The notes under the pieces were generated by a model. The model had not been told where the DNA came from. It did not search any database and saw only the letters and a list, made by a program, of their open reading frames with translations. Shown piece by piece: positions 1 through 32,000 of a stretch of DNA of 32,000 nucleotides. The stretch is taken from the NCBI GenBank assembly GCA_002716355.1, contig PBAU01000009.1, forward strand, positions 26,953 to 58,952, written 5' to 3'. This DNA comes from a bacterium. Lineage in GTDB: Bacteria > UBP7 > UBA6624. A program made the translations under genes and the position numbers. Numbering within the stretch: the first letter of the stretch is position 1; each line of letters opens with the position of its first letter.

Positions 1-1218
1 AGAGATCAGTTGCAAAGTCTAAATTGGAGCCATGATGTTGTGGATGTCTTCACATCACTAGAAAGAACTAATGATGTTTTTTATCTTGATGATGTAACCA
101 ATCATGGTTGGAGTTACATTGTTCTTTTGGAGAATCCTTTAAATGGGGACCCATGGGATTTAATGGATACGAATGAGTTAAAAGAAAAAAAATTAGGACC
201 TATGCCTTTTGTTGGAGGTTTAGTTGGCTGGCTTTCTTATGGATTAAACAAGGGTGAAAATTGGAACAATCCGAAAAAACACCCAAATCAACCATTGTTT
301 TCTCTTTTTGAAACTCGTTATCTTCTTTGTTTTCACAAGGATCATGGATGGTGGACTAATTCAATTTCAAGATTTAAAGATCTAAAAGTTCAAAAAAAAT
401 TGAAAAATACACCTTTTGGAAACATGTATCCATCAATTAGTTTTAATGAATATGTTAATGAAATCAACCTTATAAAGAAAATGATTACTAAAGGGGAGAT
501 GTATGAAGCAAATTTCACTTTCAAATTAAAAGGAGAGATGCAGGATAGTTTGGATTTGTATTTGAAATTTAGAGAAAATTGTAAAACAAGCTTATGTTGC
601 TTTGTGAAAAACCAGGATTTGATCATTGGTTCCGGATCCCCTGAACTTTTTTTGTCCTGTTCTGATGATTTTTATTTTTCTGAACCGATGAAAGGCACTG
701 CTGGTTTTTCTGGTGTTGATTTAGCTAATGACAAAAAAGAAAGAAGTGAATTGGCTATTGTTGTAGATCTAGTGAGAAATGATTTTTATAAATGTTGTAA
801 CTTTGATAGTGTAAATGTTTCTGATGAATCTTTAATTAAAGAATACCCAACACTTAAGCAGGCAGTTGCAAGAGTGTCTGGAACTAAACGTGACGGTGTT
901 AAAAAATGGGAAATGATTAAATCATTGTTACCTTCAGGTTCTGTTAGTGGTGCTCCAAGATCACGCGTTATTCCTCATCTTGATGCAGTCGAAAAGGGTT
1001 CTAGGGGTATTTACTGTGGTGCAATGGGCTGGTGGGCTTATGGCGGTGATTTTAAGCTTTCACTGCCTATTAGAACCTTTGTTGCTCATGGCAAGAATCT
1101 TGAATATAACGTTGGAAGTGGAATAACCTGGCGTAGCGATCCGGAAAAAGAATGGGAAGAATGCAAAATAAAAGCTAATTGTCTAAATGAATCCTTTAAA
1201 GGTGTGATTGCATGGTAA
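1..1218 (+). CDS. pabB: Aminodeoxychorismate synthase component I (PabB-type chorismate-binding enzyme). The frame is open to the window edge, so the 5' end may lie just upstream; the first candidate start is TTG at 10.
   Basis: Track ORF 10..1218. PMKGT motif (PabB-type Lys). C-terminal SGAPRSRV...EKGSRGIYCGAMGWW chorismate-binding signature. No stop between position 1 and 10 in this frame. 7-nt ATGGTAA overlap with the next gene. Confidence 0.75.
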   Translation, partial: RDQLQSLNWSHDVVDVFTSLERTNDVFYLDDVTNHGWSYIVLLENPLNGDPWDLMDTNELKEKKLGPMPFVGGLVGWLSYGLNKGENWNNPKKHPNQPLFSLFETRYLLCFHKDHGWWTNSISRFKDLKVQKKLKNTPFGNMYPSISFNEYVNEINLIKKMITKGEMYEANFTFKLKGEMQDSLDLYLKFRENCKTSLCCFVKNQDLIIGSGSPELFLSCSDDFYFSEPMKGTAGFSGVDLANDKKERSELAIVVDLVRNDFYKCCNFDSVNVSDESLIKEYPTLKQAVARVSGTKRDGVKKWEMIKSLLPSGSVSGAPRSRVIPHLDAVEKGSRGIYCGAMGWWAYGGDFKLSLPIRTFVAHGKNLEYNVGSGITWRSDPEKEWEECKIKANCLNESFKGVIAW

Positions 1219-1922
1219 ATTCTTTTATTTGGTCTGGTGATCATTGGAAAAAAGGCGATTTTGATTTTTTGTCGTTATCGGATAGAGAAGGTGTATATGA
1301 AACCTTTTTAATAAGGGATGGGTTAATTCAGAATAAAAATTTACATTTCGAAAGGTTTATTGCTGGATGTAGGTTTTTAAATTTACCAGAATCTTTAGGT
1401 CCTGATATACCTGAAAATTTAAATGGAGAGTGGACTTTAAGATGGGCCAGATGGCATGGCTGTCCTGCTGGAAATATTGCTCATTTATGGGAAGGCACCC
1501 TTCAGCCAAAAAAAAATCAAATAAATGTTGGATTGGTTTCAGTTAGAAGTGTTCCCAAAGTTCCAGAATTAAAAGTGAAACACCTTGCTTTGCTTAAGCG
1601 AGTCAAATTAAAACAAAGTCTAAAAAAAGAATATGGTTGGGATGATTACCTCATTGTCGATCAAGACAAGATTTTAGAAGGAAGTAATTGGGGTTTTATG
1701 ATTTTAATGAATGGGAAATGGATCATTCCGCATTTTAAAAAAGGTTTATTGCAAAGCACAACTTTAACAAAAATTTTAAATGAAGGTGAATTTGAAGGTG
1801 TTAATGTGGTTCAGGATGATATAAATTTATCTGATTTAAAAAAAGCTAATTCTCTAAAGGGTCCATCATCTTCAGGTTTCAGAAATTTAAATATAGTTTC
1901 GGACAAGGTTGTTGATTTTTAA
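1212..1922 (+). CDS. pabC: Aminodeoxychorismate lyase-like protein (class IV aminotransferase fold)
   Basis: N-terminal GVYETFLIRDG motif typical of the PabC/IlvE fold. Its start overlaps the pabB stop. At 236 aa it is slightly short for PabC. Confidence 0.6.
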   Translation: MVNSFIWSGDHWKKGDFDFLSLSDREGVYETFLIRDGLIQNKNLHFERFIAGCRFLNLPESLGPDIPENLNGEWTLRWARWHGCPAGNIAHLWEGTLQPKKNQINVGLVSVRSVPKVPELKVKHLALLKRVKLKQSLKKEYGWDDYLIVDQDKILEGSNWGFMILMNGKWIIPHFKKGLLQSTTLTKILNEGEFEGVNVVQDDINLSDLKKANSLKGPSSSGFRNLNIVSDKVVDF

Positions 1923-1934
1923 TTTAATCAACAG
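1908..1934. terminator. Weak AT-rich hairpin spanning the two convergent stop codons of pabC and hflC; a possible bidirectional terminator-like element
   Basis: GTTGATT (1911-1917) pairs with AATCAAC (1926-1932), with an 8-nt loop and one extra T-A pair outside. No U-tract follows on either strand. Confidence 0.2.
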
Positions 1935-2865
1935 TTCTCTTGAACTCTTTGCCGTCTATAAGATCGTAAAAAGCACCTTCGTTTGTCAGTATTAGAGATA
2001 AATTTTGACCAGTCATGTTTTCATATATTGCTAAAAGTTTCCAGAATCTGTAGAATTCAGGGCTCTTTTCATAAGCATCAGCATAAATTTGTGTTGCCGA
2101 AGCGTCAGCTTCACCTTTAATTTGTTCAGCAGCACTGTAAGCTTCAGACTGTATTGAAAGTAATTCTTTTTCCATGTCACCCATTATTTTTGCGGCTTCA
2201 CCTTGACCTTCAGATTTGAATTTTTCAGCGATTCTTTCTCTTTCAGAAATCATTCTTGAAAAAACTGTTTTTTGAACTGATTCAACATAATTCAAATGTT
2301 TGATTCTTATATCTATTAATTCGATTCCGAATGATAAGACGCTGGGTTTTGATTGCTCTAATATTAAGTTTTCTAAACCATCTCTGCCTAACTTCAAATC
2401 AATTAAAAATTCTGGAGCAATTTGAACGTCTTCTCCTAAGTTGTCTGTAGCAATTTCACTTCTGTCAGTTGACCTAACTGTTTCTATCAAGTCATAACCT
2501 GTAATAACATTCCTAACAACAGAATCCAATATATCATCTAATCTTGATTGTGCTCCTCTTTCATCAACAACAGACTGGAAGAATAAAAGAGGATCTGTTA
2601 TTTTCCATCTTGCCACCGTGTCAACAAAGATGAATGTTTTATCTAATGTTGGAACCTGCTCAGGGAATCCATCCCATTCGAGAATCTGATCACTAAATCT
2701 ATTTGCCTTTTGGATGAAAGGTATCTTGAAATATAAGCCAGGTTGTGAGTTTGTGTCGCCGACAGGCTCTCCAAACTGCGTGATAATGACCTGTTCTGTT
2801 TCGTCCACTATGTAAAGAGAAGAAAGACCTATAGCGAAAAATATAATCAACCAAAGTTTTTTCAT
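1924..2865 (-). CDS. hflC: HflC, SPFH/band-7 membrane protease modulator
   Basis: N-terminal TM helix followed by an SPFH domain. Lies immediately downstream of hflK with an ATGA overlap (2862-2865). Confidence 0.8.
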   Translation of the reverse strand: MKKLWLIIFFAIGLSSLYIVDETEQVIITQFGEPVGDTNSQPGLYFKIPFIQKANRFSDQILEWDGFPEQVPTLDKTFIFVDTVARWKITDPLLFFQSVVDERGAQSRLDDILDSVVRNVITGYDLIETVRSTDRSEIATDNLGEDVQIAPEFLIDLKLGRDGLENLILEQSKPSVLSFGIELIDIRIKHLNYVESVQKTVFSRMISERERIAEKFKSEGQGEAAKIMGDMEKELLSIQSEAYSAAEQIKGEADASATQIYADAYEKSPEFYRFWKLLAIYENMTGQNLSLILTNEGAFYDLIDGKEFKRTVD

Positions 2866-3857
2866 TGTTTTTCTTCTCCAAGGTTTAAGAATGGAAGGAC
2901 TCCATTTAAATCTCCATCAATCACTATGATTTTAGATATCTTTGTGATGAGTTCTTCCATTGCTTCTAGATAAAGTCTTATCTCTGTAACCTCTTGTGCT
3001 TTTTCCCATGCTTCTCGAACCTGATCAAATCTTGAAGCATCACCTCTTGCCTCGTTGACTCTTTTTGTTGCATAACCTTCAGCTTCTGAAATTAATTTAG
3101 CTGCTTGACCTCTAGCTAATGGAACTCTTTGGTTGTATTCCTGCCTTGCTTGGTTTATTGTTGTTTCTTTTTGCTGTATTGCTTCATTGACTTCATTAAA
3201 TGCATCTTTGACTGATGGAGGAGGGTTAACATCTTGAAGCTGTATTAGATCAATCGATATTCCAGAATCATAAAGATCCATAAAGTTTTGAAGGCTTTCT
3301 TTAACTTCAATTTGTATTTCATCCCTGCCGCTAGTCAGGACTTCATCAACTAATCTATCACCTATTGCTTTCCTCATCGAAACTTCAGATAGGTCTCTAA
3401 GTGTTTCTTTAGGATTTCTAACATTGAAAAGGTATTTTTTTGGATCTGATATGCGATATTGAACAACCCATTGAACATCGGCTACATTTAAATCACCAGT
3501 TAGCATGATCCTTACTTGGTCAAATCCTTTATTGTTGTATTCACTTCTCACTCCAGATTTAACTGTCCTGAATCCAAATTCTTCTTTAAGTTGTTCTCTT
3601 GTTGGGACAAGTACAACTGTTTCTAATGGTGCCGGTAATTTGAAATTCAAGCCAGGATTTGCTGTTCTTGAGAATTTTCCAAACTGTCTAACAACACCTG
3701 TTTCTTGTGGGCTAACTTGATATATGGTTGTTGAGATTGCCCAGAAGACAATAACCCATGTGAAAAAAACCTTAAGCCATTTTTCAGCTTTCTCTTTTAC
3801 TGGACCCATATTTATTCCAGAGTCATTAAACATGTCTTCAATTTCTATTTTTGCCAT
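2862..3857 (-). CDS. hflK: HflK, SPFH/band-7 membrane protease modulator
   Basis: TM helix (VFFTWVIVFWAISTTIY), an SPFH domain, and a coiled C-terminal region with the EAEGY...RV..A.GDA.RF pattern typical of HflK. Shows the classic hflK-hflC order. Confidence 0.8.
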   Translation of the reverse strand: MAKIEIEDMFNDSGINMGPVKEKAEKWLKVFFTWVIVFWAISTTIYQVSPQETGVVRQFGKFSRTANPGLNFKLPAPLETVVLVPTREQLKEEFGFRTVKSGVRSEYNNKGFDQVRIMLTGDLNVADVQWVVQYRISDPKKYLFNVRNPKETLRDLSEVSMRKAIGDRLVDEVLTSGRDEIQIEVKESLQNFMDLYDSGISIDLIQLQDVNPPPSVKDAFNEVNEAIQQKETTINQARQEYNQRVPLARGQAAKLISEAEGYATKRVNEARGDASRFDQVREAWEKAQEVTEIRLYLEAMEELITKISKIIVIDGDLNGVLPFLNLGEEKQ

Positions 3858-3982
3858 ATTGCAAACTTAATTATAACACTTTGAAATTCAAGAAGATAAG
3901 TGTTTCCTTGTATGTTTTTTATGATTTTTTTAAGATTCTTCGCGCATAATGCATAACATGGGCCCGTTGCATGCGAACAAAA

Positions 3983-4051
3983 GGGGGGAACTATATATAG
4001 GGGGGTATTACTTTAGAGTTGGGGGGATGGCTTGGAAGGAGGGAAGAGGGG
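3983..4051. other. Cluster of G tracts: G6 at 3983-3988, 4000-4005 and 4021-4026, then GGAAGGAGGGAAGAGGGG. On the mqnC-sense (minus) strand this is C-rich and G-poor. Candidate Rho-utilisation region or G-quadruplex/i-motif element.
   Basis: Read directly from the sequence. It lies just 3' of the mqnC stop (4054-4056) in the only long protein-gene spacer of the window, and it contrasts sharply with the AT-rich background. Confidence 0.35.
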
Positions 4052-4053
4052 TT

Positions 4054-5202
4054 TTACAAAACAGGAATTGCAAACGGTGATTTTTTATTTGTTTCAGGCA
4101 TCGGGTACTCAACCCCATCGGAAAAAGTTCTCAATATGTCGTAATAAGTGTTTCTTTGAGCCGGCATCCTGCCTAAATCTCGAATCAGTCTAATGGCTTC
4201 GTTTGGATCAACTCGATAATGAACTCCTGTTGCGGCAATAACCTCTTCGCCAATTACAACTCCACCAAAATCATCAGCTCCATAATTCATTGCCATTTGG
4301 CATAATTTTGGACCATCTGTAACCCATCCAGCTTGAAGATGAGGTATGTTGTCCAACATCAACCTGCCCAAGGCAACATGTCGCAAATAGGCTTCTCCAC
4401 CTGGTGCTTTTAGATGCGTGAGCTCAGTGCCTCCTGGCTGGAATCCCCAGCATACAAAAGCTGTAAATCCATTTGTTTCATCTTGTAGTTCCCTAAGGAC
4501 ATTGAAATGCTCCATTTTTTCCATGGCGCTTTCACCAAAGCCATAAGTCATTGTGCAGCTGGATGGAATCCCTTCCTCATGAGCTGACCTGTGTATATCC
4601 AGCCAAACATCACGACTGCTTCTAAGTGGAGATATTTCTTTTCTTACTCTATCAACTAGTATTTCTGCTCCAGCTCCTGGTAAAGACATGTATCCAGATT
4701 CTTTAAGCTCTGAAAAAACTTTATTGAAGCTCAACTTGTCTTTTTTGGCAATCCACTCTATTTCTGCTGATGAAAGGCTATGTATTTCAACATTAGGAAA
4801 TTTATCCCGTATTATTTCAAAAATATTTTTAAAATCTTTTAGTCTGTATCTTGGATTAACCCCACCTTGCATCAGCAATTGGGTACCTCCATAATCAACC
4901 AATTCTTGGACTCTTTCCAATATCTGTTCGATACTCAAGTCATAACCCTTTTTTGATTTTGGCAATTCATAAAAAGCACAAAATTTACAGAGGACATTAC
5001 AAATGTTTGAATAATTTAAAATCGTATCTACAACAAACGTACCTATGTTTCTCGGATTATGTCTCAATCTTGCTTTATTCGCAAGGAATCCCAAAAGGTT
5101 TAATGGTGCTTTCTCAAACAGTTCACAACCATGTTCTAATGTTAGCCTTTCATTGTTTTCAAATGTGTCTACAGCTTCCTTTATCAACGGTGTTATTTTC
5201 AT
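4054..5202 (-). CDS. mqnC: Radical-SAM menaquinone (futalosine pathway) enzyme, most likely MqnC (cyclic dehypoxanthinyl futalosine synthase)
   Basis: CNVLCKFC CxxxCxxC cluster. CofH/MqnC/MqnE family layout. FTAFVCWGFQPGGT segment, which I associate with MqnC rather than MqnE. ATGA overlap with mqnA. The family call is strong; the C-versus-E assignment is tentative. Confidence 0.65.
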   Translation of the reverse strand: MKITPLIKEAVDTFENNERLTLEHGCELFEKAPLNLLGFLANKARLRHNPRNIGTFVVDTILNYSNICNVLCKFCAFYELPKSKKGYDLSIEQILERVQELVDYGGTQLLMQGGVNPRYRLKDFKNIFEIIRDKFPNVEIHSLSSAEIEWIAKKDKLSFNKVFSELKESGYMSLPGAGAEILVDRVRKEISPLRSSRDVWLDIHRSAHEEGIPSSCTMTYGFGESAMEKMEHFNVLRELQDETNGFTAFVCWGFQPGGTELTHLKAPGGEAYLRHVALGRLMLDNIPHLQAGWVTDGPKLCQMAMNYGADDFGGVVIGEEVIAATGVHYRVDPNEAIRLIRDLGRMPAQRNTYYDILRTFSDGVEYPMPETNKKSPFAIPVL

Positions 5203-5981
5203 TTTTTACTATCGTATCTTTCTTTTGAAATTATAGGTCTTGTTAATTCTTTAAATATATTCCAACCTTGAAGGATTTTCTTTTCCAATTTAACCTCGTA
5301 ACATTCAAGATATTGTTTTGCTGTTTTTTTATTTACTCCTGAAGAAATCATTATGGATTCTTTGATTTTGTCAATGTTTTTTTTGCCCCAAGTGTATGAA
5401 CAAAATAGCTTTTTATCGATTTCATTTTTGTATTTTTCTGCTTTTGATCCTTTTTTGACACACCAGAAGGCATAAGGTATTGATGTTCCAGTCATCTCAT
5501 GCCAAACTAAACCTAAATCTTCAAAGAAAGCGTATTTACCATCTTGGTACCACCTTAAAGCTTTATCGCCTATACAAAGAACTGCTTCTGAGGATCTTGG
5601 ATCATCCGCATGTATCAATTTTGGATAATGTTTAAATTTTTCCTTCCATATTGCTTTCAGTAATAATGGACTTGTTACCCCGCTTGATAAATCTCTAATT
5701 CTGCATTCTTTCAACTCTTTCCATGGACGATCGCTAAAAATTCCTACACTCATGACCGGACCCGAAGAAGATATGCCCCATGACCTTAAGGGTATTGCTT
5801 TTGAGTTTGATATTATGGCTCCAGCAGACAGCAAACCTGTTTCGAATTTTTCTTTCTTCCAGTCCTTTTCAACTTCAACAGGTCTTTTTGTGAAAAATTC
5901 AAAATCATGTTCAATTTTGTTTCTTTCTAATGCTAATGTCAAAGGGTATCTGTTTCCAAATCCAATAAGGCTTGTCTTCAT
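5199..5981 (-). CDS. mqnA: Chorismate dehydratase MqnA (VitK2_biosynth family)
   Basis: GPVMSVGIFS, SGVTSPLLLKAIW, VLCIGDKAL and DLGLVWHEMTGTSIPYAFW match the MqnA pattern (V.SV..., S.TS..L, LIGD.AL, DLG..W...TGLP.V.A.W). Operonic with mqnC. Confidence 0.75.
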   Translation of the reverse strand: MKTSLIGFGNRYPLTLALERNKIEHDFEFFTKRPVEVEKDWKKEKFETGLLSAGAIISNSKAIPLRSWGISSSGPVMSVGIFSDRPWKELKECRIRDLSSGVTSPLLLKAIWKEKFKHYPKLIHADDPRSSEAVLCIGDKALRWYQDGKYAFFEDLGLVWHEMTGTSIPYAFWCVKKGSKAEKYKNEIDKKLFCSYTWGKKNIDKIKESIMISSGVNKKTAKQYLECYEVKLEKKILQGWNIFKELTRPIISKERYDSKK

Positions 5982-5987
5982 GCTTTG

Positions 5988-6017
5988 ATTATATTTTTTC
6001 TATGTCTAGAATATAAG
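5988..6017. promoter_or_regulatory. Back-to-back -10-like hexamers in the 41-bp divergent mqnA/Sel1 spacer
   Basis: Minus-strand TATAAT (5993-5988) lies 6 nt before the mqnA ATG (5981). Plus-strand TAGAAT (6007-6012) and TATAAG (6012-6017) lie 10 and 5 nt before the ATG at 6023. No Shine-Dalgarno sequence fits in either gap. Confidence 0.35.
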
Positions 6018-6022
6018 TAAAG

Positions 6023-6676
6023 ATGAAAAGAAAAGAGGCTGTTTTTTTAAAAATGAAAGCTTCTAGCGGTTGTTTGCATTCACAAGTTGAGCTAGGCAGA
6101 GCTTTTTTGTTTGGGGAGGGTTTTTCTCAAAGCTTTAAAGATGCTGAATTCTGGTTAAGAAAATCATACGAAGAAGGTAGCCTAGAGGGCGCTTATCAAT
6201 TGGCAATGTTTTTAAAAAGGTCGATTGGCAATAAAGAGAAAAATAATGAAGCTTTTCAGGTTCTTTATCATGCTGCTAGCTTAGGCCATGTTAAAAGCCA
6301 GAGAAGGTTAGCAAGATGTTTTTTGAATGGTTCTGGAACAGAGGAAAATCAAGCTGAAGCTGCTTGGTGGTTTTTTGTTTCAGGTCTTTTAGGCGATCGT
6401 GATTCAAGGTTTATGCTAGGCAGGATGTTTGAGCTTGGGCAAGGTGTTGATCCTGATTCAGATGAATCTGTTTATTGGTATGAGCTTGCTGCTGAGAATG
6501 GAGATGTTGATGCTCAGTTCCTTCTTGCAAAAATTTTATTCAATAAAGGCTTTATCGAAGATTCTGAAAGATGGTTTAAATCGGCAAGAAGAGCTGGAGA
6601 CAAAGAGGCCGTTAAGGAGTTGAAAAAAATAAAAGAAATAAAGGAGAGTGAAATTGATGAAAATTACAAATACTGA
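6023..6676 (+). CDS. Sel1-like repeat (SLR/TPR-like) protein
   Basis: Repeated A..W..KAA..G..AQ..LG..Y..G pattern, for example AEFWLRKSYEEGSLEGAYQLAMF, AAWWFFVSGLLGDRDSRFMLGRMFELGQGV and VYWYELAAENGDVDAQFLLAKILF. Confidence 0.8.
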   Translation: MKRKEAVFLKMKASSGCLHSQVELGRAFLFGEGFSQSFKDAEFWLRKSYEEGSLEGAYQLAMFLKRSIGNKEKNNEAFQVLYHAASLGHVKSQRRLARCFLNGSGTEENQAEAAWWFFVSGLLGDRDSRFMLGRMFELGQGVDPDSDESVYWYELAAENGDVDAQFLLAKILFNKGFIEDSERWFKSARRAGDKEAVKELKKIKEIKESEIDENYKY

Positions 6677-6980
6677 AGAAGTTCCCGGATACAAGGTTAT
6701 TGAAATTGTTGGACTAGTTGAAGGTTCAACAGTAAGAGCTAAGCATATAGGAAAAGACATAATGGCGGGGCTTAAGGGTATTACTGGCGGAGAGATGAAA
6801 GAATACACCGAGCTCTTAAATGAATCAAGGCAGGAAGCGGTGAAAAGAATGTCATTGAGAGCTGAAGCATTAGGGGCAAATGCCATACTTAATGTAAGGT
6901 TTTCAACATCAAGCGTTTCTCAAGGTGCTGCTGAATTGTTTGCATATGGCAGTGCTGCAATCGTGGAGAAGAATAGCTAA
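6657..6980 (+). CDS. ybjQ: YbjQ/UPF0145 family protein (putative heavy-metal-binding domain)
   Basis: MKITNTEEVPGYKVIEIVGLVEG...GGEMKEYTELLNESRQEA..RM...AEALGANAILNVRF...ELFAYGSAA matches the family along its full length. I prefer ATG 6657 (AAGGAG at 6641-6646, 10-nt spacer) over the track's GTG at 6648. Confidence 0.8.
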   Translation: MKITNTEEVPGYKVIEIVGLVEGSTVRAKHIGKDIMAGLKGITGGEMKEYTELLNESRQEAVKRMSLRAEALGANAILNVRFSTSSVSQGAAELFAYGSAAIVEKNS

Positions 6981-6984
6981 AGAG

Positions 6985-7446
6985 ATGTGGGAGATTCTTA
7001 GTCAGTTTTTATGGTTGATTTTCTGTTTTGTTTTTTGGCTGGCAGGAAAGATCAAAGAGCAAAAATATTTAAAATCATTGAGGGAAGAGGAGCCTGAATA
7101 TTCAGATATTCAAATTTTAAGCACAGTCGATTCAGCTAGTTCCTCAGAAGCTAAAGATTGTTGCTTGTGTTCAACCCAAGTTGTATTGGCAATAGACCCG
7201 GGCAAGCAAGTTATTGCTTGGATTTTGGGCATGGTTGGCGGAAAGATTGATGTTTACCAGAAGGTTTTGCATATGGCAAGACGTAAGGCGAAGCTTAATT
7301 TAAGAAAGCAGGCAAGAGAAAATAACTCAAGATTGATTATGAATTACAGGATGGAAACATCGAATATTTTTGCAAATAGTGGTAGCAGTGAAGGTCAAAG
7401 TAGTGCCGTTGAGGTTTTTGCATATGGAACTATTGTCAAGAGCTGA
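6985..7446 (+). CDS. Membrane-anchored divergent YbjQ-like protein
   Basis: The track ORF 6925..7446 overlaps ybjQ. ATG 6985 lies 4 nt after the ybjQ stop and yields a TM helix (ILSQFLWLIFCFVFWLAG). The C-terminal GGKIDVYQKVLHMARRKA...VEVFAYGTIV resembles the YbjQ core. Confidence 0.55.
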   Translation: MWEILSQFLWLIFCFVFWLAGKIKEQKYLKSLREEEPEYSDIQILSTVDSASSSEAKDCCLCSTQVVLAIDPGKQVIAWILGMVGGKIDVYQKVLHMARRKAKLNLRKQARENNSRLIMNYRMETSNIFANSGSSEGQSSAVEVFAYGTIVKS

Positions 7447-7464
7447 AGGACACACAATGATCAA

Positions 7465-8016
7465 ATGATTTTTTTTACAATTATGATGTTTGCGATGGCT
7501 TTGGATTCAAAGATAAAAGAACCTGATTACACCATTCTGCAAAAGGAAAAAAATATAGAAATCAGAGAGTATTCTGAATATGTAATTGCCAGAACGTCTG
7601 TAATCAAAGACGAAAACAGGAGCGATAATGGAATGTTTATGATTCTTGCCAATTACATTTTCGGTGGAAACAAAAAGAAAGAAAGCATCGCTATGACTGC
7701 TCCAGTTATAACAAAAGAAAATGATGAATCTTACGACATGGTTTTCTTTATGCTTGATGTTGATGAGGTTGATGAGTTGCCGAATCCAGATAGCAAAAAT
7801 GTCCATTTGGAAAGAATGAACCTAGGTAAAACTGTTGCTATAAGGTTTGGATGGTGGGCAACAAGATGGAACATCGAAAGGAATAGGAGAATTTTAGAGC
7901 GTTATATTGAGGAAAATGATTTAGAGGTTGTTTCTGAGATGATGGTTGCTCAATACAATTCACCTTGGGATTGGCCATTTCTTAGGAGAAATGACGTTAT
8001 TTTTCAAATTAAATAA
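7465..8016 (+). CDS. SOUL/HEBP-family haem-binding protein
   Basis: EPDYTILQKEKNIEIREY...FMILANYIFGGNKKKESIAMTAPV matches the SOUL signature (E.P.Y.v....yE.R.Y ... F..L..YI.G.N....I.MT.PV). Confidence 0.75.
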   Translation: MIFFTIMMFAMALDSKIKEPDYTILQKEKNIEIREYSEYVIARTSVIKDENRSDNGMFMILANYIFGGNKKKESIAMTAPVITKENDESYDMVFFMLDVDEVDELPNPDSKNVHLERMNLGKTVAIRFGWWATRWNIERNRRILERYIEENDLEVVSEMMVAQYNSPWDWPFLRRNDVIFQIK

Positions 8017-8031
8017 GATTGAAATCGATAC

Positions 8032-8652
8032 ATGAATAAAGAAAAAGAAAGCGCAGTTAACTTTTTTGGAAAATGGGCTGAAACAGGAAAAGACGAAGGC
8101 ATGGAGGAACACCATTCTGATTCCGTTAAATTCATGTTAGATCAAATCTTGAATCAAGCAAGTGCTAAATTTAATTTTATAGATGCTGGTTGTGGTAATG
8201 GATGGGTTGTTCGAAAGGTTAAGTTACATCCTTTATGTGAGCATGCTTCAGGAATAGATGGAGCGTCCCAGATGATAAATAAAGCAAAATCCCTTGATCC
8301 TGCAGGTAGTTATTTCCATAACGATTTGATTAGTTGGGATCCAGATTCCAAATATGATTTTGTCCATTCTATGGAGGTTTTTTATTATTTCAAAGATCCC
8401 TCTGTGCTTCTGAAAAAAATACACAAAGATTGGCTTTCTGAAAAAGGAAAGCTTGTATTCGGAATCGATCATTATCTTGAAAATAAATCATCCTTGGATT
8501 GGCCTGAAAAATGTGGCGTCTTCATGAATACGTTGCCAATAAGCAAATGGCATGATTTGATTTCAGAAGCAGGATTCAAGAACATCAGGAATTGGCAAGT
8601 TGGAAAAAAGAAAGATTGGCTTGGAACGTTGGTTTTTTATGCAGAAAAATAA
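8032..8652 (+). CDS. Class I SAM-dependent methyltransferase
   Basis: Motif I FIDAGCGNGW, followed by an acidic post-I residue and the length of a Rossmann-like fold. Substrate unknown. Confidence 0.7.
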   Translation: MNKEKESAVNFFGKWAETGKDEGMEEHHSDSVKFMLDQILNQASAKFNFIDAGCGNGWVVRKVKLHPLCEHASGIDGASQMINKAKSLDPAGSYFHNDLISWDPDSKYDFVHSMEVFYYFKDPSVLLKKIHKDWLSEKGKLVFGIDHYLENKSSLDWPEKCGVFMNTLPISKWHDLISEAGFKNIRNWQVGKKKDWLGTLVFYAEK

Positions 8653-9435
8653 TTATTTTCTTTGGACCATCCAGACGCCAAAAAGAACAACCGGCAAGGC
8701 CATCCAGAATCCTTCTTGAGGAACTTGTTTGTAAATTGTCATTGCAACCAGTGTTGTTGTTGGCGGTTGCAGATTGATAAACACTGCAACTTGACTTGGT
8801 TTTAGAAACTGGAGAGCTGTGGCCCATATTGAATAGGCCACTATGCTTGTTAGGAATGCAATGTGAAATAGGCCATACCATGCAAAAGGTGTAATCTCAG
8901 AGAAATTGGGTTTCTCACCAATCAAGAATATCCCAACAGCAATAGGTAGACCTATCAAAAAGGATCTTGAAATAGCCTCTTTTGCACCTATGGTTTTTGA
9001 TATTGGAGGTATGAGAGATGTGTATATTGCCCAGCATATAACACCAAAAAGTATTGTTTTTTCTCCGTTGCCAAAAGTTGAAAGCCCACTGTTGCCAAGA
9101 ATCCAATATGTTCCTGAAAATGCCAACAAGAGTCCAAAGATTCGAGAAAAAATAACTTTCTCTTCTTTAAGTATCAATGAAATCATTAAAACAAAAACCG
9201 GTGTTGTTGCATAAAGAATGGAAGCATGCGCTGGAGGCGTTCCCATGGACATCCCCTGTAAAAAAAAGGCTTGATTTAATACAATTAAAATACCACAAAA
9301 TATCATTCTTGGCATAAGTTTTTTTGGAATTATAGAAAAGCCATTTTTGTAAATTCCTATTAGTGAAAATATCAAAACTGTAAGAGCGATCCTTAATCCA
9401 ACTAATGCTGAACCACCAAAGGCTTCACTTGACAC
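8653..9435 (-). CDS. EamA/DMT-family transporter. The coordinates give the first canonical start (GTG 9435), but the true start is probably upstream (see findings).
   Basis: I count nine TM helices in the 260-aa ORF. A tenth, EamA-like first helix (KRKVILLLLVHLAITALTYNVSK) is encoded in the same frame just upstream, without an ATG, GTG or TTG. Confidence 0.7.
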   Translation of the reverse strand: MSSEAFGGSALVGLRIALTVLIFSLIGIYKNGFSIIPKKLMPRMIFCGILIVLNQAFFLQGMSMGTPPAHASILYATTPVFVLMISLILKEEKVIFSRIFGLLLAFSGTYWILGNSGLSTFGNGEKTILFGVICWAIYTSLIPPISKTIGAKEAISRSFLIGLPIAVGIFLIGEKPNFSEITPFAWYGLFHIAFLTSIVAYSIWATALQFLKPSQVAVFINLQPPTTTLVAMTIYKQVPQEGFWMALPVVLFGVWMVQRK

Positions 9436-9548
9436 TTTTGATACATTGTATGTAAGCGCAGTGATTGCTAAATGTACAAGCAGTAGCAGGATAACCTTGC
9501 GTTTTGGGATTTCTTTGATTGTTGTTTTGATTTTGAGATTGCCTTCTT

Positions 9549-10700
9549 TTAGATTCTTTTTGCAAATTCCATAAGATCTTTTTTGCTGGGTGCATCACTA
9601 TATACAGAGTTGACTGGTACAGGCTTCCTGCCACTTTCTTTTAATATTCGCATGAGGTTTGCTTGTGTAAACTCATTTGAAGAAAAGCCTCCAGCTTCTT
9701 TTGCGATTTCTTCATCAAGACTTGTACCACCAACATCATCAACTCCATAATGCAACAGAACCTGTGTCATTTTTGGACCTTGATATGTCCATAGTATTCT
9801 GATGTGCGGAAAATTATCTAAGTAAATTCTGCTTATTGCGCAAATTCTTGCGTCATAATGTCCCGTAGTAGCTCCTACCTCATCTTCAAATTCTGTATTA
9901 TCGGGAAGAAAGGCCAATGGTATCAAGGCGAGAAAACCATTCGTTTTATCCTGAGTTTTCCTCAAAAGGTCAAGATGATGAATGATTTCTTCTTTTGTCT
10001 CTATGTGGCCATAAAGCATTGTTGCATTGCTATTCATTCCAACCTTATGTGTAATCTCATGTATTTCAAGCCATTCCTCTCCAGTCTCTTTGTTTCTTGC
10101 AATAATTTGTCTTGGTCTTTCATGGAATATTTCCGCTCCACCGCCAGGAACAGAGTCAAGGCCCCATTTTTTAAATTTAACCAATAATTCTTCTGGGGTT
10201 ATTTTGCATAATTTTGCTATATATCTAATTTCTATTGCAGTGAAACCCTGTATAAACATATGAGGAGCTTTTCTTTTTATTGTTTGCAGAAATTCTTTGT
10301 AGTAATCGAGTTTTAATCTTGGTGTTATTCCGCCAACAATATGTATTTCCCAAATTCCATTGCGTACAGCCCAGTCAACTCTTTTTTCCAGTTCTTCTTT
10401 GTCGACAATATAGGATTCTTCATGCATTTTTTTAGGATTAAAAGGTCTTTTGAATGCACATAAGCCACAATCAAGTATGCATTCATTTGTATGGTTTATA
10501 TTTGAGGTGTTCCCATAAAATGATTTATTTCCCCATCTTTTTCTTCTTATGTAGTCAGCCATGATTCCCAATGCAGTCAAATCACCTTCTTTAATCAACC
10601 TGACACCTTCTTCATAAGTGATTCTTTCTCCTGATTTTATTTTCTCCCAAGCCCAATTGTCGGGATGGTTTTTTAATAGGATATCTGCTGTTTCAGGCAT
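9549..10700 (-). CDS. mqnE: Radical-SAM menaquinone (futalosine pathway) enzyme, most likely aminofutalosine synthase MqnE
   Basis: CILDCGLC CxxxCxxC cluster. GGAEIF and LALIPLAFLPDNT segments. Adjacent to ubiX/ubiA/ubiD homologues, as I recall for the Streptomyces SCO4494 family. I prefer ATG 10700 (MPETADIL, 8-nt ATGCCTGA overlap with the ubiX stop) over the track start at 10736. Confidence 0.65.
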   Translation of the reverse strand: MPETADILLKNHPDNWAWEKIKSGERITYEEGVRLIKEGDLTALGIMADYIRRKRWGNKSFYGNTSNINHTNECILDCGLCAFKRPFNPKKMHEESYIVDKEELEKRVDWAVRNGIWEIHIVGGITPRLKLDYYKEFLQTIKRKAPHMFIQGFTAIEIRYIAKLCKITPEELLVKFKKWGLDSVPGGGAEIFHERPRQIIARNKETGEEWLEIHEITHKVGMNSNATMLYGHIETKEEIIHHLDLLRKTQDKTNGFLALIPLAFLPDNTEFEDEVGATTGHYDARICAISRIYLDNFPHIRILWTYQGPKMTQVLLHYGVDDVGGTSLDEEIAKEAGGFSSNEFTQANLMRILKESGRKPVPVNSVYSDAPSKKDLMEFAKRI

Positions 10701-11316
10701 CTTGAAATTCCTTTGGAATTCCCCATTCAGGTACAAGCTTATTGTCTATGTTGAGTGAATCAAGAATGCGTGCAACAACACTATCTATTAGGTCCTGAAT
10801 GGTTTCAGCACCTTGGTAAAACGTTGGATTTGCATCTACGATAGTGGCCCCAGCTCTAGATACTTTTAACAAGTTGTCAAGATGAATTTGAGAAAGTGGT
10901 GTTTCTCTAGGAACAAGGATCAAAGGTCTTTTTTCCTTTAGTGTCACATCTGCCGCTCGATGAAGAAGGTTTGATGTTACTCCATTTGATATATGCCCTA
11001 AGGTTCCCATCGACATTGGAACAACGACCATGCCTCTGGTTCTATAGGTTCCGCTTGCTATAGTGGCTGACATATCCATCCCTGGATGCCATGTTAAATC
11101 AGTCCATTTTACATTTTTGCCATATTGTTCTTCGATGAATTTTTGTGGATTTTTACCAAAATTGAAATTCAATTCATGATTTAACAGATATTTTCCCCAT
11201 TTGCTTGTGACTATTTCAACTGGAATATCCCTTTTGACAAGTTCTTTAATCAATGTGTGAGCATACAGTGCTCCTGAAGCTCCAGTTATACCTACAATTA
11301 CAGGTAAATTTTTCAT
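10693..11316 (-). CDS. ubiX: UbiX-type flavin prenyltransferase (prFMN synthase; MqnM role)
   Basis: VGITGASGALYA N-terminus and RAADVTLKEKRPLILVPRETPLSQIHLDNL align closely with my recollection of E. coli UbiX. Confidence 0.9.
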   Translation of the reverse strand: MKNLPVIVGITGASGALYAHTLIKELVKRDIPVEIVTSKWGKYLLNHELNFNFGKNPQKFIEEQYGKNVKWTDLTWHPGMDMSATIASGTYRTRGMVVVPMSMGTLGHISNGVTSNLLHRAADVTLKEKRPLILVPRETPLSQIHLDNLLKVSRAGATIVDANPTFYQGAETIQDLIDSVVARILDSLNIDNKLVPEWGIPKEFQDA

Positions 11317-11936
11317 TAAGATATTTTATCTTCCTTCAGTGAAGATAGGATGTTTATTTTCTCCATAACTTCCTGGTCATGTATTCCAACTCTCACGCTT
11401 GTGAAAACATATGCAATCTTTCCTTCAGGGTTGACTATAAAAGTTATTCTTGATGCAAAGCCCAGGTCACCTAAAACTCCAAACTTTTGACTAATCTTCT
11501 TGTCAGAATCAGCAATAAGATCAAAAGGTAACTCCTTGTCTTTCTTGAATTTTCTTTGTGTTTTTAGATTATCTGTACTGATACCTAGTACATTAATATT
11601 TTTTTGATCAAAGTTAGAGTAACCGTCTCTCAAACTACATGACTGAGTTGTACATCCAGGGGTAAAAGATTTTGGGAAAAAATAAAGAACGCTCCAGTTG
11701 CCCTTAAGGTCTTCTGAGGTTATTGTTCCAGATGTTGATGAAGCTTCAAATTCAGGAATGCTTTCACCTATCTCTAAAATTTCCCGATCCATAAGCTCAC
11801 CTGGTTTCACAAAGGTATCATAAACAGCGATGCCAAATATAAATATTATGAAGATTAGCGCTTCCAAGCTGAAACCTTTGATTATTACTGGTAGGCCTTT
11901 TTTAACATTCGATAAGATTTTTTTCAAGTGATTCAT
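11316..11936 (-). CDS. bcp: Membrane-anchored peroxiredoxin of the Bcp/PrxQ type
   Basis: YFFPKSFTPGCTTQSCSLRD (PGCT...C Bcp motif). A Lys-rich N-terminus and one TM helix (LEALIFIIFIFGIAVY) precede the domain. I prefer ATG 11936 (ATGA overlap with the upstream stop) over the track start at 12017. Confidence 0.8.
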   Translation of the reverse strand: MNHLKKILSNVKKGLPVIIKGFSLEALIFIIFIFGIAVYDTFVKPGELMDREILEIGESIPEFEASSTSGTITSEDLKGNWSVLYFFPKSFTPGCTTQSCSLRDGYSNFDQKNINVLGISTDNLKTQRKFKKDKELPFDLIADSDKKISQKFGVLGDLGFASRITFIVNPEGKIAYVFTSVRVGIHDQEVMEKINILSSLKEDKIS

Positions 11937-13480
11937 TTTCCCTCTAAAATTTTCAACCTTTCTTCTTTTTGGCTGAAAAAGTTTTTTCTCAGCATGTATC
12001 TGTAGGGATTCTCCCATGAAACAAGCCAGCTTTGCATATTGATGTCGGCATTGAAGCCAGATTCATTTGAGTTTGGGTTTTCCTGAGGGTCATAAGGCTT
12101 TCCTTCATACAGGGCTTCATAAGTCATCAGCATGTTGCCCCTGTTTGGATTTTTGATTTCTATACTGAATGGAAGAACATCCCAGCCTGGACACCAATAG
12201 GCCCTTCCATAAGGCCATGTTCCAAATTGGTTAGGGACTACACCTTCGTTAGCAAGTTGATAACACCCTTCACCAGTGCCAGCTTTCGGGTCTTTTAATT
12301 CCCCCAAAATTTCACCATTGATGGAAAAGTGATGTGTATGATTGCAGAATTCAGCACAGTTTGCAACATCTCTTCCCCAACCGTGACCAGACATGATTCC
12401 GTTTATCGTGTATTTTTCAAATTGAGGATTTTCTAAAAGGTAAGGTTTTTTAGATGGGTTATATTCCAGATTGAAAGATCCTCCTGTCCACATCCTGTGG
12501 GCATTCATCGGTCTAAGTTTGCTATCATTTTTGGACAGGTAAATACGCATGTTCATTATGTAGGAGGAGTTTCCTGTGGGTACATTTATTTTGAATTTTT
12601 TAACCCCGCCTTCTTTAAAAAAAGCCAAGAAAGGGGTTATGTCAGTAAGCCAAACACCCCTCCTATGATATGTCGTAATCCATCTTGACATCAGGATATC
12701 ACACTTGTTCTCTTCGCAAAGGTGCAAATTTGCTATCATGTCCCATTCATAACAGTTTTTATCATTATTGTCAGGGCAGTTCATTTCAAAATAAATTTCC
12801 ATCTCGTTAAAGCTTAAAAGTTTTTGTGTTTTTGGAAACTCAACTTCAAACTCTGCATTTGCACCCCAGCCACCGCTTAACTCAAAACCATCAAGCATAA
12901 CCACTTCTTCCTTTTTGTCATTAAGCTTCATTTTTTTTGTTAATTCTTTTTCCCAGTAAAGGTATTGGATCTCTTTTTCAACTGCATCGAAAATCGGAGT
13001 AGGGCTTTTTCCTGGTGGTCGGAGAAGGCCAAATTGTCTTAGGTGACCATTTGAATCAATTAAGAATCCAGCTTTATCTGCACTCCATTCTTTTTCCCAT
13101 TCAGAAAGTATTAATTCAATGTTATCAGGCAAGACGGTATTATTTTTATTTATAAAATGTAAATATTTTTCCCAATCTGTGCCAATTACATTTTCTTTAA
13201 TTTCATTTAATCTTTGATCCGCTGATTCACCTGAAGCAATAAAGACTATGTTTGTTTTGGGTATTTCATCTATTAGTTCTTGAAAATTTGAACTCCAGAG
13301 GTTCTCCGTATAGGCATCCCCTTCTGTTAATTCAAGAAAGGCTATTATTTCATCTGAATCTTGAGTGTATGAAAATACTCCTTGATCAACTTGAAGTTCA
13401 AATGATTCTATTTTTTCAAAAGGTTTAACACCATTGAAAAATGACAACAGCATTAAACCCAATAAATATTTTTTTCTCAT
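11933..13480 (-). CDS. Secreted PNGase F-like (peptide-N4-glycanase F fold) protein with an unassigned ~230-aa N-terminal domain
   Basis: NCPDNNDKNCYEWD, NCAEFCNHTHHFSING and GCYQL...GRAYWCPGWDV parallel recalled PNGase F segments ECPNKTCDEWD, GCAEWCFRTHTIAINN and GCSANP...RAGWCPGMAV. ATG 13480 gives a signal peptide (MRKKYLLGLMLLSFF) and a TAATG overlap with the upstream gene. Confidence 0.7.
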   Translation of the reverse strand: MRKKYLLGLMLLSFFNGVKPFEKIESFELQVDQGVFSYTQDSDEIIAFLELTEGDAYTENLWSSNFQELIDEIPKTNIVFIASGESADQRLNEIKENVIGTDWEKYLHFINKNNTVLPDNIELILSEWEKEWSADKAGFLIDSNGHLRQFGLLRPPGKSPTPIFDAVEKEIQYLYWEKELTKKMKLNDKKEEVVMLDGFELSGGWGANAEFEVEFPKTQKLLSFNEMEIYFEMNCPDNNDKNCYEWDMIANLHLCEENKCDILMSRWITTYHRRGVWLTDITPFLAFFKEGGVKKFKINVPTGNSSYIMNMRIYLSKNDSKLRPMNAHRMWTGGSFNLEYNPSKKPYLLENPQFEKYTINGIMSGHGWGRDVANCAEFCNHTHHFSINGEILGELKDPKAGTGEGCYQLANEGVVPNQFGTWPYGRAYWCPGWDVLPFSIEIKNPNRGNMLMTYEALYEGKPYDPQENPNSNESGFNADINMQSWLVSWENPYRYMLRKNFFSQKEERLKILEGK

Positions 13481-15585
13481 TAATACAACCACTCCTTTTT
13501 AAATATTACCTTCCATGAGTCACCGGTTGATTCATCATTGGTATTTACAACTAGGTATGTTGCTTCTCCATCCTTGGGCCTGAATTCAAATCTAAAATAT
13601 GCATTAATTGCATCTGATAGATTGTTTTTTTGTACCGAAAGGCTGTAAAGATGGGATGATGTTGGGGTGTAGCCAAAATCAAATGAATATATTTCAGAGC
13701 TCGATGAGGAGCTGCCTCTTTTTACATTATTCATATTCCAGTTTGGCCCAAAAGAAAAATCATTTGTTATTTTGTAATTCAGCCACCCGTCAAGGCTCGT
13801 CTTGCTAGCATCATACCAATCTCCAGAATTGAAACCTCCACCCCATACCCATTTGTAATCATAGGCCCAGCCAAAATAGTTCAGACCGTAATCAACATAA
13901 TCATATTCACCTGCAGGTATTATTGTCCCAGGTAATGACCAAGGTTCAAAATCTTGATCCAAAACTGATTTGTACATTGTGATTTCAGGCCTCCATGACC
14001 ATCCATTACTCATAGATAAACCCAACGGTTCTATTCTTAGAGAGTTTTCTACAAGCTTGTTCGCTCCATTTGAAATTTCATTGAAGCTGATCTCATTTGA
14101 AATTTCCCTTATTTGATATTTTTCTTCACATTTTTTTTTCCAGAAATTTATACATTTTGATACATTTTCCGAATGTTCAATTTCAATTTTTTTAACTTTT
14201 ACTGAATCATTCAACGATGAGTATCTGTAATAGCCTAGGCCAGGGTCAAAATCTGCATCAAAAATCATATATTCGGCGGAGGCAGAAAGAGGATTTCCGA
14301 AGCTTTCTACTTTAAAATAATGGCCTTCTCCATCTTTATTTTCGCTTGATGAAAATTGTGACCATAAGTCAACATTCAACCTTGTCCCATTGTCGTTAAT
14401 CGACTTCCATGAAACATCTATGCCATTTGTCATGTTTGAAGAATTCGAATCTTCACTGGAGGAAATAAAACCTATATTTGTGTTGTCTGTTATTTGATGT
14501 TTTGTTCTTAGGATTGCAAAATGTTCATCAATTGAGTCTTCAACCCATGCTGTTAAAAAGCCAACCTCATTAATATCGAATTTCCCTGTGATTTTTGATC
14601 CAACTCTAAGTGGAAGCTGGTTTCCATTTTCATCTAAACCGATATTTCTGCTATGGAATGGAAGGGCTGAACCTTTGCTACCAAATGAAAAAAGTCCTGA
14701 ATTTTCTAAAAAGAAATCTCTTTTTTCAGGAAAAAACAAAGAGTAGCGAGTTAAGTTGCTTTGCTGTACATCTGCCTCAGCTTCTCCAAAATCAGCATTC
14801 AAAACTGATGCAATCCTCCATCCTTTCCATGGGGTGCCAATAATGTCTATTCCAACATCAGCCTTATAGTCCATCTCTGTTTCTTGAGTCGCTTTTCCAA
14901 GCATAAATGGTTTCATTATCCAAGGATTTGAACTGGGCAAATCATTCATTCCTGTTAATTCACCTCCTTTTGACAGTGTGTTAAGGCTATTGCTTTTTTC
15001 CCATCCTGTCCAATAGCCAGCTTCCCTTTCTTTTGAGTACCAGTATTTGAAATTTATTCCCCAGTTGTTATTATTCTCTGCATATGCAAGCGTTGAAAAA
15101 GGTATTTTTATTTCTGCACTCCATCCATCTTTTGTCAATGTGCCCATTCCTTCCCAATATCCATCCCAATCTTGATCTGGCCTGGATTCATTGGTTATCG
15201 TTCCATCAACCCTGCTTCCATTAGCATTAATGCCAAAATAGTAACCATTTCTTTTTGACAAATAAGGGTCTATAACAATTTCTATTTTGTCATCATTGTA
15301 GAGAGTTTGGTCCCTTTTTTTGTAATTGTTTATCAGCTTGTCAGTTTTTGCCTTATACCCTATATATAGATTTTCTTTATCTCTCCAGATGAAAATCCTT
15401 GCTTCAAGGGTGCCTTTTTCGCCTTCTTTTGGTTGTTGTTGAGTCCAATTTTGAATAATTGCTGCCTTGCTCCACACCTCTTCTTCGAGAATTCCATCAA
15501 TCTTCACGCTCTGCTGCATTGTTGGAGCGCTTATTGTTTTTGATGCAATCAAGATAAGTGAAATTAAAATTTTGTTTTTTTTCAT
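13480..15585 (-). CDS. Secreted CBM9-like (DOMON superfamily) domain protein with a large C-terminal DUF5916-type region, possibly a beta-barrel
   Basis: Signal peptide MKKNKILISLILIASKTISA. IDGILEEEVWSKAA...QQQPKEGEKGT...ENLYIGYKA matches the CBM9_1/DUF5916 family N-terminus. The C-terminal 450 aa is rich in alternating aromatic/Gly/Ser/Asn. Confidence 0.6.
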   Translation of the reverse strand: MKKNKILISLILIASKTISAPTMQQSVKIDGILEEEVWSKAAIIQNWTQQQPKEGEKGTLEARIFIWRDKENLYIGYKAKTDKLINNYKKRDQTLYNDDKIEIVIDPYLSKRNGYYFGINANGSRVDGTITNESRPDQDWDGYWEGMGTLTKDGWSAEIKIPFSTLAYAENNNNWGINFKYWYSKEREAGYWTGWEKSNSLNTLSKGGELTGMNDLPSSNPWIMKPFMLGKATQETEMDYKADVGIDIIGTPWKGWRIASVLNADFGEAEADVQQSNLTRYSLFFPEKRDFFLENSGLFSFGSKGSALPFHSRNIGLDENGNQLPLRVGSKITGKFDINEVGFLTAWVEDSIDEHFAILRTKHQITDNTNIGFISSSEDSNSSNMTNGIDVSWKSINDNGTRLNVDLWSQFSSSENKDGEGHYFKVESFGNPLSASAEYMIFDADFDPGLGYYRYSSLNDSVKVKKIEIEHSENVSKCINFWKKKCEEKYQIREISNEISFNEISNGANKLVENSLRIEPLGLSMSNGWSWRPEITMYKSVLDQDFEPWSLPGTIIPAGEYDYVDYGLNYFGWAYDYKWVWGGGFNSGDWYDASKTSLDGWLNYKITNDFSFGPNWNMNNVKRGSSSSSSEIYSFDFGYTPTSSHLYSLSVQKNNLSDAINAYFRFEFRPKDGEATYLVVNTNDESTGDSWKVIFKKEWLY

Positions 15586-16424
15586 ATCGTCATGAATGCT
15601 CCAAGAAGCAATAGTATGCTAATCCATCCATTTGCTGAGAAAAATGCAGCATTGATTCTTTCAATGTTATTGGCAGAAATTATTGAATGCTGCCACAATA
15701 GAAGAAAAAACATCAGAACGCAAGCAATAATCCAACCTTGAGACCAGTCAAAAGCAGACCCAAAAAGAAAAAACAGCAGTGCTGCGAAAAAATGCAGTAT
15801 GCGTGATACCGATATAGCTTTGTCTGCGCCATAAATTGCAGGAATTGAATAAAGTTTCATTTTTTTATCAAATTTAATATCTTGCAAGGAATAAAGTATA
15901 TCGAAGCCAGCAACCCAAAAAGTAACTGCTAGACATATCAGGTAGACCTTATCTCCCCATCCACCAGTTGCAGCAATGAATCCACCAGCTGGTGCACATG
16001 CAAGTGTTGCACCAAGCCAAAAATGACAAAACACACCCCATCTTTTGGTGAATGGATACATTGACAAAAGAAGGACTGCAATTGGCGCTAGTTGCCATGT
16101 TAAATCATTGAGGTTTTTTGCCGCATAGCCAAGAATCATCAAACTTGCGAAGACTAAAATCCAGACTGATTTTTTCTTAACGACACCAGTGACTAAACCC
16201 CAGTTTTTGCTTCTAGGATTTTTTTTATCGTAAGGGTAATCAATCAATCTATTAAGTCCCATTGCTGCTGTTCTTGCACCAATCATTGCGAAAAGGATAA
16301 GGCAGGTTGTTTTTACATCAGGATAATCCCTCAAACCCGCAATCAATCCAACAAATGCAAAAGGTAAAGCGAAAACGGTATGTTCAAACTTGATCAACTT
16401 TAGTATTGACGAAAAAGAATTCAT
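15582..16424 (-). CDS. mqnP: UbiA-family aromatic prenyltransferase (MqnP-type, proposed 1,4-dihydroxy-6-naphthoate polyprenyltransferase)
   Basis: NRLIDYPYDKKNPRS (N..xD...D..NPR motif) and multiple TM helices. Flanked by ubiD with a TAATG overlap. Confidence 0.8.
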   Translation of the reverse strand: MNSFSSILKLIKFEHTVFALPFAFVGLIAGLRDYPDVKTTCLILFAMIGARTAAMGLNRLIDYPYDKKNPRSKNWGLVTGVVKKKSVWILVFASLMILGYAAKNLNDLTWQLAPIAVLLLSMYPFTKRWGVFCHFWLGATLACAPAGGFIAATGGWGDKVYLICLAVTFWVAGFDILYSLQDIKFDKKMKLYSIPAIYGADKAISVSRILHFFAALLFFLFGSAFDWSQGWIIACVLMFFLLLWQHSIISANNIERINAAFFSANGWISILLLLGAFMTI

Positions 16425-17860
16425 TAATTATCTTTAATCTTTTTTAGGATTTCGTCAATTTTTTCTTGGTCTATGCCCACTTGTTCAGGCCATTCTCTTA
16501 TTGCTGATTCTCCTTCAATTTTCCTTGTACCATCAAAGCCTATTTTTGAACCAAATCCTTCAACAGGGCTTGCATGATCAAGCACGTCTACAGGGCCATT
16601 ATCCATCACAATATCTCTTTTTGGGTCAATATTAGACAAGGCATGAAAAGTTGTTTCACTTGGATTCTGGACATCAACATCTTCATCAACAACAACAATG
16701 AATTTTGTAAGACTCAACAAGCCAATTCCCCATATTGCATGTATAACTTTTCTTGCTTGGCCAGGATAGCTTTTCTTAATGCTCACAAGAAGCATATTGT
16801 GAAAAACACCTTCTGCGGGAAAGTGCATATCTTTAATCTCAGAACAGAAAAGCTTGACTAAAGGTAAAAAGATTCTTTCTGTTGCCCATCCTAAAAACCA
16901 ATCCTCCTGTAACGGCTTTCCAACAATTATGTGTGGAAAAATTGGTTTTTTTCGATGTGTTATTACTTCCAAGTGGAAAACCGGATAAGGTCCAGGGTGG
17001 CTATAAAAGCCTGTATGGTCTCCAAAAGGACCTTCCTCTTTCCTCTCGTCTGGATCTACCCATCCTTCTAGAATGAACTCAGCATGAGCAGGAACTTTGA
17101 TATCTGATGTTATACATTTAACCACTTCGACTGGTTTTTTGTTTAAGAATCCTGCTAAAAGGTATTCATCGATTCCCGGTGGAAGGGGGGCACTTGCGGA
17201 ATACATTGTTGCTGGGTCGCCACCAATCGCAATTGCAACAGGTATTTTTTCTTTTTTCTGGCTTGCTTTTACTTCATGCCTTTTACCATCTTTATGTAAT
17301 TGCCAATGCATGCCAAGTGTTTTTTTGTCATGTTTTTGAAGCCTATAAAGCCCCACGTTTCTTGAACCTGTTTCTGGGTCGTTTGTAATTGTGGATCCTA
17401 AACATATGTATGGTCCAGCATCTTTAGGCCAAAGTGTTGGTATGGGAAGTATGTCTAGATTCGCATCATCTCCTTTTAGCACAATTTCCTGACAAGGTGC
17501 TTTTTTTATTGTTTTTGGTATCAGTTGTTTACCCAGCTCAGCAAATTTTGGAAGCATGCCCATAGCGTCCAAGATTCCAGAAACCTTTGGAGGTTTCAGA
17601 AGTTGCTCAATTCTTTCTGAATGTTCGTTAATGTGTTTTACACCGAAAGCCTGAGATACGCGATCCTTGCTTCCAAAAAGATTGACTGCTAACGGAAAGT
17701 TGCTTCCTTTTATGTTTTCGAAGAGCAATGCTTCTTTGTTGTTCCTTGTGTAGTGCTCACCAATCACTGTAACTTCAATTTTTGGATCTATCTCCTCTGT
17801 GATCCTTTTTAGTTCATTCTTTTTTTCCAGATGTTTTATGTATTCAGATAAATTTTTCAT
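16424..17860 (-). CDS. mqnL: UbiD-family prFMN-dependent decarboxylase (MqnL-type)
   Basis: 478 aa with full-length UbiD-like organisation. Operonic with ubiA and ubiX homologues in a futalosine-pathway context. Confidence 0.85.
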   Translation of the reverse strand: MKNLSEYIKHLEKKNELKRITEEIDPKIEVTVIGEHYTRNNKEALLFENIKGSNFPLAVNLFGSKDRVSQAFGVKHINEHSERIEQLLKPPKVSGILDAMGMLPKFAELGKQLIPKTIKKAPCQEIVLKGDDANLDILPIPTLWPKDAGPYICLGSTITNDPETGSRNVGLYRLQKHDKKTLGMHWQLHKDGKRHEVKASQKKEKIPVAIAIGGDPATMYSASAPLPPGIDEYLLAGFLNKKPVEVVKCITSDIKVPAHAEFILEGWVDPDERKEEGPFGDHTGFYSHPGPYPVFHLEVITHRKKPIFPHIIVGKPLQEDWFLGWATERIFLPLVKLFCSEIKDMHFPAEGVFHNMLLVSIKKSYPGQARKVIHAIWGIGLLSLTKFIVVVDEDVDVQNPSETTFHALSNIDPKRDIVMDNGPVDVLDHASPVEGFGSKIGFDGTRKIEGESAIREWPEQVGIDQEKIDEILKKIKDN

Positions 17861-17924
17861 AGAAAAATTATTCTAAAAAATATTTCTTTCTCTTTTTTTA
17901 AATTACACTATATCCAATAGATTT

Positions 17925-17929
17925 GGAGG
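17925..17929 (+). promoter_or_regulatory. Shine-Dalgarno sequence GGAGG for the MFS transporter gene
   Basis: GGAGG lies 5 nt upstream of ATG 17935. Confidence 0.6.
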
Positions 17930-17934
17930 TAATT

Positions 17935-19518
17935 ATGGCTAAAAAACAAGCTTTAAGCTCAATTGATTCAAAAAAATTATTCAAAACATGCTTCATCGCC
18001 TTGGTGGCAACATCATTTTCTTTCATCGTTCGAATAATGCTGTTAGACAATGTTTGGCAAGAAATGTTTAACCTTAGTGAAACTCAGAAAGGAGAGATAT
18101 TTGGAGCTGGTCTCTGGCCATTTGCGATAAGCATAGTTCTTTTCTCTCTTTTTATTGACAGGTGGGGTTACAGAAAGGCAATGTTCTTTGCTTTTTTCTG
18201 TCATGCTTTGCAGGTATTGTTGCTTGTCACTGCAAAAGATTATTGGTGGCTTTGGTGGGGCTCTTTCATAGGTGCTTTGGGTAATGGTACTGTGGAGGCT
18301 GTAATAAATCCTGCTATTGCAACGGTTTACAAAAAAGAAAAAACAAAATGGTTGACCATTTTGCATGCAGGCTGGCCAGGTGGATTGGTGTTAGGCGGAT
18401 TGTTGGCATTGTTGGTTTCAGCTACAGGTTTAACGTGGCAATGGCAGGTCATTGTTTTATTGTTTCCAGCAATTATTTATGGAGTTAGATTGCAGGATAC
18501 AAGATTCCCTGTACATGAGAGAGTTGAGGCAGGTGTGTCTCATACTGCGATGTTAAAGGAAATGGGCTGGATGGGAGCATTGATAGTAACCTGGCTTGTT
18601 GTTTTTGAACTCGGAACTAAATTTTTGCCAGTTGAGTATATGGGATTGTCAACAACTCAATTGATTTGGGCAATCACTGCTTTAATTGTTATTTGGTACG
18701 GTAAAGTTGTTTCCTGGGCGCCAGGCAAGCCTTTGTTTGTATTTTTGTTATTGTTGATGATTCCATTAGCCACAACAGAATTAGGAACAGATGCCTGGAT
18801 TAAAGATCTTATGGGTCCAGCAATGGGAAAAATTGGACTTGATGGTATATGGGTTTTGATTTACACCGCTACAGTCATGATGCTTTTAAGGCTTAAAGCC
18901 ATTGGTGATCTGTCAAAGAAGCTTTCACCTTTACAGATATTGGCATTTAGTTCTATCTTTGCTGCTTGTGGAATTTATTTCCTTTCTATCAGTTCAGTGA
19001 GCCCATGGTTTATTTTGGGTGCCGCAACAGTGTATGGAATCGGACAAACTTTTTTCTGGCCATGCACCTTAGGCTTGGTTGCCGAACAGTTCCCTAAAGG
19101 AGGAGCGTTAACCATCAATGCTATTGCTGGAGTTGGAATGCTTGGAGTAGGGATTATAGGAACACCTTTATTAGGAAACTTACAGGATACCCAGATATAC
19201 AAAACCTTAAAAACAAACCAGCCTGAATATTATCAGGAGTTTATTCTTGAAGAAAATAAAAATAGTATTTTTGGAGAATATCAGCAATTGGATCAAGAGA
19301 GCATGAAGAAGCTTGATGCTGATCTGGCTGATGATGATGGTTCAGAATCTTTCCAAAGGCTTCAGGAAAAAAGGAAAGCGCTTACAAGGTCAACGAATGA
19401 AGCAAAAAGCAATGCTTTAAAGCTTGCTTCCATACCTCCTATATTTATGGCTCTTTGTTATTTTGTTTTAATTAATTACTTCAGAAGCAAAGGTGGCTAT
19501 AAGCAGGTTAAACTTTAG
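17935..19518 (+). CDS. MFS transporter with a C-terminal acidic/coiled extension and one extra terminal TM helix
   Basis: Multiple TM helices throughout. ATG 17935 follows the GGAGG; the track start at 17923 is TTG and overlaps the SD. The C-terminal ~110 aa (QEFILEENK...DADLADDDGSE...) ends in the helix IPPIFMALCYFVLINYF. Confidence 0.8.
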   Translation: MAKKQALSSIDSKKLFKTCFIALVATSFSFIVRIMLLDNVWQEMFNLSETQKGEIFGAGLWPFAISIVLFSLFIDRWGYRKAMFFAFFCHALQVLLLVTAKDYWWLWWGSFIGALGNGTVEAVINPAIATVYKKEKTKWLTILHAGWPGGLVLGGLLALLVSATGLTWQWQVIVLLFPAIIYGVRLQDTRFPVHERVEAGVSHTAMLKEMGWMGALIVTWLVVFELGTKFLPVEYMGLSTTQLIWAITALIVIWYGKVVSWAPGKPLFVFLLLLMIPLATTELGTDAWIKDLMGPAMGKIGLDGIWVLIYTATVMMLLRLKAIGDLSKKLSPLQILAFSSIFAACGIYFLSISSVSPWFILGAATVYGIGQTFFWPCTLGLVAEQFPKGGALTINAIAGVGMLGVGIIGTPLLGNLQDTQIYKTLKTNQPEYYQEFILEENKNSIFGEYQQLDQESMKKLDADLADDDGSESFQRLQEKRKALTRSTNEAKSNALKLASIPPIFMALCYFVLINYFRSKGGYKQVKL

Positions 19519-19522
19519 GAGG
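19517..19522 (+). promoter_or_regulatory. Shine-Dalgarno sequence AGGAGG for the TIM-barrel gene
   Basis: AGGAGG overlaps the MFS TAG stop and lies 4 nt before ATG 19527. Confidence 0.6.
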
Positions 19523-19526
19523 AAAT

Positions 19527-20522
19527 ATGACAAGACCAGTAACACTTTTTACAGGACAATGGGCAGATTTAAGTCTTGAAACGATAGCTGAAAAAGCATC
19601 ATCTTGGGGATACGAAGGGCTTGAGTTAGCTTGTTGGGGAGACCATGTTGATGTTACAAAAGCTGCGAATGATATTGAATATGCAAAAAGCAGAAAGGAA
19701 ATTCTTTCGAAGTATGGCTTGAAGTGCTGGTCGATAAGCAACCACCTAGCAGGTCAATTGGGTTGTGATTTAAACAATGATTCAAGATCTGACATGTTTG
19801 TTCCAGAAGATCTCCATGGCGATACTGAAGGTAAAAGAGACTGGGCAGTCCAGAAGATGAAGGATACAGCTCACGCTGCAAAGAATATTGGTGTGGATGT
19901 TGTTAACGGCTTTACAGGATCTTCAATCTGGCATTTAATTTACAGCTTTCCGCCAGTTTCTGAAAAAATGATTGAAGATGGCTTTTCTCATTTTGCAAAA
20001 TTATGGAATCCAATACTGGATGTTTTTGATGAGTGCAATGTTAAATTCGCATTAGAGGTTCACCCTACAGAGATAGCTTTTGACATAATAACCGCTAGAA
20101 GAGCATTAGATGCAATTGACAACAGGGTTGCCTTTGGTTTTAATTTCGATCCAAGCCATTTACATTGGCAAATGGTTGATCCTGTCAGGTTTTTGTATGA
20201 GTTCAAGGACAGAATATACCATTGCCATATGAAAGATGCTGCTTTGCAGTTGGATGGAACCACAGGGGTGCTCGGAAGCCATTTGAATTTTGGAGAAAAT
20301 GGAAGGGGTTGGGATTTCAGAAGTCTTGGAAGAGGTGAGGTTGATTTCGAGGAGATAATCCGTGCGTTAAACCATATAGGTTACAAAGGTCCACTTTCAG
20401 TCGAATGGGAAGATGCTTTGATGGATAGAGAACATGGCGCAATGGAGGCATGTTCTTTCGTCAAATCTTTGGATTTTCCAAGCAGTGATAGAGTTTTTGA
20501 TGAGGCTTTTGGTGAAGAATAA
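19527..20522 (+). CDS. Sugar phosphate isomerase/epimerase (xylose-isomerase-like TIM barrel)
   Basis: GYEGLELACWGDH, ALEVHPTE, FNFDPSH and SVEWED are typical metal-ligand and strand motifs of the AP_endonuc_2 / xylose isomerase-like family. Confidence 0.75.
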   Translation: MTRPVTLFTGQWADLSLETIAEKASSWGYEGLELACWGDHVDVTKAANDIEYAKSRKEILSKYGLKCWSISNHLAGQLGCDLNNDSRSDMFVPEDLHGDTEGKRDWAVQKMKDTAHAAKNIGVDVVNGFTGSSIWHLIYSFPPVSEKMIEDGFSHFAKLWNPILDVFDECNVKFALEVHPTEIAFDIITARRALDAIDNRVAFGFNFDPSHLHWQMVDPVRFLYEFKDRIYHCHMKDAALQLDGTTGVLGSHLNFGENGRGWDFRSLGRGEVDFEEIIRALNHIGYKGPLSVEWEDALMDREHGAMEACSFVKSLDFPSSDRVFDEAFGEE

Positions 20523-20537
20523 AGAAGTGTGGCTTTC

Positions 20538-22367
20538 TTAGATTTTTTTATTTACGTTTAGTAATGTTGTTTCGCAAAGTTCATTGCTTTCTTTAAGGAA
20601 TTCATTAAGTTTTGACTCAAAAATTTTCTTGAATTTTTCATCCTTTATTTCTTTCAGGTTTATTTTTACATTCAAGCCTGCAGATTCCGCTCCAGCTTTT
20701 GCAAGAAGTGCGCCAGAGCCGACATCGCTTGCCATTCCAGCATCCATGATTTCTGATATTTCACAACAGATCCTTAATGCTGCAAGGCATTGTTTGACTG
20801 TTTGAAGAGGAACATCTGTTGCCTTTTTGTAACCTTCTTGCATCATCCTGCTTCTGGTTTCTTTTTCCTCTTTGGTATCTTTCGGCATTCTCATTGCTTC
20901 TATGACAGAGTCAAATGCATTTGTGTCTTCATCAACTGCTTTTAGGAGAGAATCCTTGATCATCTGTCCTGTTTCTGAAATTTTGCAAAGCTTTTCATAA
21001 TCGTCATCAAACTTTGACTTTCCGACCGATAGGTTTGCAACCATTGTCCCTAGTGCTGCTCCAAGCGAACCGGCAAGAGCCGCAACAGACCCTCCTCCTG
21101 GGGCAGGGGTGTCTCTAGAAACCTCGTCGACAAAATCAAAAGTTTGCTTGTTCACAAGTTCACCATTCATCAATGGTAACCCTAACACTTTTTCCTCAAT
21201 CTCAAAAGGAGAAACATCCCTTAAGCCTAAAGACTGTATTCCGTTTTCAACAATGTCTAGAGATGGTAACCCAGTTGATTTTTTCATTTTCCTCAAATAA
21301 AAAACCCCAGCTTCTTTTATTGACTGATAAGGGATAAGCCCTACGATTTCAGAGCCAGTTATCATTATCCCTCTTTTGTTGGCTTCCTTTATAGCTTCTT
21401 CATATATCAAATGCGGGGGGCTGATTTTGTAGTTTGTAAGGTTCATGCTGATTTGTGATTTTTTGTATTCGTCAATAACCCAGCCGATAGCCTTTACATG
21501 ATCAAATTTTCCATCCTTAAAGACGGGGCCTGACGGTTTTTCTTTGTTTATCTGCAGGCTTTTGTACCTTTCTTCAAGGTTTTTTCCATATTTGTTTTTG
21601 TAATGTGAAGAAAGTTCTTCAAAGCTATCTGCAACATAATCGTCATTGCCGCATGGATGCCTGCCATCCTCAGGGAAGTTTACCACTTTTCCCTTGTAGT
21701 AAAAAGGTTCAGTGTTGCCTTCTCTTTTCCATCTACCTCTTTCCCTTAGCTCGTAAGCAATATCATTGGCATATTTCCTATCTGTTGTATTAAGGTTTAT
21801 ATTCCATGCAATTAGAAATTCCCTGGCTCCAACAGCTGTCGCGCCTGATTTTTCATTAAAGGAAAAAGGACCATAGTCTGGCTTCCATTGTGGGTTTGAA
21901 ACTCTATCTTTAAGCCCTTCGTATTCACCTTGTCTGACATTGGCTAGATTAGACCTTTCTTTTGATTTGGCAGCTTCCTCATAAAGGTAAACTGGTATTT
22001 TCAATTCCTCACCAATCCTTTTTCCAACCTCATTTGCAATAAGAATACAATCCTCCATTGATATGTTGTCAACAGGGACAAAAGGACAAACATCAGTTGT
22101 TCCCATTCGCGGATGTGCGCCTGAATGTTTTCTCATATCTATAATCTCACTGGCTTTTTTTACCGAAAGAAAGGCTGCTTCTTTAACAGCTTCAGGATTG
22201 CCTACAAATGTAACAACTGTTCTGTTTGTATCAGAACCCATGTCAACATCTTTAACTTCAACACCAGTTACTGACTTTATGACTGAAATGATCTGATTTA
22301 TCTTTTCCTCGCTTCTTCCTTCTGAAAAATTAGGAACACATTCAACAAGCCCTAAGTTGCTAGGCAT
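20538..22367 (-). CDS. Bifunctional glutamate formimidoyltransferase / formimidoyl-THF cyclodeaminase (FTCD-like fusion)
   Basis: N-terminal LVECVPNFSEGR hallmark and HPRMGTTDVCPFVP. C-terminal TPAPGGGSVAALAGSLGAALGTMVANLS cyclodeaminase motif. Confidence 0.85.
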   Translation of the reverse strand: MPSNLGLVECVPNFSEGRSEEKINQIISVIKSVTGVEVKDVDMGSDTNRTVVTFVGNPEAVKEAAFLSVKKASEIIDMRKHSGAHPRMGTTDVCPFVPVDNISMEDCILIANEVGKRIGEELKIPVYLYEEAAKSKERSNLANVRQGEYEGLKDRVSNPQWKPDYGPFSFNEKSGATAVGAREFLIAWNINLNTTDRKYANDIAYELRERGRWKREGNTEPFYYKGKVVNFPEDGRHPCGNDDYVADSFEELSSHYKNKYGKNLEERYKSLQINKEKPSGPVFKDGKFDHVKAIGWVIDEYKKSQISMNLTNYKISPPHLIYEEAIKEANKRGIMITGSEIVGLIPYQSIKEAGVFYLRKMKKSTGLPSLDIVENGIQSLGLRDVSPFEIEEKVLGLPLMNGELVNKQTFDFVDEVSRDTPAPGGGSVAALAGSLGAALGTMVANLSVGKSKFDDDYEKLCKISETGQMIKDSLLKAVDEDTNAFDSVIEAMRMPKDTKEEKETRSRMMQEGYKKATDVPLQTVKQCLAALRICCEISEIMDAGMASDVGSGALLAKAGAESAGLNVKINLKEIKDEKFKKIFESKLNEFLKESNELCETTLLNVNKKI

Positions 22368-22373
22368 TTTGCT

Positions 22374-23474
22374 TTAAGTTGAAAGACCTTCAGGGCCTTT
22401 GTAAACTGATTTTGGCCTCATTATTCTGTTGTCTTCTTTTTGCTCCAGGACATGTGCGCACCAACCAGCTATTCTTGCCATTGCAAAAACCGGAGTATAT
22501 AAATCAGACTCTATTCCCATTGAGTAATAGAGGCTTGCTGAATAAAAATCAACATTTGCTTCAAGCCCTTTCCTTTCTTTCAGCATGGCTCTCATTTTGT
22601 CACTCATTCGTAGCCATTTTTCATCAGCACCCTGTCCAGTCATGCTTTCGAGCATATCTCTTAAAACTATTGCTCGTGGATCCAAAACTTTATAAACCCT
22701 GTGGCCAAAACCCATGATTCTTTCTTTCCTGGCAAAACAATCTTCAACAAATTTTTCTACATTTTCCTCTTCACCTATCGAGAGAAGCATGTTCATTACG
22801 CGTGTATTTGCGCCACCATGCCAAGGGCCTTTAAGACTGCCTATTGCTGATGTAATGGCAGAATGCATATCAGACATTGATGATGTTGTTGCTCTTGCGG
22901 TAAATGTGCTTGCATTAAAACCATGATCTGCGTGAAGGGTCAAACAGGCGTCAAAAACTCTAACCATAGCTTGATTTGGATCTTCGTTTCTTATTGACCT
23001 CATGAAATGACTGGATGTATCATCTTCGAGATTGTTTACAGAAATATCCCTGCCATTTCTAATATCATTGAAGGCAGAGACTATAGCTGTAACTTGACCT
23101 ATGAGCCTAAGTGCTTTTCTTCTATTTGCTTCAGGGGAATCATCTTCAGATTCAGGATCAAGTGCTCCAAGCATGCTAACTGCAGTCCTTAATGCTGCCA
23201 TAGGGTCTGCCTCTATGCATGAATGAAGAGCAGAAATGACTTGAGATGGAAGGACCCTTGATACAGCTAATTGAGCCCTCATCGCCTCCCTTTCTGATTC
23301 TGTAGGTAATTTTCTATTTAAAAGTAAGCAAACAACATCTTCAAATGTTTTGTTTTTGGCTAAGTCTCCAACCTGATAGCCACAATAAACCAATTCACCT
23401 TTAAGGCCATCAACTCTAGATAAAGTTGTGTTGGTTACAAGTATGCCATCTAATCCTGGATTTATTTCATTCAT
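22374..23474 (-). CDS. gltA: Citrate synthase (small, ~370-aa type; 2-methylcitrate synthase not excluded)
   Basis: GFGHRVYKVLDPRA, LHADHGFNASTF and GPWHGGAN catalytic signatures. Confidence 0.85.
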   Translation of the reverse strand: MNEINPGLDGILVTNTTLSRVDGLKGELVYCGYQVGDLAKNKTFEDVVCLLLNRKLPTESEREAMRAQLAVSRVLPSQVISALHSCIEADPMAALRTAVSMLGALDPESEDDSPEANRRKALRLIGQVTAIVSAFNDIRNGRDISVNNLEDDTSSHFMRSIRNEDPNQAMVRVFDACLTLHADHGFNASTFTARATTSSMSDMHSAITSAIGSLKGPWHGGANTRVMNMLLSIGEEENVEKFVEDCFARKERIMGFGHRVYKVLDPRAIVLRDMLESMTGQGADEKWLRMSDKMRAMLKERKGLEANVDFYSASLYYSMGIESDLYTPVFAMARIAGWCAHVLEQKEDNRIMRPKSVYKGPEGLST

Positions 23475-23475
23475 A

Positions 23476-23501
23476 AGCTAGCTAATTCTAAATCTAGAAT
23501 T
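23476..23501. promoter_or_regulatory. Two palindromes that almost fill the 27-bp gltA/lhgO divergent spacer: AGCTAGCT and AATTCTA-aatc-TAGAATT. The second equals two divergent TAGAAT -10-like boxes.
   Basis: AGCTAGCT at 23476-23483. Arms at 23484-23490 and 23495-23501. TAGAAT reads outward on both strands. Confidence 0.35.
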
Positions 23502-24680
23502 ATGAAAATGGAATATGACATAGTTGTGATAGGCGGTGGAATACTTGGCCTTTCGGTTGCAAAAGAAATAATAGACAAAAAACCCGAGGTTAAATTGCTG
23601 GTTCTGGAGAAAGAAAACACCCTTGCTTCTCATCAGACTGGTAGGAATAGTGGCGTTATCCATTCTGGAATTTATTATGAGCCTGATTCAAAAAAGTCTG
23701 AATATTGCATCAAAGGTGGTCAGAAGATAAAGAATTACTGTAAGAAAAATGGGATCCCTTTGAAGAAGGTTGGAAAAATGATCATGGCAACAGGACAGAA
23801 AGATATCGATGTTTTGTACTTTTTGAAAAAAAGAGCTGAATATCTTGGCCTAAATCATTCTTTGCTTAATTCAGCTAAGTCAAAAGAGGTGGAACCACAT
23901 GCTCACTGCATTGAGTCAATTTTTTTCCCAGATGTATGCATAACTGATTATGCTGCTATTTGTCAATGTGTAAAGAAGGAATTAGAGCAAAAAGGAGTTG
24001 ATGTTTTGTTTTCTTCAAAAGTGGATAGTGTGCAATGTGATATTGCAAATTCATACATTCAGGTAAGAGGAAAAACTTATGTTTCAAAAAATGTTATCAA
24101 CTGTACAGGCGTTCATGCGGATTCCTTTTTAAGGCAAGATTATAGAAAAGATGTAAGAATAATACCTTTCAAGGGGGTTTATTGGAAAGCTTCAGCACCT
24201 AAGATATCAACAAATCTTTACCCTGTTCCAAATTTAAAGTTGCCTTTTTTGGGTGTTCACTTTACACCAACTATCAATAATGAGGTACTTATAGGTCCGA
24301 ATGCTTTTTTATCTTTCGACAAAGAGGGATATGGCAATTGTGATTTTGACATAAAGGACACGTATGATATTTTTTCTTTTTCTGGTTTTTGGAATTTTTT
24401 TCAGAAAAATTTCAATGCATGCATTAATGAGTTAAAAAACTCTTCAAGAAAATCTACATGGAAATCAGCAAGATTAATGTGTCCTTCATTAGCATTTGAT
24501 GCAATCAGGTATCATTCTTCTGGAATAAGGGCTCAAGCTATGACCAAAGACGGAAAGCTTTGTGATGACTTTGTCTTCTTTAGTCAAGGTAATGTGTTGA
24601 ATGTAATCAACGCTCCAAGCCCTGCTGCAACATCTTCATTTGAAATTGCAAAACATATAGTTGGTAAAATAGATTTATGA
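23502..24680 (+). CDS. lhgO: L-2-hydroxyglutarate oxidase/dehydrogenase (FAD-dependent). An alternative start at ATG 23508 would give MEYDIVVIGGG.
   Basis: DIVVIGGGILG, HQTGRNSGVIHSGIYY, PFLGVHFT, GIRAQAMTKDGKLCDDFVF and NAPSPAATSS align with my recollection of E. coli LhgO. Confidence 0.85.
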   Translation: MKMEYDIVVIGGGILGLSVAKEIIDKKPEVKLLVLEKENTLASHQTGRNSGVIHSGIYYEPDSKKSEYCIKGGQKIKNYCKKNGIPLKKVGKMIMATGQKDIDVLYFLKKRAEYLGLNHSLLNSAKSKEVEPHAHCIESIFFPDVCITDYAAICQCVKKELEQKGVDVLFSSKVDSVQCDIANSYIQVRGKTYVSKNVINCTGVHADSFLRQDYRKDVRIIPFKGVYWKASAPKISTNLYPVPNLKLPFLGVHFTPTINNEVLIGPNAFLSFDKEGYGNCDFDIKDTYDIFSFSGFWNFFQKNFNACINELKNSSRKSTWKSARLMCPSLAFDAIRYHSSGIRAQAMTKDGKLCDDFVFFSQGNVLNVINAPSPAATSSFEIAKHIVGKIDL

Positions 24681-25270
24681 GATTGTTGGTTTTTAGTGAT
24701 GTTCATGTTGATTTGAATGCAGCTAAAAGGCTTGTAGAGCTTTCATCTTCTGTAGATATTGTCCTAGGTGCAGGCGATTTTTCATCAAACCATCAAGGGT
24801 TAGAAAAAACAATAAATGTATTATCGGGAATTAAAAAGCCTTTGCTTATGGTTCCTGGTAACAACGAATCTTTTCATGAGTTGTCACGAGTTTCTTCTCA
24901 GTTTGAAAATATGCAAGTGTTGCATGGCACAGGACTTTCGTTAAATGGATTTGATTTTTGGGGCTTGGGTGCTGGAGTTCCCGAGACTCCATGGGACTGG
25001 TCTTTTGATCTAAGTGAACATGAAGCGTTCTTGATGTTGGAGGGTTGTCCAGAAAAATCAATTTTGATAACCCATAGCCCACCTAAAGGGCATGTTGATA
25101 AAGCAGGCGGGAGCAATTTTGGAAGTGAATCAATTCTTGAATGTGTTAAAAAGAAAAAACCTTTATGGGTTTTTTGTGGACACATTCATGAGTGCTGGGA
25201 AAAAGAATCTTTTTTAGGTGGTACTAAAATTTTAAATTGTGGTCCTAATGGGCGGGTTATAGAGATATGA
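24677..25270 (+). CDS. Calcineurin-like metallophosphoesterase
   Basis: SDVH, GAGDF, PGNNE, THSPP and CGHIHE motifs in canonical order. ATGA overlaps on both sides. Confidence 0.75.
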   Translation: MRLLVFSDVHVDLNAAKRLVELSSSVDIVLGAGDFSSNHQGLEKTINVLSGIKKPLLMVPGNNESFHELSRVSSQFENMQVLHGTGLSLNGFDFWGLGAGVPETPWDWSFDLSEHEAFLMLEGCPEKSILITHSPPKGHVDKAGGSNFGSESILECVKKKKPLWVFCGHIHECWEKESFLGGTKILNCGPNGRVIEI

Positions 25271-26634
25271 TTTTTTTGCTTTTTTATTTGTTGAATCCGA
25301 TTACAGATTTTCTAGAAAAGCAAGAAAATCAACCCAATATTGTATTTATTATGGCTGATGATTTAGGGTTTGGGCACCTTGGATCTTACGGTCAAAAAAA
25401 GATAAAAACTCCAAATTTGGATATTTTGGCTAGTCAAGGATTAAGGTTTACACAGTTTTATTCTGGCTCAACAGTTTGTGGTCCGGCTAGAAGCACTTTG
25501 ATGACTGGTTATCATACTGGTCATACATCTGTCAGGGGCAATACTGGAGGTATACCTCTGCTCGATGAAGATGTTACTATTGCTGAAATATTGAAATCCA
25601 AAGGTTATAAAACCGGAATGTTTGGCAAGTGGGGTTTAGGTGATTTTGGAACAAGTGGCACTCCGGATAAGCAAGGTTTTGATGAGTATTTTGGATACTT
25701 GCATCAGGTGCATGCTCATTTTTATTATTCTGAATACCTTTGGGACAATGGAGAAAAGATGTTTTTAGATGGCAATCAAGATGGAAATAGAAACCAGTAC
25801 ACACATGACTTAATAACAGACAAGGCTCTTCAGTTTATTTCAGAAAGTTCAAAAAAACCATTTTTTCTATATGTTGGATACACAATTCCTCATACAGAAT
25901 TGCTTGTGCCTGAAGATTCTTTAAATGAATATTTAGGAGATTGGGATGAGCCTAATCCTTATGTTGGTCATCATTATGCTAGCCAACCTTATCCAAGATC
26001 TGCATTTGCTGGAATGGTTTCAAGAATGGATAGAGACGTGGGGAGAATTATGGATCTTCTTGATGAATTAAATTTAAGTAATGAGACAATCATCTTTTTT
26101 ACAAGTGACAATGGAGGTCAAGGGTTTGATGGACCCGATTTAGAGTTTTTTGATGGAAATGGTGGTTTAAGGGGTGGTAAACAAGATATGTACGAAGGAG
26201 GAATCAGGGTTCCCCTTATTGTAAGGTGGCCAGGAGTTATCAAAGAAGGATCTAAAAGCGATCACATTTGGGCTTTTTGGGACATCCTGCCAACAGTTGG
26301 GGATATCGTTGGAGCCTCTTGGTCTAATGAGATTGATGGTCTTTCTATGTATCCAGCATTATTAGGGGCAGCAGCACCAAAGCACGAGTATCTTTATTGG
26401 GAGTATGGCGGAGAGGGACATCTTAAACAGGCTGTAAGGATGGATGATTGGAAATATGTAAAGCATAGAGATGGAACAAGTGAGCTTTATAACCTTAAAA
26501 ATGATTTTTCCGAAAGTGATGATCTCTCAAAATTTTATCCTGAAATTATCATAATTATGGAAAATATATTAACCTCAGCAAGAACCCCTAGAAGGAAATA
26601 TGATCGGAAAGATATGACATTTGACTATAAATGA
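25267..26634 (+). CDS. Cys-type sulfatase (arylsulfatase / N-acetylgalactosamine-6-sulfatase-like)
   Basis: IVFIMADDLGFG and CGPARSTLMTG (C-x-P-x-R formylglycine motif), then GKWGLG and FFTSDNGG. Confidence 0.85.
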   Translation: MIFLLFYLLNPITDFLEKQENQPNIVFIMADDLGFGHLGSYGQKKIKTPNLDILASQGLRFTQFYSGSTVCGPARSTLMTGYHTGHTSVRGNTGGIPLLDEDVTIAEILKSKGYKTGMFGKWGLGDFGTSGTPDKQGFDEYFGYLHQVHAHFYYSEYLWDNGEKMFLDGNQDGNRNQYTHDLITDKALQFISESSKKPFFLYVGYTIPHTELLVPEDSLNEYLGDWDEPNPYVGHHYASQPYPRSAFAGMVSRMDRDVGRIMDLLDELNLSNETIIFFTSDNGGQGFDGPDLEFFDGNGGLRGGKQDMYEGGIRVPLIVRWPGVIKEGSKSDHIWAFWDILPTVGDIVGASWSNEIDGLSMYPALLGAAAPKHEYLYWEYGGEGHLKQAVRMDDWKYVKHRDGTSELYNLKNDFSESDDLSKFYPEIIIIMENILTSARTPRRKYDRKDMTFDYK

Positions 26635-26643
26635 TAATAGAAT
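26614..26643 (+). promoter_or_regulatory. Candidate sigma70-type promoter for tRNA-Asn
   Basis: ATGACA (26614-26619), an 18-nt spacer, then TAGAAT (26638-26643). The -10 box ends 12 nt before the tRNA 5' end. Confidence 0.4.
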
Positions 26644-26655
26644 CATATTCCGCGT

Positions 26656-26727
26656 TCCTCGGTAGCTCAGTGGTAGAGCGGATGGCTGTTAACCATTAGG
26701 TCGGGGGTTCAAATCCCTCCCGAGGAG
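26656..26727 (+). tRNA. tRNA-Asn: tRNA-Asn (anticodon GUU), CCA not encoded
   Basis: Hand-folded cloverleaf: acceptor TCCTCGG/CCGAGGA; D stem GCTC/GAGC; anticodon stem GATGG/CCATT with loop CTGTTAA; variable loop AGGTC; T stem GGGGG/CCCTC with loop TTCAAAT; discriminator G. Confidence 0.9.
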
Positions 26728-26737
26728 CGCTGGGTCT

Positions 26738-28117
26738 TTACCAAGGTCCAGTTATAGCTATTGTTTTTCCTGTCCATTGGGCATTTACAAAAAGTGTTGT
26801 TCCGTCATCCGAGAAACAGCTACCAGCAAGTTCTGTATCTTCGTTAAGATCTCCAATTTTATATATTTCGCCTTTTTTGTTTATTCCGATTATTGAAGAA
26901 TCTCCTCCAGCATCCTCACAACAGATCACATGTCCTTTTGGTGATATTGTTATATTGTCAGCATGTTGCAGTAATTCTTTGCTTGATGATTCAACAAACA
27001 GTTCCAATTTACCGTGCTCAAATTTTTCTTCAGGGGTTCCTTCATACCTGCTTGGTTTGTATTTAAAAATTTGACCTAATTGTTTTCTTCCCCCTTGTGT
27101 ACATGCAAAATAAATCTCATTATTTCCGTACCACATACCTTCTGATCTTGCAAATATAGCAGCTCCTTTTTCATGCATTTCATATCTCATTTTGTCTTCA
27201 TGGTTTTCTGGATTTTCAACATTTATCCAATAGGTTTCAATTTTTGTATTTTTGGGTATTGTATTTTTTGAATCTTTCCAATTTCTAGTATCGCTAATTC
27301 CTTTTTCTTTTATACATAAAGCTTGTAGCTTGCCACTGCTGAAATCTCCTTTTTTTTCAGGTATAAATCTATATATAAGGCCTTCAGGCCTATCTTCTGT
27401 TTGGTACACTATTCCTGTTTTTGGATCAACCGCTATAGCTTCATGTCTAAATCTACCCATAGCTTTTAACGGTTTAGGTATTGTTATTTGCATTTTTTTT
27501 GATGCAGGGACTTCAAAATTGTATCCATGATTTTTTTTCAAGCCTTCTTTGTCTTCATCATGTAGAGAGTAGCCTTTTTTTACTGTTACTTCCTCACATG
27601 TAATCCATGTGTTCCAGGGCGTTATACCTCCAGCACAATTTCGAAGTGTGCCTATTAGGCTTAAGGATTCTTGCAGTACTTTTTGTTTTTTAGTGTCGTA
27701 GATGATTGTTGAGGTGCCTCCAGTGCAAGGCATTCCTTTGATGCCTTGATCATAAAGTTTATTGGGATTGATTTTTGAATAAAGCGAATTTGTTTGTCCA
27801 AAAGGGCTTCTTGAAAAATCAGTAGGCAGATTTTCATGATTCCTGATTATTATGCTAATTCCATTTCCTCCAGAAAAAACACCCATTCCATCCATTGCCC
27901 CTGGAACTAGGAATCCATCATTCATAACTTTTCCAACTTCAGAAATGACCCTGTATGAGAAACCTTCGGGAAGATCAAGAATTCCCAAAGGGTCCTTTTT
28001 TAAAGCTCCATATATGGATGTTTTTTGTTTATTGAGATTTATGAAATGTTTTAATCCTGTCATTCCCGCAGAGATCACAAGCCCTGCTTTGATAAAATTT
28101 CTTCTAGTTAAATTCAT
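26738..28117 (-). CDS. Tat-exported PhoX/DUF839-family protein (putative phosphatase, beta-propeller)
   Basis: Twin-arginine leader MNLTRRNFIKAGLVISAG. GGITPWNTWITCEE, EDRPEG and FARSEGMWY segments are typical of DUF839/PhoX. Confidence 0.7.
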   Translation of the reverse strand: MNLTRRNFIKAGLVISAGMTGLKHFINLNKQKTSIYGALKKDPLGILDLPEGFSYRVISEVGKVMNDGFLVPGAMDGMGVFSGGNGISIIIRNHENLPTDFSRSPFGQTNSLYSKINPNKLYDQGIKGMPCTGGTSTIIYDTKKQKVLQESLSLIGTLRNCAGGITPWNTWITCEEVTVKKGYSLHDEDKEGLKKNHGYNFEVPASKKMQITIPKPLKAMGRFRHEAIAVDPKTGIVYQTEDRPEGLIYRFIPEKKGDFSSGKLQALCIKEKGISDTRNWKDSKNTIPKNTKIETYWINVENPENHEDKMRYEMHEKGAAIFARSEGMWYGNNEIYFACTQGGRKQLGQIFKYKPSRYEGTPEEKFEHGKLELFVESSSKELLQHADNITISPKGHVICCEDAGGDSSIIGINKKGEIYKIGDLNEDTELAGSCFSDDGTTLFVNAQWTGKTIAITGPW

Positions 28118-28145
28118 ATTTTAAAAATTAAATTATGATTCCTTT

Positions 28146-28871
28146 ATGACGTTAAAATCATGCCTTTTAATCATATATTTTTTATTTACAAATAGTGTTT
28201 TTGAAGCTCAATCGATTGAAAGCAAAAAATTTATAAAAACTGAAGATTATTTAATTGTTCAAATTGAAGATAGGAAGATTTATATTCATCCGGAAATTAA
28301 GAATAGTGCAATAAAAAAAGATTTAATGGATTTGCTAAAAGTTAAATTGTTTGATGTAAAAAGAGTTTTACCTGAGGTTTCTTATGAAAAAATTAAAGAT
28401 GTTTCAATATGGGTTGATAATGGTGATTTTGGATGTCCAGGTGCATGCTATCACCCATCAAAGATTTGGCTTGCTGAGAATGGCTTAAATCCAGACAAAG
28501 AAAAGTCGATTCAGATAGGTAGCCCTGAGATTTTTTTGGAATGGACAAAACAACAACCTTTTATGATTTTGCATGAATTGGCTCATGCTTACCATCATCA
28601 GTTTTTGGGATATTGGAATGAGGATGTAAATAAAGCTTATGAAAGAGCTTTGGAATCAGGATCTTACGAAGAGGTTCTTCATTGGAATGGTGATACTGTG
28701 AGGCATTACGGTTTAAACAACAGTCAAGAATATTTTGCAGAATCAACAGAGGCTTATTTTGGTGTTAATGATTTTTATCCCTTCGTTCGTGGAGAATTGA
28801 AAGTTCATGATTATGAGATGTACACACTTATTAATGATCTTTGGAATCCAATTGATAATGAATCGGAATGA
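28146..28871 (+). CDS. Secreted gluzincin-type Zn-metallopeptidase (HExxH plus distal Glu; MtfA/M90- or lethal-factor-like motif spacing)
   Basis: Signal peptide MTLKSCLLIIYFLFTNSVFEA. HELAH is followed ~50 aa later by QEYFAESTEAYF, which resembles the AEFFA..SE.FF third-ligand motif. Confidence 0.55.
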   Translation: MTLKSCLLIIYFLFTNSVFEAQSIESKKFIKTEDYLIVQIEDRKIYIHPEIKNSAIKKDLMDLLKVKLFDVKRVLPEVSYEKIKDVSIWVDNGDFGCPGACYHPSKIWLAENGLNPDKEKSIQIGSPEIFLEWTKQQPFMILHELAHAYHHQFLGYWNEDVNKAYERALESGSYEEVLHWNGDTVRHYGLNNSQEYFAESTEAYFGVNDFYPFVRGELKVHDYEMYTLINDLWNPIDNESE

Positions 28872-28894
28872 TTTTTTTATTACAATCTTGAAAT

Positions 28895-30376
28895 ATGAAT
28901 TTTTTATTTCCAAATAAAGAAAACTTAGATCCAATCCTGAGAGAGATTATTGATTTATCTAAAAAGCTCGGTGTCGATTATTCAGATTTAAGGTATGGTT
29001 TTTATAAATCTGAAACAATAAATGTTAGAGATAATCTTGTAGAGGCAATTGATTATGACGAGAATTTTGGAGTTGGTATAAGGGTTTTGGTCAATGGTGG
29101 ATGGGGTTTTTCTAGCACTGCTGTTCTTGACAAAGCAAACCTTTTAGAAACACTTGAAACAGCTATAGACATTGCAAAAGCCTCATCTGAATTAAGGGTC
29201 GAAAAGGTTTGTTGGGAGCCTCAGGTTGCTCAGGTAGGCACATGGTGCTCCAGCATAAAAGAAGATCCATTTAAAGTTTCTAGAGAGGAAAAGATGAATT
29301 TGCTGCTTGACTCAACAAGCAATGCTTTGCAGCAAGATGGTTGTTTTAGGGCAACAGCATCTATTTTTTCTGGAGAGGAATTAAAGTGGTTTCTATCTTC
29401 AGAAGGCTCAGACATAACCCAAAGGATAATAAGAACATCTCCTGACTTAATGGCCTGGGGCAAAGCTTCTAACGGAAATGTTAGGACAAGAAACCATCAA
29501 ACTCCCCCTTTGACATGTGGTTTTGAAAATATCAGATCTGCTGATTTGGTTGGGAATGCTGCTCGTGTGGGTTCAGAAGCTGTAGAAAGAGCTGAAGCTC
29601 CATTTGGACCTCAGGGAAAGTTTGATTTGATTCTTGACCCTGCGAATTTAGCTTTAACAATTCATGAAACAATAGGGCATGCTACTGAATTGGATAGAGC
29701 ATGTGGATGGGAGGCAGATTTTGCCGGCACATCTTTTTTGAAGGTTTCAGATTTGGATAATTTGAAATATGGTTCAAAGTGGGTTAATGTGCAAGGTGAT
29801 AGAACTTTGCCAAATGGCCAGGCAACACTTGGCTGGGATGACGATGGAGTTAAAACAAATGAGTTTCCAATTATAGAAAAAGGTATTTTTAGAGGTTTTG
29901 CCAGCACTAGAGACTCTTGTTATCTTGAAAAAACAAAAGGATTAGGAAAAGCTTGCTCCCATGCAGATTCGTGGTCCAATATTCCTATTTTGAGAATTCC
30001 AAATGTTTCATTGAAGCCTTCAGAAGGAGAAAGCGCTCCTTCTAAAAATGATTTGATTAAAGATGTTAAAAAAGGAATACTCATACAAGGAAGAGGCTCA
30101 TGGAGTATCGATCAACAAAGATACAATTTCCAGTTTGGTGGGGATGCGTTTTGGGAAATCAGAAATGGAGAAGTTTGCGGAATGTTTTCCGATGTAACTT
30201 ATAGAGGAATTACTACAGATTTTTGGAACTCTTGCGATGGTGTTTCTTCCAAGGATTATTGGGAACCTCAGGGTGTAAGAAACTGTGGAAAAGGGCAACC
30301 AAGCCAACAAGGACAGCAAACACACGGAGCTTCCTGGAGTCTATTTAGAAATATTGATGTGGGAGATGCAAATTGA
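28895..30376 (+). CDS. tldD: TldD-family metalloprotease subunit
   Basis: HETIGHATELD (HExxxH motif of TldD), with PmbA_TldD family organisation and length. Confidence 0.85.
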   Translation: MNFLFPNKENLDPILREIIDLSKKLGVDYSDLRYGFYKSETINVRDNLVEAIDYDENFGVGIRVLVNGGWGFSSTAVLDKANLLETLETAIDIAKASSELRVEKVCWEPQVAQVGTWCSSIKEDPFKVSREEKMNLLLDSTSNALQQDGCFRATASIFSGEELKWFLSSEGSDITQRIIRTSPDLMAWGKASNGNVRTRNHQTPPLTCGFENIRSADLVGNAARVGSEAVERAEAPFGPQGKFDLILDPANLALTIHETIGHATELDRACGWEADFAGTSFLKVSDLDNLKYGSKWVNVQGDRTLPNGQATLGWDDDGVKTNEFPIIEKGIFRGFASTRDSCYLEKTKGLGKACSHADSWSNIPILRIPNVSLKPSEGESAPSKNDLIKDVKKGILIQGRGSWSIDQQRYNFQFGGDAFWEIRNGEVCGMFSDVTYRGITTDFWNSCDGVSSKDYWEPQGVRNCGKGQPSQQGQQTHGASWSLFRNIDVGDAN

Positions 30377-31698
30377 AACAACCGATTGACGATAGGCTTT
30401 TGTTGACAAGGTATTTAAAACCTTCCAACTCAGATTACATTTCTTTCAATGTTAATGCTTCATTTTTTAATTTGACTAGAGTGGCTAACAATAGCGTAAC
30501 TCAAAATCTTTCTAGAAACTACAAGACTTTAACTGTTACTTCTTGGACTGGTAAAAAAATTGGTTATTCAACAACAACAGATTTTTCCCAAAGTGGTATA
30601 AAAAAATGCATTAATAATGCTGAATTTATATCAAGTGTTAGTCCTGAAAACGAAGAAGCAATGCCTCCTCTTGAAAACACAATCAGCTCAATTAAGGATA
30701 ATTTTGATCCAAATACTGCATACATGAATGCAAAAGAAAGAGTCTCGCTTATATCGCCTGCCTCGTTTAAAGCGGAAGAAAAAGGAATGAAGCTTGCAGG
30801 AACGGTTTCCTCTGGATGGAATTCACAAATAATCATGAATTCAAAAGGTTTAGATATTTTTTACAAAGAAAGTAAGGGTGGCTTCAGTGGAACTTTAACA
30901 AATCCAGAAGGGGGAACTTTTAGAGTCGCTTCAGAATCCTGTTGGAATCTTCCTAGCTTGAATCCAGAAAAAGCTTTTGACTCCCTTTTTTCAAATATAT
31001 GTATTGGCAATTCAATTGATAAGGATCCTCAAAAATTTAGAGTTTTATTGCTTCCGGAAGCCGTAGGGTCTTTACTTGTATGGCTTTTGGCTCAAAATGA
31101 TTTAAGGTCTGCAGATGAAGGGAGAAGTGCATTTTCAGAAAATGGATTTAAGAAACATTCAGACGGAAGGATATGTTCTAGCGGTGTAAATATTTTATTG
31201 GACCCTCATCACCCTGATTTAAAAACAGCACCTTTTGATCATGAAGGACATCCACTTGAAAAAAGATTCTTAATCCAGGATGGATTTTTAGACCAGTTGA
31301 ATTGTTCTCGTTATTGGGCGAAAAGGAATAACAAAGAGAGTACTGGTTCTTGTTGGAGCATGGTTTTTGAAAGTGATAAAAAGCCATTAGATTTAAATAG
31401 TTTAGCCTCTATAGTTGATGAAGGTCTTTTTGTTCCTAGATTTTGGTATAACAGATATGTAGACCCAATGCAAATGATAATCACAGGACTTACACGAGAT
31501 GGATTAAGAACTATTAGTAAAGGAAAGCTTGGACCCAGGGTTAAGAATTTTAGATTCAATGATTCTCCGTTAAGGGTGTTAAATAATATTGTTGCTGTAG
31601 GAAAGCCTGAACTTGTTTCCCATTGGGGTGTGAGGATGCTCGTTCCACCAATGGTTGTAGATAATTTTAATATGACCAGTGTTGCCCCTGGCGAGTAA
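30373..31698 (+). CDS. pmbA: PmbA/TldE-family partner subunit (no HExxxH)
   Basis: TTGA overlap with the tldD stop (TTG start, GGGAG 7 nt upstream). PmbA_TldD-like length with a C-terminal GxxV.NFRFN-type segment. No metal-binding motif, as expected for TldE. Confidence 0.7.
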   Translation: MKQPIDDRLLLTRYLKPSNSDYISFNVNASFFNLTRVANNSVTQNLSRNYKTLTVTSWTGKKIGYSTTTDFSQSGIKKCINNAEFISSVSPENEEAMPPLENTISSIKDNFDPNTAYMNAKERVSLISPASFKAEEKGMKLAGTVSSGWNSQIIMNSKGLDIFYKESKGGFSGTLTNPEGGTFRVASESCWNLPSLNPEKAFDSLFSNICIGNSIDKDPQKFRVLLLPEAVGSLLVWLLAQNDLRSADEGRSAFSENGFKKHSDGRICSSGVNILLDPHHPDLKTAPFDHEGHPLEKRFLIQDGFLDQLNCSRYWAKRNNKESTGSCWSMVFESDKKPLDLNSLASIVDEGLFVPRFWYNRYVDPMQMIITGLTRDGLRTISKGKLGPRVKNFRFNDSPLRVLNNIVAVGKPELVSHWGVRMLVPPMVVDNFNMTSVAPGE

Positions 31699-31731
31699 GT
31701 GTTTAAGGTATACTTAGGTACATAGTTTTTT

Positions 31732-31737
31732 AGGAGG
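31732..31737 (+). promoter_or_regulatory. Shine-Dalgarno sequence AGGAGG for the repeat-containing ORF
   Basis: AGGAGG lies 4 nt upstream of ATG 31742. Confidence 0.55.
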
Positions 31738-31741
31738 TTTT

Positions 31742-32000
31742 ATGGAAAAAGGAAAGATTTTTTTGCCGATCTGGATGTTCATTTTAATTATTGCAGTATT
31801 CTTTTTTGCGGGTTTCAATTATGGAAAATCAAATGCGCTTAATTCAGTAATTGTTGAAATGACACAAAACCGTCAAATGTTTCCTGGATCTGGATTTGAT
31901 AGAGGTCAAGGTCGACAAATGCCACCACAAGGCGGACCACCACAAGGCGGACCACCACAAGGCGGACCACCACAAGGCGGACCACCACAAGGCGGACCAC
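31742..32000 (+). CDS. Small signal-anchored protein with a Gly/Pro/Gln-rich tail of (PPQGG)n repeats. It is 3'-partial (runs off the window) and is absent from the supplied ORF track.
   Basis: My own translation: MEKGKIFLPIWMFILIIAVFFFAGFNYGKSNALNSVIVEMTQNRQMFPGSGFDRGQGRQM(PPQGG)x5+. It has a strong SD, one TM helix, and no stop before position 32000. Confidence 0.55.
   Translation, partial: MEKGKIFLPIWMFILIIAVFFFAGFNYGKSNALNSVIVEMTQNRQMFPGSGFDRGQGRQMPPQGGPPQGGPPQGGPPQGGPPQGGP
31922..32000 (+). repeat. Perfect 15-bp tandem repeat CCACCACAAGGCGGA, 5 full copies plus a partial sixth, truncated by the window edge
   Basis: Units at 31922-31936, 31937-31951, 31952-31966, 31967-31981 and 31982-31996, then CCAC. 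No mismatches. Confidence 0.95.

Follow-up and report, generated by a model that had tools for sequence, protein, structure and literature searches.

A seven-gene string at the menaquinone locus

The window, a 32,000-nucleotide stretch of bacterial DNA, carries on its minus strand a string of seven open reading frames that encode, in order, UbiD/MqnL, a UbiA/MqnP-like protein, a CBM9- and DUF5916-domain protein, a PNGase F-like protein, a signal-anchored Bcp/PrxQ peroxiredoxin, UbiX and an MqnE-like protein. The gene order and the start/stop overlaps of the original prediction hold at base-by-base inspection, with all six minus-strand junctions overlapping: UbiD/UbiA (TAATG, 1 nt, 16424), UbiA/DUF5916 (ATGA, 4 nt, 15582-15585), DUF5916/PNGase (TAATG, 1 nt, 13480), PNGase/Bcp (ATGA, 4 nt, 11933-11936), Bcp/UbiX (TAATG, 1 nt, 11316) and UbiX/MqnE (ATGCCTGA, 8 nt, 10693-10700). 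Shine-Dalgarno-like purine runs precede the start codons of the PNGase, Bcp, UbiX and MqnE genes, four of the six at these junctions. Overlaps are frequent in this compact genome (the window has 14 further pairs of same-strand neighbours, 6 of them overlapping), and if junctions are independent, a run of six would arise with a probability of ~0.006, consistent with a single operon. Promoter-like and terminator-like sites showed no excess in a consensus scan, although the assertion that internal promoters or terminators have no room there went too far, since promoters may sit within coding sequence. The cassette shows no GC anomaly, and the proposed domains of all seven proteins are supported by Pfam matches above the gathering thresholds.

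The flanking genes correspond in identity and relative order to the canonical late and early futalosine operon, ubiE-ubiD(mqnL)-ubiA(mqnP)-ubiX(mqnM)-mqnE-mqnD-mqnC. MqnL, the UbiD-family menaquinone biosynthesis decarboxylase that opens the string (16424..17860, minus strand), matches Pfam UbiD_N/UbiD/UbiD_C and NCBIfam TIGR03701 mena_SCO4490 (603 bits, cutoff 496). The MqnP-like UbiA-family prenyltransferase (15582..16424, minus) matches Pfam UbiA and passes the UbiA-like subfamily model TIGR01475, its best specific NCBIfam match, MqnP_DT, scoring 269 bits, under the cutoff of 430. Downstream of the three envelope-protein genes lie a UbiX-family flavin prenyltransferase (10693..11316, minus; Pfam Flavoprotein; NCBIfam TIGR00421, 175 bits, cutoff 109), the predicted prFMN supplier for MqnL in the MqnM role, and an MqnE-like, aminofutalosine synthase-like radical SAM enzyme (9549..10700, minus; Pfam Radical_SAM and CofH_C). 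NCBIfam places the latter closest to MqnE (360 bits, against 348 for MqnC, both under their cutoffs), and its gene follows that of UbiX in all relatives, an orthologous position. In contrast to the canonical operon, no ubiE precedes ubiD in the window, three envelope genes part ubiA from ubiX, an EamA/DMT transporter gene follows mqnE as a further guest (8653..9435, minus; Pfam EamA; same position in L085, L005, L008 and L094), and between mqnE and the last part of the ancestral operon (4054..5981) lie this gene and a plus-strand block. That last part comprises an MqnD-family gene (5199-5981, minus; Pfam VitK2_biosynth) and mqnC (4054-5202, minus; Pfam Radical_SAM and CofH_C), in an order kept in L001 and L085.

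Three predicted envelope proteins

The gene at 13480..15585 (minus strand) encodes a predicted exported outer-membrane protein with a signal-peptide-like N-terminal segment, a CBM9-like beta-sandwich (~aa 17-211), a beta-barrel of ~24 strands (aa 223-698) and a C-terminus reading ...EWLY. Its Pfam scores are 41.3 bits for CBM9_1 and a marginal 24.7 bits for DUF5916, despite which homology to the DUF5916 family spans the full length. The AF2 model (pLDDT 88.6) is confident for the barrel as well as for the CBM-like domain; in Foldseek searches the N-domain matches 4jpq (TMt 0.73), and the barrel retrieves generic large barrels, namely LptD, TonB-dependent receptors, MtrB and FimD (TM 0.3-0.39). 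The most conserved motif of the family, NADFGEAEADVQQSNLTRYSLFFPEKRDFFLEN (aa 263-295; 14701..14799, minus), is the sole stretch of the protein covered by the Pfam DUF5916 model and contains columns invariant among 53 sequences (D265, D272, R280, E287, R289, F292 and L293); located between strands 3 and 4 of the barrel in the model, it is a possible lumen or plug segment. The same layout and the same invariant acidic/basic motif characterize the uncharacterised outer-membrane proteins of Pfam DUF5916/CBM9_1 in Bacteroidota, Acidobacteriota and others, which are homologous over the full length at 25-31% identity, and DUF5916 is not mentioned in the literature searched. Conserved Trp, Asp and Glu residues mark the CBM9-like domain, and the family alignment reveals no conserved His, Met, Lys or Cys in it as candidate haem ligands, leaving the suggested DOMON-type redox role unsupported. 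No conserved Cys on which a thioredoxin could act is found in the barrel either.

The second cassette gene (11933..13480, minus strand) encodes a predicted secreted glycoamidase of the Ngly2/PNGase F type, in which a signal-peptide-like segment precedes a Cys-less thioredoxin-like N-domain (~aa 25-190) and two jelly-roll domains (~aa 190-490). The assignment draws on Pfam N-glycanase_C (66.9 bits), on a PDB profile search (9lwg Ngly2, E=1e-101; PNGase F, E=7e-19; TlpA-like 4txo for the N-domain) and on an AF2 model (pLDDT 92.7) that Foldseek matches to 9lwg (4e-36, TMq 0.77) and 1pgs (TMt 0.72). Zebrafish Ngly2 (acid PNGase, 9lwg) and Elizabethkingia PNGase F (1pgs, 1pnf) share the succession of a thioredoxin-like N-domain and two jelly-roll PNGase domains, as well as the disulfide cysteines and the Trp preceding the catalytic Asp. 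W246, D247, C375-A-E377-F-C379 and R426 are invariant, and Asp247 and Glu377 are the equivalents of the catalytic D60 and E206 of PNGase F and D421 and E555 of Ngly2. In contrast to its relatives, the window protein has Met248 in the place of PNGase F Arg61, lacks the PA (protease-associated) domain that forms the peptide cleft of Ngly2, and is bacterial and predicted periplasmic rather than lysosomal. It is the closest bacterial-type relative of Ngly2, the closest solved structure and a proven glycoamidase (PMC12753239). With both catalytic residues kept, we therefore reject the proposed role as a redox or quality-control part and consider the protein a hydrolase, predicted to act as a glycoamidase. 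We know of no described PNGase gene in a quinone operon.

The third gene (11316..11936, minus strand) encodes a predicted signal-anchored, periplasm-facing atypical 2-Cys peroxiredoxin of the Bcp/PrxQ type (Pfam AhpC-TSA, 122.6 bits), which scores under the NCBIfam equivalog cutoff (114.8 against 140). Residues 54-195, the Prx domain, are matched by BCP/PrxQ structures, and the motif P-x3-T-x2-C(95)-x4-C(100) is complete. As in other atypical 2-Cys peroxiredoxins of this type (e.g., E. coli BCP; PDB 5enu, 3drn, 5iph), the AhpC-TSA fold carries a PxxxTxxC peroxidatic motif, a resolving Cys five residues on and a conserved Arg. Unlike these, the window protein has an N-terminal extension of ~50 residues in which hydropathy delineates basic residues followed by a single hydrophobic TM helix (~aa 23-40), and the catalytic domain should face the periplasm given the positive N-side of that helix. 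The signal-like or anchor segments read from sequence at the three N-termini agree with the envelope targeting originally predicted, and we infer envelope localisation for all three proteins.

The cassette within and beyond one lineage

Far from being confined to this genome, the cassette occupies the same ubiA/ubiX slot in three clades of a single lineage of uncultured, deep-branching marine bacteria (NCBI label 'bacterium'), among which DUF5916 identity falls as low as 37%; these clades amount to effectively one evolutionary origin. The window clade (L005-L008, L092, L094) has PNGases 67-90% identical to that of the window and keeps the overlap geometry down to 68% protein identity. In clade B (L001, L002, L009), whose PNGases are 41-44% identical to the window's, a TM-anchored CxxC thioredoxin (WCTLC, in L002) takes the place of Bcp, and the thioredoxin-like protein stands alone with no recognisable peroxidase. 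Clade C (L085), with a DUF5916 protein 37% identical to the window's, has no PNGase in its cassette; it encodes two thioredoxin-like proteins that have a CxxC motif and a lipoprotein-type signal sequence, together with a secreted Prx-Trx fusion whose Prx domain is 43% identical to that of Bcp and whose gene overlaps ubiX by 8 nt. The slot recurs, but what is conserved in it is not the predicted triad. The DUF5916 barrel is the steadiest of the cassette members, every clade has a thiol-redox component, and the core kept throughout consists of the barrel and one or more exported thiol-redox proteins directly ahead of ubiX-mqnE, with the glycoamidase optional.

The junctions running from DUF5916 through the redox genes to ubiX and mqnE are unbroken in all three clades, whereas ubiA/DUF5916, citrate synthase/ubiD and mqnE/mqnD are repeatedly broken, and both sister clades place an opposite-strand gene between ubiA and DUF5916. 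The cassette genes are under purifying selection (dN/dS 0.06-0.11, including 0.086 for the DUF5916 protein; the value for UbiA is 0.11). Across the three clades, synteny is no weaker for citrate synthase, DAO and a Band_7 pair than for the cassette, so synteny alone is no proof of functional coupling.

The nearest outgroups (L089, L090, L100) have an unbroken UbiD-UbiA-UbiX-MqnE-MqnD-MqnC string, and three of five sampled outgroup lineages (L091, L101, L099) hold unrelated guests in the menaquinone operon: a Peptidase_S74 protein, a 2109-aa Fic/HATPase protein and Fic/RHH/PIN genes. The expectation that the triad always adjoins mqnP/mqnL/ubiX fails beyond the lineage, as ~70 PNGase loci and six other DUF5916 loci outside it link neither the two families to each other nor, Marine Group II archaea excepted, either family to mqn genes. 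In those archaea a PNGase homologue lies tail-to-tail with mqnC, which hints at a PNGase-mqn link and is treated as coincidence in the guest-cassette explanation below. The more than 1,700 relatives in the wider DUF5916 family have unrelated contexts (e.g., glycoside hydrolases, two-component systems, a peptidase); among those found, only the DUF5916 proteins of this lineage, a distinct sub-clade with 37-98% internal identity and at most 31% to other members, neighbour thiol-redox and mqn genes.

A proposed ancient guest cassette and its alternatives

We propose, with a probability of about one half, that the three genes are an ancient guest cassette, specific to this lineage, within a menaquinone operon of the futalosine pathway, co-expressed with it and adding no new pathway step. 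An ancestral ubiD-ubiA-ubiX-mqnE-mqnD-mqnC string would have been split between ubiA and ubiX by envelope-protein genes in one lineage; in the window clade these would encode the ~24-strand barrel with its CBM9-like sandwich, the secreted Ngly2/PNGase F-type glycoamidase and the membrane-anchored PrxQ/Bcp, and all seven genes may form one translationally coupled unit. From gene geometry alone we infer co-transcription with the menaquinone genes. In the sister clades the same-strand run starts with DUF5916, which suggests that this gene heads a transcription unit continuing into ubiX and the early mqn genes.

Possible, though less probable, is neutral hitchhiking, a frozen accident in which a single landing in a permissive operon led to co-expression devoid of adaptive meaning. 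Independently useful genes with no promoter or terminator of their own would be hard to lose cleanly from the middle of an essential operon, so that, with citrate synthase and Band_7 equally syntenic, retention could be entirely neutral. The unrelated outgroup guests, the drifting cassette content (PNGase lost, Prx and Trx swapped) and the lack of linkage between either family and mqn genes elsewhere are in line with such a history. It accords poorly with the selective integrity of the junctions from DUF5916 to mqnE, with an exported thioredoxin-fold protein persisting at one position through non-orthologous replacement, and with the clade C fusion likewise overlapping ubiX.

We consider unlikely the originally predicted envelope redox or quality-control module, in which menaquinone would support activity and not just expression, for instance through menaquinol donating electrons to the anchored Prx/Trx, which the barrel and PNGase-fold proteins would partner. 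The redox proteins either have an anchor in the membrane that holds the quinone pool or are secreted beside it, a thiol-redox member constantly lies directly upstream of ubiX, and no DsbD- or CcdA-type reductant for an exported peroxiredoxin is seen within the window. However, menaquinol is a poor reductant for Trx/Prx proteins, whose disulfides typically have potentials far more negative than that of menaquinone (~-74 mV). No quinone-binding module can be recognised in the single TM anchor, the CBM9-like domain is devoid of conserved candidate haem ligands, and the PNGase retains hydrolase residues and is dispensable in clade C. A translocon for lipids or isoprenoid quinones, similar to LptD in joining an N-terminal beta-sandwich to a large barrel, that would export menaquinone or a lipid akin to it to the outer membrane or beyond the cell, its barrel matured or protected by the thiol-redox proteins, is highly improbable: LptD complexes top the Foldseek list for the whole model, MtrB gives the highest TMq (0.39), the sandwich is probably periplasmic, being N-terminal to an even-stranded barrel, and the barrel is the steadiest cassette neighbour of the menaquinone genes, but these matches are generic, the N-domain best resembles carbohydrate-binding modules with residues typical of sugar or Ca2+ binding, DUF5916 relatives abound in unrelated contexts and the barrel offers no conserved Cys to a thioredoxin.

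The guest-cassette explanation leaves the constancy of the barrel unexplained, as its rationale from reactive oxygen species (ROS) accounts for the thiol-redox genes only and is its weakest step. Menaquinol analogues autoxidise via superoxide, and the menaquinone-dependent mycobacterial CIII2CIV2 supercomplex contains an integral periplasmic SOD (PMC8523172); menaquinone-pool oxidation in E. coli is cited as a source of H2O2 and superoxide in a passage of PMC11495604 that refers to Korshunov & Imlay 2006. The mycobacterial complex and the window would both have an antioxidant enzyme at the periplasmic side of a membrane that uses menaquinone (PMC8523172), by analogy rather than homology: the SOD is a physical subunit, whereas the window enzyme is a thiol peroxidase/thioredoxin and the link is genetic, through the operon, only. 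Each of the three proteins would then act in the envelope according to its family function, the barrel and glycoamidase handling a glycan or glycopeptide ligand and the peroxiredoxin/thioredoxin clearing peroxides on the periplasmic side of the inner membrane. Co-expression would most likely have been kept because menaquinol autoxidation yields periplasmic ROS, which the thiol peroxidase plausibly counters, so that peroxide defence would scale with menaquinone synthesis.

Architecture of the interrupted menaquinone operon

The string of seven minus-strand genes opens with a UbiD-family gene (16424-17860, -), whose product exceeds the cutoff of the NCBIfam MqnL equivalog model (TIGR03701, 603 vs. 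496 bits), followed by a UbiA-family gene (15582-16424, -; Pfam), and closes with genes for a UbiX-type flavoprotein (10693-11316, -; Pfam, and TIGR00421 at 175 bits for a cutoff of 109) and a Radical SAM plus CofH_C protein (9549-10700, -; Pfam), whose best NCBIfam match is MqnE, under that model's strict cutoff. Between ubiA and ubiX lie the three cassette genes, coding for a 701-residue protein with CBM9_1 and DUF5916 domains (13480-15585, -), a 515-residue N-glycanase_C protein referred to here as the PNGase (11933-13480, -) and a 206-residue AhpC-TSA protein, Bcp (11316-11936, -); each of these Pfam domains scores above its gathering threshold. The UbiA protein satisfies NCBIfam's generic model for the UbiA-like subfamily and has MqnP_DT as its best specific match (269 bits, cutoff 430), and its putative MqnP role is supported by a genomic context of MqnL, UbiX and MqnE/D/C, the early mqn genes of the window being MqnE-like, MqnD-family and MqnC-like.

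Inspection of the bases reproduced exactly the six start/stop overlaps claimed for the string (1, 4, 1, 4, 1 and 8 nt), and a Shine-Dalgarno-like purine run is found 5' of four of the six starts, namely those of PNGase, Bcp, UbiX and MqnE. Overlaps are common in this compact genome, where 6 of the 14 other same-strand neighbor pairs in the window show one; the chance probability of six consecutive overlaps is ~0.006, and the overlap geometry is kept among relatives down to 68% protein identity. In a scan of the window neither promoter-like nor terminator-like sites were in excess, and a riboswitch or other RNA element was ruled out by an Rfam search of the window that returned tRNA-Asn as the sole element.

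Purifying selection on the cassette genes is clear. Comparison of the window with L005, a retrieved locus of the same clade, gives dN/dS values of 0.086 for DUF5916, 0.060 for the PNGase and 0.109 for Bcp, alongside 0.108 for UbiA and 0.02-0.03 for UbiD, UbiX and MqnE. The GC content is flat at 0.35-0.39, with no anomaly at the cassette, and this, together with the presence of the genes in three diverged clades and dN/dS values of 0.06-0.11, led us to reject a recent horizontally acquired island.

Elsewhere in the window, a plus-strand block (6023-8652, +) encoding a Sel1-repeat protein, a YbjQ-like protein, a SOUL haem-binding protein and a small SAM methyltransferase parts EamA/mqnE from mqnD/mqnC and is missing at the orthologous position in the related loci L001 and L085. 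A minus-strand gene at 20538-22367 encodes a 609-residue bifunctional formiminotransferase-cyclodeaminase (FTCD_N, FTCD, FTCD_C), an architecture more familiar in animals than in bacteria.

Predicted structure and function of the cassette proteins

The 701-residue protein is recognized by Pfam through both CBM9_1 (41.3 vs. 23.4 bits) and DUF5916 (24.7 vs. 22.6 bits), the latter match spanning just 61 residues, and is homologous over its full length to more than 1,700 members of DUF5916, a large uncharacterised family of which our literature search found no mention. Its N-terminus, MKKNKILISLILIASKTISA, reads as a signal peptide, its C-terminus (...EWLY) ends in an aromatic residue, and the AlphaFold2 model (pLDDT 88.6) features an N-terminal beta-sandwich (~17-211) followed by ~24 antiparallel strands (223-698), as expected of an outer-membrane beta-barrel, which is its predicted localisation. 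Foldseek aligns the sandwich with a CBM-like protein of Bacteroides (4jpq, TMt 0.73); for the whole model it retrieves only generic large-barrel matches (LptD, TonB-dependent receptors, FimD and MtrB; TM 0.3-0.39).

The protein had been described as a member of the DOMON superfamily, and we rejected a haem-binding DOMON: in the family alignment none of the invariant residues of the sandwich is a His, Met, Lys or Cys, so that conserved axial haem ligands of the DOMON kind (Met/His, Met/Lys) are missing. The invariant residues are instead W38, D92, D99, D127, W140, W144, W155, E158, W175, E188 and W192, and this Trp/Asp/Glu conservation makes sugar or Ca2+ binding the more plausible role for the CBM9-like sandwich. 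The most conserved motif of the DUF5916 family, charged and remarkably invariant, is NADFGEAEADxQQSNLTRYSLFFPEKRDFFLEN; it (residues 263-295; window 14701-14799, -), sits between barrel strands 3 and 4, where the model, at lower confidence, predicts two short helices; it may form a lumen plug or the active or binding site of the family.

The 515-residue protein scores 66.9 bits for PF09113 (N-glycanase_C; cutoff 25) over residues 355-487, with PF09112 (N-glycanase_N) not reported at E ≤ 0.01. Searched against the PDB, a profile of 58 homologues matches Ngly2 (9lwg) at E = 1e-101 and PNGase F at 7e-19, aligned over PNGase F residues 21-283, and the AlphaFold2 model (pLDDT 92.7) finds 9lwg in Foldseek at 4e-36 (TMq 0.77), with a TMt of 0.72 for whole PNGase F. 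Zebrafish Ngly2, an acid PNGase whose identification and structure date from 2025, comprises Tx-like, PA and PNGase domains, and its catalytic Asp421/Glu555 correspond to Asp60/Glu206 of PNGase F (PMC12753239). The aligned motifs, W246-D247 and C375-A-E377-F-C379, are invariant across the 58 homologues, as are the disulfide cysteines and R426. Of the two chitobiose-contacting residues of PNGase F, Trp59 is represented by the conserved W246 and Arg61 by Met248, at a position that varies in the family; Ngly2 also departs from PNGase F at the Trp59/Arg61 positions (PMC12753239). Like Ngly2, the window protein has a thioredoxin-like N-terminal domain, here of ~170 cysteine-free residues without a CxxC, which matches TlpA-like 4txo in profile searches (E = 0.005) and DsbE (3gl3), ResA (2h19) and Trx (3hdc) in Foldseek; unlike Ngly2, it lacks in Pfam searches the PA domain (PF02225) that forms the peptide cleft of Ngly2 and that some bacterial homologues carry (proteins P0040, P0041 and P0082). 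By its sequence, the protein is a bacterial relative of zebrafish Ngly2 and a putative glycoamidase with an intact catalytic site.

An HTHH motif had raised the alternative of a PHM-like copper monooxygenase paired with a DOMON protein, as in dopamine beta-monooxygenase. We rejected it on the grounds that the motif lies in the PNGase F 'CAEWCFRTH' region, where the catalytic Glu and disulfide Cys are kept, and that Foldseek retrieves PNGases at E = 1e-36 to 1e-17 vs. 3e-5 for PHM (TM 0.24). The PNGases of the window clade end in a tail of ~25 residues (~491-515; window 11933-12010, -), NPYRYMLRKNFFSQKEERLKILEGK, which is missing from all other aligned family members and overlaps the region that embeds the Bcp start.

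The third protein carries a peroxiredoxin domain (AhpC-TSA, 122.6 bits in Pfam) whose residues 54-195 align to BCP structures, with the PxxxTxxC motif PKSFTPGCTTQSC, a resolving Cys at +5 and a conserved Arg in an SRITF segment; it reaches 114.8 bits, under the cutoff of 140, for the 'thioredoxin-dependent thiol peroxidase' equivalog NF006960. We assign it by motif as a canonical atypical 2-Cys PrxQ/Bcp, albeit a divergent one with an extra transmembrane anchor: the basic residues and single hydrophobic helix upstream of the domain predict an N-in, C-out signal anchor. Export signals are accordingly predicted for the whole cassette, and the description of its products as three envelope-targeted proteins is sound. 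PADLOC returned no match at E ≤ 0.01 for any of the three, and an anti-phage defence system was discarded on that account.

Recurrence and rearrangement within one uncultured lineage

PNGase relatives number 274 in 185,579 species genomes, and we retrieved the best 80 loci of the 274 with 10-kb flanks and searched them by tBLASTn with all seven window proteins. The full seven-gene order is present throughout the window clade of marine MAGs, which stem from Tara stations (L005-L008, L092 and L094; PNGase 67-90% identical). In clade B (L001, L002 and L009; isolate NIOZ-UU106), where the PNGase, DUF5916 and UbiD proteins are 41%, 44% and 61% identical to those of the window, the order is UbiD, UbiA, an opposite-strand 464-residue lipoprotein, DUF5916, PNGase, a 174-residue TM-anchored thioredoxin-like protein with a WCTLC motif, UbiX, MqnE, MqnD and MqnC. 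Clade C (L085), found by a search from the DUF5916 side (37% identity), has UbiD, UbiA, an opposite-strand 1291-residue kinase-WD40 protein, DUF5916, a pair of thioredoxin-like CxxC proteins whose signal sequences are of the lipoprotein type, a secreted Prx-Trx fusion (43% identity to Bcp of the window; 8-nt overlap with ubiX), UbiX, MqnE, EamA, MqnD and MqnC, with no PNGase at the locus.

The predicted synteny therefore recurs in three clades, all of them confined to one lineage, and the exact triad does not hold as the conserved unit, since clade C is devoid of the PNGase and clade B has a thioredoxin-like protein in place of Bcp. What is conserved is DUF5916 together with one or more exported thiol-redox proteins immediately before ubiX-mqnE. 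The opposite-strand gene that parts ubiA from DUF5916 in clades B and C makes DUF5916 the first same-strand gene of the run into the menaquinone genes, a geometry which suggests that DUF5916 heads that transcription unit. A metagenome scan for further clades with the lineage's DUF5916 added no clade to these, its other matches being unrelated members of the family. As for the intervening genes themselves, the clade B lipoprotein (L002:2806-4200, -) has no significant Pfam match and displays a repeated Cys-rich motif, ~C-D-G-Y-x-G-x-T-E-P-x-D-x3-C-x2-D-G-G-x-W, and the clade C protein is a Ser/Thr kinase (L085:6108-9983, -) whose gene starts 18 nt from the divergent DUF5916 start.

Outside the lineage, none of ~70 PNGase loci among the best 80 of 274 (Myxococcota, 'Deltaproteobacteria', Bacteroidota, Chloroflexota and Marine Group II archaea) has a gene for DUF5916, Prx, Trx, UbiA, UbiD or UbiX within 10 kb, and six other DUF5916 loci lie in unrelated contexts. 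The nearest named PNGase relatives (~37% identity) come from Myxococcota or 'Deltaproteobacteria' MAGs. We rejected thioredoxin as a dedicated partner of the Cys-rich PNGase, given those ~70 loci and the retention of thioredoxin proteins without a PNGase in clade C, and likewise of the barrel, which has no conserved Cys.

In Marine Group II archaea (Poseidoniales/Thalassarchaeaceae), an MqnC-like radical-SAM gene lies downstream of a ~1050-residue PNGase F-like homologue at 19 of 24 loci. The two genes are tail-to-tail within ~1.3 kb, mostly a few hundred nt, at 17 of them, as exemplified by L043 (8402-11581, + and 11716-12879, -) and seen also at L034, L036, L037, L042, L045, L046, L048, L049, L052, L054, L056, L061, L067, L073, L082 and L083; at L062 and L084 the gap is ~4 kb. 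The MqnC-like protein scores 413 bits for NCBIfam MqnC (cutoff 428) and shares 35-39% identity with MqnC of the window; upstream are genes for a geranylgeranyl-reductase-like FAD protein and an unknown 371-residue protein. This pairing is a second, independent PNGase-mqn adjacency and may be a coincidence fixed by descent within one order.

A proposed ancient guest cassette and its rivals

The cassette bears the marks of a long-lived insertion, found in one uncultured lineage, in an operon that often hosts guests. The best-supported reading is that of an ancient guest cassette that would be co-expressed with the menaquinone genes and work in the envelope: its proteins carry predicted export signals, none of these is needed for the proposed late steps (prenylation by MqnP, and decarboxylation by MqnL, to which UbiX supplies prFMN), and the outgroup operons manage without them. 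Within the lineage, the DUF5916-redox-ubiX-mqnE junctions are never broken and adjacent ones repeatedly are, and an exported thioredoxin-fold protein is retained at the same position via non-orthologous replacement, both of which favour selection on linkage.

Pure neutral hitchhiking is nearly as likely. A region of ~25 kb, from citrate synthase through UbiD to MqnC and two Band_7 genes, is syntenic in all three clades, so that genes without an obvious menaquinone role are also conserved neighbors: citrate synthase (window 22374-23474, -) upstream of ubiD and the SPFH/Band_7 pair after mqnC (window 1924-3857, -) in all three, and a DAO-type FAD oxidoreductase (window 23502-24680, +) beside the former in at least the window and clade B. 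Furthermore, among the outgroup MqnL loci, whose operons have UbiE/MenG preceding ubiD, the closest (L089/L090, 57%; L100, 54%) are uninterrupted UbiE-UbiD-UbiA-UbiX-MqnE-MqnD-MqnC runs, and three others carry unrelated guests in the ubiD-ubiA-ubiX stretch: two unannotated ~500-residue proteins ('PTL_trimer' match) and a 635-residue Peptidase_S74-domain protein (L091:11451-17231), a 2109-residue Fic/HATPase_c protein (L101:8520-14849), and a 485-residue unknown protein with Fic, RHH and PIN genes (L099:8433-12195). Foreign insertions into this operon are thus common, and the late-mqn operon seems unusually permissive to them. The nearest named MqnL relatives (52-55%) belong to Omnitrophota, Bacillota, Armatimonadota and Chloroflexota, with one Planctomycetota match at 48%.

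For a co-expressed guest cassette, only the thiol peroxidase/thioredoxin is connected with menaquinone by an obvious logic. Autoxidation of menaquinol analogues proceeds via superoxide, and the menaquinone-dependent mycobacterial CIII2CIV2 supercomplex has an integral periplasmic SOD (PMC8523172); for E. coli, a passage of PMC11495604 citing Korshunov & Imlay 2006 lists menaquinone-pool oxidation among the sources of periplasmic superoxide/H2O2. A membrane-anchored, periplasm-facing PrxQ made in proportion to menaquinone synthesis would thus be sensible in oxic surface or DCM water. This rationale explains neither the barrel, the most constant member, nor the PNGase; as judged from their families, the most plausible ligand of these two would be a glycan or glycopeptide.

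For the menaquinone-powered envelope redox module originally proposed, the cassette offers no quinone-binding element and no haem-DOMON signature, and its PNGase is a dispensable hydrolase. We consider it improbable that the DUF5916 barrel and the exported thiol-redox proteins constitute an undescribed menaquinone-dependent envelope system, perhaps reflected in the Marine Group II PNGase-mqnC pairing. Such a system could be a menaquinol-fed periplasmic thiol peroxidase/reductase circuit, or a conduit of quinone-derived reducing power, or of quinone itself, to the outer membrane, with the Ngly2-type PNGase in an accessory role; the archaeal pairing would then become a real tie of the glycoamidase family to menaquinone physiology. 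An LptD-like lipid or quinone translocon draws only on generic barrel similarity.

Each cassette protein belongs to a known family, and in the literature searched, which covered MqnP and MqnL partially, we found no DUF5916 barrel plus exported thiol-redox cassette inside a futalosine operon. A merely frozen insertion would make an instructive yet ordinary case. With foreign genes turning up time and again in the ubiD-ubiA-ubiX segment of futalosine operons, guilt-by-association annotation of 'missing' late Mqn steps calls for caution. The abundant bacterial and archaeal relatives of Ngly2-type acid PNGases with an intact catalytic site raise the question of which N-glycans are their substrates, and the cassette gives a first genomic-context clue for the uncharacterised DUF5916 outer-membrane family with its more than 1,700 relatives. 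If the co-expression is adaptive, the ancient guest cassette would provide a genetic example of periplasmic peroxide defence tied to quinone synthesis in inhabitants of oxic seawater whose respiration uses oxygen-labile menaquinone.

Follow-up and report, generated by a model that had tools for sequence, protein, structure and literature searches.

Previous work proved that the zebrafish acid PNGase Ngly2 (PDB 9LWG; Honda et al., J Biol Chem 2025) is a PNGase, and Ala mutants of the shared active-site residues were dead (PMC12753239). In this lysosomal enzyme a Cys-free thioredoxin-like (Tx-like) domain is followed by a linker helix and a PNGase F-type double jelly roll, and one wall of its peptide cleft is made by a PA domain that interrupts the Tx-like domain. 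Uncharacterised Ngly2 orthologs were mentioned "even in some bacteria" (PMC12753239). PNGase F of Elizabethkingia meningoseptica (1PNF, 1PGS, 1PNG) has two eight-stranded jelly rolls and lacks the N-terminal Tx-like domain and the linker helix. The Bacteroidota PNGases PNGF-II (4R4X), PNGase Bb (9VLA) and 7ZGN share the catalytic fold and also carry an extra N-terminal domain, but not a thioredoxin-like one. In the literature, we found no paper linking PNGase F to Marine Group II archaea or Myxococcota, and NCBIfam has no model for the PNGase-like protein described here.

The window, by which we mean the whole 32,000-nucleotide stretch of bacterial DNA that was analysed, encodes a prokaryotic protein, predicted to be Sec-exported, with the same domain order as Ngly2. 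It is an addition to a known family and represents no new class of system. Judged from sequence comparison and a structural model, its closest characterised relative is Ngly2, which is far nearer than PNGase F.

Gene, domain order and fold

The gene lies exactly where the original prediction had placed it, and its parts are as follows.

11933..13480, minus strand: complete Ngly2-type PNGase F-family gene, 515 aa (ATG at 13480, TGA at 11933-11935; ORF listing)
13427..13480, minus strand: predicted Sec-type signal peptide or N-terminal anchor, aa 1 to ~18 (MRKK + YLLGLMLLSFF + NGV; hydropathy peak at aa 4-15)
13031..13408, minus strand: Cys-free Tx-like domain, aa ~25-150 (AF2, Foldseek, profile match to Ngly2)
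12920..12991, minus strand: linker helix, aa 164-187 (AF2 helix H164-187; the same linker helix is present in Ngly2, PMC12753239)
12011..12913, minus strand: PNGase F-type double jelly-roll catalytic domain, aa ~190-490 (Foldseek, HMMER alignments)
12740..12745, minus strand: W246-D247, with D247 equivalent to catalytic Asp60 of PNGase F and Asp421 of Ngly2 (HMMER alignments; codons checked)
12560..12586, minus strand: loop N299-V-P-T-G-N-S-S-Y307, Trp-free and shorter than the loops at the same position in PNGase F (E118/W120) and Ngly2 (W480)
12344..12358, minus strand: C375-A-E377-F-C379, with E377 equivalent to catalytic Glu206 of PNGase F and Glu555 of Ngly2 (alignments; codons checked)
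12191..12205, minus strand: R426-A-Y-W429-C430, equivalent to R248, W251 and C252 of PNGase F (HMMER alignments)
11936..12010, minus strand: C-terminal tail of 25 aa, aa 491-515 (helix 492-501 in AF2; window sub-clade only)

The gene is intact and under strong purifying selection, with a dN/dS of 0.06 against the 90%-identical copy at locus L004. Its start reads AAGGAG-N-ATG and overlaps the upstream stop codon as TAATG. The cleavage position of the signal peptide, at about residue 18, is our own estimate. Export was counted as supported by the signal-like N-terminal segment, by lipobox-like motifs in homologs (138 of the 234 Met-starting family members) and by eight conserved Cys at disulfide positions; the window protein itself lacks a lipobox Cys, unlike most homologs. 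At the other end of the protein, the C-terminal tail region is reached in the family alignment only by the window protein and P0002.

The AF2 model of the whole protein was confident (pLDDT 86.6, pTM 0.86), and the blocks of the N-terminal domain reached pLDDT 91-96. In that domain strands alternate with helices, and its Foldseek matches were thioredoxin-fold proteins, namely Sco (1xzo), GPX8 (3cyn) and DsbE (3gl3 and 4ka0). The family profile matched the Tx-like domain of Ngly2 at 4e-8. The first of the eight Cys is C235, leaving the N-terminal 234 residues Cys-free. The original prediction had described this region as Cys-free and, as a guess, as thioredoxin-like without CxxC, and both descriptions are borne out; the region was also called unassigned, and that part is superseded, since this is what the 2025 study of zebrafish Ngly2 calls the Tx-like domain (PMC12753239; PDB 9LWG).

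Behind this domain, the AF2 model has strands across aa 190-490. Pfam N-glycanase_C was matched at 2e-18 (66.9 bits against a cut-off of 25), and N-glycanase_N gave no match at E <= 1 by sequence; despite this, both jelly rolls are covered by the profile and fold alignments. PNGase F was matched at 1.4e-5 with the single sequence and at 1.6e-18 with the family profile, while the corresponding values for Ngly2 (9lwg_A) were 4e-40 and 9e-95, and the family profile matched the PNGase domain of Ngly2 at 2e-83. Foldseek aligned the full-length protein with 9lwg_A at E 5e-32 and a query-normalised TM-score of 0.78. The PNGase F structures 1pgs, 1png and 1pnf were found at ~5e-16 (1pgs at 4.8e-16) with target-normalised TM-scores of 0.67-0.70, and the Bacteroidota PNGases at 1e-12 to 3e-10. 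Sequence identity to the window protein is only ~21% for Ngly2 (Foldseek), ~19% for PNGase F and 10-12% for the Bacteroidota enzymes, for which the PDB search returned no sequence-level match.

Conserved catalytic residues and altered sugar contacts

The three motif pairings with PNGase F proposed in the original prediction were all recovered in HMMER alignments to 1PNF. W246-D247 aligned with W59-D60, C375-A-E377-F-C379 with C204-A-E206-W-C208, and the pairs C235/C243 and C406/C430 with C51/C56 and C231/C252. All three PNGase F disulfides are thus matched, and by homology the Cys would pair in the same way. A fourth Cys pair goes beyond these three and corresponds to the extra pair that Ngly2 has after its catalytic Asp; the eight Cys are kept in 84-100% of 251 relatives. 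Among these 251 family members, D247 is present in 247 and W246 in 243, E377 in 248, R426 in 250, and C375, C379, W429 and C430 in every one. H366, the equivalent of H546 of Ngly2, is kept in 249, and the motif NC(A/G)EFC is common to Ngly2 and the window protein. Of the residues that line the PNGase F pocket, W246 (W59), H366 (Ngly2 H546), W429 (W251) and the NQ motif are kept. With catalytic residues retained in at least 98% of relatives and a dN/dS of 0.06, the site looks functional rather than decayed, as had been proposed.

The residues around the sugar are another matter. None of the chitobiose-contact residues R61, E118, W120 and W191 of PNGase F is kept in the window protein. M248 stands at the position of PNGase F R61 and Ngly2 H422, where most relatives have Tyr; H366 stands at that of W191, as in Ngly2; and F378 replaces W207. 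The E118/W120 loop is replaced by the short, Trp-free loop N299-Y307. In the profile alignments W120 of PNGase F lies in a stretch that the family does not have, and W480 of Ngly2 aligns with Ser/Thr. Columns 302-303 are gapped in 202-220 of the 251 members, and positions 299-303 show neither a conserved acidic residue nor a conserved Trp. The missing R61, E118 and W191 do not exclude activity, since active Ngly2 also lacks all three. W480, in contrast, is needed in Ngly2, where the W480A change nearly abolishes activity (PMC12753239), and it has no counterpart here, so that a standard chitobiose-core substrate is not assured.

The PA domain of Ngly2 is also absent: the window protein gave no PF02225 match, and the profile alignment skips Ngly2 chain residues ~199-339. 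PF02225 is present in some bacterial relatives, e.g., P0040 and P0082. The unkept glycan contacts (R61, W120 and W480) and the absent PA wall of the Ngly2 cleft were both counted against the overall explanation that we favour below.

Operon, envelope island and distribution of the family

The gene sits in a translationally coupled operon for menaquinone synthesis (futalosine pathway), assigned with Pfam and NCBIfam; its members other than the PNGase-like gene are listed below.

9549..17860, minus strand: operon of seven genes, running from the UbiD-type to the MqnE-type gene
16424-17860, minus strand: UbiD-type decarboxylase (UbiD/MqnL-type)
15582-16424, minus strand: MqnP-type prenyltransferase (UbiA/MqnP-type)
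13480..15585, minus strand: upstream partner, a CBM9-like domain plus DUF5916 outer-membrane beta-barrel, 701 aa (Pfam CBM9_1 2e-10, DUF5916 1.2e-5)
11316..11936, minus strand: downstream partner, an N-terminally membrane-anchored PrxQ/Bcp-type peroxiredoxin, 206 aa, with PGCTTQSC (Pfam AhpC-TSA 1.5e-35)
10693-11316, minus strand: UbiX
9549-10700, minus strand: MqnE-type radical SAM protein

All six consecutive junctions overlap by 1-8 nt (TAATG, ATGA, TAATG, ATGA, TAATG and ATGCCTGA), and counts of internal promoters or terminators in the operon were not above those in shuffled sequence. The PrxQ start overlaps the PNGase-like stop as ATGA, and PrxQ was also called as 206 aa in L001; it matched the NCBIfam thioredoxin-dependent thiol peroxidase at 3e-33. 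The Tx-like domain is not a duplicate of this peroxiredoxin, as the two sequences show no similarity. For the CBM9/DUF5916 protein, the AF2 model (pLDDT 81.7) matched CBM9 (7nwn) with a target-normalised TM-score of 0.74, and its barrel also matched LptD, TonB-dependent receptors and MtrB barrels by Foldseek. We found no paper mentioning DUF5916.

Relatives at 68% and 41% identity show the same operon arrangement. The CBM9/DUF5916 gene accompanies the PNGase-like gene in loci L001-L008, and it is only in these, apart from an archaeal mqnC neighbour, that the PNGase-like gene is linked to the mqn operon. A thiol-redox partner always follows the PNGase-like gene, but it is not homologous between sub-clades: it is PrxQ in one and a WCTLC thioredoxin in the other. 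Orthology of the two was rejected, since PrxQ of the window has no similarity to the thioredoxin of L003, and the sister sub-clade L088 carries both, one thioredoxin and one PrxQ. L088 has the same operon, with barrel, thioredoxin and PrxQ, and lacks the PNGase-like gene; small ORFs there were considered as remnants of it and rejected, having no similarity.

The original prediction called N-glycan amidases rare in bacteria, which is fair, given that only 347 loci turned up in a pattern scan of 185,579 species genomes. The family is rare but widespread, with members in Myxococcota, Marine Group II archaea and Anaerolineae, the Marine Group II proteins being ~1050 aa long. The window lineage itself is set apart, with citrate synthase identities of 62-88% within it and <=52% to everything else. 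Outside this lineage the PNGase-like gene usually stands alone. No mqn, DUF5916 or redox neighbour was present at ~50 fetched loci of other bacterial lineages or in five further contexts, the latter having unrelated neighbours (GH31, alpha-2-macroglobulin, kinases, ABC transporters); GH31 adjoins the Myxococcales homolog P0005, and this glycan-related neighbour was counted in favour of the explanation preferred below. A family-wide partner gene was rejected by all-against-all clustering of ORFs from 80 loci, in which no neighbour crossed lineages save an MqnC/E-type radical SAM gene, common to the window clade and the Marine Group II loci. The archaeal homolog lies beside an mqnC gene that runs convergently, so that the two are not co-transcribed, and that shares 36% identity with its counterpart in the window.

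A role in quinone biosynthesis is rejected on three grounds: a single lineage shows the linkage, the L088 operon lacks the gene, and the protein is predicted to be exported and disulfide-rich. The Mqn families gave no match for the protein. The embedding in a quinone-biosynthesis operon that the original prediction found unexpected is real as to location, but it surprises less now that it belongs to one deep uncultured lineage, is absent from the L088 island, and gives way elsewhere to a gene standing alone. The placement is best read as membership of a variable envelope island, situated between mqnP and ubiX and inherited within one lineage, and the oddity of the operon is most likely inherited gene order. 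The mqn coupling is nevertheless kept down to 41% identity, which is unexpected for a random insertion, and the Marine Group II homolog is also beside mqnC; both observations were counted against the explanation favoured below.

Proposed function and its alternatives

With fold, architecture, catalytic-residue conservation and purifying selection of the PNGase-like protein established, the best explanation of the whole, which we consider probable, is an exported Ngly2-type amidase of the PNGase F superfamily, whose activity is classed as EC 3.5.1.52, that serves in glycoprotein scavenging and is encoded in a lineage-inherited operon island. The protein would be secreted by Sec to the periplasm or cell surface of a diderm marine bacterium and, by analogy with Ngly2, may dimerise via its Tx-like domain. 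The Asp247/Glu377/Arg426 site would hydrolyse the amide bond by which the reducing-end sugar of an N-linked glycan is attached to the Asn side chain, probably on unfolded glycopeptides or glycoproteins, giving free glycan and ammonia and converting Asn to Asp. The likely role would be scavenging of environmental glycoproteins, in which the peptide is laid open to proteases and the sugar to glycosidases, and the glycoconjugate may be bound or let through by the CBM9-plus-barrel protein of the outer membrane that is encoded upstream. Such a family in Marine Group II archaea, Myxococcota and a deep uncultured marine lineage points to glycoprotein stripping in marine organic-matter turnover. The Ngly2 authors explicitly call for assays of prokaryotic Tx-like plus PNGase family members (PMC12753239). 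A compact, PA-less bacterial version could reveal what the Tx-like domain does, and one that lacks both PA domain and Trp loop could show the resulting shift in substrate range; it might also serve as a reagent, a deglycosylation enzyme with a different specificity or pH profile.

The same chemistry might be directed at a substrate other than the eukaryotic chitobiose-core N-glycan, i.e., at glycans joined to Asn through a different sugar, as in archaeal S-layer or bacterial pgl-type glycoproteins, or at some further glycosylamide conjugate encountered in the envelope or the surroundings. An invariant catalytic Asp/Glu/Arg set combined with different sugar-recognition positions (M248 for R61, and a loop that nearly all of the 251 members have in a short form lacking Trp) is consistent with this, as are the missing PA wall of the peptide cleft and the frequency of the family in Marine Group II archaea and predatory Myxococcota. 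Nothing points directly to an alternative substrate, however, the pocket residues W246, H366, W429 and the NQ motif are conserved, and characterised PNGase F-type enzymes tolerate varied loops; we regard another substrate as possible but doubtful. That the fold has become a catalytically silent glycan- or protein-binding module is highly improbable. PNGase F-fold proteins not known as enzymes did occur among the Foldseek matches (the Bacteroides 'putative PNGase F' structures 3KS7 and 4QHB serve for comparison), and the glycan-binding Trp loop is missing, but retention of the Asp/Glu/Arg triad in at least 98% of 251 relatives, the low dN/dS and the activity of Ngly2, the closest characterised homolog, all argue for an enzyme.

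The neighbourhood suggests a different alternative, in which the barrel with its CBM9/DOMON-like domain, a PHM-like double jelly roll with a Trx-like domain, and an anchored thioredoxin or peroxiredoxin form a functional module of the envelope that is linked to redox or menaquinone chemistry. In that case, being co-transcribed with mqn genes would mark a shared process, e.g., quinone-linked thiol/disulfide or oxidative envelope chemistry. The six overlapping junctions that join the gene to those for UbiD, MqnP, UbiX and MqnE, an arrangement that persists at 68% and 41% identity, favour such a link, as does the constant presence of a thiol-redox partner in next position in spite of its non-homologous origin (PrxQ or WCTLC thioredoxin). 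Marine Group II archaea have independently put the homolog beside mqnC, and the copper monooxygenase PHM was among the weaker Foldseek matches (~1e-4). Yet the Trx-like domain is devoid of Cys, conservation falls on the PNGase amidase site and not on the PHM copper ligands, L088 keeps operon, barrel, thioredoxin and PrxQ without the PNGase-like gene, the ~50 loci of other lineages and the five further contexts lack such neighbours, and mqnC in the archaea runs convergently, without co-transcription, and has only 36% identity to the gene of the window. A redox module of this kind is therefore very unlikely. A combination of these ideas, that the island, co-translated with the late menaquinone genes, is a working envelope module in which a PNGase F-fold amidase acts on an Asn-linked glycoconjugate of non-canonical kind, perhaps prokaryotic or made by the cell itself, with its expression or chemistry coupled to quinone or thiol redox status, we consider unlikely; if it were true, the archaeal homolog next to mqnC would be a second trace of the same link.

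Gene, domain architecture and kinship with Ngly2

The PNGase-like ORF has exactly the extent originally predicted, as seen in the ORF listing:
11933-13480, minus strand: PNGase-like ORF, ATG at 13480, TGA at 11933-11935, 515 aa
An AAGGAG box lies 5' of the ATG, and this start shares bases with the preceding gene's stop codon (TAATG). The gene is intact and, with dN 0.050 and dS 0.83 (dN/dS 0.06) against the 90%-identical copy in another assembly (locus L004), under purifying selection. The protein starts with a short signal-like segment without Cys, unlike over half of the full-length relatives, which carry a lipobox-like motif.

The original prediction called for comparison with Pfam and PNGase F, and for structure prediction with a Foldseek search. 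Pfam N-glycanase_C matched the window protein with 66.9 bits (E 2e-18; score cut-off 25). In a single-sequence search of PDB sequences, PNGase F (1PNF, 1PGS, 3PMS) was matched at about 1.5e-5, and zebrafish 9lwg_A was a much stronger match at 4e-40; a 19-sequence family profile gave 1.6e-18 and 9e-95, respectively. The structure 9LWG belongs to zebrafish Ngly2, the acid PNGase of fish eggs, which had long been sought and was reported in late 2025 (PMC12753239). [quoted passage not shown] Its authors noted orthologs "even in some bacteria" and called for their characterization (PMC12753239).

An AlphaFold2 model of the window protein, with the family alignment as input, had a mean pLDDT of 86.6 (91-96 across residues 21-130) and a pTM of 0.86. 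Strands and helices alternate in residues ~25-150, followed by a 24-residue helix (164-187) and two jelly rolls (190-490). The top Foldseek match in the PDB was 9lwg_A over the whole length (E 5e-32; query-normalised TM-score 0.78), followed by PNGase F at about 5e-16 and then type-II PNGases. The N-terminal domain alone matched the thioredoxin-fold proteins Sco (1xzo), GPX8 (3cyn) and DsbE (3gl3 and 4ka0), and at the sequence level the family profile also matched the N-terminal part of 9lwg_A (4e-8). Because model, Foldseek matches and profile alignment agree, the predicted thioredoxin-like fold lacking CxxC was correct. The window protein almost certainly belongs to the PNGase F superfamily with Ngly2-type architecture, and is a compact-form bacterial ortholog of Ngly2: it has no PF02225 match for a PA domain, and the profile alignment passes over the PA segment of 9lwg_A.

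Some bacterial relatives do have a PA domain (PF02225) ahead of the PNGase domain, among them P0040 (Anaerolineae), P0082 and P0101, and locus L086 (7001-9649). In these the Tx-like/PA/PNGase architecture of animal Ngly2 is complete, which bears on a possible bacterial origin of the animal enzyme.

Active-site residues and the sugar-binding subsite

Residue pairings were counted along the printed alignments of the single-sequence and profile searches, and the pairings originally proposed, those from C235 through C379, were confirmed.

Window protein residues and their PNGase F counterparts
C235 / C243: C51 / C56
W246-D247: W59-D60
C375-A-E377-F-C379: C204-A-E206-W-C208
C406 / C430: C231 / C252
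R426: R248
W429: W251

The window protein has exactly eight Cys, all within the PNGase domain; PNGase F lacks the fourth pair, C255/C260. In an alignment of 251 relatives, W429, C375, C379, C406 and C430 were kept in all 251, R426 in 250, E377 in 248 and D247 in 247. C235 and C243 were kept in 248-249, and C255 and C260 in 210-222. Such conservation is that of a working active site, in line with the original prediction. In Ngly2, alanine mutants of the catalytic D421 and E555 are inactive (PMC12753239).

Several positions differ. The position of PNGase F R61 (Ngly2 H422) is Met in the window protein, Tyr in most relatives and Arg in some. PNGase F W191 is replaced by His366, like Ngly2 H546, and W207 by Phe, likewise in Ngly2. 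The most important departure from the characterised enzymes is the loop with E118/W120 in PNGase F or W480 in Ngly2, which in the window protein is two to three residues shorter (N-V-P-T-G-N-S-S-Y) and lacks Trp; in most relatives it is even shorter. Only feeble activity remains in W480A Ngly2 (PMC12753239). The catalytic machinery is thus intact in sequence but the sugar-binding subsite remodelled, and homology gives no reading of the glycan specificity.

Directly after the catalytic CAEFC, an N380-H381-x-H383 motif (window 12332-12340, minus strand) is near-invariant in the prokaryotic family; H383 alone is common to PNGase F and Ngly2, N380 and H381 being extra.

The mqn operon and its variable envelope island

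Seven minus-strand genes follow one another without gaps:
gene 1, minus: UbiD-type menaquinone decarboxylase (TIGR03701, 603 bits)
gene 2, minus: MqnP-type prenyltransferase
gene 3, 13480-15585, minus: CBM9/DUF5916 protein
gene 4, 11933-13480, minus: PNGase-like gene
gene 5, minus: PrxQ/Bcp peroxiredoxin with N-terminal membrane anchor
gene 6, minus: UbiX
gene 7, minus: MqnE-type radical SAM enzyme
The six junctions overlap by 1-8 nt (in order TAATG, ATGA, TAATG, ATGA, TAATG, ATGCCTGA), terminator-like sites are not enriched in the operon, and genes for MqnC and an MqnA/D-family protein are found at a distance of a few kb, so that the description of the gene as embedded in a quinone operon was accurate.

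The peroxiredoxin frame (11316-12017, minus) is open for 27 codons 5' of the likely start, ATG 11936, and this stretch overlaps a clade-specific 25-aa C-terminal tail of the PNGase-like gene. The short start is taken as the real one because the upstream frame is closed in L004.

Envelope-type neighbours flank the PNGase-like gene. The model of the CBM9/DUF5916 protein (pLDDT 81.7) has an N-terminal CBM9-like sandwich (7nwn, target-normalised TM-score 0.74) and then a large beta-barrel; because the barrel matches LptD, TonB-dependent receptors and MtrB, an outer-membrane protein is predicted. Its C-terminus is ...KKEWLY. The DUF5916 family is large, with over 1,700 matches; a literature search found no paper on it and a sequence search no solved structure. 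Other window genes (10-1922, plus; 7465-8016, plus; 25267-28117) include a chorismate-binding enzyme with class IV aminotransferase (PabB/PabC-like), a SOUL heme-binding protein, a sulfatase, a PhoX phosphatase, a TldD/PmbA pair and a bifunctional formiminotransferase-cyclodeaminase.

The same arrangement was found in four species-level relatives (67-90% identity; L004-L007) and with the much more distant P0003 (41% identity; L002/L003). In L002/L003 the operon is split by a reverse-strand gene, and a membrane-anchored thioredoxin (WCTLC), without sequence relation to the window PrxQ, takes the downstream partner's place. A third sub-clade, L088 (Logan SRR20820740 contig), was found via its DUF5916 protein (P0254, 37% identity; citrate synthase 64%) and has the same operon and slot. 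There the slot (10001-13933) has no PNGase-like gene; it holds CBM9/DUF5916, a 140-aa thioredoxin 33% identical to the L003 partner, a small 157-aa ORF and a 292-aa PrxQ. The constant island parts are thus the barrel protein and thiol-redox proteins, not the PNGase. Citrate synthase identity is 62-88% within the lineage (88%, 64%, 62%) and 52% or less versus anything else; citrate synthase, the mqn genes and a Band 7/SPFH gene pair keep their order across the three sub-clades.

Among 80 loci fetched for neighbourhood comparison, those from other bacterial lineages had no mqn, DUF5916 or peroxiredoxin homolog within 10 kb, and all-against-all clustering yielded no shared neighbour. Five annotated contexts elsewhere have unrelated neighbours, one with a GH31 glycosidase adjoining the homolog. 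Because the L088 slot lacks the gene and other lineages share no neighbours, the PNGase-like gene is read as accessory to a variable envelope island that one deep lineage has inherited at the position between mqnP and ubiX.

Directly downstream of the homolog, and tail-to-tail with it, stands an MqnC-type radical SAM gene in 17 of 22 Marine Group II loci. This MqnC is only 36% identical to that of the window and is not co-transcribed with the homolog, and the adjacency was treated as lineage synteny; it is a second, independent juxtaposition of the family with a futalosine-pathway gene.

Proposed function and family distribution

The explanation that we favor, with some reserve, is an exported Ngly2-type PNGase. 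The protein would be exported by Sec, would form four disulfides and, by analogy with Ngly2, may dimerize through its Tx-like domain. It would hydrolyze the Asn-glycan amide bond on unfolded glycopeptides, yielding free glycan and converting Asn to Asp, presumably in glycoprotein scavenging; the CBM9 barrel protein possibly binds or passes substrate. With the loop around W480 so altered and the catalytic residues kept, the substrate might be a different Asn-linked or glycosylamide conjugate, an alternative that we consider unlikely. That the gene is genuinely linked in function to quinone or redox chemistry, as its position might suggest, is considerably more doubtful, the operon context being a curiosity largely explained by the comparison with relatives. 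Least probable of all is a silent binding module, given the near-invariant Asp, Glu and Arg.

The original observation is confirmed and its interpretation supported, refined by the Ngly2 kinship, the sugar-subsite remodelling and the lineage-bound operon setting. Since NCBI already names relatives "peptide-N-glycosidase F-related protein" and the architecture is solved in Ngly2, the kind is known; the window protein is an additional, uncharacterised member, of value as a compact bacterial test case and possible reagent.

The family is rare yet phylogenetically wide. When a single genome for each of 185,579 species was scanned with a pattern, 347 loci encoding a relative emerged. An HMM search, run exhaustively over 1.84 billion cluster representatives, gave 2,265 matches at E <= 1e-3, of which 492 reached E <= 1e-30. 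Hosts include many Myxococcota and "Deltaproteobacteria" MAGs, Marine Group II archaea (Poseidoniales), Anaerolineae and others. The Marine Group II members are ~1050-aa proteins (loci within L033-L083, e.g., L042, 8402-12879). P0043, P0061 and many two-stretch HMM matches form a subfamily with a ~70-100-aa Cys-rich insertion that, within the first jelly roll, separates the strand bearing the catalytic Asp from the RWIT motif. The top representative in the HMM search, P0121 (1392 aa), had four matched stretches and may hold more than one PNGase-like unit in one polypeptide.
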